54,647 nucleotides of DNA, taken from positions 1 through 54,647 of the IMG/VR virus record IMGVR_UViG_3300048589_001642; one strand, 5' to 3'. Source of the DNA: a virus. Taxonomy: Duplodnaviria; Caudoviricetes. Positions 1 through 54,647 of this stretch are shown piece by piece. The translations under genes and the position numbers were made by a program. The notes below the pieces were generated by a model. The model made no database searches. It was not told where the DNA came from and saw only the letters and a list, made by a program, of their open reading frames with translations. Each line of letters opens with the position of its first letter. Within the stretch, counting starts at the first letter, position 1.

Positions 1-228
1 GTCCCCCGCGGCGTCCCCCGCGGCGGCCCTCGCGGCGTCCCACGCGGCGTCCCACGCGGCGTCCCCCGCGGCTTCCCCCGCGGCGTCCCTCGCGGCGTCC
101 CTCGCGGCGTCCCCCGCGGCGTCCCTCGCGGCGGCCCTCGCGGCGGCCCTCGCGGCGGCCCTCGCGGCGGCCCTCGCGGCGGCCCTCGCGGCGTCCCCCG
201 CGGCGTCCCACGCGGCGGCCCTCGCGGC
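1..228. repeat. 12-bp coding tandem array, at least 19 units (GDAA/WDAA/RDAA/RAAA/GEAA)
   Basis: Units gtcccccgcggc, gtcccacgcggc, gtccctcgcggc, ggccctcgcggc and ttcccccgcggc read directly. Confidence 0.98.
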
Positions 229-647
229 GTCGACGCTCGGCTTCGCCTCGCGTGCGGACGTAGTGTCGGTCAGCGCCGCGAGCTGCTCAAGAGTGTGCGC
301 ATGGTCGTTCAGACCGGCGAGCCGTAGCCATGCCGGGGTGAACTCGCGCACCAGCCAGTCCGTCGCCATCCAGGCGCGGCGCTCCTCCACCTCGGCCGTG
401 GAGCGCGTGCCCACGAGGCGTGGGATGTAGGGCAGGAGCATCTGCCGTTCCTCGTCGTTGAGCGAGTCGTTCCACGAGCGCAGGAACGCGCCGAGCACCG
501 GGCAGGCACACCTGGGGTTGTCGCTCCAGGGCTCGCCTGCGACGTAGGCGACGGCCTCCATCACGCACGCCTCGAAGGCGCCGTTCGGCTCGGAGTGAGC
601 GCCGCCAGGAGGCGCAGATCGGGGGGAAGATCACGAATGATGTTCAC
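1..647 (-). pseudogene. xDAA-repeat protein, paralog of 45062..45835; 1-nt deletion near 605; 3' end beyond the window
   Basis: GTG at 647 follows a strong RBS. The start-to-MEAVAY distance is 86 nt here versus 87 nt in the paralog. The frame from ATG 561 is open to the window edge. The indel could be a sequencing error. Confidence 0.7.
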
Positions 648-676
648 GGGGTTCCTCTTCCTCTCGTGGTGGTCGG

Positions 677-910
677 TCACTTCGCCCAGACGGCCGGGTC
701 GTATCCCGGCGCGTAGGGGTCCCACTTGGTTCCGGCCTGCTCCTCGTCGCGCCACGTCGGGCGCAGGTCGTCGAGGGCCCGGGGGTTCTGCTTCGACCCC
801 GGGCAGGGGAGCGGACCGGGGCGCATCGGGCGCTCCGAGTGAAAGCCGGTGAGGCCGCTCGGGAGAACCCGCACGATCTCGCCACAATGGGGGCAGCGTC
901 CCTCGGTCAT
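677..910 (-). CDS. Small Cys/His zinc-binding hypothetical protein
   Basis: MTEGRCPHCG...H...CPGS; start coupled to the upstream stop. Confidence 0.7.
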   Translation of the reverse strand: MTEGRCPHCGEIVRVLPSGLTGFHSERPMRPGPLPCPGSKQNPRALDDLRPTWRDEEQAGTKWDPYAPGYDPAVWAK

Positions 911-1200
911 CACAGATCCTTCCAGGGCGGGCGGACCGGGCGGTCGCGCTCGCGGGGCGGGATGATCCGGCGCTCGCGCTCGGCCGCGGCCTCGCAGAGC
1001 GTCCGGAGGTGATTGGCGACGGCGATGATCGGAGTCGCGAGACCCGTCATCGACCACTCGCCGAGGTACTCGTCGATCGCGTCCGCGAGGTCTTCGCGGG
1101 GGCAGGCCGAGGCGCGCAGCTCGTCGGCCTTCACGTCGATCGGGTGCCGCTCCGGGGGCGCCTTGCGGCGGCGCCCCCGGGCGAGGTAGGGGGTGGTCAC
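910..1200 (-). CDS. Hypothetical protein
   Basis: 96-aa ORF with high-GC codon bias, packed between neighbours. Confidence 0.7.
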   Translation of the reverse strand: MTTPYLARGRRRKAPPERHPIDVKADELRASACPREDLADAIDEYLGEWSMTGLATPIIAVANHLRTLCEAAAERERRIIPPRERDRPVRPPWKDL

Positions 1201-1204
1201 GGGA

Positions 1205-2203
1205 TCAGACGTGCGGGTCCGTGCCCGGCCCGGCCGTCCCGGTGGGCGGGGGGAAGGTCCCCTGCGATGCGTCCCACGACTCGGCCGCGGCGCGGTCGGC
1301 GTCGCTCTGCGTCGGGGCCGCCGGCATGTCGGAGGACGGGGCCGCGGCCTGCGGCGGCGGGGCGGCCGGGTACTGCGCCTCGAGCGCCTCGGCGATCGTG
1401 AAGCCGTAGCCGCGCGCGACGTCGATGACCGTCGCGGCCTTGTCGGCCGGGTAGATCCAGAGCTTCTTCTCGCGGTCGAAGGACCCGCCGAGGCCCTTCC
1501 ACATATCCCGCATCGCCGCGAAGTCGGCGTTCGAGTCGGTGCCGGACTTGACGCCGATGCGTCCGCCCTCGCCGACCATGACCCGAGCCCAGACGTCGGC
1601 CTCGAAGGTCGGCAGCTCGCCCGTCCCGGTCACGCCTTCGGCGGCCGACGAACCGCCACCGCCGCCGGATCCCTTCTGCTCGGGGTCCTCGTCGGTCGCG
1701 ATGTGGAAGAGCATCTTGTAGAGGTTCACGCGCGCGAAGCTGGACGCCTGGTTGACATGCTTCTCCGACCCCTCGGGGTCCGCCGAGTAGCCCTCGCTCG
1801 TCGCGGTCTGCGACTCCCCGCCCCCGCCGATGCGCCAGGTGACGACCATGTGCGCGTGGTGGCGGTACTGCGTGTACGGGCCATCCCGCCCGGTCTTCTC
1901 GCGCCCCTTGACGTCGGTCGTCGTCCGCGTCTTGGTCGGGATGATCGAGACGCCCTCGGCCGCGAGCAGCGGCGTCACGGCGGCGGCGAGCGCGTTGATC
2001 GAGGCGTAGGAGTAGGTCCGGTCGCCCCCGGTCATCTTGCGGTCGGCGTGGACCTGGAGCAGTCCCCCGATACGCGCGATGCGCTCGTCGAGGGTGCCGG
2101 TCCCGGGCTCGCCGAAGCGTCCCCGGTCGAGATGGATCGGGGCCGGCGCCTCGCTCTCTCCCGATCCGTGGCCGTTGGTCTGCGGTGCGGTCTGCGTCGC
2201 CAT
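1205..2203 (-). CDS. ERF-family ssDNA-annealing protein with C-terminal extension
   Basis: YSYASINALAAAVTPLLAAEGV ... QASSFARVNLYKMLFHIATDEDPE resembles the ERF pattern; strong RBS. Confidence 0.75.
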   Translation of the reverse strand: MATQTAPQTNGHGSGESEAPAPIHLDRGRFGEPGTGTLDERIARIGGLLQVHADRKMTGGDRTYSYASINALAAAVTPLLAAEGVSIIPTKTRTTTDVKGREKTGRDGPYTQYRHHAHMVVTWRIGGGGESQTATSEGYSADPEGSEKHVNQASSFARVNLYKMLFHIATDEDPEQKGSGGGGGSSAAEGVTGTGELPTFEADVWARVMVGEGGRIGVKSGTDSNADFAAMRDMWKGLGGSFDREKKLWIYPADKAATVIDVARGYGFTIAEALEAQYPAAPPPQAAAPSSDMPAAPTQSDADRAAAESWDASQGTFPPPTGTAGPGTDPHV

Positions 2204-2230
2204 TGGGCTCCTCTTCCTCGTGGCGGAATG

Positions 2231-2288
2231 TGACCTGATTAGACCACATCCGGCGACCGGAAGTCAACGTATCAGACGACCTCTTGAC
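2231..2288 (-). promoter_or_regulatory. Leftward promoter with operator-like site
   Basis: -35 TTGACT (2262-2267), 18 nt, -10-like TCTAAT (2238-2243); overlaps TGACCTGATTAGACCA at 2231-2246. Confidence 0.55.
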
Positions 2289-2398
2289 CTCCCGATTGCA
2301 AGATCCGTTGACTCTCGCCCGATGACCCTGGACCGATGGGTAGGCTCGTCGGGTTAGTCCGCGCGGAGGCGCCCGGGAACGGGTGGAGGAGACGGGTC

Positions 2399-2818
2399 AT
2401 GGCCGACTTCATCGAGAGGTCCGAGCACCTCGGAAACGCCGTCTGGATGCGGCGCGATCGCGAGCTCGGCCTCAGCCGGGAGGCGCTGGCCAGGCGACTA
2501 GGCTGGTCCCTTATCGGGGAAGGGAAGAGATCCGAGTCGGGCTGGAGTCCGAAGACCATCGTGAGGATTGAGCGCGCTCAACGCGGCGTCCGCTCGATGC
2601 AGGAACTCAACGCATTGGCCGACGCTCTCGGGTTGACCTCTGACCAACTAATCGCCAGAGTCGCGCAGGCCGAATCCACCCCGCGCACTGGAGAGGCCGA
2701 TGGGATCAGCGACGCAATCGCAGGGATCCGGGACGAGGAGCTCCGCGCCATCGTCCGGCGCATCGCTGACGACCTCGCCGGCCTCGCTCGAGCGCTCGGC
2801 GACCGAGGACCCGAGTAG
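2399..2818 (+). CDS. XRE-family HTH protein, probable immunity repressor
   Basis: RRDRELGLSREALARRLG...SPKTIVRIERAQR...LNALADALG; divergent from the ERF operon. Confidence 0.8.
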   Translation: MADFIERSEHLGNAVWMRRDRELGLSREALARRLGWSLIGEGKRSESGWSPKTIVRIERAQRGVRSMQELNALADALGLTSDQLIARVAQAESTPRTGEADGISDAIAGIRDEELRAIVRRIADDLAGLARALGDRGPE

Positions 2819-2977
2819 CGACCTCGGCTCGCTCGTCCGGGTCGCCCGCGAGGAGGCCGGCGACATGACCGAGAGCGTCCTCAGAACGACCGCGGCCCAC
2901 CTCCGGGCCCTCGCTCAGACCTTCGAGGACGAGGCCGACTCCCGGCTGACCTAGCCCCGGGCGGCGGGACCCGCGGG

Positions 2978-3256
2978 CTACCTCCGGGCGGCCTGCGGGT
3001 CCTTCGAGAAGAGCGCCTGCGCACGCTGGACCGAGACGCCAAGGCGCGCCGCGATCTGAGGGAACGTCGCGCCTGCGTCCCGCGCATCGCGCACGGCCAG
3101 CCGCAGGGCCGAGCGCGCATCCTGGAGCGCCGTCCTCGCCGCCACGACCTCGCGCATCGCGGCCTCTCGCCGAGCCTCCGCGCGCAGCGTGTCCCGGTGA
3201 GTCCTCGACAAGGCGTCGAGCGCCTCGTGAGCCCCGATCACTACCTGCGTCGCCAT
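2978..3256 (-). CDS. Small HTH DNA-binding protein
   Basis: AVRDARDAGATFPQIAARLGVSVQRAQAL; GGAGG RBS. Confidence 0.75.
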   Translation of the reverse strand: MATQVVIGAHEALDALSRTHRDTLRAEARREAAMREVVAARTALQDARSALRLAVRDARDAGATFPQIAARLGVSVQRAQALFSKDPQAARR

Positions 3257-3747
3257 AGAGGAACCTCCCGGTCGGTCGTCGTGCCTAGCGATCATGCACC
3301 TCCCCGCCTGGTGGTGTCACGGGGAAACCCGTCAGATGTTGCGGATTCGTCGCAATCTTGACCGAACGTGCGGATGTCAGGTCACGTTCAGTACGCGGAT
3401 GGGGTCCTCTTTGGTCGAGGCGTGGCGCCTCGACCGTGCCGAAGTGGTCGGGGTAGACCGACCGACTGACCCCCCCAGGAGGGTCGGGAGGGAGACCGAG
3501 AGCGCCCGCGATTCATCATCGGCAGGACGTCCGCCGACCTTGCGTGCCCCGTCGTTCGCGCGGAGTTGCCGGGGTCGGCGACGGAGGGGGGCCGCAGGCG
3601 CCCCGACCAAGACGGCCGCGGTGCCGTGCGATCCGTCCGGGACGTCTCCGGGCTGCGGCCTGGAGCTCGCAGCGGTGAGGGCCGGGTTGGGCGTAGGGAC
3701 GGCGGCGTAGCCGGCGGCCCCTAGACCGACGCGGCCCTCTGTCCGGG

Positions 3748-3891
3748 TCACGATCGGGGGTCGTCGTGCTCGGGCCGGTAGCCGTCCGGGTCCGGCAGCT
3801 CGGCCCACGGCGGGGGGTCGTAGAAGCCGTCGTCCGGCTCGCCGAGATCCCACGCCTCGGGGGTGCCCGTGTCGTCGTAGGGACCGCCCAT
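3748..3891 (-). CDS. Acidic Pro/Asp-rich mini-protein (47 aa)
   Basis: MGGPYDDTGTPEAWDLGEPDDGFYDPPPW...; TGATG coupling. Confidence 0.55.
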   Translation of the reverse strand: MGGPYDDTGTPEAWDLGEPDDGFYDPPPWAELPDPDGYRPEHDDPRS

Positions 3892-4025
3892 CAGAACGGC
3901 GGCTTGTCGGAGTCGTCGTCGTCTGACCATCCCCAGATCGACGAGTCGGGGTGCCCGCCGTTGGAGTCCTGCCAGATCCGATCGTCGCCGTACTCGTCCG
4001 GCTCGTAGGGCCAGGGGTCAGGCAT
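3891..4025 (-). CDS. Acidic Trp/Asp-rich mini-protein (44 aa)
   Basis: MPDPWPYEPDEYGDDRIW...DDDDSDKPPF; GGAGGAGG RBS. Confidence 0.6.
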   Translation of the reverse strand: MPDPWPYEPDEYGDDRIWQDSNGGHPDSSIWGWSDDDDSDKPPF

Positions 4026-4137
4026 CGTGCGCCTCCTCCTCGGGATTGCACTTCGGGCAGAACCAGACGTAGCCGAACCGCTGCTCGAGGACGGCCCGGC
4101 AGGTCTGGCAGCGGTACTCGTCATCGGCTGCGCTCAC
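4018..4137 (-). CDS. Zinc-ribbon mini-protein (39 aa, not in ORF track)
   Basis: Translated by hand: MSAADDEYRCQTCRAVLEQRFGYVWFCPKCNPEEEAHDA; GAGGGAG RBS. Confidence 0.6.
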   Translation of the reverse strand: MSAADDEYRCQTCRAVLEQRFGYVWFCPKCNPEEEAHDA

Positions 4138-4164
4138 GGCTGCGTCTCCCTCGTGGTGGATGGT

Positions 4165-4197
4165 GAGCGGGACGGGGAATAGTTCCCCGTCCCGCTC
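4165..4197 (-). terminator. Perfect 15-bp stem-loop downstream of the FtsK fusion
   Basis: gagcgggacggggaa-tag-ttccccgtcccgctc; no U-tract. Confidence 0.5.
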
Positions 4198-4254
4198 TGC
4201 CCGGGGGCGTCTCCGATCCTCAGAAGAGAGGTCGTTCGCCCGGGGCCTTGGTGG

Positions 4255-6459
4255 TCAGAAGAGCACGCCGAAGACGGCGGCGATGACGGTCGGCAGGAGA
4301 GGGACGATCTTCGGTGCGAGGAAGCCCGCGAGGTAGCGCCCGGTCGCCGTCGCGATCGCCGCCCGCGACTTCGCCCGGACGGTCGCGCGCGCGTGGCGCT
4401 TGATCCTGTAGCGGCTCCACCACTTGCGCTTCTCCCGGAGCGCCCAGAACGTCTCCTTGCGCCGGTCCTCGTCGGCCGCCGGGTCGATGCGCTTGGTCGC
4501 GCGATGGTCGGGGTTCGTGCGGCCGCGGTTGCGCCAGATCTTGAACGCCCACGGGACGAGCGTGGTCGCGACGTAGACGAGCGCCGCGAGCGCCGGCCAC
4601 TTCCACCCGCCGCCGACGATCCCGAGCCCGCCGAGCAGACCGAGCAGGAGGAGCGCACCGAAGACGACCTGATCGACGTGGACGACCTCGAGCAGCGGCG
4701 CGACGTTCTTCCGCAGCGCCGACCCGGCCGAGTCGTCGACCGTCGCCGTGCGCCGACGGATCGCGCGCGCCGTCCGCTCGCCCGCCGTCTTCGCCGCGTG
4801 ACATGACGGCTTGCCCGGCCTCATGCAGAGGAGCTGCGTGTTCTCGACGACGTCCGCGCCGCCGGCCGAGAGCATCCTCCGGTGATCGACCTGGAGCTGC
4901 CCCGCGCGCCCGCACCACCGGCAACGCCCGTTGCCCTCTGCGTGCGCCTGCCTGATGACCTTCGGGTCCCGCCTCCTGCTCCCCGCCTCCAGGTGTCCCC
5001 ACAGGTGCCGCAGGCCCCACGCCCGCAGGATCATCCTCGCGAGCCATCCCGTCGCCAACGCCCGCCCGCCCTGAGCCGCCGCCCTCCACCACGCCTCCTC
5101 TCCTACTCCCGCCCCGACCTGCCATCCCCATACCCCTTCTCTGTGTCCCCCCCCTACGGGGGGACCCACTGGCGAAGGTGTTGGATCCGGCGCGTCGGGC
5201 ACAGCCGAGAAGAGACTCGGGCGCCCACCGGGGCCGCCCCGCTCGACCTCGACGAACATCCGCGTGTGGCGCTTGCGCCCCGCCTTCTGATTCAAGAGCT
5301 GCTTCTCGAGGGTGCCGAGCGGGACGCCGGTCTCCTCGGCGACCTCCCGCCGCGAGGAGCGCGGGTGCTCGGCCAGGTGCGCCCACACCTTGCGGGCCTG
5401 ATCGTCGAGGCCGGGCGTCGGCTGGCCGTCGTCGGGGTCCTCGGGATCGGTCCCCGCGTGCCGGCGGACGAAGGGCTTCGGGTCGAATCCGAGACCGTCC
5501 CCGGCGCCCTTGAGGGCGGCGTAGTTCGCGAGGTTGATCTCGGGCACGAGGAGGCGCGCGAGCGACTTGCCGCCCATGTTCGTAGCCCACCCGTGACCGG
5601 CCGTGAGCGAGTCCCCCTCGGGCGGGATCATCCGCGCCCCGGAGTCGCCGAACATCATCTTGTAGTGGTCCTCGGTGACCTCGCCGAGGACGAGCCGCGA
5701 GGGGAACTGCTCGCGCACGAGACCGCCCGCCGTCTCGGAGACGTCCATGCGCTGATTGCCGATGACGATGACGTAGCCGGCCGAGCGCGACTTGCGGGCG
5801 ACGTGAGTGAAATCGCGGGCGACCTTCGCCTTCATCCCGTCCTTCCAGAACCCCGGCGGGAAGTCATCCGGATTCGGATTCATCAGGTCGGAGAGCTCGT
5901 CCACGAAGACGGCCCGGGGCCAGAGGCCGTACTCGTCCCACTCGGCCGGGGTGAGGTGCCAGATCGAGACCTCGCCGTCCTCGCGCTCGATGCCCGAGTC
6001 GTCGACCCGGTCCTTCACGATCTCGCCGAGGAGGCGGTTGCGCGCCTGCGTGTCCCGGGCGATGTCGGCCAGGGCGTCGAGCAGATCCTCGGGCTCCTTC
6101 ACGAGGACCGCCCCCATGTTCTGAGCGGGCTGGTAGGCCGCCGTCGCCTTCGGGTCGAGGATCAGCGTCTCGCCCCATCCCGCCCCGAGGAGCTGATTCC
6201 AGAGGGTCGGGTAGATCGCCCAGGTCGCGAGCAGTTGCGTCTTGCCGCCGCCGGAGGTACCGGAGACGATCGCCCTCGAGCCGTCGCGGCCGACGTCCCA
6301 CCACAGACGCTCGCGCTGGCCGACGACGTAAGCGGCGACGCAGAACTGCCCCGGCTCGGCGACGTCGATCACCTCCCACTTCACCTTCCGGGGGAGGTTC
6401 GTCTTGCCGAGCATCACGTCGCCGCGGACGGCGCGCTCTCTGCGGATGAGGTCGAGCAT
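4255..6459 (-). CDS. FtsK/SpoIIIE-like ATPase - HTH - HNH nuclease - transmembrane fusion (about 734 aa)
   Basis: Walker A GTSGGGKT, LILDPK, Walker B VFVDE, IGNQR; HTH SSRREVAEETGVPLGTL; HNH CRWC..VDH...GGADVVENTQLLC...CHAAKT; hydrophobic helices at the C-terminus. Confidence 0.8.
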   Translation of the reverse strand: MLDLIRRERAVRGDVMLGKTNLPRKVKWEVIDVAEPGQFCVAAYVVGQRERLWWDVGRDGSRAIVSGTSGGGKTQLLATWAIYPTLWNQLLGAGWGETLILDPKATAAYQPAQNMGAVLVKEPEDLLDALADIARDTQARNRLLGEIVKDRVDDSGIEREDGEVSIWHLTPAEWDEYGLWPRAVFVDELSDLMNPNPDDFPPGFWKDGMKAKVARDFTHVARKSRSAGYVIVIGNQRMDVSETAGGLVREQFPSRLVLGEVTEDHYKMMFGDSGARMIPPEGDSLTAGHGWATNMGGKSLARLLVPEINLANYAALKGAGDGLGFDPKPFVRRHAGTDPEDPDDGQPTPGLDDQARKVWAHLAEHPRSSRREVAEETGVPLGTLEKQLLNQKAGRKRHTRMFVEVERGGPGGRPSLFSAVPDAPDPTPSPVGPPVGGGHREGVWGWQVGAGVGEEAWWRAAAQGGRALATGWLARMILRAWGLRHLWGHLEAGSRRRDPKVIRQAHAEGNGRCRWCGRAGQLQVDHRRMLSAGGADVVENTQLLCMRPGKPSCHAAKTAGERTARAIRRRTATVDDSAGSALRKNVAPLLEVVHVDQVVFGALLLLGLLGGLGIVGGGWKWPALAALVYVATTLVPWAFKIWRNRGRTNPDHRATKRIDPAADEDRRKETFWALREKRKWWSRYRIKRHARATVRAKSRAAIATATGRYLAGFLAPKIVPLLPTVIAAVFGVLF

Positions 6460-6641
6460 CAGTCGTCGAAGTAGCCGCCGAAGAGACCGTCGAGGATCCC
6501 CTCGCGCTCTCCGCTCCCCATGCAGTCCGGGCAGAGGCACATCGCGCCGTTGCCCGAGAACGCCGGCTCGCCGATCCCGAGGGCCGAGTTGCCCTCGGCC
6601 GGGCCCTCGCCCATGCCGATGCACGTCCAGCACATGCCCAT
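6459..6641 (-). CDS. CxxCxGxG zinc-finger mini-protein
   Basis: CWTCIGMG ... CPDCMGSG; TGATG coupling on both sides. Confidence 0.7.
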   Translation of the reverse strand: MGMCWTCIGMGEGPAEGNSALGIGEPAFSGNGAMCLCPDCMGSGEREGILDGLFGGYFDD

Positions 6642-7012
6642 CAGTACCTCCCTACCCGCTCCGGTGCCGGGAGAGCGGGCGTGTGGCGCTCCGCGGCCTT
6701 CCCGGTACGGATCAATAGGTCGGCCAACGTCTGGGCCTCAGATCGCCCCTCCGCCTCGCAGTAGGTGATCTCGCCCTCGGAGTCCACGGAGGCCAGAGCG
6801 TCGGCCCCGTCCTGTCGCTCGAAGCGCGGATAGGCCCGCTCCCCCGACCCCGGCTCCGCCGCGCGGGCGACCGCGACGACGAAGGCCGGAGCCGAGACGG
6901 CACCCGAGCGGACCGCGAGTGCCGGCCCGCCGCCGAGGACGAGCCGGTAGACGGCCCATCCCTGGTCGGCGAGCGCGGCCTCGACGAGATGTCGAGTGCG
7001 GTCGGGCGTCAT
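6641..7012 (-). CDS. Hypothetical protein
   Basis: ATGA coupling; MTPDRTRHLV... Confidence 0.65.
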   Translation of the reverse strand: MTPDRTRHLVEAALADQGWAVYRLVLGGGPALAVRSGAVSAPAFVVAVARAAEPGSGERAYPRFERQDGADALASVDSEGEITYCEAEGRSEAQTLADLLIRTGKAAERHTPALPAPERVGRY

Positions 7013-7425
7013 CTGAACTCCACGTCCTCGCCGGATTCGTGAGCCATGACGAGACCCGCGATGAACTGCTCGCACTTCGCCCGGTCCGTGTGGGTCGGGT
7101 ACGGACCGTCGTTGCTCAGAGCGGGCAGTAGCTCGCGCAGGCGCTCGGCCAGCGGGAGCGTGTGCCGGTGGCGGATCCACCCGTCGCAGTCCGAGTGGTC
7201 GATGAGCACCCGCAGCGGGTCAGCGGGCTCGCCCTCGGGCCAGTCGCCATCCATGCGCGTCAGCGGGAAGTCGGTCGCCTCCCACCACGCCGGGACGGGT
7301 CGCGGCTCCTCGGGTCGGCTGCTCGGGACGACCTCCACGTCAGCGGCGGCGCAGAGCGCGAGCCGCCACCGCATGAACGCCGAGTACGGTCCGTGCCAGC
7401 AGTCGTGAGTGGTGTCGAGCCCCAC
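7009..7425 (-). CDS. Phage hypothetical protein
   Basis: MGLD...YSAFMRWR...LIDHSDCDG...GEDVEF; good codon bias. Confidence 0.75.
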   Translation of the reverse strand: MGLDTTHDCWHGPYSAFMRWRLALCAAADVEVVPSSRPEEPRPVPAWWEATDFPLTRMDGDWPEGEPADPLRVLIDHSDCDGWIRHRHTLPLAERLRELLPALSNDGPYPTHTDRAKCEQFIAGLVMAHESGEDVEFR

Positions 7426-7427
7426 GT

Positions 7428-7625
7428 CTACGCCCCGCGACGACGCGACGTGCTGGCGGCGCGCGGCGTGCGCGGTGCGCCGTGGCGCGCGTTGAGGTAG
7501 GCCAGCACGCGAGCCCGCGCGTCGTCGGGGAGCGAGGAGAGCCGCTCGTTCGTCTCGGTGAGCGCCGCCATCTCGGAATCGAAGGCGTCGACGGGCGTGT
7601 GCTGCTCGGGGGTCATGGTGTCCAT
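7428..7625 (-). CDS. Hypothetical protein
   Basis: AAGGAG RBS before MDTMTPEQ; LSSLPDDARARVLAYLNARHG. Confidence 0.65.
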   Translation of the reverse strand: MDTMTPEQHTPVDAFDSEMAALTETNERLSSLPDDARARVLAYLNARHGAPRTPRAASTSRRRGA

Positions 7626-7694
7626 GTGGATCTCCTTCGTCGTGTCGGTCGATGGTCGCATCGGTACTCGGTCGTTCTCGCTTCGCCAGAGTCG

Positions 7695-8042
7695 CTAGTC
7701 GGCGTCACCTCCCGGGCCGATGACGCGCACGTCGGCGTCGATGATCTCGCCCGTCTCCGGATGCCACGCACGCGCCGGCCGGTCGCCGGTCACGCGCACC
7801 TCGACGACGACGTGCTGCGGTCGCTCGCGGATGTACTCCGTTCGCGGCGTCGGCGGAACGAACGAGCGCGACGGCTCCGACGGGTGCGAGTGCTCGACCT
7901 CGATCGCCACGAAGACGATCGTGAGCACCACCCACACGCCGAGCGCAACGCGCAGGGAGATCCCCGGAGGGACGACGACGAACGCAGCGGAGATCGCGCC
8001 CGCGACTGCGGCGGCCGCCTTGATCGGCGGGTCGCCCGTCAC
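7695..8042 (-). CDS. Membrane protein (two hydrophobic segments)
   Basis: AAAAVAGAISAAFVVV / VALGVWVVLTIVFVAI; GTGA coupling. Confidence 0.6.
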   Translation of the reverse strand: MTGDPPIKAAAAVAGAISAAFVVVPPGISLRVALGVWVVLTIVFVAIEVEHSHPSEPSRSFVPPTPRTEYIRERPQHVVVEVRVTGDRPARAWHPETGEIIDADVRVIGPGGDAD

Positions 8043-8405
8043 GACGCACGCCCGAGCGCGTCGCGCGTCGTCGCGTAGGCGTCGTGCGCGCCGAGGTCGA
8101 AGCGCTCCGACCATGCGACGACGACGAGCGGTGCGTCGACCTCCAGGTGCAGGAGCCGAGTGCCGCGACGCCACACGCGCAGACGAGTACCGGAGAACTC
8201 CGGCTCGAGCGAGCGCGGTGCGCCGTCGGCGATCGACGCGCAGATCGGGCAGAACCACGGATTGAGCCGCACGCCGGCGAGCAGGTCGTCGAGCGGCGCG
8301 AGCGCGAGCCGCGCGCGAGCGTCGTTGACGAAACGCAGGACGGCGGCGACGTGTAGGTCAACGGGGGTGGCGAGCACAGCCGCGCCCCGGATTCATGTTC
8401 GTCAT
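8039..8405 (-). CDS. Hypothetical protein; apparent +1 indel near 8388
   Basis: The RBS-linked ATG at 8405 is one base out of frame with the 8039..8377 ORF. Confidence 0.55.
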
Positions 8406-8434
8406 CGAGGGTTCCTCTTCCTCACGTTGACGAC

Positions 8435-8492
8435 GGAACGTGTGTTCCGAATGTGTGCGCCGAGGCTACTGCCCGTCGCGGCGCGATGTCAA
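8435..8492 (-). promoter_or_regulatory. SigA-type promoter with downstream SOS (LexA) box
   Basis: TTGACA (8487-8492)-N18-TAGCCT (8463-8468); GAAC-GTGT-GTTC at 8436-8447. Confidence 0.75.
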
Positions 8493-8525
8493 CCTATCGC
8501 GCGACCTCTTGACTTCCGACATACA

Positions 8526-8580
8526 GAGGGACCGGCGGGGAGGAACCCAACGCTCGCGCGTGAGGACCCGCCGGTCCCTC
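8526..8580 (-). terminator. 14-bp stem-loop at the end of the late/lysis operon
   Basis: gagggaccggcggg ... cccgccggtccctc with a 27-nt loop. Confidence 0.5.
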
Positions 8581-8610
8581 GATCACTCTAACCCGAGATC
8601 GGGCGTCGCG

Positions 8611-8916
8611 TCACTCCGCGGGGGGGACGCGCTCCTCGATCGTCTGCTCGATGCCGACCCCGTCGAGCGCCGGCGGGCTCGCGGCGTTGCGGACCATGTA
8701 TCCGAACGGGACCGAGAGCAGGAGGCCGGTCGACCCGACGAGCACGGCGACGATTCCGGCGCCCGATGCGTCCGGGATCCCCTCCGCGCCGACGGTCAGG
8801 AGACCCTCGCGCAGTCCGTCCCACAGAACGAGGAGGAGGGTCCAGAGGATGGTGCTCGCCGCCTGACCGAGTGCGGACGCGGTCAGCTTCGGATCTACTG
8901 CGAGGTTCGTGTTCAC
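8611..8916 (-). CDS. Holin-like membrane protein
   Basis: Two hydrophobic segments, PKLTA N-terminus, GY motif; directly after the endolysin. Confidence 0.6.
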   Translation of the reverse strand: MNTNLAVDPKLTASALGQAASTILWTLLLVLWDGLREGLLTVGAEGIPDASGAGIVAVLVGSTGLLLSVPFGYMVRNAASPPALDGVGIEQTIEERVPPAE

Positions 8917-8931
8917 GTCGTCGTGTCTCCC

Positions 8932-9786
8932 TTATCGGTTGGCGAGGACCCACGGCCAGAGCACGGGGCCCGGGCATGAGGTCGAGGTCCACTCGAGGTG
9001 CCCGGTGCGTCGGCCCCATCGCTCATGCGTCCGCAACGCGACGAGCGTCGCGTACTGCTCGGGCGTCGGCGTCGGCGAGTCGGTGCCCGCGAGGATCAGC
9101 ACGCCGGGGTAGCCGTTGGCCGTGTTGTTGCCCGAGTGCGCGCCGCGCACGTTGCGCCCGCGGCCGACGAGGACCGTGCAGAGACCGCCGCGCGCGGAGT
9201 CGCGCAGGATGATCCAGTTGTATCCGATGTCGCTCCAGTCGAGCCGGTCGTGGTGGTAGTGCGCGAACGAGAGCGTCTGCGCGATGCCCGCCTCGAGTCC
9301 GATCGCCGCGCGGCCGGGGCCGAACCAGTGGACGACGTGCGGAACCCCGGGGGCGTGGATCGCGGGCGTGACCGCGCGCGGCGCGAAGTCGCACCAGTCG
9401 TTGCGCTCGATGATCCGGAGCGCTCCGCCCGAGGGGGGCCGCTCGGTCGCCGCGATCTCCGCGAGCCTCTGCTGATAGCGGTCCGCCGCCTTCGCGCGCT
9501 CCAGGTCGCCGCGCCGGGCGACCCAATCGCCGGGCACCTTGCGGAAGCCGAGGAGGACGAGCAGCTCGTCGGCGACGATCGCGCCGGCGATGTGCGGGGC
9601 CCCCGCGCGCTCCTGCCATGTCGAGACGGCGAGCGAGGTCCGCGCGCCGTAGGTCCCGTCCTGCTCGATCCCGTAGCCGCGCAGTCGGTGCTGCACGTCA
9701 GCGACGAGCGCCGCGTTGCCGTCGCTCGACGCGCGCCCCATGCGCGGCGTCGTGAGCTTGAGCGTGACGATCCTCGGTCGGCTCAT
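8932..9786 (-). CDS. Endolysin: PG-binding domain plus amidase_2
   Basis: DGTYGARTSLAVSTWQ; HW, WSDIGYNWII, GRG..RGAH, GH...TSCPG. Confidence 0.9.
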   Translation of the reverse strand: MSRPRIVTLKLTTPRMGRASSDGNAALVADVQHRLRGYGIEQDGTYGARTSLAVSTWQERAGAPHIAGAIVADELLVLLGFRKVPGDWVARRGDLERAKAADRYQQRLAEIAATERPPSGGALRIIERNDWCDFAPRAVTPAIHAPGVPHVVHWFGPGRAAIGLEAGIAQTLSFAHYHHDRLDWSDIGYNWIILRDSARGGLCTVLVGRGRNVRGAHSGNNTANGYPGVLILAGTDSPTPTPEQYATLVALRTHERWGRRTGHLEWTSTSCPGPVLWPWVLANR

Positions 9787-10180
9787 GGGTTCCTCTCCCC
9801 TTCCACGGGTGGGCATTGCGGCGAGAGCGCGAGCGCGGCCTCGATCACCTCGACGGTCGCCTCGACGATCTGCGCGTCACCCGGCAGGCCGCGCGTGCTG
9901 ACGACGACGCGCACGTTCCCGAAGTAGTTCGCGAGCGAGCACGCGAGCGTGTCGATGTCGGTGATCGGCACGCGAGCGTGTCGATGTCGGTGATCCGCTC
10001 GCGTCGGTCCTCCGCCTGCGCGGCGAAGACGCGCTCGAGGGCGTCGCGGTCGGCAGTCGCGTCGCCGACGATGTCCTGTATCCGGATGAAGCCGAAGACC
10101 ATCCCGGCCGCGAGGAGGACGTAGGCGATGACGAGACCGTGCCGCCGCGAGAACCGCGCGACGTGTCGGTGCGGGCTCAC
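9783..10180 (-). pseudogene. Lysis-region membrane protein frameshifted by a 29-nt tandem duplication
   Basis: gcacgcgagcgtgtcgatgtcggtgatc at 9939-9966 and 9968-9995; removing one copy joins the two ORF halves. Confidence 0.75.
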
Positions 10181-10257
10181 GAGAAGCGGACCGCGATCGC
10201 CGCGACGACGATCGACCACGCGATGACGTAGCCGACCGTGAGCGGGTAGGCGCTCAC
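10177..10257 (-). CDS. 26-aa single-TM peptide
   Basis: MSAYPLTVGYVIAWSIVVAAIAVRFS; GTGA coupling at both ends. Confidence 0.5.
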   Translation of the reverse strand: MSAYPLTVGYVIAWSIVVAAIAVRFS

Positions 10258-10499
10258 GACTTGCGCGAGTCCGCGCGGGCGACGAGAGGGAACCCGAGAA
10301 GAGCGAGGGCCGCCGCCACGAGGGCCGGGTCCGACGTCTCGGCGACGAGCGTCTCGTTCACGAGGATCATCGCGGCGAGCAGAAGAGAGGTCAGGTCGCG
10401 GACCGCCGGCAACGATGGCGGCCAGGTCAACCGGCCCGCGCCTTCCGTGCCGTGACCACTCTGCGGGGGTCCGATCCGTCCGTTCTCCGATCCGTCCAC
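10254..10499 (-). CDS. Two-TM membrane protein (holin-like)
   Basis: RDLTSLLLAAMILVNE...PALVAAALALLGFP. Confidence 0.6.
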   Translation of the reverse strand: MDGSENGRIGPPQSGHGTEGAGRLTWPPSLPAVRDLTSLLLAAMILVNETLVAETSDPALVAAALALLGFPLVARADSRKS

Positions 10500-10537
10500 G
10501 AGTCAAGGCATCCCCCCGCCCTGCACCGGGCGATCAA

Positions 10538-10789
10538 TCAGGTGGACAGGTCGCCTTCGCCGGAGCCGCTGCCCGACGCCGTGACATCGGGCGTCTGCGC
10601 CTGCGAGCTCGCGGTCGTATCCGGCGCGCGGCGCACGGGCGGACGGCGCTTGGGCGCGAGATCCTCGAGCCATCCCGACCGGATCGCGGCGCGCACTCCG
10701 CGCGAGTCCTCGACGTCGGCGACCTCGCCGGCGCGGAGGCCGCAGACGTTGATGTTCGCTCGAACGCGCATCGTCGCTCCTTCGCTCAT
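10538..10789 (-). CDS. Small virion-associated hypothetical protein
   Basis: MRVRANINVCGLRAGEVADV...GWL; GSGSG near the C-terminus. Confidence 0.6.
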   Translation of the reverse strand: MSEGATMRVRANINVCGLRAGEVADVEDSRGVRAAIRSGWLEDLAPKRRPPVRRAPDTTASSQAQTPDVTASGSGSGEGDLST

Positions 10790-11475
10790 GTGATCGGGCC
10801 GCAGTAGCGCAGGCTGAGGAACGCCTGCTCGACGAGGCGGCTCACCGAGCCGGCCGACTGCTGGAAGGCGAGCAGCTCGACGAAGCCGCCGGCGGCGAGG
10901 TAGTAGTCGCGGCTGCACGAGAGCCAGAGCGGCGCCGAGAGGGAACCGTCGGGCGTGCGCGTGAGCGCCTCGGCCGTACCGCCGATGAGGAGGTCCGTCC
11001 CGTTGCCGCGTATCGCGATCTGCCGCAGCTCGGCGCCGGTCCAGGCTGCGTCGCCCCAGACCGCGCCCGCGACGACGTGATACACGCCCGCGACCGGAGC
11101 GGCGAGGCGCTGGCCCGCCGTCCTCATGCTGTCGGTGTCCCACGGGACCGAGGCGTCGAACTCGAGGACGGTGAAGGTGTTGTGCGGGATGCTCTCGTTG
11201 ACCATCCGACCGGCGGCCATCGGGGGGGCGAGCGCGATCGGGCTGCCGCCCGTCCCGTCGCCGGAGATCCCGTCGCCGCTGTTGACGCCTTCGGCGATCT
11301 CGACGCCGACGAAGAGACCGTCGTCGCGGCACTCGAGGGAGTTGCCGACGTCGTCCGAGAGCGCCGGCGAGAGGAGGTAGGGGTTGTTCGTCTGCCCCGT
11401 CCCCGTGACGGTCAGGCAGTCGGTCCCCTCGATGAGGCACCGACAGACCTCGCCGCAGCCGCCACACCTCGGCAT
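10786..11475 (-). CDS. Minor tail/fibre protein with C1q-like C-terminus
   Basis: Cys-rich N-terminus, VTGTG..NPY, RLAAPVAGVYHV, LAAGGFVEL. Confidence 0.7.
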   Translation of the reverse strand: MPRCGGCGEVCRCLIEGTDCLTVTGTGQTNNPYLLSPALSDDVGNSLECRDDGLFVGVEIAEGVNSGDGISGDGTGGSPIALAPPMAAGRMVNESIPHNTFTVLEFDASVPWDTDSMRTAGQRLAAPVAGVYHVVAGAVWGDAAWTGAELRQIAIRGNGTDLLIGGTAEALTRTPDGSLSAPLWLSCSRDYYLAAGGFVELLAFQQSAGSVSRLVEQAFLSLRYCGPIT

Positions 11476-11478
11476 CCG

Positions 11479-11694
11479 TCAGTCCGCCATGACGAGCGTC
11501 GTCGCGTTGTCGGAGAGCCGCCGGACCTGGAGGTCGCCCGAGGTCTCGTCGACCTCCAGGGCGAAGCCGCCGATACGGAGCGAGCCGACGCCGACGCGGC
11601 CGGAGAGGAATGCGCGCGACTCGATGCGGCGCACGCGGTCGTCGAGCGACCTCAGCATGTCCGCCTCATCGACGACTGATCCACGGGAAGCCAC
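11479..11694 (-). CDS. Small minor tail protein
   Basis: LRSLDDRVRRIE coiled coil after the baseplate gene. Confidence 0.55.
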   Translation of the reverse strand: MASRGSVVDEADMLRSLDDRVRRIESRAFLSGRVGVGSLRIGGFALEVDETSGDLQVRRLSDNATTLVMAD

Positions 11695-11719
11695 GAGGCT
11701 GAGGGTATCAACTCGTCGC

Positions 11720-12775
11720 CTAACCCGTTGCGACCGCGCCGAGCGGCTCGAGGTCGATATCGACCGACTCGACGACCCCTCCCCCGCCCTCGCGCGCAAC
11801 GGCGACCTTGACGGCGTTGAGGCGCTGCGTCGTGCGGACGGGGAGGCACGTCTCCGAGAGCGCGACCTTCACGCGCGCGCCCGGGACGAGCTGCGCCATA
11901 GTCACGGGCGCCTCGGGCGTGAGCCGGCCGCCGCGGATGATCGAGACCGAGGTGCGCGAGCGCGCGAGCCGGGTCGCGGCCGCCTCGTCGGCCGAGCCGA
12001 TGTCGAGGATCGAGTCCTCGGATGCGACGGCCTCGAGCAGGCCCTCGGGTCCGGGCGTCGCGCTCGCCTCGCCGACGACCTCGTCTCCCTCCGCCCCGCC
12101 GCCGGAGCCCGAGACGATCCAGCGATTCGCGCGCGCGAGGCCGTCGCGCTCGACGTCGGGCGCATCGACGAAGTGCGTGTCGATGAGCGTGCCGATCGGC
12201 GGCGTGTCGATCTCGTCCGGCCCGACGTAGTGCGTACGGTGGACGACGGTCCAGTCCAGGCCGGTCCGCCCGAGCTCGCGCAGCTCGTCGCCGGCGAGGC
12301 GGTGCTGCTCTGCGAGCACCTCCCGGTCCCCCTCGACCGCGCCCGCCGTAACCGAGAGCGCGTAGTCGGGGACCGGGTCGGGCGCCATCGCGTCATTCCA
12401 GAACGACTGATAGATCGCCGTGAGGTCTTCGGCGACGTGGAAGTGGTCGTCGTGGACGAGGCGCCGGTCGAGCCAGGCCGACAGGTCCCGCGCCTCAATG
12501 ATGAGCCCCTCGCCGCGCGTCGCCCGGATGCCGACGATCGGCCCGCTCCAGACCGGACCCTCGCCGAGCCGGATGATCAAGACCTGATGCGACCACGCGC
12601 CGATGTCGTCGTCGAGGAGATCGCGGCAGCATCCCCCGCCGGCGCGGATCGTCGCCGCCGACGTGTCGTCGAGCGTCCGGCCGTACTCGAACGATGCCCA
12701 GGGGATGTCGAAGAGGCCGCGGGCGAGGGTCGCCCGGGTGTGGACGAGGATCCGGTAGTCGCCGCAGCCGAGCAT
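11720..12775 (-). CDS. Minor tail (baseplate hub/Gp37-like) protein
   Basis: YGRTLDDTS, VWSGPI, ARDLSAWLDRR; position in the tail module. Confidence 0.75.
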   Translation of the reverse strand: MLGCGDYRILVHTRATLARGLFDIPWASFEYGRTLDDTSAATIRAGGGCCRDLLDDDIGAWSHQVLIIRLGEGPVWSGPIVGIRATRGEGLIIEARDLSAWLDRRLVHDDHFHVAEDLTAIYQSFWNDAMAPDPVPDYALSVTAGAVEGDREVLAEQHRLAGDELRELGRTGLDWTVVHRTHYVGPDEIDTPPIGTLIDTHFVDAPDVERDGLARANRWIVSGSGGGAEGDEVVGEASATPGPEGLLEAVASEDSILDIGSADEAAATRLARSRTSVSIIRGGRLTPEAPVTMAQLVPGARVKVALSETCLPVRTTQRLNAVKVAVAREGGGGVVESVDIDLEPLGAVATG

Positions 12776-15106
12776 CTAGGCGAGAAACCGCTGCTGCGTC
12801 TGGATCTCGACGGCCATGACCGCCTCGTCTCCCCCGTCGTGTGAGACGACGACGCAGGTCGGCAGGCAGCCGGTCGACTCGGGCCACTCGTAGGAGTCGC
12901 CCGATCCGAGTACGACGTAGGGCAGGGCGTCGCGTTCCTCCTCGCCCGGCTCGCGGATTGTGAGGCGACGCCGGGCGCCGTCGAGGACGACCGTCGAGTC
13001 CGACGGGACGTCGGCGAGCTCCAGGCGATAGCAGGGCGGGCTCTCGCGGGCGGTGTCGCAGTCCTCGCCGGGCAGGAGGGTCCATCCCTCGATGACGAAG
13101 TCCCGGTCCTTCGGATCGCTCCCGGTCTCGATCGTGACGATGAGGCCGACGATGCCGAATGGGGTCGGGGGGTCGAAGCCCGCGATCCACTCCGCCGACT
13201 CGCCCGAGGTGGTCGGCTCGGTCGGGCCGAGCGTGCGCGGGAGGACGACGACCGGGCACTCGTAGAGCCAGGGGTCGGCGGCGACCATCTTCCAGGTGAC
13301 GTCGAGGTAGTCGCATCCCTGCCGGCCGACCGAGTCGGCGACGCGCGTCGGGCCCTCGATGAGGCCGACGTCATAGAGGGTCTTGAGGCCGACGTCCGAG
13401 AGCGGCGGCTCCAGGCCGGGCGGGCAGGTCGTCCGCACCTCCAGGGCATAGGAGCCGCAGTCGTCGCAGGGGTCGTTCGCGAGGGTGTGCGAGAGCCAGC
13501 GGCGGCCGTAGTCGAGGCCGGCGCAGGTCGTCGCGACGAGGGTCGCCTCGACGCTGATCTCGCGGACCGACTGGCGCTGCACGCCGAGGAAGCCGCCGCC
13601 GGGGGCCGCGCCCCGGTCGGTGACCGATCGCGAGACGACCGAGTCGAGGCCGGTGAGATCGGTCACCATCACGCCGAGGAACTCCGCGCTCTCGGGGACC
13701 TCGGCGCGATACCAGGGAGCGGGGTCACCGGAGGTCGGCCCGATCGGCGCGTCGGGGCGCAGGTAGTCGACCGCGTTGCCGTTGCCGTCGGTGAAGAGGA
13801 CTGGGCACGGACAGCAGTCCGTGATCTTCACGTTCCAGCGCGGCGAGACGCCGGGGACGCCGGCGGCCGGGTCGTAAACCTCCTCGGGATTGCCGGTCAC
13901 CCGAAGAGGGACCTGGTCGACGACCTCGTGCCCGTCGCCGTCGTCCCAGATGATCCAGTACGTCCCGAGGGCGGTCGGGGCGGTGATCGTGGCGACGTAG
14001 ATCCCCTCGCCCTCCTCGACAATGCCGGAGGTCTGGCGCGGGACGAACGTCGCGCCGAGGCCGTCGTCCACGCGCACGCCGAGGACGCCGAGGATCCCCG
14101 GCGGGAAGTAGGTCCCGGTCCCGCCCTGGAGGGTCGCCTCGAAGGACGACCCCGGAGCGACGACGCCCGGCAGACAGGGCTGCGGATTGCCCGGCGAGGT
14201 CCGGCCGCGGGCGAGGTACGACATGACCCGCGCGTCGTTGGCGATCTCCTGCCCGCCGAAGACGAGCCAGCCGAGGGGCCCGGAGTCGCCGCAGTCGATC
14301 CGGCCCTCGGTGGTGCCGAAGTCCATCACGGTCTCGTCGTCGCCCTCGGAGGAGAATCCGAGGATGGCCGGGACGAAGTCGAGGGCGGCCTCGGTCTCGT
14401 CGTCGCCGATCGACTCGAACTCGATCGTCTCCTCGTCGCCGCCCTCTCCGGAGCCGCTGCCCTCTCCCGAGCCCGACCCGGAGCCGCTACCGGAGCCGGA
14501 GCCCTCCTCCTCGAGCGCGCGGTACTCGACGAGATCGACGACGAGCGCGCCGCCGTTGCTCTCGATCGCGATAGACCCGGCCCCCGGCGCGGTGATCGTC
14601 TGATCCGTCCCGAGCTGCGTGAAGGTCCCCGACGCCGTGATGTCGGTCCATGCCGAGATCGTCGTCCCGTCGATGCGGATGCCGAGGAGCATCCCGTCGG
14701 CGCCTTCGAGGTTCGTATCGACTACTGCCGTCTGGAGCGCCGTGTTGATGAGCTGACGCAGGCGCCAGCGGTCGGCGACTCCCGCCTGCCGCGCGAAGTC
14801 GAGGGTCCATGAGTCGGCCCCCGCGCCGGGCTGCTGCCCGGCGACGTGGAAGAAGAGCCGACGGGTGTCGGCTATCAGGGTCGGAACTCGGAGGACGTAG
14901 TCGCCGTCGCCGAAGGTCGCGACCGTGTGAGCGTCGCGATAGTTGCCCTCCGACCCGTGCGTGACGTTCCCCGAGGTGACCTGGAGGTCGCCGTTGCCCG
15001 CGATGAAGGGCCCGTCCCATGCGGCGTCATCCCGGAGGTTGCCGTTCGCGTAGGCGTCGAAGTCGTAGACCGCGAGCAGCGGTCCGGTTCCGAATGGGAC
15101 GGGCAT
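12776..15106 (-). CDS. Minor tail protein: beta-rich N-domain, GS linker, distal-tail-like C-domain
   Basis: APWY..VPESAEFLG, REISVEATL, AADPWLY; internal GSGSGSGSGSGEGSGSG. Confidence 0.75.
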   Translation of the reverse strand: MPVPFGTGPLLAVYDFDAYANGNLRDDAAWDGPFIAGNGDLQVTSGNVTHGSEGNYRDAHTVATFGDGDYVLRVPTLIADTRRLFFHVAGQQPGAGADSWTLDFARQAGVADRWRLRQLINTALQTAVVDTNLEGADGMLLGIRIDGTTISAWTDITASGTFTQLGTDQTITAPGAGSIAIESNGGALVVDLVEYRALEEEGSGSGSGSGSGSGEGSGSGEGGDEETIEFESIGDDETEAALDFVPAILGFSSEGDDETVMDFGTTEGRIDCGDSGPLGWLVFGGQEIANDARVMSYLARGRTSPGNPQPCLPGVVAPGSSFEATLQGGTGTYFPPGILGVLGVRVDDGLGATFVPRQTSGIVEEGEGIYVATITAPTALGTYWIIWDDGDGHEVVDQVPLRVTGNPEEVYDPAAGVPGVSPRWNVKITDCCPCPVLFTDGNGNAVDYLRPDAPIGPTSGDPAPWYRAEVPESAEFLGVMVTDLTGLDSVVSRSVTDRGAAPGGGFLGVQRQSVREISVEATLVATTCAGLDYGRRWLSHTLANDPCDDCGSYALEVRTTCPPGLEPPLSDVGLKTLYDVGLIEGPTRVADSVGRQGCDYLDVTWKMVAADPWLYECPVVVLPRTLGPTEPTTSGESAEWIAGFDPPTPFGIVGLIVTIETGSDPKDRDFVIEGWTLLPGEDCDTARESPPCYRLELADVPSDSTVVLDGARRRLTIREPGEEERDALPYVVLGSGDSYEWPESTGCLPTCVVVSHDGGDEAVMAVEIQTQQRFLA

Positions 15107-15132
15107 GGTCGGCCTCTACTCCTCGTCCGCCG

Positions 15133-15525
15133 CTATGGCGCCGGGTTCTCGGTGTGCGTGATGCCGCCGGCCGGGACGACGAAGTCCTGACCGTTGACCG
15201 GGGTCCGCGGCTGCGTGAGCGTGCCGTCGAACCAATAGGCCGTGCCGGTCGACGCCTTGTAGAGCCGCGCTGAGACCGCCTGCGTGTGAGGGCCGCCCGA
15301 GGTCGGGCCCGGGAACGGGACGGGGGCCTGCAACTCCAGCGGCGAGCCGTTGGCGCCCCAGGTCGCCTCGTCGGCGTCCACCTCCTGCCGGACGTACCCG
15401 GGATAGGAGAGCTCGGTCCCCGTGTTGCTGAGGAGGCCGAGGTACATGACGGTCGGGGGGGTCGGCATCCCGGTCCCCCGCAGGTAGTTCTCGCACGCTC
15501 GCGCGTGGACTGCGCTCTTCGCCAT
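15133..15525 (-). CDS. Virion structural/tail protein
   Basis: MYLGLL...ELSYPGYVRQ...FP...PAGGI pattern. Confidence 0.7.
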   Translation of the reverse strand: MAKSAVHARACENYLRGTGMPTPPTVMYLGLLSNTGTELSYPGYVRQEVDADEATWGANGSPLELQAPVPFPGPTSGGPHTQAVSARLYKASTGTAYWFDGTLTQPRTPVNGQDFVVPAGGITHTENPAP

Positions 15526-15531
15526 CGGTGT

Positions 15532-16827
15532 CTAGCTCCCGGTGTAGGGGGTGAACGTGCCGTTCGGGCGCTTGGTGAGGCGCTCGCCGGTCACGCGGTG
15601 GAAGAAGTGGAACGGGGGGTTGACGGAGAACCCGCGCGAGACGAGGAGCTCGACGGCCTCCCGCGACTCGGGGTCGTAGGCGCCGCTCGGGATCCGGGCG
15701 ACCACGTCTTCCGGCGCGATAGTCACCTCGGTCACGTCCTCGTATTCGAGGGCGAACGTCGAGGCGTCGGAGCCGACCGAGTCGAATCCGATCTCGATGT
15801 CATCGACCGGCGGAGGCTCCTCCTCGGTCGGGAAGACCGTGACGATGAAGGAGTCGACCGCGAGCTGCGCCCCGCCGGCCCCGGCATGGAGGGCGGCGTA
15901 GAAGCCGTCGTCGCGACCGGCCGTCAGAGCGTCGAGCGAGAGCGAGTCCGTGATCGTCGAGTCGCCCGCCGCCGGGGTGTGGGTCTTCGAGATCCCCGAC
16001 GCCCCGAGGCCGACGTAGAGGAACGTCCCGGCCGGGAGGTCGTCGAGGTCGATCGTGTAGGGGAGCGTCCCGACGTAGATGCCGCCGGCCGTCGGGGTCG
16101 TCGCGTCCACGGTCGGGGTCGGGGTCGGGGTGCCGCCGCCGCCGGGGTAGCCGGGATTCGTGTCATGGACCTGGAAGCCGGCGATGTTCATGTCGTCGGT
16201 CCCGGTGACCGACCAATAGGTATAGAACCCGATCTCCGGGTAGTGGTTGCCCGACTGAGTCGTGTTGGAGCGCCCGTTCTCCTCGTAGAGGAGCTCGTTG
16301 TCGCGGTAGTAGCGGAGCCAGCCGGTACTACCGACCGAGTGCCGGCAGCCGACCCGATAGTGATGCCACTCGCCGAGATCGGCCGACCGCTCACCCTCGA
16401 AGCCGTGAGTGAACGATCCCGGTCCGATCCAGTGACGGAACTTCGTCACGGTCGGGTTCTCGGAGAGGTTGAGCGTCCAGACGCCCCCGGGGTTCGCGCT
16501 CGGAGTGTGCGACTCGACGCACATGTGAAAGTCGTCGGAGACCCGGATCGCGACGCTGTTGAAGCGGATCCAGAACTCCGACCACCGCTCCGTCTCCATC
16601 GGATAGATGCCCGGCCCCTGGAGCTGCGCCCGCGAGAGCGAGCCCTGATCGGACGCGATCCACTGGGAGAAGTCGCCCTGGAATCGGCGCATCCTGATCG
16701 AGCGATCCCACCGCGTATCCGGCGGCCGGACGGCGGGCTCGTCGAAGGCGCGGGTCCCCTCTCCCCCGGCGGGCCCCTGCCAGGTCCCCCACGCGGACCG
16801 GCGGTCGAGGGTGCGGATGATCGCCAT
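15532..16827 (-). CDS. Polysaccharide-lyase-like jelly-roll protein; ends in GS
   Basis: GEWHHYRV...GWLRYYRDNEL...YPEIGFY; PTPTPT linker; follows the tape measure. Confidence 0.55.
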   Translation of the reverse strand: MAIIRTLDRRSAWGTWQGPAGGEGTRAFDEPAVRPPDTRWDRSIRMRRFQGDFSQWIASDQGSLSRAQLQGPGIYPMETERWSEFWIRFNSVAIRVSDDFHMCVESHTPSANPGGVWTLNLSENPTVTKFRHWIGPGSFTHGFEGERSADLGEWHHYRVGCRHSVGSTGWLRYYRDNELLYEENGRSNTTQSGNHYPEIGFYTYWSVTGTDDMNIAGFQVHDTNPGYPGGGGTPTPTPTVDATTPTAGGIYVGTLPYTIDLDDLPAGTFLYVGLGASGISKTHTPAAGDSTITDSLSLDALTAGRDDGFYAALHAGAGGAQLAVDSFIVTVFPTEEEPPPVDDIEIGFDSVGSDASTFALEYEDVTEVTIAPEDVVARIPSGAYDPESREAVELLVSRGFSVNPPFHFFHRVTGERLTKRPNGTFTPYTGS

Positions 16828-16859
16828 TACGTCTGCTCCTGTGTCTCGGTGCTCATGGG

Positions 16860-19800
16860 CTACCTCCTCGCCGCGCGGGCGGTTCGATTCGTGAGGGCAC
16901 GGGCGATCGAGTCGCCGAGCACCTGCGGATCCACGCCCGGCGCGGCGACGACGATCGACTCGACGACCGTCTGCGGCGGGGCGTTCGTGAAGGCGCGCTG
17001 TAGCGCCCGGAGTTCCTTGAGCGACTCGGTGTGCTCCTTCGCCCGGGCCGTGAGCTGGCGCTGCTCGCTCGCGACGATCCGGGTCCCGCCGGCCGACGAC
17101 TCCTTGCGGAACGTCTCCTCGAGCTTCTGCCGCTGCGCCGCCTGTGACTGACGGACGCGCTCCAGCTCGGAGGCGAACGAGGAGCGGAGGACGTTGCGGG
17201 TCGTGATCGCCTCGGCGATCGCCGCCTGCTGCGGGTTCTCGATGCCGGGGATGAACCCCTTCGGCAGCTTCGGAGCGCGGCCGACCGCCCCCGCCTGCGC
17301 CCGGGTCTGCCCGAGCGCGAGGTTGAAGGCATCGACGTAGGCGGTCCCGAGCTGCGCCCCGACCGCCGCGATGTTGACCCCGTTCGCCGCGAGAGTCGCG
17401 GCGACCCCGGCATTGAACTCGCCGATCTTGATGCGTCCGGCGTTGAGGTTGGCGGCGAGGTCCGCGAGCTGCTGCTGTAGCGCCGTCCTCTTCGCCTCGG
17501 TGACCTCCGCCGCGACGCGCTGCTCCTCCGAGAGGCGGGCCTGGTCCTGCCCGAGGAGGAAGCGCTCCAGCTCGAGGCGCTGCGCCCGGGCGGGGTCCTC
17601 GGCCGCGATGCGGGCGTCCTCCAGGCGGATGCGCTCGCGCTCGCGCTGGAGCGGCGAGAGCCGCGCGTTCTGCTCCGGGGTCCTCCGGGCGGCGGCGGCC
17701 GAGAGGGCGGCGAATCGCTTCTGCGCCTGCTCGCGGCCGGCCTCGGCGAGCGAGACGGCGTTGCGGAGCTGGCGCTCCTGATCGACCGCCCCCGCCGAAT
17801 CGAGGGCCGCCGAGCGCGATGCGAGCGCGCTCTCCTGCGGCCGGAAGCTCGGGGCCGCCGCGTCGATCGCCTGCGAGGCGAGGTCGGCGAGCTGCGACGC
17901 GAAGCCCGAGAGGTTCGACCGGGCGGTGAGGACCGACTCGCGCAGGGCGGAGGAGATCGCGGTCGAGATCGTCGCCCGGATCGTCGGGCCCGTGACGCGG
18001 AAACCGTCGCCGAACGCCTTCGCGGCGAGCTTCCCCTGCGTCTTCGCGTTGACGACGCCGACCCGGGCGGCGCCGCGGATCGCTGCGGCGGCGAGCGCGG
18101 CGCCCGACTTGTCGGTCTTCCCCTGCTCGGCGGCCATGCCGACCTGGAGGCCGCGGCCGATCTGCTTGCCGGTCTCGGTGGTGAGCTTCGACGGGCTCTC
18201 GACCTGCGCGCCGCGCTTGACGGCGGCCGCGCCCGCGGCGCCCGCGCGCTCACCCGCGGCGACGATCGCCGGGAGCTGCGCGTCGATGCCCCTGACGATT
18301 CCAGTCCCGAGCCCCGTCCCCGCTGTCTCCCCGCCGGCTTCCATGAGCGGCGCCGCGCTCTCGGTCCCCTTGGCCGCCGACTCGCCGCCCTTGGCGCCCT
18401 GCGCCCGGATCTGCCCGTCCCGGGACCGGAGGCCGGCGACGAATCCGTTCGCCTGCGCCTGCCCCGAGCGGAGGCCGGCCGCCCGGAGCCGACCGATCAG
18501 ACCCTCGGCCGCCTTGATCCGCTCGGTCGCGGCCCTCTTCTCCGCGCCCGTCGCCCTGCTCGAGGACGCGATCGCCTGGTCGATCTTGATAGCGCGCTGC
18601 GCCGTCGCAATGCCGTTCGCCCGCGCGGCGGCGGCGGCCGTGGTGCTCTCGCGCGCTTCGGTCTTGAGCTGCGACGCGAGCTTCTTCCCGGCGGCCGTCG
18701 TCGTATCGACCGCCTGCGCGCTCTGGCGCGCGACCGTCGCCGACTGCTGGAGCCGCGTCGATGCCGCCGCCTGCGCCCGCGCCTGACCCGAGAGCGCCTG
18801 CGCGTAGTTGAGCGCCCCCGCCCGGCCGATGTTCGTCGCGATCGCCGCCTGAACCTGCGAGCGGTTGAGGTTGCCGGTGACCGCGATGCGGGCCTGAGCC
18901 GCGGCGAGCGCCCGCCCCGACGCGGCCTGCTCGGTCTGCGCGGCCGTGAGGGCGTTGCGCGCCTGGACCGACCCCTCGCGACGAGCGAGGTTGAGGTTGT
19001 TCTCGGCCTGCGCGAGTCGGTTCTTCGCCGCGGCGAGGGCGTCGGCCTTGCCCGCCTCTCCGCCGAAGTCCCCCGCCGGCGCGGCCTGGACGCGGGCGAA
19101 CTCGCCGCGCGCGCCCTGCACGGCGCCGCGTGCGTCGTCGATGCCGACCCGGGCGTTGATGACTCCCGTGAGCGCCCCGCGCTGGCGCTCGAGGGCGGCC
19201 GTCGCGACGTCGGCGGCGGTCGCCTGGTCGCGCATCGCCTCGCTCGTCTCGCGGATCGCCTGCTCGGCGTTGCTCTCGCGAGAGGTGAGGATGAAGGCAC
19301 CGGCCGCGAGGGCGGACGCGGCGAGGATCGCAGCGGAGGCGGGGCCGCCTGCGAGCCCGACGAGCCCGGCCCCGAGTCCGCGGGCGGCTCCCGCGGCGCG
19401 CGAGAGGCTCGCCCCGGTCCGCACGGCCGCGGCCCCGGCGGCGGTCGAGGGACCGACGAGTCCGATCGCCGAGACCGAGGCGGCGCGATTGGCGGCGATC
19501 GTCGCGGCCGTCGTCGCGGCCTGCGCCTTCTGCGCCGCGGCGAATGCGGTGATCCTCGGCAGCGCGGAGCCCGCGGCGCGGCCGACCGTCCCGTAGGCGA
19601 GCGCCGTGAGCAGGAGGCCCGGCCCGAGCGGGCTCGCCGCGAGCGCCCCGAACGCCTGCGCGACCTCCCGGACGGCGGGAGAGGTCGCCGACGCCGATGC
19701 CTGGACGGCGCCGAAGACGTCGCCGGCGGTCTGGCCGAATGCCCGGACCGAGGCGATGGTCGCCGGGTCGGTGACCGCCCCCGCGATGTCGTCGGCGATC

Positions 19801-20945
19801 GAGGCCACTCCGCGCTTGAATCCCGACGAGGCGCTGATGCGATTGAGCCCGGCCTCCAGGTCGTCGGCGAGGCGGGCGACGGCGGGGGCCGCGGCGTCGC
19901 CGATCGCGAGCCCGAAGTTCTCCGCGCTGATCTTCGCCCGCTCGAACGACCGGCCGGCCGAGCGCTCGATCTGCGCGAGCGCCTTGTCGGTGACCCCCGC
20001 GGCCTTGCCCTGGTTGACGAGCTCATCGGAGAAGAGCCCCGCGCCCTTGCCCGTGAGGGTGAGAATCGCGTTGAGGCCCTCGACGTTCCCGACGAGGCGC
20101 TGCAGCTTGATCGACGACCCGCCCGAGGCGTCGCGGACGAGCTCCAGGGTCTTCTTGAGGCCGAGGCCCTTGAGCGCCGCCTGCCCGCTCGCGAATCCGG
20201 CCTTCTCGAAGACCGGCGTGATCGTCTTCTCGGCGATCTTCGACGGGGCGATGATCGACTGAATCGCCTGTCGGAGCTGCGTCGTCGCAACCGAGGCCGG
20301 AACGCCTCCGGCCGTGAGGGTCGCGATCGCCGCGCCGACCGTCTGGAGGTCCACGCCCGCGGAGGCGGCGATCGGGGCGACGTTGAAGAGCGACGAGGCG
20401 AGCTCGTCGAAGGTGACCTTACCGGCGTTGACCGTCTGGAAGAGGGAGTCGGAGACCTTCGCGGCGTCCGACGCCTTGAGCCCATAGGCGTTGATGACGG
20501 TCGTGATCCCGTCGACCGCCGTGTTGAGCTCCGTGACGCCGGCCGTCGCGGCTTTCGAGGAGACCCGGAGGAACTCGATCGCGTTGCCGCGCGGGACCCC
20601 GGCCCCGAGCGCCTCGTAGAGCCCGCCGCTGATCTCCTCCTGCGCGATGCCGACCTCGCGCGAGAGGGCGGCGACCTCGCGGGAGAACGACCCGAACGTC
20701 CTCTCGGCCTCGCCTCCGACCTGACCGAGCAGGCCGACCGACTCACGGAGGGACTTCTGGAGCGATCCGGCCGCGCCGATCTGCTGAGAGATCGTGCGGA
20801 CGAGGCCGCCCGCGACGAGCGCCCCGCCGGCGACCTTCGCGATCCGCCCGAGGGACGATCCGACCGAGCCGCGCAGCTCGGAGTCGAAGCCCCGGGAGTC
20901 GGGGCGGATCCGGACACTCGCCTCGCCGACGATGTTCGAGCTCAT
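16860..20945 (-). CDS. Tape measure protein (TP901-like core)
   Basis: 1361 aa, Ala-rich; VGEASVRIRPD N-terminus; INAYG...SDSLFQTVNAGKVTFDELA. Confidence 0.95.
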   Translation of the reverse strand: MSSNIVGEASVRIRPDSRGFDSELRGSVGSSLGRIAKVAGGALVAGGLVRTISQQIGAAGSLQKSLRESVGLLGQVGGEAERTFGSFSREVAALSREVGIAQEEISGGLYEALGAGVPRGNAIEFLRVSSKAATAGVTELNTAVDGITTVINAYGLKASDAAKVSDSLFQTVNAGKVTFDELASSLFNVAPIAASAGVDLQTVGAAIATLTAGGVPASVATTQLRQAIQSIIAPSKIAEKTITPVFEKAGFASGQAALKGLGLKKTLELVRDASGGSSIKLQRLVGNVEGLNAILTLTGKGAGLFSDELVNQGKAAGVTDKALAQIERSAGRSFERAKISAENFGLAIGDAAAPAVARLADDLEAGLNRISASSGFKRGVASIADDIAGAVTDPATIASVRAFGQTAGDVFGAVQASASATSPAVREVAQAFGALAASPLGPGLLLTALAYGTVGRAAGSALPRITAFAAAQKAQAATTAATIAANRAASVSAIGLVGPSTAAGAAAVRTGASLSRAAGAARGLGAGLVGLAGGPASAAILAASALAAGAFILTSRESNAEQAIRETSEAMRDQATAADVATAALERQRGALTGVINARVGIDDARGAVQGARGEFARVQAAPAGDFGGEAGKADALAAAKNRLAQAENNLNLARREGSVQARNALTAAQTEQAASGRALAAAQARIAVTGNLNRSQVQAAIATNIGRAGALNYAQALSGQARAQAAASTRLQQSATVARQSAQAVDTTTAAGKKLASQLKTEARESTTAAAAARANGIATAQRAIKIDQAIASSSRATGAEKRAATERIKAAEGLIGRLRAAGLRSGQAQANGFVAGLRSRDGQIRAQGAKGGESAAKGTESAAPLMEAGGETAGTGLGTGIVRGIDAQLPAIVAAGERAGAAGAAAVKRGAQVESPSKLTTETGKQIGRGLQVGMAAEQGKTDKSGAALAAAAIRGAARVGVVNAKTQGKLAAKAFGDGFRVTGPTIRATISTAISSALRESVLTARSNLSGFASQLADLASQAIDAAAPSFRPQESALASRSAALDSAGAVDQERQLRNAVSLAEAGREQAQKRFAALSAAAARRTPEQNARLSPLQRERERIRLEDARIAAEDPARAQRLELERFLLGQDQARLSEEQRVAAEVTEAKRTALQQQLADLAANLNAGRIKIGEFNAGVAATLAANGVNIAAVGAQLGTAYVDAFNLALGQTRAQAGAVGRAPKLPKGFIPGIENPQQAAIAEAITTRNVLRSSFASELERVRQSQAAQRQKLEETFRKESSAGGTRIVASEQRQLTARAKEHTESLKELRALQRAFTNAPPQTVVESIVVAAPGVDPQVLGDSIARALTNRTARAARR

Positions 20946-21193
20946 CGGCGGGCCCCGCGATCGGATGGTTCCGGGTCGGGGTCGGCGCTCCCGCCGGTCG
21001 GGTTCGAGGCCCGGCGCCGGGTGCCGGAGATCCGGCGGGTCGAGCGCGGGCCGCGGCGCTGCCAGGCCGAGACGAGCACGCGGCGACGGCGGCCGCGGCG
21101 CACGGCGAGGACGAGACGGGTCGAGCCCGCTCCCCCGCTCGCGCGCAGGCCGCGCAGGAAGTCGCCCGGGCTCGTCATCGGCCCGCCGCTCAC
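20942..21193 (-). CDS. Possible small basic protein
   Basis: Coupled at both ends, but its Arg-rich composition is typical of shadow ORFs. Confidence 0.3.
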   Translation of the reverse strand: MSGGPMTSPGDFLRGLRASGGAGSTRLVLAVRRGRRRRVLVSAWQRRGPRSTRRISGTRRRASNPTGGSADPDPEPSDRGARR

Positions 21194-21785
21194 GGGATCT
21201 GCCCCGTCATCATCGCGCGCATCATGGCGCCGACGTTCTCGCCCGCCGTCTCGGGGACGGGCGGCCGGGCCGACGCTCCGGGCTCGGCGGACGGGAGCGT
21301 GAAGATCCGTTCCAGCTCACGCACGCCGGTCTCGTCGAGCCCGATGGTCAGGTCGGCCCACACGACCGCTAGGAGTCGCCCGAGGTCGCCGGAGAGGGGA
21401 CCGAGGCCAGGGCCGCCGGCGAGGACGAGCCGCGCGTCGAGGTCGAGCCATCGCTCCGGATCCCAAATCCAGAGGAATAGGGCGACGGCCCGAGCGTAGG
21501 GCGTCTCGTGTAGTGCTCGATCACCTCGTCGTACAGGTCGAGCAGCACGCCCTGCGGGTTCGAGTCCCAGAGCGCCGAGAAGCGCTGACGATCGCCCGGG
21601 TCGGGCATGAGCTCGCAGATCGTCTTGATGACGCGCTCGAGCGCCTCGGTGTTCGTCTCCGGCCTCGACGACTCCTCGACCTTGGCGGCCATCCAGCGCG
21701 CGCCCACGGTCGGCTGCATCGTGAAGGTCTCGCCGCAGGCGTGGAGCGGGATCCCTGCGATCGGGCTGTACTGATCGGTCGTCAT
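21190..21785 (-). CDS. Tail assembly chaperones (short form 21369..21785; long form via -1 frameshift)
   Basis: CGC CCT AC (RPT) at 21496-21503; the -1 frame reads PYARAVALFLWIWDPERWLDL... to TGA 21190 with no obvious start of its own. Confidence 0.75.
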
Positions 21786-21817
21786 CGGTGCGGTCCTTTC
21801 GGGAGTCATCGGGAGGG

Positions 21818-22123
21818 TCATGCGGCCGCCGCGAGGGCGGGTACGAGGAACGGGCGGGCGCTCATGTAGCGGGTCCCCAACTCGACATAGACGCCGTAGA
21901 AGACGTTCGTGCCGACCTCGGCGTAGATCCCGCCGCCGTCGAAGGCGATGCGCCAGGTGACCGAGGAGCGAAGGCGCCCGGTGTCCACGGCGCAGAGGAC
22001 CTGCGCCCTGCTGCTGACGCGGATCGCCCGGCGAGCGAGGTCGCGCGCGACCGGGCCGCTCGGGCTGTTGATGAGCGCCGAGATCGCGCCGGGGTAGAGG
22101 CGGAGCGAGAATCCGGTCGCCAC
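21818..22123 (-). CDS. HK97 gp10-family head-tail protein
   Basis: VDTGRLRSS, VGTNVFYGVYVELGT, ARPFLVPAL. Confidence 0.9.
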   Translation of the reverse strand: MATGFSLRLYPGAISALINSPSGPVARDLARRAIRVSSRAQVLCAVDTGRLRSSVTWRIAFDGGGIYAEVGTNVFYGVYVELGTRYMSARPFLVPALAAAA

Positions 22124-22124
22124 G

Positions 22125-22667
22125 TCACGAGCCCGCGGCGCCGAGGTCGGGGTCCGGGTCGAGCTGGACGGCGACCTGCACGAACCATCCCGCGCACCCG
22201 CCCTGCTCCTCGACGGGCGTCAGGGGGCCGACCGTGATGGCGCGCTTCGGCATCCCCTCGCCGAAGAGCTCCGATCCCGCCCGGTTGTTGAGGCCGCACC
22301 ACATCGTCCACCCGTGAGAGTACAACGCGACGGCCGACCTGTTGATCGCGTCGGCGCTCGGAGGATTGCCCCGGTCGTCCACGCTCGGGACGCATCCGGT
22401 GATCTGGACGCGCAGCTCGACGAAGGTCATCCCGTGGCACGCGACGCCCTGCGCGATCCGGCCCTGATCGCCCGTGCGCTCCTCGTACCCCGTGACGACG
22501 TGGACCGCGAGCTGATCGCAGCAGTCGAGGGCGGGCGTCCCGACCGTGATGATCCGTCGGTCGGGAGCGCCCGGGACGCCGTTGCCGGGGTCGGCCGCCG
22601 AGTCGAGGATCTCGGCGGACTGGACGAGCAGCTCGGAGGCGAGCTCCAGGAGGTCGAGCGCCGGCAC
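22125..22667 (-). CDS. Tail terminator-like protein; ends in GS
   Basis: DCCDQLAV, CVP, QGGCAG; position. Confidence 0.6.
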   Translation of the reverse strand: MPALDLLELASELLVQSAEILDSAADPGNGVPGAPDRRIITVGTPALDCCDQLAVHVVTGYEERTGDQGRIAQGVACHGMTFVELRVQITGCVPSVDDRGNPPSADAINRSAVALYSHGWTMWCGLNNRAGSELFGEGMPKRAITVGPLTPVEEQGGCAGWFVQVAVQLDPDPDLGAAGS

Positions 22668-22949
22668 CTAGCCCTCGGCGCGCAGCGCGTCGAGCGCGGC
22701 CTGCGCGTCCTCCTTGCCCTTGACCTTGTCGTCGAGTCCCGGGATCGCGTAGTAGCCGCCGCCGACGTGGTACTCGCTCACGTCCGCCGCGAGCGCTGCG
22801 GGGGCCTCTGCGCCCTCGCCCTCGCCGGATGACGTCTCGGCCGCCGGGTCCGGCGCGGTCGCCTCGGGCGGCTCTACCACGGCGGGAGCGGCATCCTCGT
22901 CGCCGGTCCAGTAGTAGGCGGGGTCGAGCAGCGGGTTCCGTGCGGTCAT
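22668..22949 (-). CDS. Small virion protein
   Basis: HVGGGYY...KVKGKEDA motif; ATGA coupling. Confidence 0.65.
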   Translation of the reverse strand: MTARNPLLDPAYYWTGDEDAAPAVVEPPEATAPDPAAETSSGEGEGAEAPAALAADVSEYHVGGGYYAIPGLDDKVKGKEDAQAALDALRAEG

Positions 22950-23998
22950 GGTCCCTCCTCGGGAGCGGGCTCGGTGGAGACGACGAGCGGGTAGGGGGCG
23001 GAGTCGGGCGAGGCGATCGCGGCGCGGCGGCGGGTGGTCGGCAGGCTGCCGAGGAAGAGGTCCACCTCGGGAAGACCGAAGCCGCCCGAGCCGCCCTCGC
23101 CGTTGCGCGAGAGGTTCGTCGCGACCTGGACGCCCTGGCGGATAACGCGCTCGACGTTCTTCGGGAGCGAGCACGCCTGACCGGCGCACGCCTTCGCGAT
23201 CTCGCAGGCGAGCCGGGCGGCCGCGTGCTGGCCGGTGATCGGCGGGTCGAGGCCGTAGAGGTAGGAGACCTCGAAGGTCCCCTCCTCGGTCGCCTCCCGC
23301 TCGAGGTACTGACACGACGGCCAGACCTCGCCCTCGGTCGCGCGGACGAGATAGCGGCGCCCGAGAAGGGCGTACTCGGCCGGGTCGAGGATCACCCCGT
23401 CGAGGCGGACCTGCGTGATCTCCCGGATCGGGTAGCCGCCGAGGCGCACCCGGCCGAGCCGGCGGCATCCGGCGGGCCAGATGTCGGGGCCCCTCCAGAC
23501 CGGGCCGCAGGAGCGCGAGCGGGTCATCGGCCGGACGACCGCCGAGCAGGCTCCACCGAAGCGGCGGCCCGAGAGTCCGTAGAGGACCGTCGAGGCGACC
23601 TCGATCGCGTAGTCGAGGTCGGCGTCCTCGGCGAGGTCCGAGCAGCAGGCGGAGACGGCGTCGGCCGTCGTCCAGAGCGAGCAGGGGCCGCCGGGAGAGA
23701 GCGCGGGCGGCAGGGCCGGGCGGCCGTTGGCGGTGACCTCAAGGTCCTCGGAGGTGAAGGTCTCCGGCGAGACGACTCCCGTGTCCCATCCGATCGAGTA
23801 GCGGCCGATCGTCGTCGGGGCGTCGAGGAGCGCGACGTAGGAGCCCGAGCCCGCGACGAGCTCGGAGACGCCATCCGTCGTCGGGCCGTAGACCGTCGCC
23901 CCCTCGTTGTCGAGGACGCGGACCCGCACGGTCGCGAGGCCGGTCGGGTAGCCGAGGACGACCGGCTCGATCGCCTCTGCGGGGCGGGCGTAGATCAC
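22946..23998 (-). CDS. Head-to-tail adaptor with extra N-terminal beta domain
   Basis: ASTVLYGLSGRRF, LACEIAKAC, CSLP...RQGV, GLPEVDLFL. Confidence 0.75.
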   Translation of the reverse strand: MIYARPAEAIEPVVLGYPTGLATVRVRVLDNEGATVYGPTTDGVSELVAGSGSYVALLDAPTTIGRYSIGWDTGVVSPETFTSEDLEVTANGRPALPPALSPGGPCSLWTTADAVSACCSDLAEDADLDYAIEVASTVLYGLSGRRFGGACSAVVRPMTRSRSCGPVWRGPDIWPAGCRRLGRVRLGGYPIREITQVRLDGVILDPAEYALLGRRYLVRATEGEVWPSCQYLEREATEEGTFEVSYLYGLDPPITGQHAAARLACEIAKACAGQACSLPKNVERVIRQGVQVATNLSRNGEGGSGGFGLPEVDLFLGSLPTTRRRAAIASPDSAPYPLVVSTEPAPEEGP

Positions 23999-25128
23999 AG
24001 CGGAACTCCGTGTGCGGCGATGATCGAGGCGGCGACGTTCAGGCCGAAGCCGCGGACGAGGGTCGCGTGCGTGGTCGTGAGGTACTTGCGGTACTCGGTG
24101 TCGAAGCCGTAGTCCTCCTCGTAGAGGAAGGTCTCCAGGCGCCCGCCGATCTCGGGGACGTCGGCGACCCACGCGGCGAGGGGGATCGTCGGGAGGTCGA
24201 CCACGCGCTGGATCGACCCCGGCGTCCTCGACCCTCCCGTGTAGGCGAAGAGGTTCGTGTCGGGGTCGGAGATCGGGAGCGACTTGCGGGCGCAGGCGAT
24301 CGCCGCGTCGAGGAAGCGCGGGTCGCCCGAGGTGAGGTAGCCGACCGTCGCGAACCCGGACTGAGCCCAGGTATAGATGGCGTCGTAGCGGTTGGTCCCG
24401 CGGTGGTCGACGGCCGAGTTTGTGTCGGTGACCTCGGAGAAGTAGCCGACGGCCGGCTCGTCCTCGATGTAGCCGCACCCCCGCCAAAGACTCGGGTTGC
24501 CGACGGCCGTGGTCGGGTCGTAGGTGAACTCCCAGAGGTCATCGACATGGCCGACGCGCGTCGGGTCGAAGTCGCTCATCCTCGCCCCGAGCTGATAGGC
24601 GACGAGCTTGTAGATCATGAAGTTGCCGTTCGTGTAGTACGTCCGCTCGTTGCGGCCCGAGGCGTAGTCGAGCGCCGCGAGGATCTGCGTCGCCCATCGC
24701 TTCGTCCCGTTGAGGCAGGCGACGACGATCGCGATGTTCGAGAGAGCCATGAAGGTCGTCTCGCCCGAGTCGCCCGCGACGTTGGCAGCCGACGAGCGGA
24801 AGAGGCCCCCGGTGACGGGGTCCTGGAAGTCCTTGAAGTAGCGGTCGGTCGAGCGGATCGCCATGTCGCGGTAGCGGCGCCGGAAGACCGGATCGCGTGG
24901 GCGCTTGAAGCGGTACATCGTGGCGGCGAGCGCCGAGAGGCCCGGCTTCCAGTCGGTCCGGCCCGCCGCCCCGCCGGCCTCGGTCGCGTTCCACTCCCAA
25001 GTATCCGTCGCGAGGTTGTAATACTCCTCGGTGGACCCGGGCGTCCCGCCGTACCACGCCTCGATGATGTCCTCGCCGAGGTCCATGAGGAGGGCGAGAT
25101 CCTGCGTCGAGGGGCGGACGACCCCCAT
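23995..25128 (-). CDS. Possible alpha/alpha-barrel glycoside-hydrolase-like protein
   Basis: Aromatic-rich helical pattern (YFKDFQDPVTGG, YLTSGDPRFLDAA). Confidence 0.45.
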   Translation of the reverse strand: MGVVRPSTQDLALLMDLGEDIIEAWYGGTPGSTEEYYNLATDTWEWNATEAGGAAGRTDWKPGLSALAATMYRFKRPRDPVFRRRYRDMAIRSTDRYFKDFQDPVTGGLFRSSAANVAGDSGETTFMALSNIAIVVACLNGTKRWATQILAALDYASGRNERTYYTNGNFMIYKLVAYQLGARMSDFDPTRVGHVDDLWEFTYDPTTAVGNPSLWRGCGYIEDEPAVGYFSEVTDTNSAVDHRGTNRYDAIYTWAQSGFATVGYLTSGDPRFLDAAIACARKSLPISDPDTNLFAYTGGSRTPGSIQRVVDLPTIPLAAWVADVPEIGGRLETFLYEEDYGFDTEYRKYLTTTHATLVRGFGLNVAASIIAAHGVPL

Positions 25129-26381
25129 CAGGAGATCCGCCCGACGATGAGGGTCGCCGCGTTGAGGTTCGCGAGGGACCCATCCGCGATCGTCGAGGGC
25201 GCGGGGAAGGACGAGAGCGCGCGAGGAGTCGTCCGGGCCGCGGCGCCGAGCCCGCCGATCGAGAAGGGGAGCTGCGCGAGCGCGGCGTTCGCCATGTTCC
25301 CATTGACCCGCGCGACCGTGACGGTGTTGTTATCGGCGCCGAGACCGAGGTAGAGCACCTGCCCTCGCGTAACGGGAAGGTCCGGGTCGTAGACGATCTG
25401 CCAGGCGTTCGAGCCGGCCGCCGCGACCGCCCCGCTCGCCGAGATCCGGGTGAGGGGCGCCTGCGAGTCGTAGACGGAAATCTCGATGTTCCCCGAGGCG
25501 GTCCCGACGAAGACGGCCAGGTCGCGCAGGCGCCCCGACTTCGGGACGACCACCCGCACCATCCGCAACTCGTTTGCCGTCTGAGTATTAAGCGTCGAGC
25601 TGACGTTGAGCGGGTTGAAGGTCGCGACGACCGAGTCCGACCAAGGCATCGCGATACTCCCGGCGGAGGCGATCGCGTCGTCGGCGTAGATCGCAGCCGC
25701 GTCCTCGGCCGCGTCCGCCTTCGCCTGCGCGCCCGCGAGGGTCTCGAGGAGCGACGTATCGGCGATGCCGTGGATCGACGTCGTGTCCGCCGCGTGCGCG
25801 TCGAGCTCGGCCTGCGTCGCCATGTCGGCGGCGAAGCCGGGGTTCGGGTAGGTGCCCGAGAGGACGCCCCCCGCCGCGCCGGTCGGCGTGCGGGCGTTGG
25901 AGAGGCGCGAGTCGTTTCCCGCCGCGGCCTGCGTCGCCCCGGTCCCGAGCGTGCGCCGCGAGGCCGTCCCCGCCGCCGCGTCGGATGCGAGAGCGAGCTT
26001 CGACTCGGCGATCGCCGGGTCCGCGTTGATGTCGGCGTTAACGATGACGCCCGACGCGATATCGGGATTCGGGTAGGTCCCCGAGAGGTCCCCGCCCGCG
26101 GGCCCGGTCGGCTCTCCTCCCCCACCGCCCTCGGGCGCATCGACCCACCGGACCCCGGCCGTCGCCGTCGAGTCCGCCGCGAGGATCTGATCGTTCGTCC
26201 CGACGGGGACCCGCGCGATCGTGTCCGGCGCCGTCCCGACGAGGAGGTCGCCCTTGGCATCGACGATCGTGTCGGCGAGGAGCGCGGACGTGTCCGGGAT
26301 ACCGTGGACGTCCGTCGTGTCCTCGTTGTGCTCCTCGATCAGCTCGGCGGCGTTGTTGATCTGCGGTGCGATGGCGGTCAT
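25128..26381 (-). CDS. Fibre-like virion protein with internal repeats
   Basis: DTT..HGI.DTS twice; PTG.AGG.LSGTYPNP twice; AKGDLLVGT...RVPVGTNDQIL. Confidence 0.75.
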   Translation of the reverse strand: MTAIAPQINNAAELIEEHNEDTTDVHGIPDTSALLADTIVDAKGDLLVGTAPDTIARVPVGTNDQILAADSTATAGVRWVDAPEGGGGGEPTGPAGGDLSGTYPNPDIASGVIVNADINADPAIAESKLALASDAAAGTASRRTLGTGATQAAAGNDSRLSNARTPTGAAGGVLSGTYPNPGFAADMATQAELDAHAADTTSIHGIADTSLLETLAGAQAKADAAEDAAAIYADDAIASAGSIAMPWSDSVVATFNPLNVSSTLNTQTANELRMVRVVVPKSGRLRDLAVFVGTASGNIEISVYDSQAPLTRISASGAVAAAGSNAWQIVYDPDLPVTRGQVLYLGLGADNNTVTVARVNGNMANAALAQLPFSIGGLGAAARTTPRALSSFPAPSTIADGSLANLNAATLIVGRIS

Positions 26382-27400
26382 CGGGCGGCCTCCAGGGCTC
26401 CGGTCAGGGAGCCGGTCGATCGGCCGGCGAGGCGCAGCACAGCGGCCGCGGCCCGCTCGGCGGGGTCGTCGTAGGGGTAGAGCTCCGCGCTGATCTCGCG
26501 GCGACGGCGGGCGATGGCCGGGAGGTCGTCGAGGGCGACGGAGACCGCCGTCTCCAGGTCGCCCGGTCGATCGACCTGGACCCCGACGTCGGCGCAGTCC
26601 CAGAACCGGAGGCCGTGCTCGACGTCGCGGCGGAAGGCGGGAGCGTTGAGGACGACGACCGGGCCGCCGAACGCGGCGAACTCGTAGAGGGTGCTGCTCG
26701 CGTCGTTGACGTAGACCGCCGCCGTGTCGAGTACCTCGTCGAAGTGCTCGATGAACGGGACGCCCGCGGCGGCCGCGAGCGTGCGCGCCTCGCGCCGGAT
26801 GCGCGGGTGCGAGTGCATGGCGACCCGGAAGTGACGGGCGAGCGGGCGGATCGCCCGGCCGTAGTGCCCGATCGCCGTGGTCGCCTCGGGGATCCCGATG
26901 CCGGCCCTCCAATGGAAGGACACGACGACGAGATCGCCCCGGGGGCCGGCCTCCCGGAACCGGCCCCCGAGCTTGGGGGCGCCGACGACCTCGACCTCGG
27001 CGCCCGGATATGCGTCGCGCCAGAGCGCGGCGTGGCGGTCGTTGACGGCGAGGAAGAGCGAGACGCCCTCGAATCCCTCGCCGCCCGAGTAGCCCTTGCG
27101 GCGCGAGCCGTCGGCGTTGACGAACGACTGCCCGACCCCGTGCCCCTGGTAGGCGATCGGCCGCCGCGCTGCCCGGGCCCGCCGGAGATCCTGCGTCGCG
27201 GCGACGAGGACCGGGTCCGCGCTCTCGTCGAAGGGCGGCTGCCCGCCCTCGTAGGCCGTCGCCTCGACGCCGAGCGCGGTCGCGTGGTCGAGGAGCTTCG
27301 AGGGGACGAAGAACGACCCGCGGGCGTCGGCCGGCAGGGCGAGCCAGGTCGGGGCGAGGTGCTCGAGGTAGTGCTCGAGGCGGGCGGTCGCGTCGATCAT
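26378..27400 (-). CDS. GT-B-type glycosyl/glycerophospho-transferase
   Basis: HG, VVGAPK, HSHPR, DASSTLYEFAAFGGPVVVLN. Confidence 0.75.
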   Translation of the reverse strand: MIDATARLEHYLEHLAPTWLALPADARGSFFVPSKLLDHATALGVEATAYEGGQPPFDESADPVLVAATQDLRRARAARRPIAYQGHGVGQSFVNADGSRRKGYSGGEGFEGVSLFLAVNDRHAALWRDAYPGAEVEVVGAPKLGGRFREAGPRGDLVVVSFHWRAGIGIPEATTAIGHYGRAIRPLARHFRVAMHSHPRIRREARTLAAAAGVPFIEHFDEVLDTAAVYVNDASSTLYEFAAFGGPVVVLNAPAFRRDVEHGLRFWDCADVGVQVDRPGDLETAVSVALDDLPAIARRRREISAELYPYDDPAERAAAAVLRLAGRSTGSLTGALEAAR

Positions 27401-28083
27401 GCCGGGACCGCCGTCTCGGCCATGAGCTCGCGCATCGCGCCCGGGTCGGTCCGGGCCGCCTTGTACCGCGCCGCGAGCGCCCCGTTCTCCGGGCTCGCGC
27501 GGTGGTCGCCGTACTCGTCGAGCGCGGGCGGATGCCAGAGGTGGAAGAGCGGCGCGCGGGTCCGGCGCCATTCCATGCCGACGAGGCAGCGCAGGGCGTC
27601 GCGCCATGCCGGATCCTCGGCGCCCCATCCGACGAAGCGCGGGTCGGGCGGGACGGCGGCGAGGGTCGCGGCGGGGAGGACGACGATCCCGCCGCCGGCG
27701 ATCCCGCGATAGGGGCGCTTCGCGCAGGGCATCCGCTCGTCGGGCTCGGTCCCGCAGAGGACGTCGGTCGTCGCCTCGGTCGAGAGGCGATGCACGCGGT
27801 GATGGGGGACCGCCCACGGGTAGCCCGCGGCGACGGCCGCTACCGCCTCGGGAAGGCCGTCGCACCACACGTCGGCGTCGTGGACGATGACGATGTCGCC
27901 GGTCGCGTGCGCCGTCCCCCGGATGATCGCGCGGGACTTGCTCCAGGGCTCGGCCTCGGGCGTGTCGGAGAGGGCGATCGACCATCCCGGGCAGCGCTCG
28001 ACGATCCGGCGCGAGAGCCAGACGAAGGCGCGGGTCCGGTCGGGGTCGCCGCCCTGCCAGGGGATGATGATGCTCACGCTCAC
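27397..28083 (-). CDS. GT-A glycosyltransferase (galactosyltransferase-like)
   Basis: SIIIPW, HDAD (DxD), DPRFVGWGAED, HLWH. Confidence 0.9.
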   Translation of the reverse strand: MSVSIIIPWQGGDPDRTRAFVWLSRRIVERCPGWSIALSDTPEAEPWSKSRAIIRGTAHATGDIVIVHDADVWCDGLPEAVAAVAAGYPWAVPHHRVHRLSTEATTDVLCGTEPDERMPCAKRPYRGIAGGGIVVLPAATLAAVPPDPRFVGWGAEDPAWRDALRCLVGMEWRRTRAPLFHLWHPPALDEYGDHRASPENGALAARYKAARTDPGAMRELMAETAVPA

Positions 28084-28733
28084 CCGGCCCACAGCGCCTC
28101 CCGGGATCGGAAGAGGGCGCGGCCGGCCTCGCGGGTCGCGCGGCCGATGCGATAGGTCGCGTCCTCGGGGGCGCGGCCGAAGGACGGGTGGAGGTGCTCG
28201 ACGACGGCGTCGGTCGCGAATGCGATCGCGCCCCGGGCACGCGCGGTCGCGACGAGCTCGTCGTCGGTCCACTCGTGCGGGTAGCCCTCGTGCATCAGCT
28301 TCCCGGAGTCCGGCTCGTCGATCGTCCCGAGGGCGAGGTAGCGGCGGTCGACGAGGAAGTGCGTCGCGTGGCGGCCCTCGCGGACCCGGCGCGTCCCGAG
28401 GTCGTTGACCCCGACGACCTGGACCGGACCGACCATCAGCGCGCGGGCCGCCACGAGCCATCCCGGCCGGAAGGCGAGGTCGTCGGCGCCGGTGAAGATG
28501 AGCGGCTCCGAGGTGCATCGGATCCCGGCGTTGATCTTCGCCGCGTAGCTGCCGCCGTGGACGATGAGCCCGGCGCCCGCGCGCATGACCGCCGCGATCT
28601 GCTCCTCGTCGCCCGGGTCGGCGATGAAGACGACCCGATGCGGGGCCGGGGTCGCGGAGGAGATCGAGGCGAGGAGCGGCTCGACGCGGTGGGGCCGGCC
28701 GAGGACCGGGACGATGACGACGAGGCGGCTCAC
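28080..28733 (-). CDS. GT2-family glycosyltransferase
   Basis: VIVPVLGRP, KINAG, GADD, HEWTDDEL, VEHLHP. Confidence 0.9.
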   Translation of the reverse strand: MSRLVVIVPVLGRPHRVEPLLASISSATPAPHRVVFIADPGDEEQIAAVMRAGAGLIVHGGSYAAKINAGIRCTSEPLIFTGADDLAFRPGWLVAARALMVGPVQVVGVNDLGTRRVREGRHATHFLVDRRYLALGTIDEPDSGKLMHEGYPHEWTDDELVATARARGAIAFATDAVVEHLHPSFGRAPEDATYRIGRATREAGRALFRSREALWAG

Positions 28734-29227
28734 GGCCGGACCGCGAGCGCCTGCGTGTCGGCGCCCTGCTCGCGCGCCTCGACGACCGCGAGGCCGGCGC
28801 CGCGCATGACGTCGGCCAGGCGCAGGGCGGAGACGTTGAGGTAGTGCTCTCCCTCGTAGAGCTTCCACCCGCCGTCGATCGCCGAGTGCGGCCGGCGGCC
28901 GGGGCCGGCGCAGGTCACGATGAGGACGCCGCCGGGGGCGAGCCAGTCGGCGACGCGGCGGACCATGCCGGGCCACTCGGCCATGTGCTCGAAGACCTCG
29001 CAGCACACGACGAGGTCGGGCGGGCTCTCGGGCTCGTACTCGCGGGCGTCGCCGATCCAGTCCACGCCGGGCCCGGGGAAGAGGTCGAGGCCGACGTAGC
29101 GGTCGACCGCGGGGAAGAGGTCACGGATCGTGCCGTTGATGTCGCGCGATCCGATCTCGACGACCGAGCCGGGCGGGACGAGCGCGGCGACCTTCTCTGC
29201 GACGAACTGGTGCGCTGCCGTGTGCAT
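28730..29227 (-). CDS. Class I SAM-dependent methyltransferase
   Basis: VVEIGSRDING, YVGLD...GPGVD, DLVVCCEVFEH, LAPGG. Confidence 0.9.
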   Translation of the reverse strand: MHTAAHQFVAEKVAALVPPGSVVEIGSRDINGTIRDLFPAVDRYVGLDLFPGPGVDWIGDAREYEPESPPDLVVCCEVFEHMAEWPGMVRRVADWLAPGGVLIVTCAGPGRRPHSAIDGGWKLYEGEHYLNVSALRLADVMRGAGLAVVEAREQGADTQALAVRP

Positions 29228-29313
29228 CGGGAGAGGCGGGCTCCTGCTCGCGTCGGACGGGGAGCCCCGGCGCCGCCCCGGGGGCGGGGACGACGCCGGG
29301 GTGATCGGTGGGA

Positions 29314-29976
29314 CTAGGAGCCCGAGCCGACCGCCGCGTAGTCGCAGGCGGCCTCGGGGAGGAACGAGTCGAAGAACCAGGCCGGGCGGCCGTCCGGGTT
29401 GTCGTACTCCGCGGGCATGTCGCCGTAGGGGTCCCCGAACGCCGGGTTGTTCTCCGAGTAGCCCGTCGCCGTGATGGTCGCGAACTCGGCCGAGAACTCG
29501 TTGTCGCCGAGGCGCCACACCGACTTCGGAACGACCCACCGGATGTACGGGACCCCGGCGAGCGGCTTGTCGCCGTCCCAGGCCCGCGTCCAGAACTCGA
29601 AGCCGATGCCGCCGGCCGTGAGGTCGCAGGCGCCGATGCCGGCCGGGAGGATGTTGCCGATGTACTCGCCCTCCTCCGCGCCGGGGATGAGGTCGGCGCC
29701 GAACATCAGCTCGAAGAGCGCGGCCTCCAGGCGGCAGTTGTCGAGCTCGTAGAGCCACCGCTTGATCTGGTCCGGCGCCTTGTAGGTGAGGCAGGCGCAG
29801 TCGGCTCCGTTCTTCTGGATCCGGTCCTCGCCCTCCTCGACGTCGGCGTTCATCGCGACGCGCATCGGGTGGCCGGTGACGTAGCTCGAGGTCGCGCCAT
29901 CGACGGGGGTGCCGTCGGCGTTGAGCCGGGTCGCCCGCGCGGCGAGGACGTGGATGGATCCTGGACAGCTAGCCAC
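29314..29976 (-). CDS. Major tail (tube) protein; ends in GSGS
   Basis: RATRLNADG, EEGEDRIQKNGADC pattern; position. Confidence 0.7.
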   Translation of the reverse strand: MASCPGSIHVLAARATRLNADGTPVDGATSSYVTGHPMRVAMNADVEEGEDRIQKNGADCACLTYKAPDQIKRWLYELDNCRLEAALFELMFGADLIPGAEEGEYIGNILPAGIGACDLTAGGIGFEFWTRAWDGDKPLAGVPYIRWVVPKSVWRLGDNEFSAEFATITATGYSENNPAFGDPYGDMPAEYDNPDGRPAWFFDSFLPEAACDYAAVGSGS

Positions 29977-30003
29977 GAGGGGCCTCCTGGTATCGGTGGG
30001 TCA

Positions 30004-30876
30004 TCACTCGCCCGAGCCGGAGCCGGGGAGGACGGGGGTCTCGGCCTCGCCGTGGCCGGCGAGCTGCGCGACGTGAAGGCAGCGGTCCCACTCGACGAGG
30101 ACGAGGCGCTCCGCGCGGATGACGACGTGATTCGTGTCGCGGCGCGTGACCTCGGCCGGGCGGGTGGACTGGAGGGCGATCGGGTCGAGACGGACCCGGA
30201 GGGGCCCGGTCGCGTACATCCAGGAGGACCCGGCGGGCGGGTCGTCTCCCTCGGGCGAGGTGCCCGGGTAGCCCGCTCCCGCGACGACGGGCGTCCCGAG
30301 GGCGAGGGTGCGGAGGCGCTGCCCGTCCACGACGATGAGCCCGTAGCGGGCGGCCCAGGTCGCGGCGGCGGGCGTCATGTGGATCACGCCCGCGCGGCAT
30401 GAGGACGCGATGGCCTGCTCGAGCGCGGCGATCGCGTCCACGATCCCGGCCGGGTCTCCGGCGAGCTCGGCGTCGGTGGACGCGAGCCTCGGGTTCGTCG
30501 TGACGATCTCGCCGCCCCAGAGCTCCCGCTCGATCGCGACGTGCTGCGTCGCCTCCAGCGTGAGGGTGAGCGCGGCCTCGAACTCGGTCCGCGGCCCGAC
30601 CCCGAGGGTCGAGCATGAGTCGTCCTGGTAGACGACGAACGGATCGAAGCGGCGGTCGATGCCGTCGCCCGTCGAGGGCGTGTCGCCCTCCAGAGCGGTC
30701 GGCGTCGGGTCGCAGGCGGGATCCCATCCGAGGGCGCACCCGCAGGGGTAGGGGTCGATCGCGACTCCGCCCTGCCAGCGCCCCCCCGCGTCGAGCGTCT
30801 GCGCGACGGCGAGGAGGCCCCGGAGGGGAGCCGACGGGGAGGGCCCGTCGGCTCGGATGTACTGGCGGGCGATGAC
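30004..30876 (-). CDS. Capsid-adjacent virion protein lacking a canonical start
   Basis: The frame is open from immediately after the capsid TAG (GTC ATC GCC...) to 30004; the first GTG is only at 30441; GTPVVAGAGY, WMYATG. Confidence 0.7.
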   Translation of the reverse strand, partial: VIARQYIRADGPSPSAPLRGLLAVAQTLDAGGRWQGGVAIDPYPCGCALGWDPACDPTPTALEGDTPSTGDGIDRRFDPFVVYQDDSCSTLGVGPRTEFEAALTLTLEATQHVAIERELWGGEIVTTNPRLASTDAELAGDPAGIVDAIAALEQAIASSCRAGVIHMTPAAATWAARYGLIVVDGQRLRTLALGTPVVAGAGYPGTSPEGDDPPAGSSWMYATGPLRVRLDPIALQSTRPAEVTRRDTNHVVIRAERLVLVEWDRCLHVAQLAGHGEAETPVLPGSGSGE

Positions 30877-32772
30877 CTAGCTCCCGAAGGCGAGAGCCGT
30901 CGAGGTCTCGGCGGCGCAGTCGAGGAGGCGTCCGGCCTCCTGGACCTGACCCGTGTAGCAGACCGTCGAGGTGAGCCAGTACGACTCGATCCCCGTGCGG
31001 GCGACCTTCTCGAAGGTCTCCGCGAAGAGCTGATAGTCGTTGGTCGCGTTGAGCGTCGAGTCCCGGACGAGGCCGAGGTCGAGGATCCCGTTGTCGAGGG
31101 CGATGAACGTGCCCTCGGGGAAGAACGCCCACTGGACCGTGGTCGGGAAGTCGAGCAGGGCCGAGGCGCTCTGCGCGCCGAAGACCTGCGCCGTCCCGCC
31201 CGTGACGCCGTCCTTGTACCAGGAGACCGAGACGCCGTAGCGCTCGAGCGCCGACTGGACGGTCGCCCGGACGAGGTCGGCGTGCCCGGAGGCCGGGCCG
31301 CCGCGCAGACCGTCGAGCGGCAGAGCCTCGGCGATCCACTCGGGGAGGATCACGCGGAAGCGCTGCGCGGAGCTCATGCGGTGGCGGGAGATCATCCCGG
31401 CGCGCGCCTTGAGGATCGCGCCGACGATGTCCGACATCGCGTTCCCGACCTTGGCGACCGAGACCGCCGTCGAGAGGGTCTTGATCTGGTTGAGGAACTG
31501 CGTCTCGGCGAGGCGCGAGTGCGCGGCGATCGAGAGATCGACGTAGTGCGCGATCCGCTCGGGCCAGGTCCGCACGTCGAGGTTGCCGATCGTCAGGCAG
31601 CGGTAGATCGCCTCGATCTCGGCCGTCTCCAGGTCGTCGCACTCCACGCGCAGGCACGCCTTGACGTCGCCGCCGGAGCCGGCCGCGTCCTCGTCGTCGG
31701 AGACCGTCCACACGCCGACCGATCCGGAGAGGTCCCCGATCGTGTTCGAGCGCATGTAGGTGATGCCGCCGCGCGAGGCGTTGAAGGTCGGCAGGGCGTC
31801 GCGGACGGGCCGGTCGGCGACCGCGAAGGTCTCGACGTCATACATCGGCTCGGGCGGCGCGCAGATCCCGCCGGCGGCGACGAGCGCCTGACCCTGCGCG
31901 GAGCGGCCGAGGATCGCGTCCATGATCCGGGTGTTCTCCTCGGCGTCGCCGCGGAGGCGACGGTCCTCGGGGTACTCGGTCACGACCTGCGCGACCGGGA
32001 CCTTCTCGCCGGAGGCGGCGGCGGAGGCGCGGCCGAGGTTGCGGCCGCGGGCCTGGTAGGCAAGCGCGAGCGTCCGGCGGTCCGGGATGCCCTCGCCCAT
32101 CGGGACGCCCGGGATGTCGGCTGCGGCCGTGATGGTGACCGTCGGGGCCGTTGAGCCCGGAGCGGCCTCGCGTGGAGCGTGACGGGCGGGGGCCGGCGCG
32201 CGGCGGGCGGGGCGGAGAGCGGTCGCGAGGCGGTCGGCGACCGACTGCGCGAGGGCGTCGGCGTCGATCGAGGCGACGAGCGCGGGCTCGCGGTCCTCGA
32301 CCTGCGCGGCCTCGGGGGTCTCGGGCTGCTCGTCGGCGGGCTGCTCGGCCTCGGGCTGCTCGGTCTCCTCGACTTCGGCCTCGGGGGCGGCGGCACGGGT
32401 GGCGAGCGCCTCGAGCGCCGCGGCCTGCTCCGCCTCCTGCGTGGCGAGCGTGTCGATGTGCGACGAGAGGGCGTCGCGCTGATCCAGCGCGGCGGCTGCG
32501 GCCTGCTGCGCGTCGATCGGGCTCATGTCACCGATCACGCCCGAGCGGACCTCGGGGTCGGTGGAGCGGAGCGCGTCGATGACCTGCGCGGCGCGCTCGG
32601 TGAGCTGCGTCGCGAGGGCCTCGGCGTCGGCGCGCGAGAGGGTCGAGAGGTCGGCGGGGACCTCGGGGAACAGCGCCTCGGGGTCGGCGCCACCGATGAA
32701 GGGGACGAGCCGGCCCTCGACGTCCCAGTAGGTGACGCCGTCGATCTCGATGCGGCGGATGTCTGCGGCCAT
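30877..32772 (-). CDS. Major capsid protein with N-terminal scaffold; ends in GS
   Basis: Coiled-coil N-terminus, ALVAAGGICAP, LDLGLVRDSTLNATNDY. Confidence 0.9.
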   Translation of the reverse strand: MAADIRRIEIDGVTYWDVEGRLVPFIGGADPEALFPEVPADLSTLSRADAEALATQLTERAAQVIDALRSTDPEVRSGVIGDMSPIDAQQAAAAALDQRDALSSHIDTLATQEAEQAAALEALATRAAAPEAEVEETEQPEAEQPADEQPETPEAAQVEDREPALVASIDADALAQSVADRLATALRPARRAPAPARHAPREAAPGSTAPTVTITAAADIPGVPMGEGIPDRRTLALAYQARGRNLGRASAAASGEKVPVAQVVTEYPEDRRLRGDAEENTRIMDAILGRSAQGQALVAAGGICAPPEPMYDVETFAVADRPVRDALPTFNASRGGITYMRSNTIGDLSGSVGVWTVSDDEDAAGSGGDVKACLRVECDDLETAEIEAIYRCLTIGNLDVRTWPERIAHYVDLSIAAHSRLAETQFLNQIKTLSTAVSVAKVGNAMSDIVGAILKARAGMISRHRMSSAQRFRVILPEWIAEALPLDGLRGGPASGHADLVRATVQSALERYGVSVSWYKDGVTGGTAQVFGAQSASALLDFPTTVQWAFFPEGTFIALDNGILDLGLVRDSTLNATNDYQLFAETFEKVARTGIESYWLTSTVCYTGQVQEAGRLLDCAAETSTALAFGS

Positions 32773-32867
32773 TTCGGGGGTCCTCCAGGGGGTCAGTGAC
32801 GACTCGACCCGGAGCTACGCCCGGTCTTCCGATGGGGGCCGACTAGGCCGCACCCCTCACGGGCGGG

Positions 32868-32942
32868 ATGGTAACCGCGACCCTCAAGATACGCAACCCG
32901 TCGTCCGATGCATTGACTACCGGACGGACCACCGGGTATTAT
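32868..32942. promoter_or_regulatory. Back-to-back promoters (capsid leftward; cassette rightward)
   Basis: Minus: TTGCGT-N17-TACCAT (32896 to 32868). Plus: TTGACT-N18-TATTAT (32913 to 32942). Confidence 0.7.
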
Positions 32943-32977
32943 CTATCCACGACATCGAGGGAAGAGGAACCCACGCG

Positions 32978-33334
32978 ATGACCGACTACCGCATCAACCC
33001 GACGGGCGTCACGATGCTGGACGTGGCCTCCGAGCTGAACGCCTCCGACCCGGCCGAGGGCCGCGGCGGGCACCTGGACTACCCGACGTCCGACATCGAG
33101 CGGACCGAGCGGTGCCCGGAGTGCGAGGGGTCCGGCGAGGAATGGGCCGAGGTCGACGGGCAGTACGAGGCCGTCGCCGAGTGCCGGATCTGCCTCGGCT
33201 CGGGCAAGGGCGACGACGCGGCGTGGATCCGCTACAACGCCGAGACCGAGCGCGCCCGCATCGCGGCGCAGCGCACGCGGCGGGCGATCGCCCTCGCCTT
33301 CTCGCTGGAGCGCGAGCGGGAGGCGGCCCGATGA
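32978..33334 (+). CDS. CxxCxGxG zinc-finger protein
   Basis: CPECEGSG, CRICLGSG; GGAAGAGGAACCC RBS. Confidence 0.8.
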   Translation: MTDYRINPTGVTMLDVASELNASDPAEGRGGHLDYPTSDIERTERCPECEGSGEEWAEVDGQYEAVAECRICLGSGKGDDAAWIRYNAETERARIAAQRTRRAIALAFSLEREREAAR

Positions 33335-33558
33335 GCGCCGTCCCGATCTACCTCATCCTCCGCGACGACGGCGCCCCCGAGGGGGTCTACGCCTCGACCG
33401 ACGAGGCGGCGCGGGATCAGGCGCTCCTCGAGCTTCTGCTCGGCCAGGAGGCCGGCGTCCGCTACACGCCCGACGTGCTGCTCGTCGGCGACCGGGCGGT
33501 CGTCGATCACCTCATCGAGACGGCGAACGCGGAGCGGTGCGAGGCGGTCTACGGGTGA
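33331..33558 (+). CDS. Hypothetical protein
   Basis: ATGA coupling; MSAVPIYLIL... Confidence 0.7.
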   Translation: MSAVPIYLILRDDGAPEGVYASTDEAARDQALLELLLGQEAGVRYTPDVLLVGDRAVVDHLIETANAERCEAVYG

Positions 33559-33738
33559 CCTGCGACCGCTGCCATGACGCCCCCCCCCCTGGTCTGCGCG
33601 ATCGACGCGCCCGAGCAAGACGGCGGACTGATGTTCGGTGACCCCCTGCTCGGCCTGCTGCTCTGCGGGTCCTGTCTGACCGCCACCGAGGCCGACGGCC
33701 CGTGGTCATCGGTCGAGCGTCTGGACGTTGCCGCATGA
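33555..33738 (+). pseudogene. Zinc-finger mini-protein frameshifted at a C10 tract
   Basis: With C9 instead of C10 (33580-33589) it reads MTCDRCHDAPPLVC...LLLCGSC...DVAA, coupled to both neighbours. Confidence 0.65.
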
Positions 33739-33938
33739 CGACGACCGTCGGCGAGGTCATGCGCGAGAACGCCCGGGCCGCCGGGATCGACCTCTCGCAC
33801 GTTGACGACGCCGAGCTCGGCGTCCGCTTCGTCTCGATGCCCGTCGCTCTGACCGAGGAGGAGCGCCTCGTGTCGATCTGGATGCGCTACGGGATGCCCG
33901 AGGCTCCGGTTGATGCGCGGGGTAGAGTGCGGGCATGA
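33735..33938 (+). CDS. Hypothetical protein ending DARGRVRA
   Basis: ATGA coupling at both ends. Confidence 0.7.
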   Translation: MTTTVGEVMRENARAAGIDLSHVDDAELGVRFVSMPVALTEEERLVSIWMRYGMPEAPVDARGRVRA

Positions 33939-34175
33939 GATCCCGCTCGCGCCCGGCGCAGGTCGGCCTACGCGACGACCGCTGCTCCTGCTCCGGCCTC
34001 ATCCTTCTCGACGGCCGCCACGTCACGCTCGGGGATTGCTGCGATTGGTGCGCCCGTGGTCAGCGCGTCGGCGGCGACTGGAGCGCGGCCTTCCACGACT
34101 ACCCCCTTCCGCTGCCCACCTACAACTACGCTCCGAGAGGGCCGCTCGATGCGCGGGGTAGGGTGCGGGCGTGAG
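33912..34175 (+). repeat. 28-bp direct repeat pair (33912-33939; 34148-34175)
   Basis: gatgcgcggggtag[a/g]gtgcgggc[a/g]tgag, 26/28 identical. Confidence 0.95.
33935..34174 (+). CDS. Cys-rich hypothetical protein ending DARGRVRA
   Basis: CSC...CCDWC; bounded by the direct repeats. Confidence 0.6.
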   Translation: MRSRSRPAQVGLRDDRCSCSGLILLDGRHVTLGDCCDWCARGQRVGGDWSAAFHDYPLPLPTYNYAPRGPLDARGRVRA

Positions 34176-34491
34176 CGGATTCGTAGGACTTCTGAACGTC
34201 TCCCCCGAGGGGGTCATCCGCGAGCCCGCGGGCGGCGGGTACGCGCGACTCAAGATCGCCGAAGGGCGCGACCTCTATCGGCAGCTTTCGTTTCCCGGAC
34301 CGACTTCGGAATGGATGGACGGCCTCCCCGTGACGGCGGTCGGCGTCTTCTTGAGCCCGGACGACCCTGTGCCCGTTCGCGTCATCGACCTATTCGGCCG
34401 CGGCCGATCGTCGATGATCGGGGTCGATCTCGCCCTCAAGGTCTCGCAGTCGAGCACGGTCGAGCAGGTCCCCGAAGTGCGGCGGGCCTAG
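34171..34491 (+). CDS. Diverged paralog of virion protein 15133..15525
   Basis: FVGLL...EPAGGGYAR...FPGPTS versus YLGLL...ELSYPGYVR...FPGPTS. Confidence 0.6.
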   Translation: MSGFVGLLNVSPEGVIREPAGGGYARLKIAEGRDLYRQLSFPGPTSEWMDGLPVTAVGVFLSPDDPVPVRVIDLFGRGRSSMIGVDLALKVSQSSTVEQVPEVRRA

Positions 34492-35834
34492 ACCCTCTCG
34501 GCCAGGCGGGCGAGCTCGGGCTCGACGACCCGGGTCGCGAGGCGCTCCAGGTCGGGCGCCTGCACGCGGCGCGCCAGAGCGTCGAGGCCGGCGACGAATC
34601 CGCTCGCGTCCGCAGAGACCGTCACGGTCGCCCCGGCCGTGACCGTGCGCCGGACCTTCGTCATGCGGCCCATCACGCGAGCGGTCTGCGTGGCGACGCG
34701 CAGGGCGCCGGCCGCGATGAGCGAGACGGCGCGATCGGTCGACTCGCCCGGGGCGTAGGAGCCGCGGGGGATCGGGTAGCCCGGCACGTTGACCGCGAGC
34801 GCCCCGATCATCTCGAGGTTCCCGCGGTAGTCGCGCCAATCCCCGGAGAGCTTGGCGGCGCGGAGCTCGACGAGCTGCGACTCCGAGAGGCCGGGCCGCA
34901 GGGCGCCGGCAACCCAGATCCCGTGAGGGTCCTCGCCCGAGGCGACGTCGGCGACGGCCGCGCCCGTGTGCTCGTAGTGCTCGCGGGCGGCCTTCGCGCC
35001 GAGGGCCATCCCGGCGTGGTTGGTCGCGAGGGTGATCTGACCTACGGCGACGGGCCCGCGGTCGGTCTCGCGCTCGCCGAGACGGAAGAGGGCGTAGTCG
35101 GTCGCCGAGGTCGGAGGCTGGACGCATGAGCCGGGGTAGCCGACGTGGCAGCTCCCCCAGGCGGCGAGGTGCCCGAAGATCCGGCCCTCGGGGGTGATGG
35201 TCATGGGCGTCGGGCCGTCGAGCATCGGGTCGGCGAACCACTCGGCCGGCGGGAGCGCGGGGGCCGAGGAGGCGACGAGCGCGTCGAGCGCCTGGATCTG
35301 CCCCTCGGCGAAGGCGGGCGTCGCGACGACGGTCGCCGCCATGATCGTCCCGGCCTGGACGCGCAGGGAGACGACCGTCTCGACCTGGAGCCAGACCTCG
35401 TCGTCGTCGGCCGTCGCCTCGGGCTCGTCGAGGTCGATCAGATCGTCCGACTCGGGGATCTCCTTGCCCTCCTCATCGACGAGGGCGACGCCCGCGTCCA
35501 TCGGGGCGAGCATGTAGAGGTCGAGGCCGACGTCCACGGAGACGCCGCGGACGACTCCCTGCCGGATGAGGTCGATCGCCGAGAGGACCGTCGTGTCCTC
35601 GGTCTCGGCCCACGTCCCGCGCCCGACGATGTCCGCCGTCCCCTCGCCCGTGCCGACGCGCTCGATCTCGGTGATCGCGCCGATCGCGAAGGCCGTGTCG
35701 TGGCCGGCGGCCGTCTCCGGCTGGAACATCAGCGTGAGCGGCAGGTCCCGCCATGAGACCGAGTCAAGGTCGAAGAGGCGACCGTCGCCGGTCGGCGTGC
35801 CCTCGACCATCAGGACTGCTTCCCATTCGTTCAC
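34488..35834 (-). CDS. Capsid maturation protease-like protein
   Basis: EGTPTGDGR, GVSVD, ATVVATPAFAE, GHLAAWGSCH, LSGDWR. Confidence 0.75.
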   Translation of the reverse strand: MNEWEAVLMVEGTPTGDGRLFDLDSVSWRDLPLTLMFQPETAAGHDTAFAIGAITEIERVGTGEGTADIVGRGTWAETEDTTVLSAIDLIRQGVVRGVSVDVGLDLYMLAPMDAGVALVDEEGKEIPESDDLIDLDEPEATADDDEVWLQVETVVSLRVQAGTIMAATVVATPAFAEGQIQALDALVASSAPALPPAEWFADPMLDGPTPMTITPEGRIFGHLAAWGSCHVGYPGSCVQPPTSATDYALFRLGERETDRGPVAVGQITLATNHAGMALGAKAAREHYEHTGAAVADVASGEDPHGIWVAGALRPGLSESQLVELRAAKLSGDWRDYRGNLEMIGALAVNVPGYPIPRGSYAPGESTDRAVSLIAAGALRVATQTARVMGRMTKVRRTVTAGATVTVSADASGFVAGLDALARRVQAPDLERLATRVVEPELARLAERV

Positions 35835-35897
35835 GAGGACGACGGTAACGCATCAACCCGTCGCGCGAAAGGGTGCGAGCCGCCTACCCCGGTCGGC

Positions 35898-36272
35898 TCA
35901 GTCTTCGAGCGCCCCGTCCACCCGGGCGGCGAGGTCGGGCTCGCAGGAGCGCAGGTCGTCGGCGGCCGTCGCCATCTTCGTCCGCACCGATGCGCCGGTC
36001 GTCTCGTCGGCGAGCGCCGTCGGGGCCTGCTCGAGGACGTCGAGCGCCGGGTCGATCAGCTCGGCGGGTCGGCCGCCGGCGAGGGCGAAATCCTCGTCGG
36101 TCCCGCCGTCGCAGGCGTAGAGCGACGAGAGGCCGAACGCCGCGACGGCCTGCGCCTCGAATCCGTCGATCGTGGTCCGGGTCGGCTCGGCGACCTCGGT
36201 GTCCGACGACCCTCCCCCACCGCAGCCGGCGAGGAGGGCGAGCGCCGCGAGAGCTAGTGCGAGCCTCCACAT
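35898..36272 (-). CDS. Lipoprotein
   Basis: MWRLALALAALALLAGC lipobox; TAGGGT 7 nt upstream of ATG. Confidence 0.8.
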   Translation of the reverse strand: MWRLALALAALALLAGCGGGGSSDTEVAEPTRTTIDGFEAQAVAAFGLSSLYACDGGTDEDFALAGGRPAELIDPALDVLEQAPTALADETTGASVRTKMATAADDLRSCEPDLAARVDGALED

Positions 36273-37108
36273 GCGCCGCACCCTACAGAGGCGAGGAGGG
36301 CCGAGGACCCGAGGGGGCCGTCGTAGCCCTCCGGGCCATCGGCCATGACGACCGAGCAGCGGCACGCGATGACGTTCCCGGCCGAGCCGGACGGGTCGCC
36401 CGGGTAGTCGAGCTCGTCGCCGCCGACGGCGAAGGTGTCGTCGATCCGGCGGGTCTGCCCGGCCGCGTTCGCGTGAGCCTGCCGGGTGCGGGCGTCGTTG
36501 GTCGCGAGCCAGGTCTTCCACTCGGCAGCGCCCGAGAGGCGGGCGGCCGCGACCGAGCCGGCGTTGGCGATCGCGACGAGCTCGGTCCGGGCGATCGTGC
36601 GGGCGCGGACGGGGGCGACGGCGGCGACCTTCGTGCGGATGTCCCGCGCGGCCTGCGGGATGCTCGCCCCCGTGTCGTAGCTCGCCTGGAGGGAGTCGCG
36701 CACGAGGTCCCAGGCCGAGGAGGAGAGGTCCGTCCGATTGCGGACCGACCGCAGCACCCCGGCGAGGACGGGATTGGCGAGGTCGAAAGCGACGCCGAGG
36801 GCCGCTCCGATCTCGGCCATCGTCACGCGGAGCGCCTCGGCGCGGACGCGCTCGATCGCTCCCGTGTGCCGGCCGACCCATGACTCGTCGAGGCGACGGC
36901 GCAGCTCCGCCGTGAGGGCCTCCGGCTCGGCCGCCGTCCAGGCCGCGGCCGTGAGACTGTCGCCCCGATGCGACAGATCCTCGGCGACCATCGCCCCGAG
37001 CGATCGGAGCGCCGTCGCGTGGACCTCCTCTACCCGCGTCAGGCGGCGGGCGAGGGCGTCATGCGCGAGACCGATCCCCCGGTTCAGGTCCGCGGGGGAC
37101 GGGGTCAT
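36254..37108 (-). CDS. MuF-like minor head protein
   Basis: RARTIARTE, KTWLATNDARTRQAH, YPGDP...NVIACRC. Confidence 0.9.
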   Translation of the reverse strand: MTPSPADLNRGIGLAHDALARRLTRVEEVHATALRSLGAMVAEDLSHRGDSLTAAAWTAAEPEALTAELRRRLDESWVGRHTGAIERVRAEALRVTMAEIGAALGVAFDLANPVLAGVLRSVRNRTDLSSSAWDLVRDSLQASYDTGASIPQAARDIRTKVAAVAPVRARTIARTELVAIANAGSVAAARLSGAAEWKTWLATNDARTRQAHANAAGQTRRIDDTFAVGGDELDYPGDPSGSAGNVIACRCSVVMADGPEGYDGPLGSSALLASVGCGACGGSH

Positions 37109-38880
37109 CGCAGGGGCGCCGGCTCGGCCTCGAAGAGCGTGCGGGCCGCGTGAGTCTCGACGGCGAACGCCTGGACCTCGTCGAAGCCGGCGGCGCGGAA
37201 GCATCCCGTGGCGCCCGCGACGAGCGCCGATGGCTCGAGGCCGAGGTCATCGATCGCCTGCTGCCCGAGAGTCGCGCAGACCGACGCGCGGTCCACGCCG
37301 CGTAGATCCGGACGGGTCGAGGCGGGCTCGCGCTGTAGGCGGGTGAGGACCCGAGCGCCTGCGGCCTCGCGGCATCGGGCCAGGGCGACACGGACGGCGC
37401 CGGCGGTGACGGCCGCCTCTCCCCCGTCCTCTGTCTCGGGCGGCCCCTCGTCCACGTTGCCCGGCCCCGCGGGCGGCTCGTCGGGCTCGGAGGGCGCCGC
37501 TCCCGCGCCGGTAGGCTCGCCGCCCATCGCCGCGCCGAAGTCCCCGAGCTTGACGCCGATGCGGCGGTTGAGCTCGTCCGGCTTCGGCGCGTCGTCGTCG
37601 TCCCATCCCATCGACTCGCGCAGGGTCGCGTCCGAGATCACGAGGCGGTCGTGCGCCTGCTGCGCGTCCTCGGAGCGGTCGGGCTTCGTGACGAGCTCGG
37701 CCGCGTCGTACCAGACCCGATAGTCCCCGCCGGCCGTGAGGGGGGCGAGGTAGGCCGAGGTCAGGTCGCCGCACATCTGCTCGACGAGCGGCTGTAGATG
37801 CCCCTCCCACATTGAGTCGCTGATCTGCCACGCGCTCCAGTGGTTCGCGTCGGCCATCCCCTTGATGACCTCGGGCGGCATGTCGAGGCCCTGCCCGATG
37901 CGCTGGATGACGTGGACCTCGCGCTCGGTCTCGGGGTAGGTCGCCGCGGGGTCGACGAAGGTGATGTGCTGGATCTTGTCGAGGTACTCGGCGGGGCCGC
38001 GGAAGATGAGCGGGACCGCGGCGGCGGCGGAGTCCTCGTCGGCGATCGCCGTGCCGGCCGTCTCGATGAGGTCGGTCATCAGAGGATCGACGCCGGGGTC
38101 CTCGTCCATGCCCTCTTCGGTCGCGCCCTCGGAGAACTCGTCGGGGAGGACGAGCAGTCCGGCGGAGGCGAGGCGCGATCGGGCCCTCGAGCGGACGGCT
38201 CGCGGCAGGAGGCGGAGCTCCTCGCAGAGGTCGAGGACCGCCATCATCGGGGCCTCGGGGTCCTCGGAGAATCGGGGATGAGGTCGCCAGAGCCGGAGGG
38301 CGACGGCCTGCCCGGCTTGCGGCGGCATGGTCGAGGCGGGCTCGTACTCGCGCTCGGATCCCCGACCGTCGCGACTCGTGCGCCGGATGATCTTCCCGTT
38401 CTTGAGCTGGACCTCGTCGGCGCTCAGAATCTCCCAGACCTCCTCGCCGTCGAGGATGTGGCCGAAGAGGTAGTTCTCGCCGGCGACGAACATCGTCTCG
38501 GCGTAGTTGCGCTGGAGGTCGCCCCGGTCGCCGCGCGTGCCGCGGACCTTCTCGAAGGTCTCGAAGGCCGGGCCGGAGTCCACCTCCTCCCAGCCATCCT
38601 TCGTGCGCTGCTGCACCAGGAGCCGGACGCGCGCGACGTTGGCGCCGAAGAAGTCCGCGGCGTAGCGGATCTCTCCGAGGGTGTCGTAGTAGTCCCACGC
38701 TCTCGCCTGCCAGGCGGGGCGCTTGGCGCCCTTGGGCGCGAGACCCTCGCGGAGCCTCGTCGCGGCGGCGGTGAAGGAGCGGCGCGCGACCCGGACCGGA
38801 TCGGCGCCGCCCTGCCGCGCTGGAGCCGCGGAGCGCCTGACCAATCCCGCCGCGGTCAGGGCCCGTTCGGCGACCGGCAC
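37105..38880 (-). CDS. Portal protein
   Basis: WQARAWDYYDTLGEIRYA, WRPHP, GLDMPPE...ANHWSAW; position. Confidence 0.85.
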   Translation of the reverse strand: MPVAERALTAAGLVRRSAAPARQGGADPVRVARRSFTAAATRLREGLAPKGAKRPAWQARAWDYYDTLGEIRYAADFFGANVARVRLLVQQRTKDGWEEVDSGPAFETFEKVRGTRGDRGDLQRNYAETMFVAGENYLFGHILDGEEVWEILSADEVQLKNGKIIRRTSRDGRGSEREYEPASTMPPQAGQAVALRLWRPHPRFSEDPEAPMMAVLDLCEELRLLPRAVRSRARSRLASAGLLVLPDEFSEGATEEGMDEDPGVDPLMTDLIETAGTAIADEDSAAAAVPLIFRGPAEYLDKIQHITFVDPAATYPETEREVHVIQRIGQGLDMPPEVIKGMADANHWSAWQISDSMWEGHLQPLVEQMCGDLTSAYLAPLTAGGDYRVWYDAAELVTKPDRSEDAQQAHDRLVISDATLRESMGWDDDDAPKPDELNRRIGVKLGDFGAAMGGEPTGAGAAPSEPDEPPAGPGNVDEGPPETEDGGEAAVTAGAVRVALARCREAAGARVLTRLQREPASTRPDLRGVDRASVCATLGQQAIDDLGLEPSALVAGATGCFRAAGFDEVQAFAVETHAARTLFEAEPAPLR

Positions 38881-38958
38881 CTACCCGCCCGAGGGGGTCG
38901 GCTCGGGAGCCGGCTTCGCAGGCTTCGGCCTACGCGATCCTCCACATCCACAACCCAT
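38881..38958 (-). CDS. 25-aa MGCGC peptide (not in ORF track)
   Basis: MGCGCGGSRRPKPAKPAPEPTPSGG; GGGGAGGG RBS; its TAG abuts the portal GTG. Confidence 0.6.
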   Translation of the reverse strand: MGCGCGGSRRPKPAKPAPEPTPSGG

Positions 38959-39022
38959 AGCGAGCCCTCCCCGTCAACGTGTCGAGTGACGGGTTGATGC
39001 TAACGGGGAGGGCGGGTACTCG

Positions 39023-39244
39023 CTAGGCGGCGGTCATCAGGAACCTCTGCGCCCGGTCCTGCGCGCTTCGGAGGGTCCGGGCGACCTCCGGGTCGGCCGT
39101 TCGGCGGGCGTGGTCGAGCGCCGACTCGGCCGACTCCAGGGCTCCTATGGTCTCCCCGAGAACTGCGGCGATCTCGAGGAGGCAGGCGGAGAAGGGCGGC
39201 CCGAGATCGGCGGCGAGGGCGTGGAGCTCATCTGTTCGGCTCAT
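39023..39244 (-). CDS. Hypothetical protein with upstream SOS box
   Basis: 73-aa ORF; TACGAT 8 nt before ATG. Confidence 0.6.
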   Translation of the reverse strand: MSRTDELHALAADLGPPFSACLLEIAAVLGETIGALESAESALDHARRTADPEVARTLRSAQDRAQRFLMTAA

Positions 39245-39265
39245 GGCGCGGAATCGTAGCGCCTG

Positions 39266-39279
39266 CGAACGTGTGTTCT
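39266..39279. promoter_or_regulatory. SOS (LexA) box
   Basis: CGAAC-GTGT-GTTCT; core 12-mer identical to the 8436 site. Confidence 0.7.
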
Positions 39280-39296
39280 CGATCCGCCGGAATCGC

Positions 39297-39569
39297 CTAG
39301 GGCACCACGACTTCGCCGTCGATGAGCGAGGCGACCCGCTCGGCCCACGCCTTGAGCGCTTCGGCGTTGCCGATCAGGCGCTCGGGCACCACGACCACGA
39401 CGACCCCGTTCCCCTCCAGGGCGAGGCCCTGAGCATTGATCGTGCGGGCGACCGTCGGTCCCTCGGGAAGATCGACGAACCGATCGCCGCTCGTCCCGGC
39501 GTAGACCTCGAGACCCACGCGGGCGTTTCCCCATCCGATCCAGCCGGGGATGACCTTGGGACGGTTCAC
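39297..39569 (-). CDS. Hypothetical protein
   Basis: GTGA coupling; MNRPKVIPGWIGW... Confidence 0.55.
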   Translation of the reverse strand: MNRPKVIPGWIGWGNARVGLEVYAGTSGDRFVDLPEGPTVARTINAQGLALEGNGVVVVVVPERLIGNAEALKAWAERVASLIDGEVVVP

Positions 39570-39898
39570 GACGGGTCGAGCCTCGCCGTCACCAGGGCCG
39601 CGCCGGCGGAGACGGCCCACGGAAGGGCGAAGGCGATCGCCCACATCGGAGAGACCCACCACCCGGCGACGAGGGCGAGGGAGATCCAATATCCAAGACA
39701 GAAGGGGCAGGCCCAGAGATCGGCGATCCACTTCGGGCGGCGGGCCCCGGTCGGGTGACCCTCGTCGTCCTCCCCGGTGAGCCAGGTCCGGGCGGCCATC
39801 ATCGGGGGGAAGGAGTCGAGGGCGAGGAAGCGGTACAGGCGGTATGCCGCGAGGACGAGGAGGATCAGCTCGACGGCGGTCGGGGTCGCGAGGGTCAC
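39566..39898 (-). CDS. DUF1360-like membrane protein
   Basis: LAAYRLYRFLALD...CPFCLGYW. Confidence 0.8.
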   Translation of the reverse strand: MTLATPTAVELILLVLAAYRLYRFLALDSFPPMMAARTWLTGEDDEGHPTGARRPKWIADLWACPFCLGYWISLALVAGWWVSPMWAIAFALPWAVSAGAALVTARLDPS

Positions 39899-40380
39899 AG
39901 GCCCGACCTCCGCGCTCGCTCGACGCCCCAGAACTCGGCGGGGCGCTCGGCCTCGATCACGCCGTCGTCGTGCCAGCGGACCCCGCGCCCGTCGAGGAGG
40001 CGGGTGACGTGCGGGCCGAGGTGACTGGCGCCAAGCTCGCAGACCATCGCCTCGCGCTCGACTACTCCGTCCGCGGTCGCGCCGAGGACGATCGACCGCT
40101 CGGCCCCACAGTGAAGGAACCCGTCCGCGCCGAGCCGGTAGTCCCCTCGCCCCGCGAGCTCTTCGCGGAGATCGGCCATGTCGGCGACCTCCCCCTCTTC
40201 CTCCTCGACGTAGGCCAGCGCTTCGGCCGCGGCGGCGTGCGCGCGGGAGACGGCGGCGACGGCCATCGCGCAGGCGTTGGACTCCTCGACGCTTTGCGCC
40301 GTGTGATCGTGGAAGCTGAGGATGCGGCCGGCCTGCTCGGCGCGACGCCCCGCCTCCTCGGCGTGTTCGCGTGCGTTCAT
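39895..40380 (-). CDS. Hypothetical protein
   Basis: ATGA coupling; C...CEL...H.GPH motif. Confidence 0.65.
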   Translation of the reverse strand: MNAREHAEEAGRRAEQAGRILSFHDHTAQSVEESNACAMAVAAVSRAHAAAAEALAYVEEEEGEVADMADLREELAGRGDYRLGADGFLHCGAERSIVLGATADGVVEREAMVCELGASHLGPHVTRLLDGRGVRWHDDGVIEAERPAEFWGVERARRSGL

Positions 40381-41696
40381 CGGGAAAGCCTCCGGGTCAT
40401 CGCCGAGGATCGGCGCGTGGTGGATCCGCCGGCGCCCGAGAGGGAGCCGGTCGGGCGGGACGCAGATGCGGGACGCTGCGTCGCGAGCTTGAGCTTCGAG
40501 AGGGCCCAGACCATCGCGTCGAGGCGGCCCGGGGAGGGGAGGCCGGAGTCGGGGACCCATGACGTGAGCTCCTCGCAGAGGGCGTCGAGGCCGGGGGCGA
40601 GGGCGATCCTGCCCTGCTCGAAGAGCGCCGAGATCGGCTCGGCTCGGGTCTGCTTGCCGCGGCTCGCGCGGACGGGCGAGTAGGGGATCCGCGAGCGGAC
40701 CGACCGGATCGTGTCCTCGACCATTTCCCCGCCGTTGTTGACCTCGGCGACGATGCGGTCGGCCTCCAGGTCGTCGAAGAGCTTGACCGCGCGGGCGGCC
40801 CACTCCCTCGGGCGGACGCCCTGGATCGAGCGGTCCTCGACGACGGCCCCGATCCCGTCCGCGCGGCGGCCGGCGGCGACGATGCCCGTCACGTCGGCAT
40901 CCTCGCCGGAGGTCACGGCCGGGTCGATGCCGACGTAGAGCCGCGAGAAGGAGGGGTCGGGCGTCCAGAGCGCTCGGGCCGCCTCGATCATCGCCCACGT
41001 CCAGAGCGCGCCCTCGACGTCGTCGAGGAGCTCGCCGTAGAGCTCCTGCCGGCCGAGGCGCGTGCCCTTGTACCGGGCGAGGAGCTTCTCCTTGATCGCG
41101 GCGGGAAGGTGAGGATTGTCGAAGATCGTCCCCCGCGTGATGGCGGTCGACGGGGCCTTGACGAGCGAGCGGTAGAAGGGGAACGGCCGCGGGGTCGTGG
41201 ACATCACCGAGACGGGATGCTCGCCGAGCCGGAGCCCGAACTCGGCCTGCTCCCAGGCGGCCTTGAGCTGAGGATTCGCCGCCCCCTCCTCCCACCAGTC
41301 GATGTGACGATTACCGGAGGCGCGCAGGCGCTCGACGTCGCGCGGGGTCGGGGTCCCGATACAGAGGGCGACAGAGCCGTTAGGCCAGTGGACGTGAAGG
41401 CCGCCGGCCTGCGTGACGACCCGGACCTCGGGGTCGATCGACTTGAGCCCGGAGTGGCCGTCGAGGCAGGACTCGACGACGTCGCCGAGGGTCGGGCCGA
41501 TGATCCTCCCGCGATGGCCGGGATTGGTCCGCATGTGCTCGGCGTAGAAGCGCGCGGCCCCCTCGGTCTTCCCCGAGCCTCGGCCGCCCTCGGCGATCCA
41601 GAGATCCCAGAGGCCGGGGGGCGGGGTCTGATGCGGCTCGAGGGGCGGCCGGCCCTCGGGGGCCCAGGGCGGGGGGTTGAGGATGTCGGCGGCCAT
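40377..41696 (-). CDS. Terminase large subunit
   Basis: GGRGSGKT, WWEE, STTP, GTRLGRQELYGE, VGIDPA, EVNNGG, K..RAEP. Confidence 0.95.
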   Translation of the reverse strand: MAADILNPPPWAPEGRPPLEPHQTPPPGLWDLWIAEGGRGSGKTEGAARFYAEHMRTNPGHRGRIIGPTLGDVVESCLDGHSGLKSIDPEVRVVTQAGGLHVHWPNGSVALCIGTPTPRDVERLRASGNRHIDWWEEGAANPQLKAAWEQAEFGLRLGEHPVSVMSTTPRPFPFYRSLVKAPSTAITRGTIFDNPHLPAAIKEKLLARYKGTRLGRQELYGELLDDVEGALWTWAMIEAARALWTPDPSFSRLYVGIDPAVTSGEDADVTGIVAAGRRADGIGAVVEDRSIQGVRPREWAARAVKLFDDLEADRIVAEVNNGGEMVEDTIRSVRSRIPYSPVRASRGKQTRAEPISALFEQGRIALAPGLDALCEELTSWVPDSGLPSPGRLDAMVWALSKLKLATQRPASASRPTGSLSGAGGSTTRRSSAMTRRLSR

Positions 41697-41725
41697 CGCC
41701 CACGGGTTCGGGGGGGCGAGGGTCG

Positions 41726-42424
41726 CTATGACACGACCGCCAGCGGATCGCCGACGTCGATGCCGCGGAGCGCCTCGTCGGCCGCACCGATAGCCGCGCG
41801 CCGGGCGCCATCGACGAGCGCACGGACCGCGGGCTCCTCCAGCGTGCCGGTGACCCCGGCCGCCATCGCCGACAGAGCGGCCGTGACCGCCGCGTCGACC
41901 ACCCGGGCGAGCGCCTGACCCTGCGCCTCGGCGATCCGCACCCGGCGCTCATCGACGCCCGCGTCGAGGCAGAGCTTCGAGTAGCGGGCGAGCCGGTCGC
42001 GCTCGGCGTCGTAGATCTTGACGAGGACGTTCTCGCGCTCGGGGATCGTGACGTACTCGCCCTCGATCGCAGGGAGGACGATCCCGTCGCGGTCGATGTC
42101 GGGGATGAGGCGGCCGACGACCATCCGATAGACCTGGACGTTCGCTGCTGCTTCGCGCACCAGGCCGACGAGCGCGTCGAGCGGCTGCACGTCGATCGCT
42201 CCGCCGAGGCGCGCGACCTCTCGCACGGCCTCCCCTACCGCCCGCCGCTGCTTTGCCTTTGCCTTCGCCTGCGGCGAGCTGCCGCCGTGCATCCGGCAGA
42301 CGAGCGCGCCCTTCATCGGAGGGTTCCCGCAGGGCTCGCCGGTCCGCTTGGATCGGGCCGTGCATTTGCGCTCGGCCGGGGGATGCATGGGGTCGCGCGG
42401 GCCGCGTCGATTGCTAGGCGTCAT
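41726..42424 (-). CDS. Terminase small subunit with HGGxSTG-like domain
   Basis: CTARSKRTGEPC...CRMHGGSSP; AGVDERRVRIAE; position. Confidence 0.75.
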   Translation of the reverse strand: MTPSNRRGPRDPMHPPAERKCTARSKRTGEPCGNPPMKGALVCRMHGGSSPQAKAKAKQRRAVGEAVREVARLGGAIDVQPLDALVGLVREAAANVQVYRMVVGRLIPDIDRDGIVLPAIEGEYVTIPERENVLVKIYDAERDRLARYSKLCLDAGVDERRVRIAEAQGQALARVVDAAVTAALSAMAAGVTGTLEEPAVRALVDGARRAAIGAADEALRGIDVGDPLAVVS

Positions 42425-42651
42425 CGACCCTCACCCGACACCCGCGCCATGATCCGCTGGTACTCGCTCGACCGCATCAGGTAGAGCCATGCGAGCCCTT
42501 CGTCGCCTCGCGCGCGAGCGTCTAGCGCCCGCTCGGCGCACGCCCAGGCCGCAGACCACGCGCAGAGAGCCGCCACGCGGCGATGCCCGTCGGCGTAGAG
42601 CCACGGGCCGCCCATCCCGCGCGGACCAACGTCGGCATCGCGCTCGCTCAC
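42421..42651 (-). CDS. Hypothetical protein
   Basis: Coupled at both ends. Confidence 0.5.
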   Translation of the reverse strand: MSERDADVGPRGMGGPWLYADGHRRVAALCAWSAAWACAERALDARARGDEGLAWLYLMRSSEYQRIMARVSGEGR

Positions 42652-42920
42652 GCGCTCATCGCCTCCGCGCCCGGCTCACCCTCCCGCCGGGACGGCCCCG
42701 GTCCCGGCGCAGGGTAGGAGGGCGGCAGGCCGAGGCGAAGCTCGCAGTCGCGGATGCGGAAGCGGCAGTCGGTCAGTTCGTCGGGGAGCCGGCGCTCCAG
42801 CTCGCGCAGGCGCTCGAGCCGGATGCGGAGGGTGTCAAGGTTGCGGGCCTCCAGGTCCCAGGCGATCGAGCCGGGGCGGGGGTCGCGGGGGAGGTGGCCG
42901 TTGGCGACGCTCGGGGTCAT
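42648..42920 (-). CDS. Hypothetical coiled-coil protein
   Basis: ATGA coupling. Confidence 0.6.
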   Translation of the reverse strand: MTPSVANGHLPRDPRPGSIAWDLEARNLDTLRIRLERLRELERRLPDELTDCRFRIRDCELRLGLPPSYPAPGPGPSRREGEPGAEAMSA

Positions 42921-43126
42921 ATCCTCACGACCTCTCCGACGCCGAGGCACCACGGGCAGCGGCCGGGCTCCAGGCCGCCGAGGCCGTCGTCGGTGAAGAC
43001 GACGCGCTGGCCCCAACATCCCGAGCAGGTCGTCCAGACGATGACCTCGGGGTCTGCTTCGGGCAGGGCGCGGCGGCCCGGGGGGGTGAACCGAGCGAGG
43101 AGGCGTTCGTCGGCGCTCACGATCAC
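42917..43126 (-). CDS. CxxCxG zinc-finger mini-protein
   Basis: CSGCWGQ...CPWCLGVG. Confidence 0.7.
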   Translation of the reverse strand: MIVSADERLLARFTPPGRRALPEADPEVIVWTTCSGCWGQRVVFTDDGLGGLEPGRCPWCLGVGEVVRI

Positions 43127-43362
43127 AGCCGCCGGACCGACTGGAGATCGGAGGATGGAGGCCATTGGTCGCGCCACAGCTCCAGCGATCGGCGCTTTCG
43201 GAGGCGACGGACGGCCTGATCGAAGTCCAGGTCGCTCGGGACCTCGGGGAGGGTCTCGCGGAGGGTCTTGACCGGGACCCATCCAGCGACCGCGACGCGG
43301 GCGAGGCGCTCGATCGCGACGAGGATCTGCGACTCGATGATGGACGGAGTCGAGGGGGTCAT
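43123..43362 (-). CDS. Winged-helix-like small protein
   Basis: ILVAIERL...WVPVKTLRETL...FDQAVRRL. Confidence 0.55.
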   Translation of the reverse strand: MTPSTPSIIESQILVAIERLARVAVAGWVPVKTLRETLPEVPSDLDFDQAVRRLRKRRSLELWRDQWPPSSDLQSVRRL

Positions 43363-43940
43363 GCGGCGACCTGCCTCTCACGCGCGTCGGCCAGGGTGGC
43401 GAGGACCTCGGCGCGGCGTGCGGGGTCGTGGCCGATGCAGTAGTCCGATCCGGCGAGGGCGGGGCGCCGGCAGGGGCGGCCCTTGCTCGGGTAGGTCTGC
43501 TTCACCCCGGAGCAGGTCCGGTCGGCGATCTCCCCTCGGGCGACGCGCATCCGCCGGATGTGGTCCGGGTCGCGCGACTTGCGCGGCGCCAGGCCGTGGG
43601 TGGTCGACGCCGCGACGGTCGCCTCGATCCGCTCGCGGCGCGGCAGGCCGAGGCGGACGAACTGACCGTGCAGGGCGTTCGCGCACGCTTTCTCGGAGGC
43701 GTACCGGGTGCGCGGGAAGATGCGCTTCGCGCACCCCCGGAGGCTGAGGCCCTCGGCGTAGAGGCGGTGGACCGCGCGGACCTGAGCGTCGGTGAGGTAG
43801 CCGTGGACGCCTGCGGGCTTGCCCTTCCTGCGGGGAGCGTGGGCGAGCGTCGGTGTGTCGCACCAGACGCACGCGCCGGAGGGCATGGGCGTCACTTCCT
43901 CGACGCACGTTGGGCACCAGGCGTAGGGCGGCGGGTTCAC
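43359..43940 (-). CDS. Zn-ribbon / HTH / Zn-finger regulator (late-activator candidate)
   Basis: CPTC..CVWC; LTDAQVRAVHRLYAEGLSLRGCA; C..C..CIGH. Confidence 0.65.
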   Translation of the reverse strand: MNPPPYAWCPTCVEEVTPMPSGACVWCDTPTLAHAPRRKGKPAGVHGYLTDAQVRAVHRLYAEGLSLRGCAKRIFPRTRYASEKACANALHGQFVRLGLPRRERIEATVAASTTHGLAPRKSRDPDHIRRMRVARGEIADRTCSGVKQTYPSKGRPCRRPALAGSDYCIGHDPARRAEVLATLADARERQVAA

Positions 43941-44143
43941 GCGGTGCCGCCGATGGTCGTCTGACGCGCGGCGGCGGTTCGCTCGCGCTGGACTCGCCAG
44001 TAGGCCGCGGCGACGTGGCCGGCGCGCAGGCCGAGCAGTCCGGCGACGACGTGGAAGGCTTCGGTCCGGGTCGCCCCGGAGCGCATGGCGTCCTCGACGC
44101 GGTCGTGCATCTGATCGCGCTTGCGCTGCTCGACGTTCGTCAT
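43937..44143 (-). CDS. Small HTH-like protein
   Basis: GATRTEAFHVVAGLLGLRAGHVAAAYWR. Confidence 0.6.
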   Translation of the reverse strand: MTNVEQRKRDQMHDRVEDAMRSGATRTEAFHVVAGLLGLRAGHVAAAYWRVQRERTAAARQTTIGGTA

Positions 44144-44817
44144 CGAGCAGCCGCCGCCAGCATGGCCGCGCGGCCCCCGCACGACGCCCCCCAGATCGCA
44201 CGCCGCCACGACCGCGCATCCCGCGTCCGCCACGTCTTCGACCCGGTAGCCCGCGCTGAGGCCGCCCTGATCGCCGCCGTGTCGGCCGGGTAGGAGGCCG
44301 GCGAGAACATCCGAGCTCGCCAGAAGCGCCACCCCCAGGCCGGCATCAGGTCGGCCGTGAGGGCGTCGACGATCCCCTCCTCGACGTTGATCCCTCCCGG
44401 CTGCTCGCCCCAGCACCGGACGGTGTCGCGGCGGTGCAGCAGCTCGTGCACCACCGATGCCGCGCCCGGCGAGTAGAAGCGCCCGCGGTGCTCCAGGTCC
44501 GGCGTCCGGTCGAGCAGGTACTCGGCGAGATACGGGCGCAGACGGACGTGGTCCGGCTCGGCGAAGCCCACCCGGTACTCGGCATCGTTGAGTTCGTCCA
44601 TGTCGTTGGTGATGAGGAAGGGCCGCGGGTCGATCGACGCGCGCAGGGTCTCCTCGAGCCACGCCCGGGTGCGGTCGGCGATCGCCTGGACCTGATCAGG
44701 CATCGCCGGCGATGCCAGGGGCGGCGCCTTCGGCTCGCCGGGATGGGCGGTCGCGACGCTGGGCACCACTGCCCAGCAGGCCGCGCAGGCGATGATGGCA
44801 CCGATGGTCGCCTTCAT
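44140..44817 (-). CDS. Secreted zinc metallopeptidase-like protein
   Basis: Signal peptide ending ATA; VVHELLH plus downstream EEG. Confidence 0.7.
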   Translation of the reverse strand: MKATIGAIIACAACWAVVPSVATAHPGEPKAPPLASPAMPDQVQAIADRTRAWLEETLRASIDPRPFLITNDMDELNDAEYRVGFAEPDHVRLRPYLAEYLLDRTPDLEHRGRFYSPGAASVVHELLHRRDTVRCWGEQPGGINVEEGIVDALTADLMPAWGWRFWRARMFSPASYPADTAAIRAASARATGSKTWRTRDARSWRRAIWGASCGGRAAMLAAAAR

Positions 44818-45065
44818 CGGTTCGCCCTCCTGGACTCCCGGACGATCTTCCGCCGGGCCCTCCGTCGTGATGCGCGGCGGGACAGCGCCTCGGACGCGGC
44901 GATGCGGCCCTCGGCGCGGCGGAGCGCGAGCCGCTCGCTGATGCGCCGACGAGCCATGCGCGCGAGCGCCTGCTCGCGGTAGACCCTGTCGCGCATCGTC
45001 GCGCCGATCATGGGCCAGTCGATGCGGCCGGTCGGGTACTGGTGGCGGCGCCGACCGCCGCTCAC
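44814..45065 (-). CDS. Small Arg-rich protein
   Basis: GTGA and ATGA coupling. Confidence 0.45.
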   Translation of the reverse strand: MSGGRRRHQYPTGRIDWPMIGATMRDRVYREQALARMARRRISERLALRRAEGRIAASEALSRRASRRRARRKIVRESRRANR

Positions 45066-45835
45066 GGCGTCACCTCGATCATCCGGTCGAGCAGCGCGAG
45101 CGCCGACACCTGGAGCGCCTTGACCGTGGGGCGCAGAGCTTCCCCCGCGGCGTCCCCCGCGGCGTCCCCCGCGGCGTCCCCCGCGGCGGCCCTCGCGGCG
45201 TCCCACGCGGCGTCCCACGCGGCGTCCCACGCGGCGTCCCCCGCGGCTTCCCCCGCGGCGTCCCTCGCGGCGTCCCTCGCGGCGTCCCCCGCGGCGTCCC
45301 CCGCGGCGTCCCCCGCGGCGTCCCCCGCGGCGTCCCACGCGGCGTCCCCCGCGGCGTCCCTCGCGGCGTCCCCCGCGGCGTCCCCCGCGGCGTCCCACGC
45401 GGCGTCCCCCGCGGCGTCGACGCTCGGCTTCGCCTCGCGTGCGGTTTCGGTGCTCGTCAGCGCGACGAGCTGCTCCAGAGTGTGCGCCTGATCGTTGAGC
45501 CCGGCGAGCCGGAGCCACGCCGGGGTGTACTCGCGCACCAGCCAGTCCGTCGCCATCCAGGCGCGACGCTCCTCCACCCCGGCCGTGGAGCGCGTGCCCA
45601 CCAGGCGGGGGACGTAGGGCAGGAGGATCTGCCGATCCTCGTCGTCGAGCGAATCGTTCCACGACCGCAGGAACGCGCCGAGCACGGGGCAGGCCCACTC
45701 GGGGCTATCGCTCCAGGGTTCGCCCGCGACGTAGGCGACGGCCTCCATCACGCACGCCTCGAAGGCACCGTTCGGCTCGGAGTGCGCGCCGCGCCCGAGG
45801 CGCAGGTCGGTGGGGAGGGATCGGGTGGTCGCCAT
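45062..45835 (-). CDS. xDAA-repeat protein
   Basis: GAH...CVMEAVAYVAGEPWSD.P..ACPV N-domain; 23 tetrapeptide repeats; C-terminal helix. Confidence 0.9.
   Translation of the reverse strand: MATTRSLPTDLRLGRGAHSEPNGAFEACVMEAVAYVAGEPWSDSPEWACPVLGAFLRSWNDSLDDEDRQILLPYVPRLVGTRSTAGVEERRAWMATDWLVREYTPAWLRLAGLNDQAHTLEQLVALTSTETAREAKPSVDAAGDAAWDAAGDAAGDAARDAAGDAAWDAAGDAAGDAAGDAAGDAARDAARDAAGEAAGDAAWDAAWDAAWDAARAAAGDAAGDAAGDAAGEALRPTVKALQVSALALLDRMIEVTP
45140..45415. repeat. 12-bp coding tandem array, 23 units
   Basis: Same five unit types as 1..228. Confidence 0.98.
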
Positions 45836-46446
45836 CAGCCGGTCACCGCAGGGGTCCGGCAGACCGGGCCGGGTCGGCGAACGACGGCGGTCCTCGTCTT
45901 CACGACCTCCCCGTCCCGCTTCCAGACGACCGAGATCCTCACGATCGCGAAGCCGCGATCGCCGACCCTCTTGCAGGCGATGGCGCGCAGGACGCGCTCG
46001 GAGCGGGTCGAGATCAGGCGCTTCGTGGTCTTGGTCTCCTTCTTGGTCCCGCCCTCCTTGACGACGACCGGGGGCGCCGCGACGACCGGCGGGTTCTGCT
46101 CGGCGACCGGGGGGACCGGGGCGGTGACGACGACCGGGGCGCAGGCCGCGGCGGGCGAGGTCCAGACCGAGCCGCGGTGGCGGGCGGTCGCGACGAGCGG
46201 GCCCGTCGTCGGGGCCGTGAGGGTGAGCGAGCCGGTCGGGCCGTTGAAGGCGTAGGGGCCGGTCCGGATGACCGAGCCGCCGACCGAGACCGTGAGGTCG
46301 TCCAGGGCGACGGGGCCGGTCCAGAAGCGCTCGAGCCCGACCGTCACGGTCCGATCCGTGCAGACCGCGGCGACGTTCGCCGAGGCGATCTGCGGGAGGA
46401 CGACGAGGCCGGCGAGGGCCGGGAGAGCGAGAGTGCGAGCGTTCAT
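45835..46446 (-). CDS. Secreted protein (beta domain, Pro linker, basic C-domain)
   Basis: MNARTLALPALAGLVVLPQIASA signal; own promoter and RBS. Confidence 0.7.
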   Translation of the reverse strand: MNARTLALPALAGLVVLPQIASANVAAVCTDRTVTVGLERFWTGPVALDDLTVSVGGSVIRTGPYAFNGPTGSLTLTAPTTGPLVATARHRGSVWTSPAAACAPVVVTAPVPPVAEQNPPVVAAPPVVVKEGGTKKETKTTKRLISTRSERVLRAIACKRVGDRGFAIVRISVVWKRDGEVVKTRTAVVRRPGPVCRTPAVTG

Positions 46447-46482
46447 CGAGGGGTTCCTCTTCCTCTGTGGACTGTCCGCGAC

Positions 46483-46512
46483 AAGATACCGATTGTGACC
46501 TAATAAGGTCAA
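46483..46512 (-). promoter_or_regulatory. Promoter with palindromic operator
   Basis: TTGACC-N18-TATCTT; TGACCT-AATA-AGGTCA at 46496-46511. Confidence 0.8.
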
Positions 46513-46973
46513 GTCGTGTCAGGCAATCCCCGTCGTCCGGTCAGGCGACGGAGGGCGGCGGCTATACCTCCGGCGGCCCGGACCGCCGCGAGCTGCTCGT
46601 CGAGCGAGAGGTGCGGGAGGAGGTCGAGGCGTCGGCCGTCGAACGCGCCGTGGCATCCCCCGTCGGTCTGGACGCAGAGCGGGACGACGTCGTCCGGGTG
46701 GACGTGGAGCGTCGTCGCGCCCTGGATGAGCGGTCGGTCGTGATCGCGCCCGATCGTGTGAGCCGCCTGGATCTCGACGCCCGGACCGGGCTCGGCGCCG
46801 CAGACCCGGCAGGCGCCGGCCCGGGTCACCTTGGCGCGGGCGTCGGTCCAGTCGCGCTCGACCGCGCGGGTCTGCACCATCCTCGAGCGCGTCGGGGCCG
46901 AGCGACGGGCGATCGTTCCCGAGCGGGAGAGCCCGCCCGTCCGGGCGAGGGGGGTGCGGCGGGAGAGGGTCAC
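46509..46973 (-). CDS. HNH-like nuclease
   Basis: CRVCG...AAH...VPLC...CHGAFD. Confidence 0.7.
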   Translation of the reverse strand: MTLSRRTPLARTGGLSRSGTIARRSAPTRSRMVQTRAVERDWTDARAKVTRAGACRVCGAEPGPGVEIQAAHTIGRDHDRPLIQGATTLHVHPDDVVPLCVQTDGGCHGAFDGRRLDLLPHLSLDEQLAAVRAAGGIAAALRRLTGRRGLPDTT

Positions 46974-48085
46974 GCCGCGTCGCCGAAGAGGCTGACCTGA
47001 CCGCCGGCCTCGGGGGTGGTGGTCGACCACTCCGCCGCGCCCGGGTCGAAGCGGCGGCGGTACCGCTCGGCGGCCATCGCGGCGTATTCGGGCTCGCGCT
47101 CGATGCCGACGGCGCGGAAGCCCTCATCGCGGGCGGCGAGCAGGGTCGTACCGGAGCCGGCGAACGGGTCGAGGACCACGCCCCCCGGAGGCGTCACCAG
47201 GCGGACGCACCACCGCATCAGGGCGAGCGGCTTGACCGTCGGATGCGTCGCCCCGTCACGCTCGGCGCTGCTCGCCTTGGCGGTGTAGAAGAACCGGGAG
47301 GGGCCGCCGGTGTCGGTGCCGCGGGGCGCGTGGCACTCGCGCTGCCCCTCGAAGTCGCCGTATGCCGTGCGGAACTTGTCCGAGTCGCGCCGGGTCGGGT
47401 TGGCTCCGGAGGTGAGCTCCCCGACCTCCCCGTCCAGCCGCGCCGCCGCCTCCTCGTCCAGCACGACGTTCCCCGTCCCGTGCTGGAGGACGTTCGCCGC
47501 CACGGTGCCGGCGAGCGGCTTGCGCGCGACGACGATCGGCTCCCACGCGGGCTTAAGGGCGGTGCCCCAGCCCTCCCACTCGGCGGCCTCCGCGGTGGCG
47601 GGGGCGGTGAGGGTGCGAGGTGCCCCGCCCTCCCATGCGTCGTCGTTCATCACTCCGAGGTCGGTCGCCGACTCGCGCCCGGCGTAGCGACCCGGACCCA
47701 CGACCTCACGCTCGGCCCCGGCCGCCTTGTCGATGGCCTTGGACACGTCCAGCGACTTCGGGAAGCCCGAGCCGTAGAGCCAGGAGAGGCAGTCGCGGAT
47801 CTCGAAGCCCGCGTCCTCGATCGCGCAGGTCAGCCGGTGGTAGGTGCGCGTGCCGCCGAACGCGAGCATGTGCCCGCCGGGCTTGAGGACGCGGAGGGCT
47901 TCGACCGCCCACGTCTCACACCACGACTGGAAGTCGCGTGAGTCGCGGGCCATGCGGCGCTGGTAGTCCACCCCCGCGCGCTGACGGCCGCCCTGCCGGG
48001 AGGCCCCCGCGTTCACGGCGTCCTGGGCACCGTTGCGCCGCATCGGCATATCGGCGGGGGCAAAGGTCGAGTCCCACTTCTTCCC
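46970..48085 (-). pseudogene. N6/N4 DNA methyltransferase remnant
   Basis: LRVLKPGG, GFEIRD, YGSGFPKS, HPTVKP and VLDPFAGSGTT present; DPPY missing upstream of GKKWD. Confidence 0.75.
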
Positions 48086-48191
48086 CGCGCTCGGTCGCGA
48101 CCTCTCGGATCGTCGGGGAGTAGCCGAGCCGGTCGGCGACCGTCGCGGCTGCCTGGAGGGTCTGACGGGCGGAGGCGCCGGGTCCTCCCAT
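48086..48191 (-). pseudogene. Fragment of a LexA-like HTH gene
   Basis: RQTLQAAATVADRLGYSPTIREVA, then an abrupt out-of-frame junction to the methyltransferase. Confidence 0.6.
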
Positions 48192-48724
48192 CAGGGGACC
48201 GGCTTGTAGCCGAGGCGGGCGTGCCCGCAGTTCGGCCAGGGAGCGAGGCCGCGCGACTCGTAGGCCCGGTCGGCTGCGCGCATCTGGCGCCACGCCGGCC
48301 AGTTGTTCGCCGTGCCGAGGGTCGCGTAGGCGTCGGGGTCGTAGGTCTGCTGGAAGGTCCGGTCCATCTGGAGCCCGCCGTAGTAGCCGTTCCCGGTGTT
48401 GACGTCCCAGTTGATCGCGCCCTTTCCGTCCCCCGACTCGCAGGAGGCGACGCGGAGCCACATCGCCTCGCGGGCGGAGCGGCGGGCGAGCTCCAGGTGA
48501 CGGCGCTCGGCCGCGGGGTGTGTCGCCCTCCAGCGCGACTCGGCGCGCGCCATGAAGCGCGACCACCGGAACGGGGTCTCGGCCTTCGTGCGCTCGAGGA
48601 GGTCCGGGTAGACCTTGGCGAGGACGGCCTGCCGCGGGATGTCGTGGTGCGCGGTCGCGGTCTCGGCGGCGAAGAGGACGCCGAAGGCGACGGCCGCTGC
48701 GGTGATGACCCGGGCGCCCCTCAC
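48191..48724 (-). CDS. Secreted Rpf-like transglycosylase
   Basis: Signal peptide; WLRVASCESG...NW..NTGNGYYGGLQ...QM..A...GLAPWPNC. Confidence 0.9.
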   Translation of the reverse strand: MRGARVITAAAVAFGVLFAAETATAHHDIPRQAVLAKVYPDLLERTKAETPFRWSRFMARAESRWRATHPAAERRHLELARRSAREAMWLRVASCESGDGKGAINWDVNTGNGYYGGLQMDRTFQQTYDPDAYATLGTANNWPAWRQMRAADRAYESRGLAPWPNCGHARLGYKPVP

Positions 48725-48909
48725 GCAATCATCTCCGAGAGGGCGATCGCGAGGCCGAAGAGCGCGGCCCCGAGGATCATGCCGACGCCGACGTCGATCC
48801 CCCACTCGATCGCGGGGTGGTGGCGGAGCGGGCGCTCGGCTCGGCCGACGAACGGGTCGCCGGGGAGGGTGGGCGACGGCTCGCCGCAGACGGCGTCGTC
48901 GTAGTTCAT
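48721..48909 (-). CDS. Single-TM small protein
   Basis: GGAGG RBS; C-terminal hydrophobic helix. Confidence 0.55.
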   Translation of the reverse strand: MNYDDAVCGEPSPTLPGDPFVGRAERPLRHHPAIEWGIDVGVGMILGAALFGLAIALSEMIA

Positions 48910-49052
48910 CGAGGGACCTCCGGGGTCGTGTGGGTTGTCGGGGTGGAGTAGGGGGCCGTCGGGCCGACCGGGCGGACGTCTGCCTGGACGACGACCCACA
49001 GGCCGATCAGGACGGCGGCGAGGACGAGGACGCCTCGGGCGGTGCGGCGCAT
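48906..49052 (-). CDS. Single-TM small protein
   Basis: MRRTARGVLVLAAVLIGLWVVV. Confidence 0.55.
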   Translation of the reverse strand: MRRTARGVLVLAAVLIGLWVVVQADVRPVGPTAPYSTPTTHTTPEVPR

Positions 49053-49429
49053 CAGGCGCCACCGCGAGCACGGTCGTCGGCGGCGAGGGCGGCGTCGATC
49101 AGGACCCGGATCGAGTCCAGATATCGGACGTCCGGCCTGCTCATGGAGAGGGCGTCGACCAGGCCGTCGCCCGACCGCCTGAGCGCTGTCCGCAGCGCCT
49201 TCGCCCGCTCCTCGGCGGCGAGGCCCCGACGCATCCAGTCCTCGGCACGCTCCTCGGCGACGTCCCTCTCGGCCTTGGCGTTCTTGGTCCGACCGATGGC
49301 CGCCAGTTCTTCCGCCTCGGCAGCCTCGACGGTCGCCTCCCACCGCGACACGGCGTAGAAGGTGTGGGGCGCCATCGCCGCGACGGCCATGAACTCCGCC
49401 CGCTCCTCGCGGGTCAGCGGCTCGGCCAT
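49052..49429 (-). CDS. Coiled-coil hypothetical protein
   Basis: TGATG coupling. Confidence 0.65.
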   Translation of the reverse strand: MAEPLTREERAEFMAVAAMAPHTFYAVSRWEATVEAAEAEELAAIGRTKNAKAERDVAEERAEDWMRRGLAAEERAKALRTALRRSGDGLVDALSMSRPDVRYLDSIRVLIDAALAADDRARGGA

Positions 49430-49650
49430 CACGCGCTCCTCTCGCAGGCGTGGAGGGTGAAGCCGAGGCCGCGGCCGGCCGGGACGATCTGACCCTCGCG
49501 GTCGTTCAGGAGGATCACGGTCCCGCCCTCGGCGGGCGTCGCATTGAGGACGAGCCACTTCGACGAGTCCACCTCGCGGACGAGGAGGATCCGCTCCGGG
49601 CAGGACCGGCAGGCGGTCGGCTCGGGCGGTCGGGGGCCGCCTCGGCTCAT
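49429..49650 (-). CDS. Zn-binding hypothetical protein
   Basis: CRSC...GTV...HAC. Confidence 0.65.
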   Translation of the reverse strand: MSRGGPRPPEPTACRSCPERILLVREVDSSKWLVLNATPAEGGTVILLNDREGQIVPAGRGLGFTLHACERSA

Positions 49651-50177
49651 CGCCCGCCGCCGATCGCGAGGCGCTGCCCGAGGTCGCCGACGACGGCCTC
49701 GATCGCCTCGCGCTGCGGTCCGGCCGGCAGGGACGCGAGGCCCCGGCTCCGGGTCTGCCGCTGCCGCGCCGCCTTCCACATGTCGCGGAGCTGCGCGCGG
49801 GCGGTCCCGAGATTGTCCTCGTCCACCGCGCAGAGCGTCCGCCATCCGAAGGAGGCGACGACCTCGGCGAGGGCGGGGTCGTCGAAGGTCGGCGAGCCGA
49901 GGTAGCCCTCGCGGCGGATCTGCCGCTGCACGTCCGCCCATGCCGTGTCCCACGCCTCGGGGTCCACGACCTCGCCGGCGAGGCGGGCGAGCTGCCCGCC
50001 GTCGGGGGGGAAGCCCGCGCCCTCGCGACCGTAGACCTCGAGCCCGGCGAGGACGGCGCCGAGCTCCTGTCCGGCGACCGTCGGCCACCAGGCGCGCGCC
50101 CACTCGACCGACCGGGGTCGGTCGGGCCACCGCTCGTTCATCGTCTCGACGACGACTGCCCACTCTTTCGGCGTCAT
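49647..50177 (-). CDS. Helicase loader/inhibitor-like replication protein
   Basis: FPP motif, EAW..V...IRREG, VASFGWRTLC; follows Rep. Confidence 0.7.
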   Translation of the reverse strand: MTPKEWAVVVETMNERWPDRPRSVEWARAWWPTVAGQELGAVLAGLEVYGREGAGFPPDGGQLARLAGEVVDPEAWDTAWADVQRQIRREGYLGSPTFDDPALAEVVASFGWRTLCAVDEDNLGTARAQLRDMWKAARQRQTRSRGLASLPAGPQREAIEAVVGDLGQRLAIGGGR

Positions 50178-50998
50178 GCGACGCGCTCCTCAGACTCGGC
50201 CCACTCGCGGAGCCCGGATCGCCGGACCTCCCGGTCGAGGGCATTTCCGTTGCGTCTCGCGTCTCGCTTCGCCTGAGCGACGAGGGTCGGCCACTTCGCC
50301 CGGAGCTTTGGCATCGCGAGGATGTTCGGAGCCCAGAACTCGCTAGCGGCGACCCACGCGATCGCGCGCTCGATCTGCTCGGGCGTCCGGCCGTCGCGAT
50401 CGACCATGAGGCGGGCGGCCCGGAGCCATGCGTCAGTGATGCGTGGACGCTCGTCCGACTGGCGCTCGACGTGGTCTGCGAGCAAGCCGCAGAGCCGCTC
50501 GGCATGCAGGCGGCCCTCGGTCGCCTGCTGCTCTTCTCTTAGGTCTTTCCCTTCCTCTTCTATTAGAGGAGGGGGCGATCCGCCCCCCACGGGCGGGGTC
50601 TGCTGCCCGCCACGGGCGGGGCGTTCTGCCCTCCCCGTGGCGGCCCCCACGGGCGGGGCAATCTGCCCTCTCCGCAGCGATCCTCCGAACTCCTCCCGCC
50701 ACACGAATGCGTAGCGGTTGGAGCCGCCCTGGATCCGAGCGTGTCCGGTCCGCTCGCGGATGATGAGGCCCGCCTCGACGAGCGCGTTCGTCGCCCTCTT
50801 CACGGTCGAGGGATCCATACCGAGGCGCCCGCTCATCTCGTGGTGGGTGAACTCGACCCACTCGCCGTCGGCCTCGCCGGCGGCGGCGCTGTAGACGGCC
50901 TTCGCCGTCCAGGTGATCTCGAGCGCGCAAAGCCAGTCGGGGAAGAAAAGCCCGGTGAACATCCGCTTGGGGCAGAAGAGGATCGGCTCGTCGCTCAT
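50174..50998 (-). CDS. Replication initiator (HTH plus lambda-O-like C-terminus)
   Basis: LGMDPSTVKRATNALVEAGLI; FWAPNILAMPKLRAKW. Confidence 0.85.
   Translation of the reverse strand: MSDEPILFCPKRMFTGLFFPDWLCALEITWTAKAVYSAAAGEADGEWVEFTHHEMSGRLGMDPSTVKRATNALVEAGLIIRERTGHARIQGGSNRYAFVWREEFGGSLRRGQIAPPVGAATGRAERPARGGQQTPPVGGGSPPPLIEEEGKDLREEQQATEGRLHAERLCGLLADHVERQSDERPRITDAWLRAARLMVDRDGRTPEQIERAIAWVAASEFWAPNILAMPKLRAKWPTLVAQAKRDARRNGNALDREVRRSGLREWAESEERVA
50531..50670. other. Candidate replication origin inside Rep
   Basis: CCACGGGCGGGG at 50587, 50610 and 50647, next to a low-GC pyrimidine stretch at 50531-50570. Confidence 0.6.
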
Positions 50999-51546
50999 CG
51001 CCGCACCCACGGGCGCCCGTCGGCGATGACCGCCACGAAGACGCGGTGCATCTGATCCGGGTCGTCGCCCTCGACCTCATCGACTGCCGCAAGAGCTCGG
51101 TCGATGACCGCGTCGTAGCGCCGATAAGCCCGCGCTTCGTTCGTCCGACTCCTGCTGACGCGGTACGCGGGATCCAGGTCACAGGCGTGACTACGGGCGG
51201 CGACGTCGGCGAGCACGGCATCTTCGTGGCGGAGCCGAAGGTCGCTCTTCCTAGAGTTGCAGCGCCGACAGGACGCGACGAGGTTCCCAACCTCCCAAGG
51301 CCCACCAAGAGACTCGGGCACGATGTGGTCAAGGAGGAGCCGTGCGGTCTCCACGCGGAGGAAGGGCGCCTCCTCCGGCTCGAGCTCAGACCAGGGCGTC
51401 GCGCAGTACCAGCAAGTCCAGCGGTCGCGGTAGAAGACGCTCGACTGCGAGACGCGGCGGATCGGCAGCGTGTCCAGGTCGTAGGCGAACGCCTCGCCAT
51501 TGCGGTAGAGAATCCCGTCGCGGACGTCTTCGGGGCGCATGAACAT
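50995..51546 (-). CDS. HNH endonuclease
   Basis: RDRWTCWYC...LDHIVPESLGG...NLVASCRRCNSRK. Confidence 0.9.
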   Translation of the reverse strand: MFMRPEDVRDGILYRNGEAFAYDLDTLPIRRVSQSSVFYRDRWTCWYCATPWSELEPEEAPFLRVETARLLLDHIVPESLGGPWEVGNLVASCRRCNSRKSDLRLRHEDAVLADVAARSHACDLDPAYRVSRSRTNEARAYRRYDAVIDRALAAVDEVEGDDPDQMHRVFVAVIADGRPWVRR

Positions 51547-51884
51547 CACGCGGCCGCCAGCGATCGGGGGACCGGCGGGCGTAGCTCGCGGATCTCGTAG
51601 ACCCCGTCGAGGTCCGGGTGCGCGGCCATGATCGCCCGCGCGTAGCGACTCGTGTAGTTGTTGTTCAGGCGGAAGGGGGCGCCCGAGGTGCGGAGCGCGT
51701 GGTCCCACCGGACGACCTCGAAGAGCATCTTGATCCCGACGCGCCGGAGGCCCCGCGACCGGGCCTCGCGGGTGAGGCGGACGAGCTCGGTCATGACGTG
51801 CGGGTTCTCTGCGTGGAAGGCGGCGAAGTCGCGGTCGATCGCGTCCTCGCGGCGGGAGAGGTCGAGCGAGAGCTGATCGGTCAC
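51546..51884 (-). CDS. Phage hypothetical protein
   Basis: FHAENPHV...FEVVRW...FRLNNNYTSRYAR. Confidence 0.75.
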   Translation of the reverse strand: MTDQLSLDLSRREDAIDRDFAAFHAENPHVMTELVRLTREARSRGLRRVGIKMLFEVVRWDHALRTSGAPFRLNNNYTSRYARAIMAAHPDLDGVYEIRELRPPVPRSLAAA

Positions 51885-52141
51885 GACCACCCCTCGGGGA
51901 GCGTGTTCGGCGTCGCGGCGGCCTCTTCGCTCGCCCGCCGCGCGACGACCGTCTCTTCGGATTCCATGCGGAACGCGGTCAGGCAGTCGGAGCACAGGTA
52001 GGGGCGCCGACGCCGAGCGCCCGGCCGCATCCGCCCGTATGCCTCGCGGACCATCGCCGGGAGGGGAGTCGAGGCGAGCCACACGACGGCGTCGCGACGG
52101 CAGCCGTCGCACCAGCCGATCTCGGCGAGGGGGCGCCTCAT
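51881..52141 (-). CDS. Zinc-finger hypothetical protein
   Basis: CDGC...LCSDC. Confidence 0.6.
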   Translation of the reverse strand: MRRPLAEIGWCDGCRRDAVVWLASTPLPAMVREAYGRMRPGARRRRPYLCSDCLTAFRMESEETVVARRASEEAAATPNTLPEGWS

Positions 52142-52659
52142 GCCGCGACCTCGGTCACGAACATCGCCGAGACCCAGACGACCGTCCGGGCGCCTCGCCC
52201 GTCATCCCAGACCTTGTCGACCTGGAGCGAGCAGACCTGGTGGTCGTCCGTCCATGCGAGGCCCTTGAGCCCGTCGAGGATCGGCTTCGCGAGGTTGTCG
52301 AGGTCGGCCAGCGTCGAAGTCGGCAGGTGCGAGCGCAGGCCGGCGGCCGAGAGCCCCCCGCCCTTGAGGAGGTGACCGGCCGGGCGCGGGTAGACCGCGA
52401 GGATCCTCACGGCGACCGGGCCCGTGATGCGCTTCGGCCGCCCGGCGCGACCGCCCGAGAACGTCCACGCCTGCGAGACGTCGGCCTGTACCGCCTTGGT
52501 CTTCGCCTGCGAGTAGCGGCGCCCGTCCGGGGTCGTGCCCGCGCGCTCGCCCGGACGAGGGCGGCCCTTGATCTCCAGGCGCACGGGGGCGACCGGGGCG
52601 CTCGCCCATGAGGTCCACTCGGCGGCCCACCCGCGCTCGGCGGCGGCGAGGTCAGTCAT
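52138..52659 (-). CDS. rusA: RusA-family Holliday junction resolvase
   Basis: DLDNLAKPILDGL...WTDDHQV. Confidence 0.9.
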   Translation of the reverse strand: MTDLAAAERGWAAEWTSWASAPVAPVRLEIKGRPRPGERAGTTPDGRRYSQAKTKAVQADVSQAWTFSGGRAGRPKRITGPVAVRILAVYPRPAGHLLKGGGLSAAGLRSHLPTSTLADLDNLAKPILDGLKGLAWTDDHQVCSLQVDKVWDDGRGARTVVWVSAMFVTEVAA

Positions 52660-53153
52660 CGGCGCACCCGCTCGAGCACCTCGGCGACGGCCGAGTCCTG
52701 ACGGATCCACCTACGGTTCGGCGGCGGCGGGTCCTCGGAGACGAGAGCGCGGGCGCGCTCGACGGCCGAGGCGGGGTGCGCCTCGGGCTCGCGGAGGATC
52801 GCGCGGGCTTGGGTCTGGCGGTGCCGGAGGTGCTCGTCCGGGTCGAGCTGCCGGCGGGCGACCTGCCACATCCGGGCGTGATCGGGGCCGCAGGTCCGAC
52901 GACGGGCGGGGCGCGAGCATCCGGGGATGGCGCACACCGACGTCGGCTCGTCCGCGGGCGGGTCCGTCTCGGCGGCTCTCGCGCGCTCGGCGGCGATCTC
53001 CGCGCGCCGTCGCTCCTCCCGGGCCCGGCGGTTCGCCGAGCGGTCGGAGGGCTTCGCCCGCCGCGATAGCCTCGACTGGACCGCCTGCTTCGTGACGCCG
53101 TACCGCGCGCCGATCTCGACGTAGGTCTCGCCGTCGCGCCAGAGCGCGAGCAT
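52656..53153 (-). CDS. Sigma70-r4-like HTH protein
   Basis: GETYVEIGARYGVTKQAVQSRL; C..PGC...C..H. Confidence 0.7.
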   Translation of the reverse strand: MLALWRDGETYVEIGARYGVTKQAVQSRLSRRAKPSDRSANRRAREERRRAEIAAERARAAETDPPADEPTSVCAIPGCSRPARRRTCGPDHARMWQVARRQLDPDEHLRHRQTQARAILREPEAHPASAVERARALVSEDPPPPNRRWIRQDSAVAEVLERVRR

Positions 53154-53370
53154 CGCGGCCGTCTTGTCCCCGTCCTCGTGTCCCCCCCGTGCATCACGGA
53201 GGCGGGTCGGGGCGGGGTCGGGCGAGGCGTGATCGCCGTTGCGATGCGGCTCGGGCCTGACCCCTAGGGGGTCTCGACCATGAGCATCGGATGTCCTGCT
53301 TCCTGATCGCAGCGGGGTTCCTCGCCCTCTCGCGGTCCCGGTGCATCACCGGAACATCACCAACGCGAGG
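53154..53370. other. Candidate attP region
   Basis: Non-coding gap next to the integrase, with GTGCATCAC repeats flanking a central GACCCC-TAG-GGGGTC palindrome. Confidence 0.4.
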
Positions 53371-53371
53371 G

Positions 53372-53401
53372 ACGATACCCGCCTCGACCTGATTAGGTCA
53401 A
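53372..53401 (-). promoter_or_regulatory. Early promoter with operator
   Basis: TTGACC-N18-TATCGT; CGACCT-GATT-AGGTCA at 53385-53400. Confidence 0.75.
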
Positions 53402-53402
53402 G

Positions 53403-54488
53403 TCATGGCAGGAGGTCGGCGAGGTCGAGGACCGGATCGACGTCGTCGTCGATGAGGACGTGCGAGTAGACGTTGAGCGTCATCGCCGGGGACGAGTGCC
53501 CGAGGCGCTCGCGCACGACCGTGATCGGGACGCCCTGCATCACCAGGCGCGAGGCGTAGCGATGGCGGAGCATGTGGGGCGTGAGCGTCGGGCGCCCCCG
53601 CAGCGTCGTCCTCTTGTAGAGGATGTTCTGTAGCGACTTCCCCGAGAATCCGAGGACCGGCCGGTCGGGGCCGACGTCGTCGGGGATCAGCGCGAGGGTC
53701 GCGGGGCGGAGCGGTATCCAGCGCTCGCCGTGCCGGCCCGCCCGTGTCGTCTTCTTCGTGCGCTCGCGCCGGACGAGGATCCGCCCGCGGGAGCGGTCGA
53801 CGTCGCGGGCGAGCAGCGCCTCGGCCTCGCCGATCCTCATGCCCGAGCCCTCGATCACGCAGAGGATCGGGCCCCATCGCTCCGGGAGTGAGCGGACGAG
53901 CTCGACGAGGTACGCGGCCGAGGGCGGGCGGACCTCCGGGGAGTGATAGACCGGCAGGGTCAGACGGTCGCGGGCGACGGGATTCGGGTCGATGCCGGCC
54001 CGCGCCAGGGCGTCGCGCAGGAGGGCGACCGAGGCTCCGATCGAGGACGCCCCGAGCCTCCCCTCCCCCGCGACCCGATTGATCCAGCGCTGCACGACCA
54101 CGGGCGTCAGCTCGCCGACGCGCATCGCGCGGATCTCGGGCGGCAGGCGGCGCAGGCTGGAGCCGTAGTTGCCGATCGTCGCCTCGTCCACGTCCACCCG
54201 GGCGGCGATGTGATCGGCGACGAGCGCCTCGACGGTCGGCGATCGCTCAATCCGCTCGGAGGGATTGAGGTCCGGCACCCGGCCGGCGGCGAGCTCCTCG
54301 AGGATGTACCCGCGGCGGGCCTCGGCGAGCTTGCGCGTTCGCTCGCTGCCGCCGTGCCGCAGGCGCGAGTCGCGGCCCCCGAGGCGCCATCGGACGATGT
54401 ACCGCCGCTCGCCCTTCTCACCCGGCCGGGCGGCGCGCCAGCGGCCGTCGGCGCCGCGGACCCGGACGAGGATGTGCGCCGATCCCAT
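53403..54488 (-). CDS. int: Tyrosine integrase
   Basis: GMRIGE, TKK, HMLRH, LGHSS, NVYSH catalytic set. Confidence 0.95.
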   Translation of the reverse strand: MGSAHILVRVRGADGRWRAARPGEKGERRYIVRWRLGGRDSRLRHGGSERTRKLAEARRGYILEELAAGRVPDLNPSERIERSPTVEALVADHIAARVDVDEATIGNYGSSLRRLPPEIRAMRVGELTPVVVQRWINRVAGEGRLGASSIGASVALLRDALARAGIDPNPVARDRLTLPVYHSPEVRPPSAAYLVELVRSLPERWGPILCVIEGSGMRIGEAEALLARDVDRSRGRILVRRERTKKTTRAGRHGERWIPLRPATLALIPDDVGPDRPVLGFSGKSLQNILYKRTTLRGRPTLTPHMLRHRYASRLVMQGVPITVVRERLGHSSPAMTLNVYSHVLIDDDVDPVLDLADLLP

Positions 54489-54494
54489 CGGGCG

Positions 54495-54525
54495 AAGATA
54501 CCCCGTGATGCACGGGTGAGGTCAA
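54495..54525 (-). promoter_or_regulatory. Leaderless integrase promoter
   Basis: TTGACC-N19-TATCTT-N6-ATG; the spacer contains CCCGTG-CAT-CACGGG. Confidence 0.55.
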
Positions 54526-54527
54526 CG

Positions 54528-54647
54528 TCACTTCTCGACGAGCGTCCAGCGCTCGAGGGCCGCGTCGAGGTGCTCGCGCCGGATGAAGCAGCGGCGCACC
54601 CCGGGGACGCGGACGGTCGGCAGCTCGCGGAAGATCGCGTCGGCCAT
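54528..54647 (-). CDS. Excisionase-like protein (probably 5'-truncated by the window)
   Basis: ...IFRELPTVRVPGVRRCFIRREHLDAALERW; upstream of the integrase. Confidence 0.65.
   Translation of the reverse strand: MADAIFRELPTVRVPGVRRCFIRREHLDAALERWTLVEK

Follow-up and report, generated by a model that had tools for sequence, protein, structure and literature searches.

The current analysis identifies a single polypeptide in which an FtsK-type DNA pump is combined with an HNH nuclease and a C-terminal membrane anchor, encoded in a prophage of a high-GC bacterium. The window, which is the whole stretch of DNA analysed, is 54,647 nucleotides long, and the target gene is the last of a seven-gene operon within it. 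Tentatively, we favor a possible role as a membrane-tethered hexameric pump that feeds double-stranded DNA to its own HNH domains and probably destroys competing incoming DNA during induction.

Modules of the fused protein

The target gene and the elements within it are as follows.

4255..6459, minus strand: target gene, 734 aa (FtsK-like ATPase, winged HTH, linker, helix, HNH, three TM helices)
5512..6459, minus strand: FtsK/TcpA-like motor domain, residues 1-316 (phrog_1358, 2.4e-11; profile and fold matches)
6238-6261, minus strand: Walker A, GTSGGGKT, residues 67-74
5896-5913, minus strand: Walker B, VFVDE, with D187 and E188
5743-5760, minus strand: GNQRMD, residues 234-239
5281..5412, minus strand: winged-HTH-like three-helix module, residues 350-393, in the FtsK gamma position (weak Pfam match)
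5101..5280, minus strand: Pro/Gly-rich disordered linker, residues 394-453 (pLDDT <50 for residues 388-453)
about 5147-5166: 8-bp G/C hairpin in the linker (hairpin z = -2.4)
5002..5100, minus strand: conserved long helix before the HNH domain, residues 454-486 (pLDDT 69-84)
4747..4965, minus strand: HNH nuclease domain, residues 499-571 (Pfam, PHROG, profile and model)
4258..4677, minus strand: C-terminal membrane module, residues 595-734 (hydropathy and alignment)

The GC content by codon position across 4255-6459 is 0.70/0.51/0.92. Upstream of 6459, the GC3 signal shifts to a different frame and the homolog P0003 shares the N-terminus MLDLI with the target, which identifies ATG 6459, and not GTG 6633, as the start codon. 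The first-pass annotation had proposed a single polypeptide and had pointed to the C/G runs at 5147-5163 as a place where an assembly or indel error might have joined separate ATPase-HTH and HNH-TM genes. The linker does contain homopolymer runs, its GC3 falls to 0.62-0.80, and short HNH-TM proteins (P0008 and P0018) can be found in the database. However, the frame is unaltered and GC3 exceeds 0.9 on both sides of the linker, P0003 (733 aa, 50% identity) and P0004 (723 aa, 34%) align with the target over their full lengths in one stretch, and the P0003 alignment stays in frame through the C/G runs themselves (PVG...GWQ.G.G). Furthermore, fused proteins come from independent assemblies of several sources, whereas the short forms are either marked as partial in the source (P0007) or located on contigs of at most 1768 nt (P0008, P0012 and P0018), and P0018 aligns with the C-terminal end of P0016, a fused protein. 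An artefactual fusion is thus largely refuted already and extremely improbable.

The Walker A, Walker B and GNQRMD motifs of the motor are invariant in 10/10 aligned family members. The family profile (A1) matches the FtsK motor 2iuu at 6.4e-24 (positions 53-282) and TcpA 6o1w at 5.5e-22, while the target itself matches the FtsK/SpoIIIE-like phrog_1358. The predicted motor structure, mostly modelled at pLDDT 80-90, finds its best structural match by Foldseek in TcpA (1.0e-10, TMt 0.58), followed by FtsK (6t8b_D, 7.4e-10; 2ius, 4.7e-8). PF01580 yields no match on the target at E<=1; at its 24-bit cut-off, P0004 (29.0), P0009 (28.3) and P0016 (29.0) pass and P0003 (20.2) falls below. Likewise, no Pfam match to FtsK_4TM, FtsK_alpha or FtsK_gamma (PF09397) is present in the target.

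After the motor, three helices (351-364, 370-377 and 381-393) are modelled at pLDDT 64-79. Their Pfam matches are weak, with HTH_24 at E 0.0054 and 16.7 bits (under the 21.9 cut-off) and DprA_WH at E 0.044, and the module is present in 3/10 aligned members (P0002, P0003 and P0004), with its conservation confined to P0003 and P0004. The winged HTH is therefore optional in the family. In an Atlas structure search, residues 1-420 align to FtsK alpha-beta-gamma clusters with TM 0.41-0.42.

Beyond the linker, the HNH domain, the preceding helix (with conserved R475, L478 and R484) and the TM module align in 10/10 members down to 25% identity. The HNH domain passes the Pfam cut-off (PF01844, residues 513-559, 23.1 bits vs 21.4), matches twelve HNH PHROGs and is modelled at pLDDT 85-90. 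Its motifs comprise CxxC at 513-516, DH at 525-526, N540, C545/C553 and H554, of which C513, C516, H526, N540, C553 and H554 are invariant in all ten aligned members and C545 is nearly so. The family profile also matches McrA 6ghc (9e-9) and IscB, and the domain aligns motif by motif to ScoMcrA 5zmm. Judging from these residues, the nuclease is catalytically intact. Hydrophobic segments are found at 598-616, 623-641 and 716-734, with a basic loop at 647-705 that contains 19 K/R vs 7 D/E, and hydropathy places no hydrophobic segment at the N-terminus of the target. C-terminal TM segments are likewise apparent by hydropathy in 10/10 fused members. The module carries conserved motifs of its own, G-(I/L/V)-D in the basic loop, YLAG with TM3 and an invariant G712, and these could indicate a channel, i.e., more than a mere anchor.

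Most of what had been read from the letters of the gene is borne out by these data, including the motor motifs, the HNH motif with its Cys ligands and the C-terminal hydrophobic helices with a basic loop. The claimed HTH is only partly sustained, since the three helices are modelled but the Pfam score is below its cut-off and the module is restricted to a minority of members. A similar qualification applies to the claim that the order of FtsK is inverted: only the membrane anchor has changed ends, and the winged HTH is still found behind the motor, comparable to FtsK gamma and TraB.

The operon and its genomic context

The operon and its flanking signals consist of the following elements.

8526..8580, minus strand: terminator-like hairpin ending the late (lysis) unit, 14-nt perfect inverted repeat, 27 nt between arms
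8463..8492, minus strand: promoter-like site TTGACA-18 nt-TAGCCT, read from the sequence
8433..8450, minus strand: putative operator TCGGAACACACGTTCCGT, LexA-type GAAC-N4-GTTC palindrome, promoter overlap
8039..8377, minus strand: small gene 1, 112 aa, GC3 0.87, no Pfam or PHROG match
7695..8042, minus strand: small gene 2, 115 aa, membrane protein, GC3 0.90, no family match
7428..7625, minus strand: small gene 3, about 65 aa, frame GC3 0.87, no family match
7009..7425, minus strand: small gene 4, 138 aa, phage family phrog_11026 (1.7e-19), GC3 0.89
6641..7012, minus strand: small gene 5, 123 aa, GC3 0.85, no family match
6459..6641, minus strand: small gene 6, 60 aa, CxxC...CxxC mini-protein, GC3 0.95, sub-threshold Pfam match
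4165..4197, minus strand: terminator-like hairpin ending the operon, 15-bp perfect stem, 3-nt loop, no T tract after it

All six small ORFs have a GC3 of at least 0.85, in agreement with the six small genes previously placed ahead of the target. Small gene 1 is 45% identical to the product of 6559-6978 in a second locus (L006), where it is likewise the first gene of a homologous operon. Small gene 2 contains a hydrophobic segment at residues 28-46 (score 2.35), small gene 3 has AAGGAGA ahead of ATG 7625 with an alternative ATG at 7661, and the stop of small gene 6 overlaps the target ATG by one base. The operon lies between two terminator-like hairpins. The first is just upstream of the operon promoter and follows a putative holin (8611-8916, two hydrophobic segments), while the 111-nt stretch around the second folds with an MFE of -59.7 kcal/mol (z = -6.1), a value attained by 0/200 shuffles.

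The claim of a near-consensus promoter holds for the -35 sequence, which is an exact TTGACA (8492-8487) followed by an 18-nt spacer. It does not hold for the -10 sequence, as TAGCCT (8468-8463) agrees with TATAAT at 3/6 positions and a sigma-70 consensus scan makes no call at this site. The SOS box, GAACACACGTTC at 8447-8436, stands as described: GAAC-N4-GTTC overlaps the promoter and occurs twice in the window vs 0.31 expected, with at least two copies in 3/100 shuffles. The homologous operon of L006 is preceded by TTGACG-18-TAGCCT and an identical operator 18-mer (6570-6587), such that TTGAC(A/G)-18-TAGCCT and the operator are conserved in 2/3 loci, whereas GAAC-N4-GTTC has 0 matches in the 11,715 bases of the third locus (L005). 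Actinobacterial LexA boxes are flanked by TC/GA, while the flanks of this operator are CG, and the site could serve a phage repressor instead of LexA. GAAC-N4-GTTC is given as the LexA motif of Gram positives, including the Actinobacteria (PMC3323433).

An early operon that is damage-inducible through its putative operator would also suit a protein of host takeover. In this scenario, the pump would load onto the host chromosome, directed by the winged HTH where present, and the HNH domains would shred it early in lytic growth, which would stop host functions and supply nucleotides. The intact nuclease, the processive motor and the PHROG classification of the ATPase relatives as 'host takeover' are all in line with this. 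However, such a role needs no membrane anchor, yet the anchor is found in 10/10 aligned members as well as in a homolog with permuted modules (P0017), and the winged HTH is missing in 7/10. Phage DNA would also require protection, for which the methyltransferase gene at 46970-48190 is a candidate. We consider host takeover unlikely.

Three loci have readable surroundings (the window, L005 and L006), and all context counts refer to these. Each belongs to a high-G+C tailed phage or prophage, and in 3/3 the target is placed downstream of the lysis genes, ahead of a recombinase of the Erf or Sak4-like type. In the window, the order is endolysin (8932-9876), target, HTH gene and Erf (1205-2263). 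L005 has a minor tail gene, endolysin and target, then a phrog_1366 protein with a weak (3e-4) Sak4-like match, while L006 has tail fibre, endolysin, target, HTH, Erf and replication initiator. Within positions 1-10000, neither a tRNA scan nor Rfam returned anything. No other defence-system genes were identified among the neighbours scanned, and the repeats next to the target are only two-copy and chance-like, with no clt-like array. Entry of the phage's own genome, in the style of T5 second-step transfer, was also considered and rejected, as the operon is away from the terminase-proximal end and the protein would be absent before infection.

The conserved neighbours are recombination and replication genes, a context that favors a function in the DNA metabolism of the phage itself. 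Specifically, the protein might cooperate with the adjacent single-strand annealing protein in end resection or recombination. As a single-chain counterpart of HerA-NurA, it would unwind or translocate DNA and cut its ends to produce Erf/Sak4 substrates, perhaps at a replication site bound to the membrane. The gene is 1-4 kb upstream of the Erf-like or Sak4-like gene in 3/3 loci, and HerA-NurA, described in the accessible parts of two reports as a resection machine consisting of a ring ATPase and a nuclease (PMC3326311, PMC12977600), provides a precedent that is also among the weaker Foldseek matches, together with SIR2-HerA (9x1m, 8woc). Against this, Erf in the window is separated from the target by about 850 bp, with three small ORFs and the HTH gene, and by a strong terminator-like hairpin, and the conserved membrane anchoring would be left unexplained. 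HNH enzymes are also endonucleases or nickases and not processive exonucleases. A resection function has a low probability in our estimation.

A rare family and its known relatives

The family was found by an exhaustive HMMER search, from which 16 matches were fetched among 65 listed (one being the query). The ATPase-HNH-TM order is found in 10/16 fetched matches, and P0017 has the same three modules in a permuted order (HNH at 42-87, hydrophobic segments at about 140-195 and FtsK at 414-512). Other searches yielded little. The whole protein has no tblastn match at 1e-5 among 50,697 GenBank phage records, and 72,556 plasmids contain only weak ATPase-only matches (Enterococcus FtsK), with no Streptomyces or other actinomycete plasmid match at 1e-5. 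Word-index protein searches, in which the 8000 best word-sharing candidates were scored, returned the query itself, ordinary FtsK, or P0017 and one weak match. Searched against viral contigs, A1 found three loci, each HNH-only or ATPase-only, while A2, A3, P0016 and P0017 had 0 matches each; A2 also had 0 matches among genome contigs. A phylum-wide search around the genome G001 detected the family in G001 only (1/401 genomes sampled, E<=1e-30). We found no description of an FtsK-HNH-membrane fusion in the literature covered (titles and abstract starts, with subscription journals mostly outside the scope), nor a homolog of established function with the same architecture. The architecture that had gone unrecognised at first reading is conserved among homologs and has no name in the sources examined, and the suspicion that it might be a well-known family was not borne out. 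As far as these searches extend, the family is small, rare, unnamed and without an earlier description.

Phages commonly carry homing endonucleases of the HNH type, and the HMMER matches include many stand-alone HNH proteins. It is conceivable that the HNH domain is a selfish, homing-type insertion that landed by chance in frame in a membrane-anchored FtsK-like protein, in which case the modules would be uncoupled. The retention of the HNH domain, helix and TM module in 10/10 members with invariant catalytic residues, as well as the existence of a second module order, make this very unlikely. Given the two module orders and the conserved motifs of the membrane module, the three modules are presumably functionally coupled.

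The target is not FtsK proper, not TraB and not a known defence system. It shares with FtsK and SpoIIIE the P-loop motor (2iuu, 6t8b), a winged helix after the motor and a long flexible membrane tether, but it lacks the N-terminal 4TM domain and instead has a C-terminal 3-TM anchor and an HNH domain, and it is phage-encoded. TcpA of the Clostridium perfringens plasmid pCW3 (6o1w) is the best fold match of the motor; it has N-terminal TM domains and is not known to contain a nuclease, and it operates in a plasmid conjugation apparatus, whereas the target is found in phage. TraB/Tra proteins of Streptomyces and AICE and actinobacterial FtsK proteins with a MarR/IclR winged HTH resemble the target in having a winged HTH after the motor, and FtsK + wHTH clusters are the nearest in an Atlas feature search (scores 0.82, to be taken only as leads). 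To our knowledge, TraB has neither an HNH domain nor a C-terminal TM module.

Several features are nonetheless compatible with a TraB-like conduit, in which a hexameric pore of 18 TM helices would move phage or host double-stranded DNA between the connected cells of a filamentous host, with the small membrane protein of gene 2 acting like a plasmid Spd protein and the phage genome spreading without lysis. The motor resembles conjugative FtsK-type pumps, the TM motifs are conserved and a small membrane protein is encoded in the operon. Moreover, a single actinomycete Tra protein suffices for double-stranded DNA transfer at the membrane and forms pores (PMC3218068). However, the target scores 14.2 bits with NCBIfam plasmid_TraB (NF041214) against a cut-off of 800, its loci are phage-like in 3/3 cases, and it lacks both an actinomycete plasmid homolog and an adjacent clt-like array. 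In addition, TraB-type transfer has no role for a nuclease along the path of the DNA, and the conduit would presuppose a mycelial host. Such a conduit is rather improbable.

Phage-encoded motors of the FtsK type are known, as represented by phrog_1358, and a BFVD fold search matches the target to phage 'DNA translocase FtsK' proteins. The Cluster J mycobacteriophages encode such proteins (e.g., Omega gp203) with a gamma-like domain, no membrane domain and an unclear role, and no nuclease is mentioned in the available portion of its description (PMC3706429). FtsK-like proteins are also noted as present in the Streptomyces phages Mandalore and Naboo in the accessible part of a preprint (bioRxiv 10.1101/2024.02.16.580700). 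Coupling of an FtsK-HerA ring translocase to a nuclease has parallels in HerA-NurA, DUF4297-HerA and SIR2-HerA, and the sources, as far as available, place such pairs in defence and resection (DUF4297-HerA, HerA-NurA). These systems consist of two soluble chains and employ other nuclease folds, in contrast to the one membrane-anchored chain with HNH described here. The target also has no match to the HerA-type PADLOC models, and PADLOC-DB 2.0 yields only a weak mad8 match on the ATPase (6.3e-6, 23.9 bits). Lastly, the HNH core motifs align with McrA-type enzymes (E. coli McrA 6ghc, ScoMcrA 5zmm), but those are soluble and possess modified-DNA readers, whereas no reader domain was detected in the target.

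A proposed mechanism at the membrane

Several inferences can be drawn regarding how the favored pump and nuclease would operate. Like other FtsK-family motors, the motor would form a hexameric ring on double-stranded DNA. By the positive-inside rule, the basic loop would be cytoplasmic, together with the ATPase and the HNH domain. The ring would then be suspended below the cytoplasmic membrane by six flexible tethers, each with an HNH domain between ring and membrane, and ATP-driven translocation would pass the duplex by these domains, resulting in its cutting. Once the operon is de-repressed by DNA damage, upon induction or in early lytic growth, the protein would capture and destroy DNA entering at the membrane, making it a 'superinfection breakdown' device against competing phages and other incoming DNA. 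One point against this is that the LexA-type operator points to a repressed operon in the quiescent lysogen, which is a misfit with classical prophage defence and is compatible only with exclusion during induction or lytic growth. In sum, the anchor in two module orders, the early LexA-type operon and the recombination neighbours narrow the functional alternatives only slightly.

In the target, the motor is anchored at the end opposite to the one used by FtsK, SpoIIIE, TraB and TcpA, and the ring may therefore face the membrane the other way and may reel DNA away from it instead of pushing it out. Given the length and disorder of the tether, the argument for a pumping direction is weak. A more radical version, which we regard as quite unlikely, is a gate of inverted polarity, in which an 18-helix hexameric channel, with its motor reversed relative to FtsK/SpoIIIE/TraB, would move double-stranded DNA over the membrane under SOS control. 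The channel might import DNA from the surroundings or an adjacent cell, or hand the phage genome from cell to cell without lysis, and the DNA end would be generated or processed by the fused HNH domain. If true, a tailed phage would encode a new DNA-traffic route.

FtsK-like genes occur widely among actinobacteriophages. The current family adds two constraints, in that a nuclease is fused to the motor and the membrane anchor is obligatory, both retained in two module orders. Together, these point to DNA processing at the membrane. The family also offers a compact one-gene system for asking whether an FtsK-type phage pump serves in exclusion, host takeover, recombination or DNA transfer. Should inverted anchoring reverse pumping relative to the membrane, it would further provide a natural test of FtsK-type motor orientation.

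Domain content and integrity of the fusion

The open reading frame at 4255-6459 (minus strand), which encodes a 734-aa protein, is coding, with a G+C content of 0.70/0.51/0.92 by codon position. A longer frame beginning at GTG 6633 was rejected, since the third-position signal upstream of 6459 lies in a different frame, where it belongs to a 60-aa gene (6459-6641); the closest homolog also starts with the same residues as the protein does from 6459. The motor and nuclease motifs listed in the first-pass annotation are all present, namely Walker A (GTSGGGKT, residues 67-74), Walker B (D187 E188), the QR motif (GNQRMD, residues 234-239), and a complete HNH motif with its Cys ligands (C513, C516, H526, N540, C545, C553, H554). 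PHROGs identify residues 22-287 as FtsK/SpoIIIE-like (2.4e-11) and match twelve HNH families at approximately 495-575, and the Pfam HNH model passes its cut-off (23.1 bits vs. 21.4). The C-terminal hydrophobic helices with a basic loop were borne out as well: hydropathy yields three segments (598-616, 623-641 and 716-734), and the 59-residue loop between the second and third contains 19 K/R vs. 7 D/E. Based upon the positive-inside rule, we infer that the N-terminal domains and the basic loop are cytoplasmic, while the C-terminus is outside. Of all the elements, the HTH has the weakest support: AlphaFold2 places three helices there (residues 351-393, pLDDT 64-79), but the Pfam model HTH_24 reaches 16.7 bits, which is under its cut-off.

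The protein had been regarded as one polypeptide, and we checked whether two genes might have been artificially joined by an indel within the C/G runs (5147-5163). Such an artefact is extremely unlikely. On either side of the linker, GC3 stays at 0.90 or more in one and the same frame, falling to 0.62-0.80 only across about 5259-5140, and AlphaFold2 predicts residues 388-453 to be disordered (pLDDT below 50). With phmmer, 1.84 billion cluster representatives were searched exhaustively (E<=0.001), which gave 65 proteins including the query (14 at <=1e-10 and 6 at <=1e-30). Two of these, P0003 (733 aa, 50% identity) and P0004 (723 aa, 34% identity), each give one end-to-end alignment that stays in frame through the linker. 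Among the 16 rows whose sequences were examined, ten (P0003, P0004, P0005, P0006, P0009, P0010, P0011, P0013, P0014 and P0016) contain the ATPase, the HNH and C-terminal hydrophobic segments arranged as in the query, and P0015 ends within the HNH motif; the remaining 49, judged by length and matched range alone, are HNH-only or ATPase-only. Split forms are unconvincing as true separate genes, since P0007 is labeled "partial" by NCBI and the contigs carrying P0008, P0012 and P0018 measure 1191, 1768 and 1220 nt, respectively, with P0018 being a near-match to the C-terminus of the fused P0016. Taken together, the same-frame GC3, the in-frame homologs, the ten fused members and the weakness of the split forms indicate at the sequence level that the ATPase-HNH-TM fusion is genuine.

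The coding linker also contains an 8-bp G/C hairpin (5147-5166, C6/G8 runs) with an MFE of -27.7 kcal/mol over a 56-nt stretch (z = -2.4), which might serve as a pause for ribosomes or polymerase. It was rejected as a frameshift site because P0003 keeps the frame.

A further match, P0017 (753 aa, from a 38-kb JGI contig), places the HNH first (42-87), followed by hydrophobic segments (~140-195) and the FtsK domain (414-512), and it is nearly a singleton in the databases. The recurrence of these modules in a different order argues for a joint function of pump, nuclease and membrane location. It is very unlikely that the HNH is simply a selfish insertion.

Relationship to known motors and distribution of the family

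The family profile most resembles the FtsK motor (2iuu, 6.4e-24) and the pCW3 coupling protein TcpA (5.5e-22), with EccC/EssC next, while its HNH part matches McrA (9e-9) as well as IscB and ScoMcrA. The leading Foldseek matches are again TcpA (1.0e-10) and the DNA-bound FtsK motor (7.4e-10). The best matches in a viral structure library are phage FtsK-like proteins, covering only the motor and wHTH, and the ESM Atlas gave, as leads only, FtsK as well as clusters of actinobacterial FtsK + MarR/IclR-wHTH proteins (scores 0.82, TM ~0.42). PF01580 is reached by three of the four relatives tested, though not by the protein itself, and the TraB equivalog model clearly fails (14.2 bits, cut-off 800). 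PADLOC returned only a weak mad8 match. From these profile and fold matches, the Pfam pattern and the TraB and PADLOC failures, the motor is judged to be a divergent member of the FtsK family, and its assignment as FtsK proper, TraB or a catalogued defence protein was rejected. Actinomycete Tra proteins are described as pore-forming single-protein dsDNA pumps (PMC3218068). A TraB-like role in DNA transfer seems quite unlikely here.

Phage FtsK-like proteins are already known, and their roles are poorly understood. They have been noted in Streptomyces phages (bioRxiv 10.1101/2024.02.16.580700) and in Cluster J mycobacteriophages, where their role was termed unclear (PMC3706429). The Cluster J proteins have no membrane domain, whereas the protein studied here carries a C-terminal anchor. 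Similarly, the known pairs of ring ATPase and nuclease in the literature covered are separate soluble proteins, whereas here both are in one chain. Of the inverted order noted in the first-pass annotation, only the position of the membrane anchor was upheld, as FtsK, SpoIIIE, TraB and TcpA are anchored at the other end of the motor; the winged HTH comes after the motor just as in FtsK gamma and TraB. The architecture had also been called unrecognized, and our literature search, of incomplete coverage, agrees in returning no account of a one-chain FtsK-type motor with an HNH and a C-terminal membrane module.

With tblastn, there were no matches at 1e-5 among 50,697 GenBank phage records and only four weak Enterococcus FtsK matches among 72,556 plasmids, each with 14% query coverage; further scans of IMG/VR added no family member. 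GTDB species genomes contributed one member (locus L005) and JGI metagenome contigs another (locus L006). In the phylum of the former, 1 of 401 sampled genomes has the family, this being the L005 genome itself. Source labels of members read only "hypothetical protein" or "DUF87 domain-containing protein". L005 is an 11.7-kb contig (71% G+C) assigned to a Chloroflexi MAG. The phage-like genes that it carries (minor tail, endolysin, Sak4-like) may reflect a prophage or a phage contig placed in the wrong bin.

Phage context and regulation

At 54,647 bases, the window corresponds to an IMG/VR provirus record with an estimated completeness of 93%; its G+C content is 70-77%, and the minus strand carries nearly all of its genes.

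Window genes identified by PHROG scans
53403-54521, tyrosine-type integrase
52138-52710, RusA
50174-51076, replication-initiation O-like protein
46970-48190, DNA methyltransferase (phrog_67)
40377-41948, large terminase
37105-38880, portal
30877-32814, major head protein
16860-21206, tape measure
8932-9876, endolysin
1205-2263, Erf-like annealing protein

The closest relatives of the portal are from Microbacterium, Gordonia, Mycobacterium and other actinobacterial phages (~32-35% identity). Gene content and portal relatives thus identify a temperate siphovirus-type phage, whose host is probably an actinobacterium. Downstream of the portal lies a probable head-morphogenesis protein of 454 aa (34488-35852), with matches to phrog_859 (2.9e-87) and phrog_18402 (1.3e-51); the PHROG annotations include both "portal protein" and "head maturation protease".

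Flanking sequence is available for three loci (the window, L005 and L006), and all of them are phage-like and syntenic. In the window, the endolysin is followed by a putative holin, a terminator-like hairpin (8526-8580), the promoter/operator, the six small genes reported by the first-pass annotation and the fusion gene. A hairpin (4165-4197) lies beyond it, then three tiny ORFs, and an HTH gene (2978-3295, phrog_686) separates these from Erf. L006 has a tail fibre, minor tail, endolysin, small genes, the fusion gene, homologs of the HTH gene and Erf, and a replication initiator. L005 has a minor tail protein, endolysin, small genes and the fusion gene, and farther on a phrog_1366 protein that is also weakly Sak4-like (3e-4). 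The operon's first small gene is 45% identical between the window and L006, and L005 and L006 have another small gene in common. This synteny places the fusion gene, by position, at the beginning of an early DNA-metabolism region after the late genes. Such neighbors would suit a role in resection alongside Erf or Sak4, in the manner of HerA-NurA, which is fairly improbable; HerA-NurA, like DndH and SIR2-HerA, ranks much lower in Foldseek.

Several other features lie nearby. Mini-ORFs with paired CxxC (zinc-ribbon-like) flank the gene: 6459-6641, which is translationally coupled through one base in common with its ATG and gave only a sub-threshold match in a family scan, and 4024-4136 downstream, with a GTG start at about 4136. 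Between the small downstream ORFs and the HTH gene, ~450 bp (3300-3750) have no convincing ORF, are full of inverted repeats (e.g., 3677-3739 and 3413-3435) and gave no tRNA or Rfam match; an origin, attP-related sites or a small RNA might be located here. A phrog_67 methyltransferase is encoded by L005 (6804-7658, minus strand), directly after the fusion gene and on the opposite strand, as well as by the window, and it might protect phage DNA against the phage's own HNH.

The promoter region (8492-8433) reads TTGACA-18 nt-TAGCCT, followed by TCGGAACACACGTTCCGT. L006 has TTGACG-18-TAGCCT followed by the identical 18-mer; proteins of the two phages share just 30-48% identity. The GAAC-N4-GTTC motif has two copies in the window (0.31 expected; a count reached by 3 of 100 shuffles) and two in L006 (0.21 expected; 5 of 200 shuffles), and there is none in L005. 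The "near-consensus promoter with an SOS box" of the first-pass annotation therefore stands for its TTGACA and its box, but its -10 matches TATAAT at three of six positions and a consensus promoter scan did not report it. TAGCCT agrees with the looser actinobacterial -10 form, TANNNT. GAAC-N4-GTTC is the LexA motif of Gram positive bacteria including Actinobacteria (PMC3323433). The operator is a candidate site for either LexA or some repressor of the phage. An additional perfect copy of GAACACACGTTC (39267-39278, gene strand) sits in an intergenic gap between terminase and portal, before a small minus-strand ORF (ATG 39243), where an SOS-type box is unexpected within the structural region. 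L006 likewise carries, in addition to its operon-start operator (6570-6587), GAACGTGGGTTC at 8214-8225, ~125 nt upstream of the ATG (8350) of the fusion gene.

Proposed function

Domain content, intact catalytic motifs, conserved anchor, phage context and operator are established for this protein, and a mechanism can be proposed. Like the FtsK family, it would form a hexameric ring on dsDNA. Its topology suggests that the ring is suspended beneath the membrane on six flexible tethers, each with one HNH domain, and DNA pumped through the ring would pass these nucleases between ring and membrane. With the anchor at the opposite motor end from FtsK, SpoIIIE, TraB and TcpA, the ring may sit the other way round at the membrane and pull DNA inward, which is speculative because the tether is long.

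We tentatively propose that, upon induction or in lytic growth, the protein destroys DNA as it enters at the membrane, which would account for both the conserved anchor and the nuclease. Counting against this are the SOS-type operator, which implies little expression in a quiet lysogen, the lack of a match to any known defence system, and conserved neighbors that are recombination genes. Degradation of the host chromosome looks unlikely, and there is a similarly small chance of a role beyond those considered here. The protein thus has an architecture that is real, conserved and unusual, and a function that is proposed.
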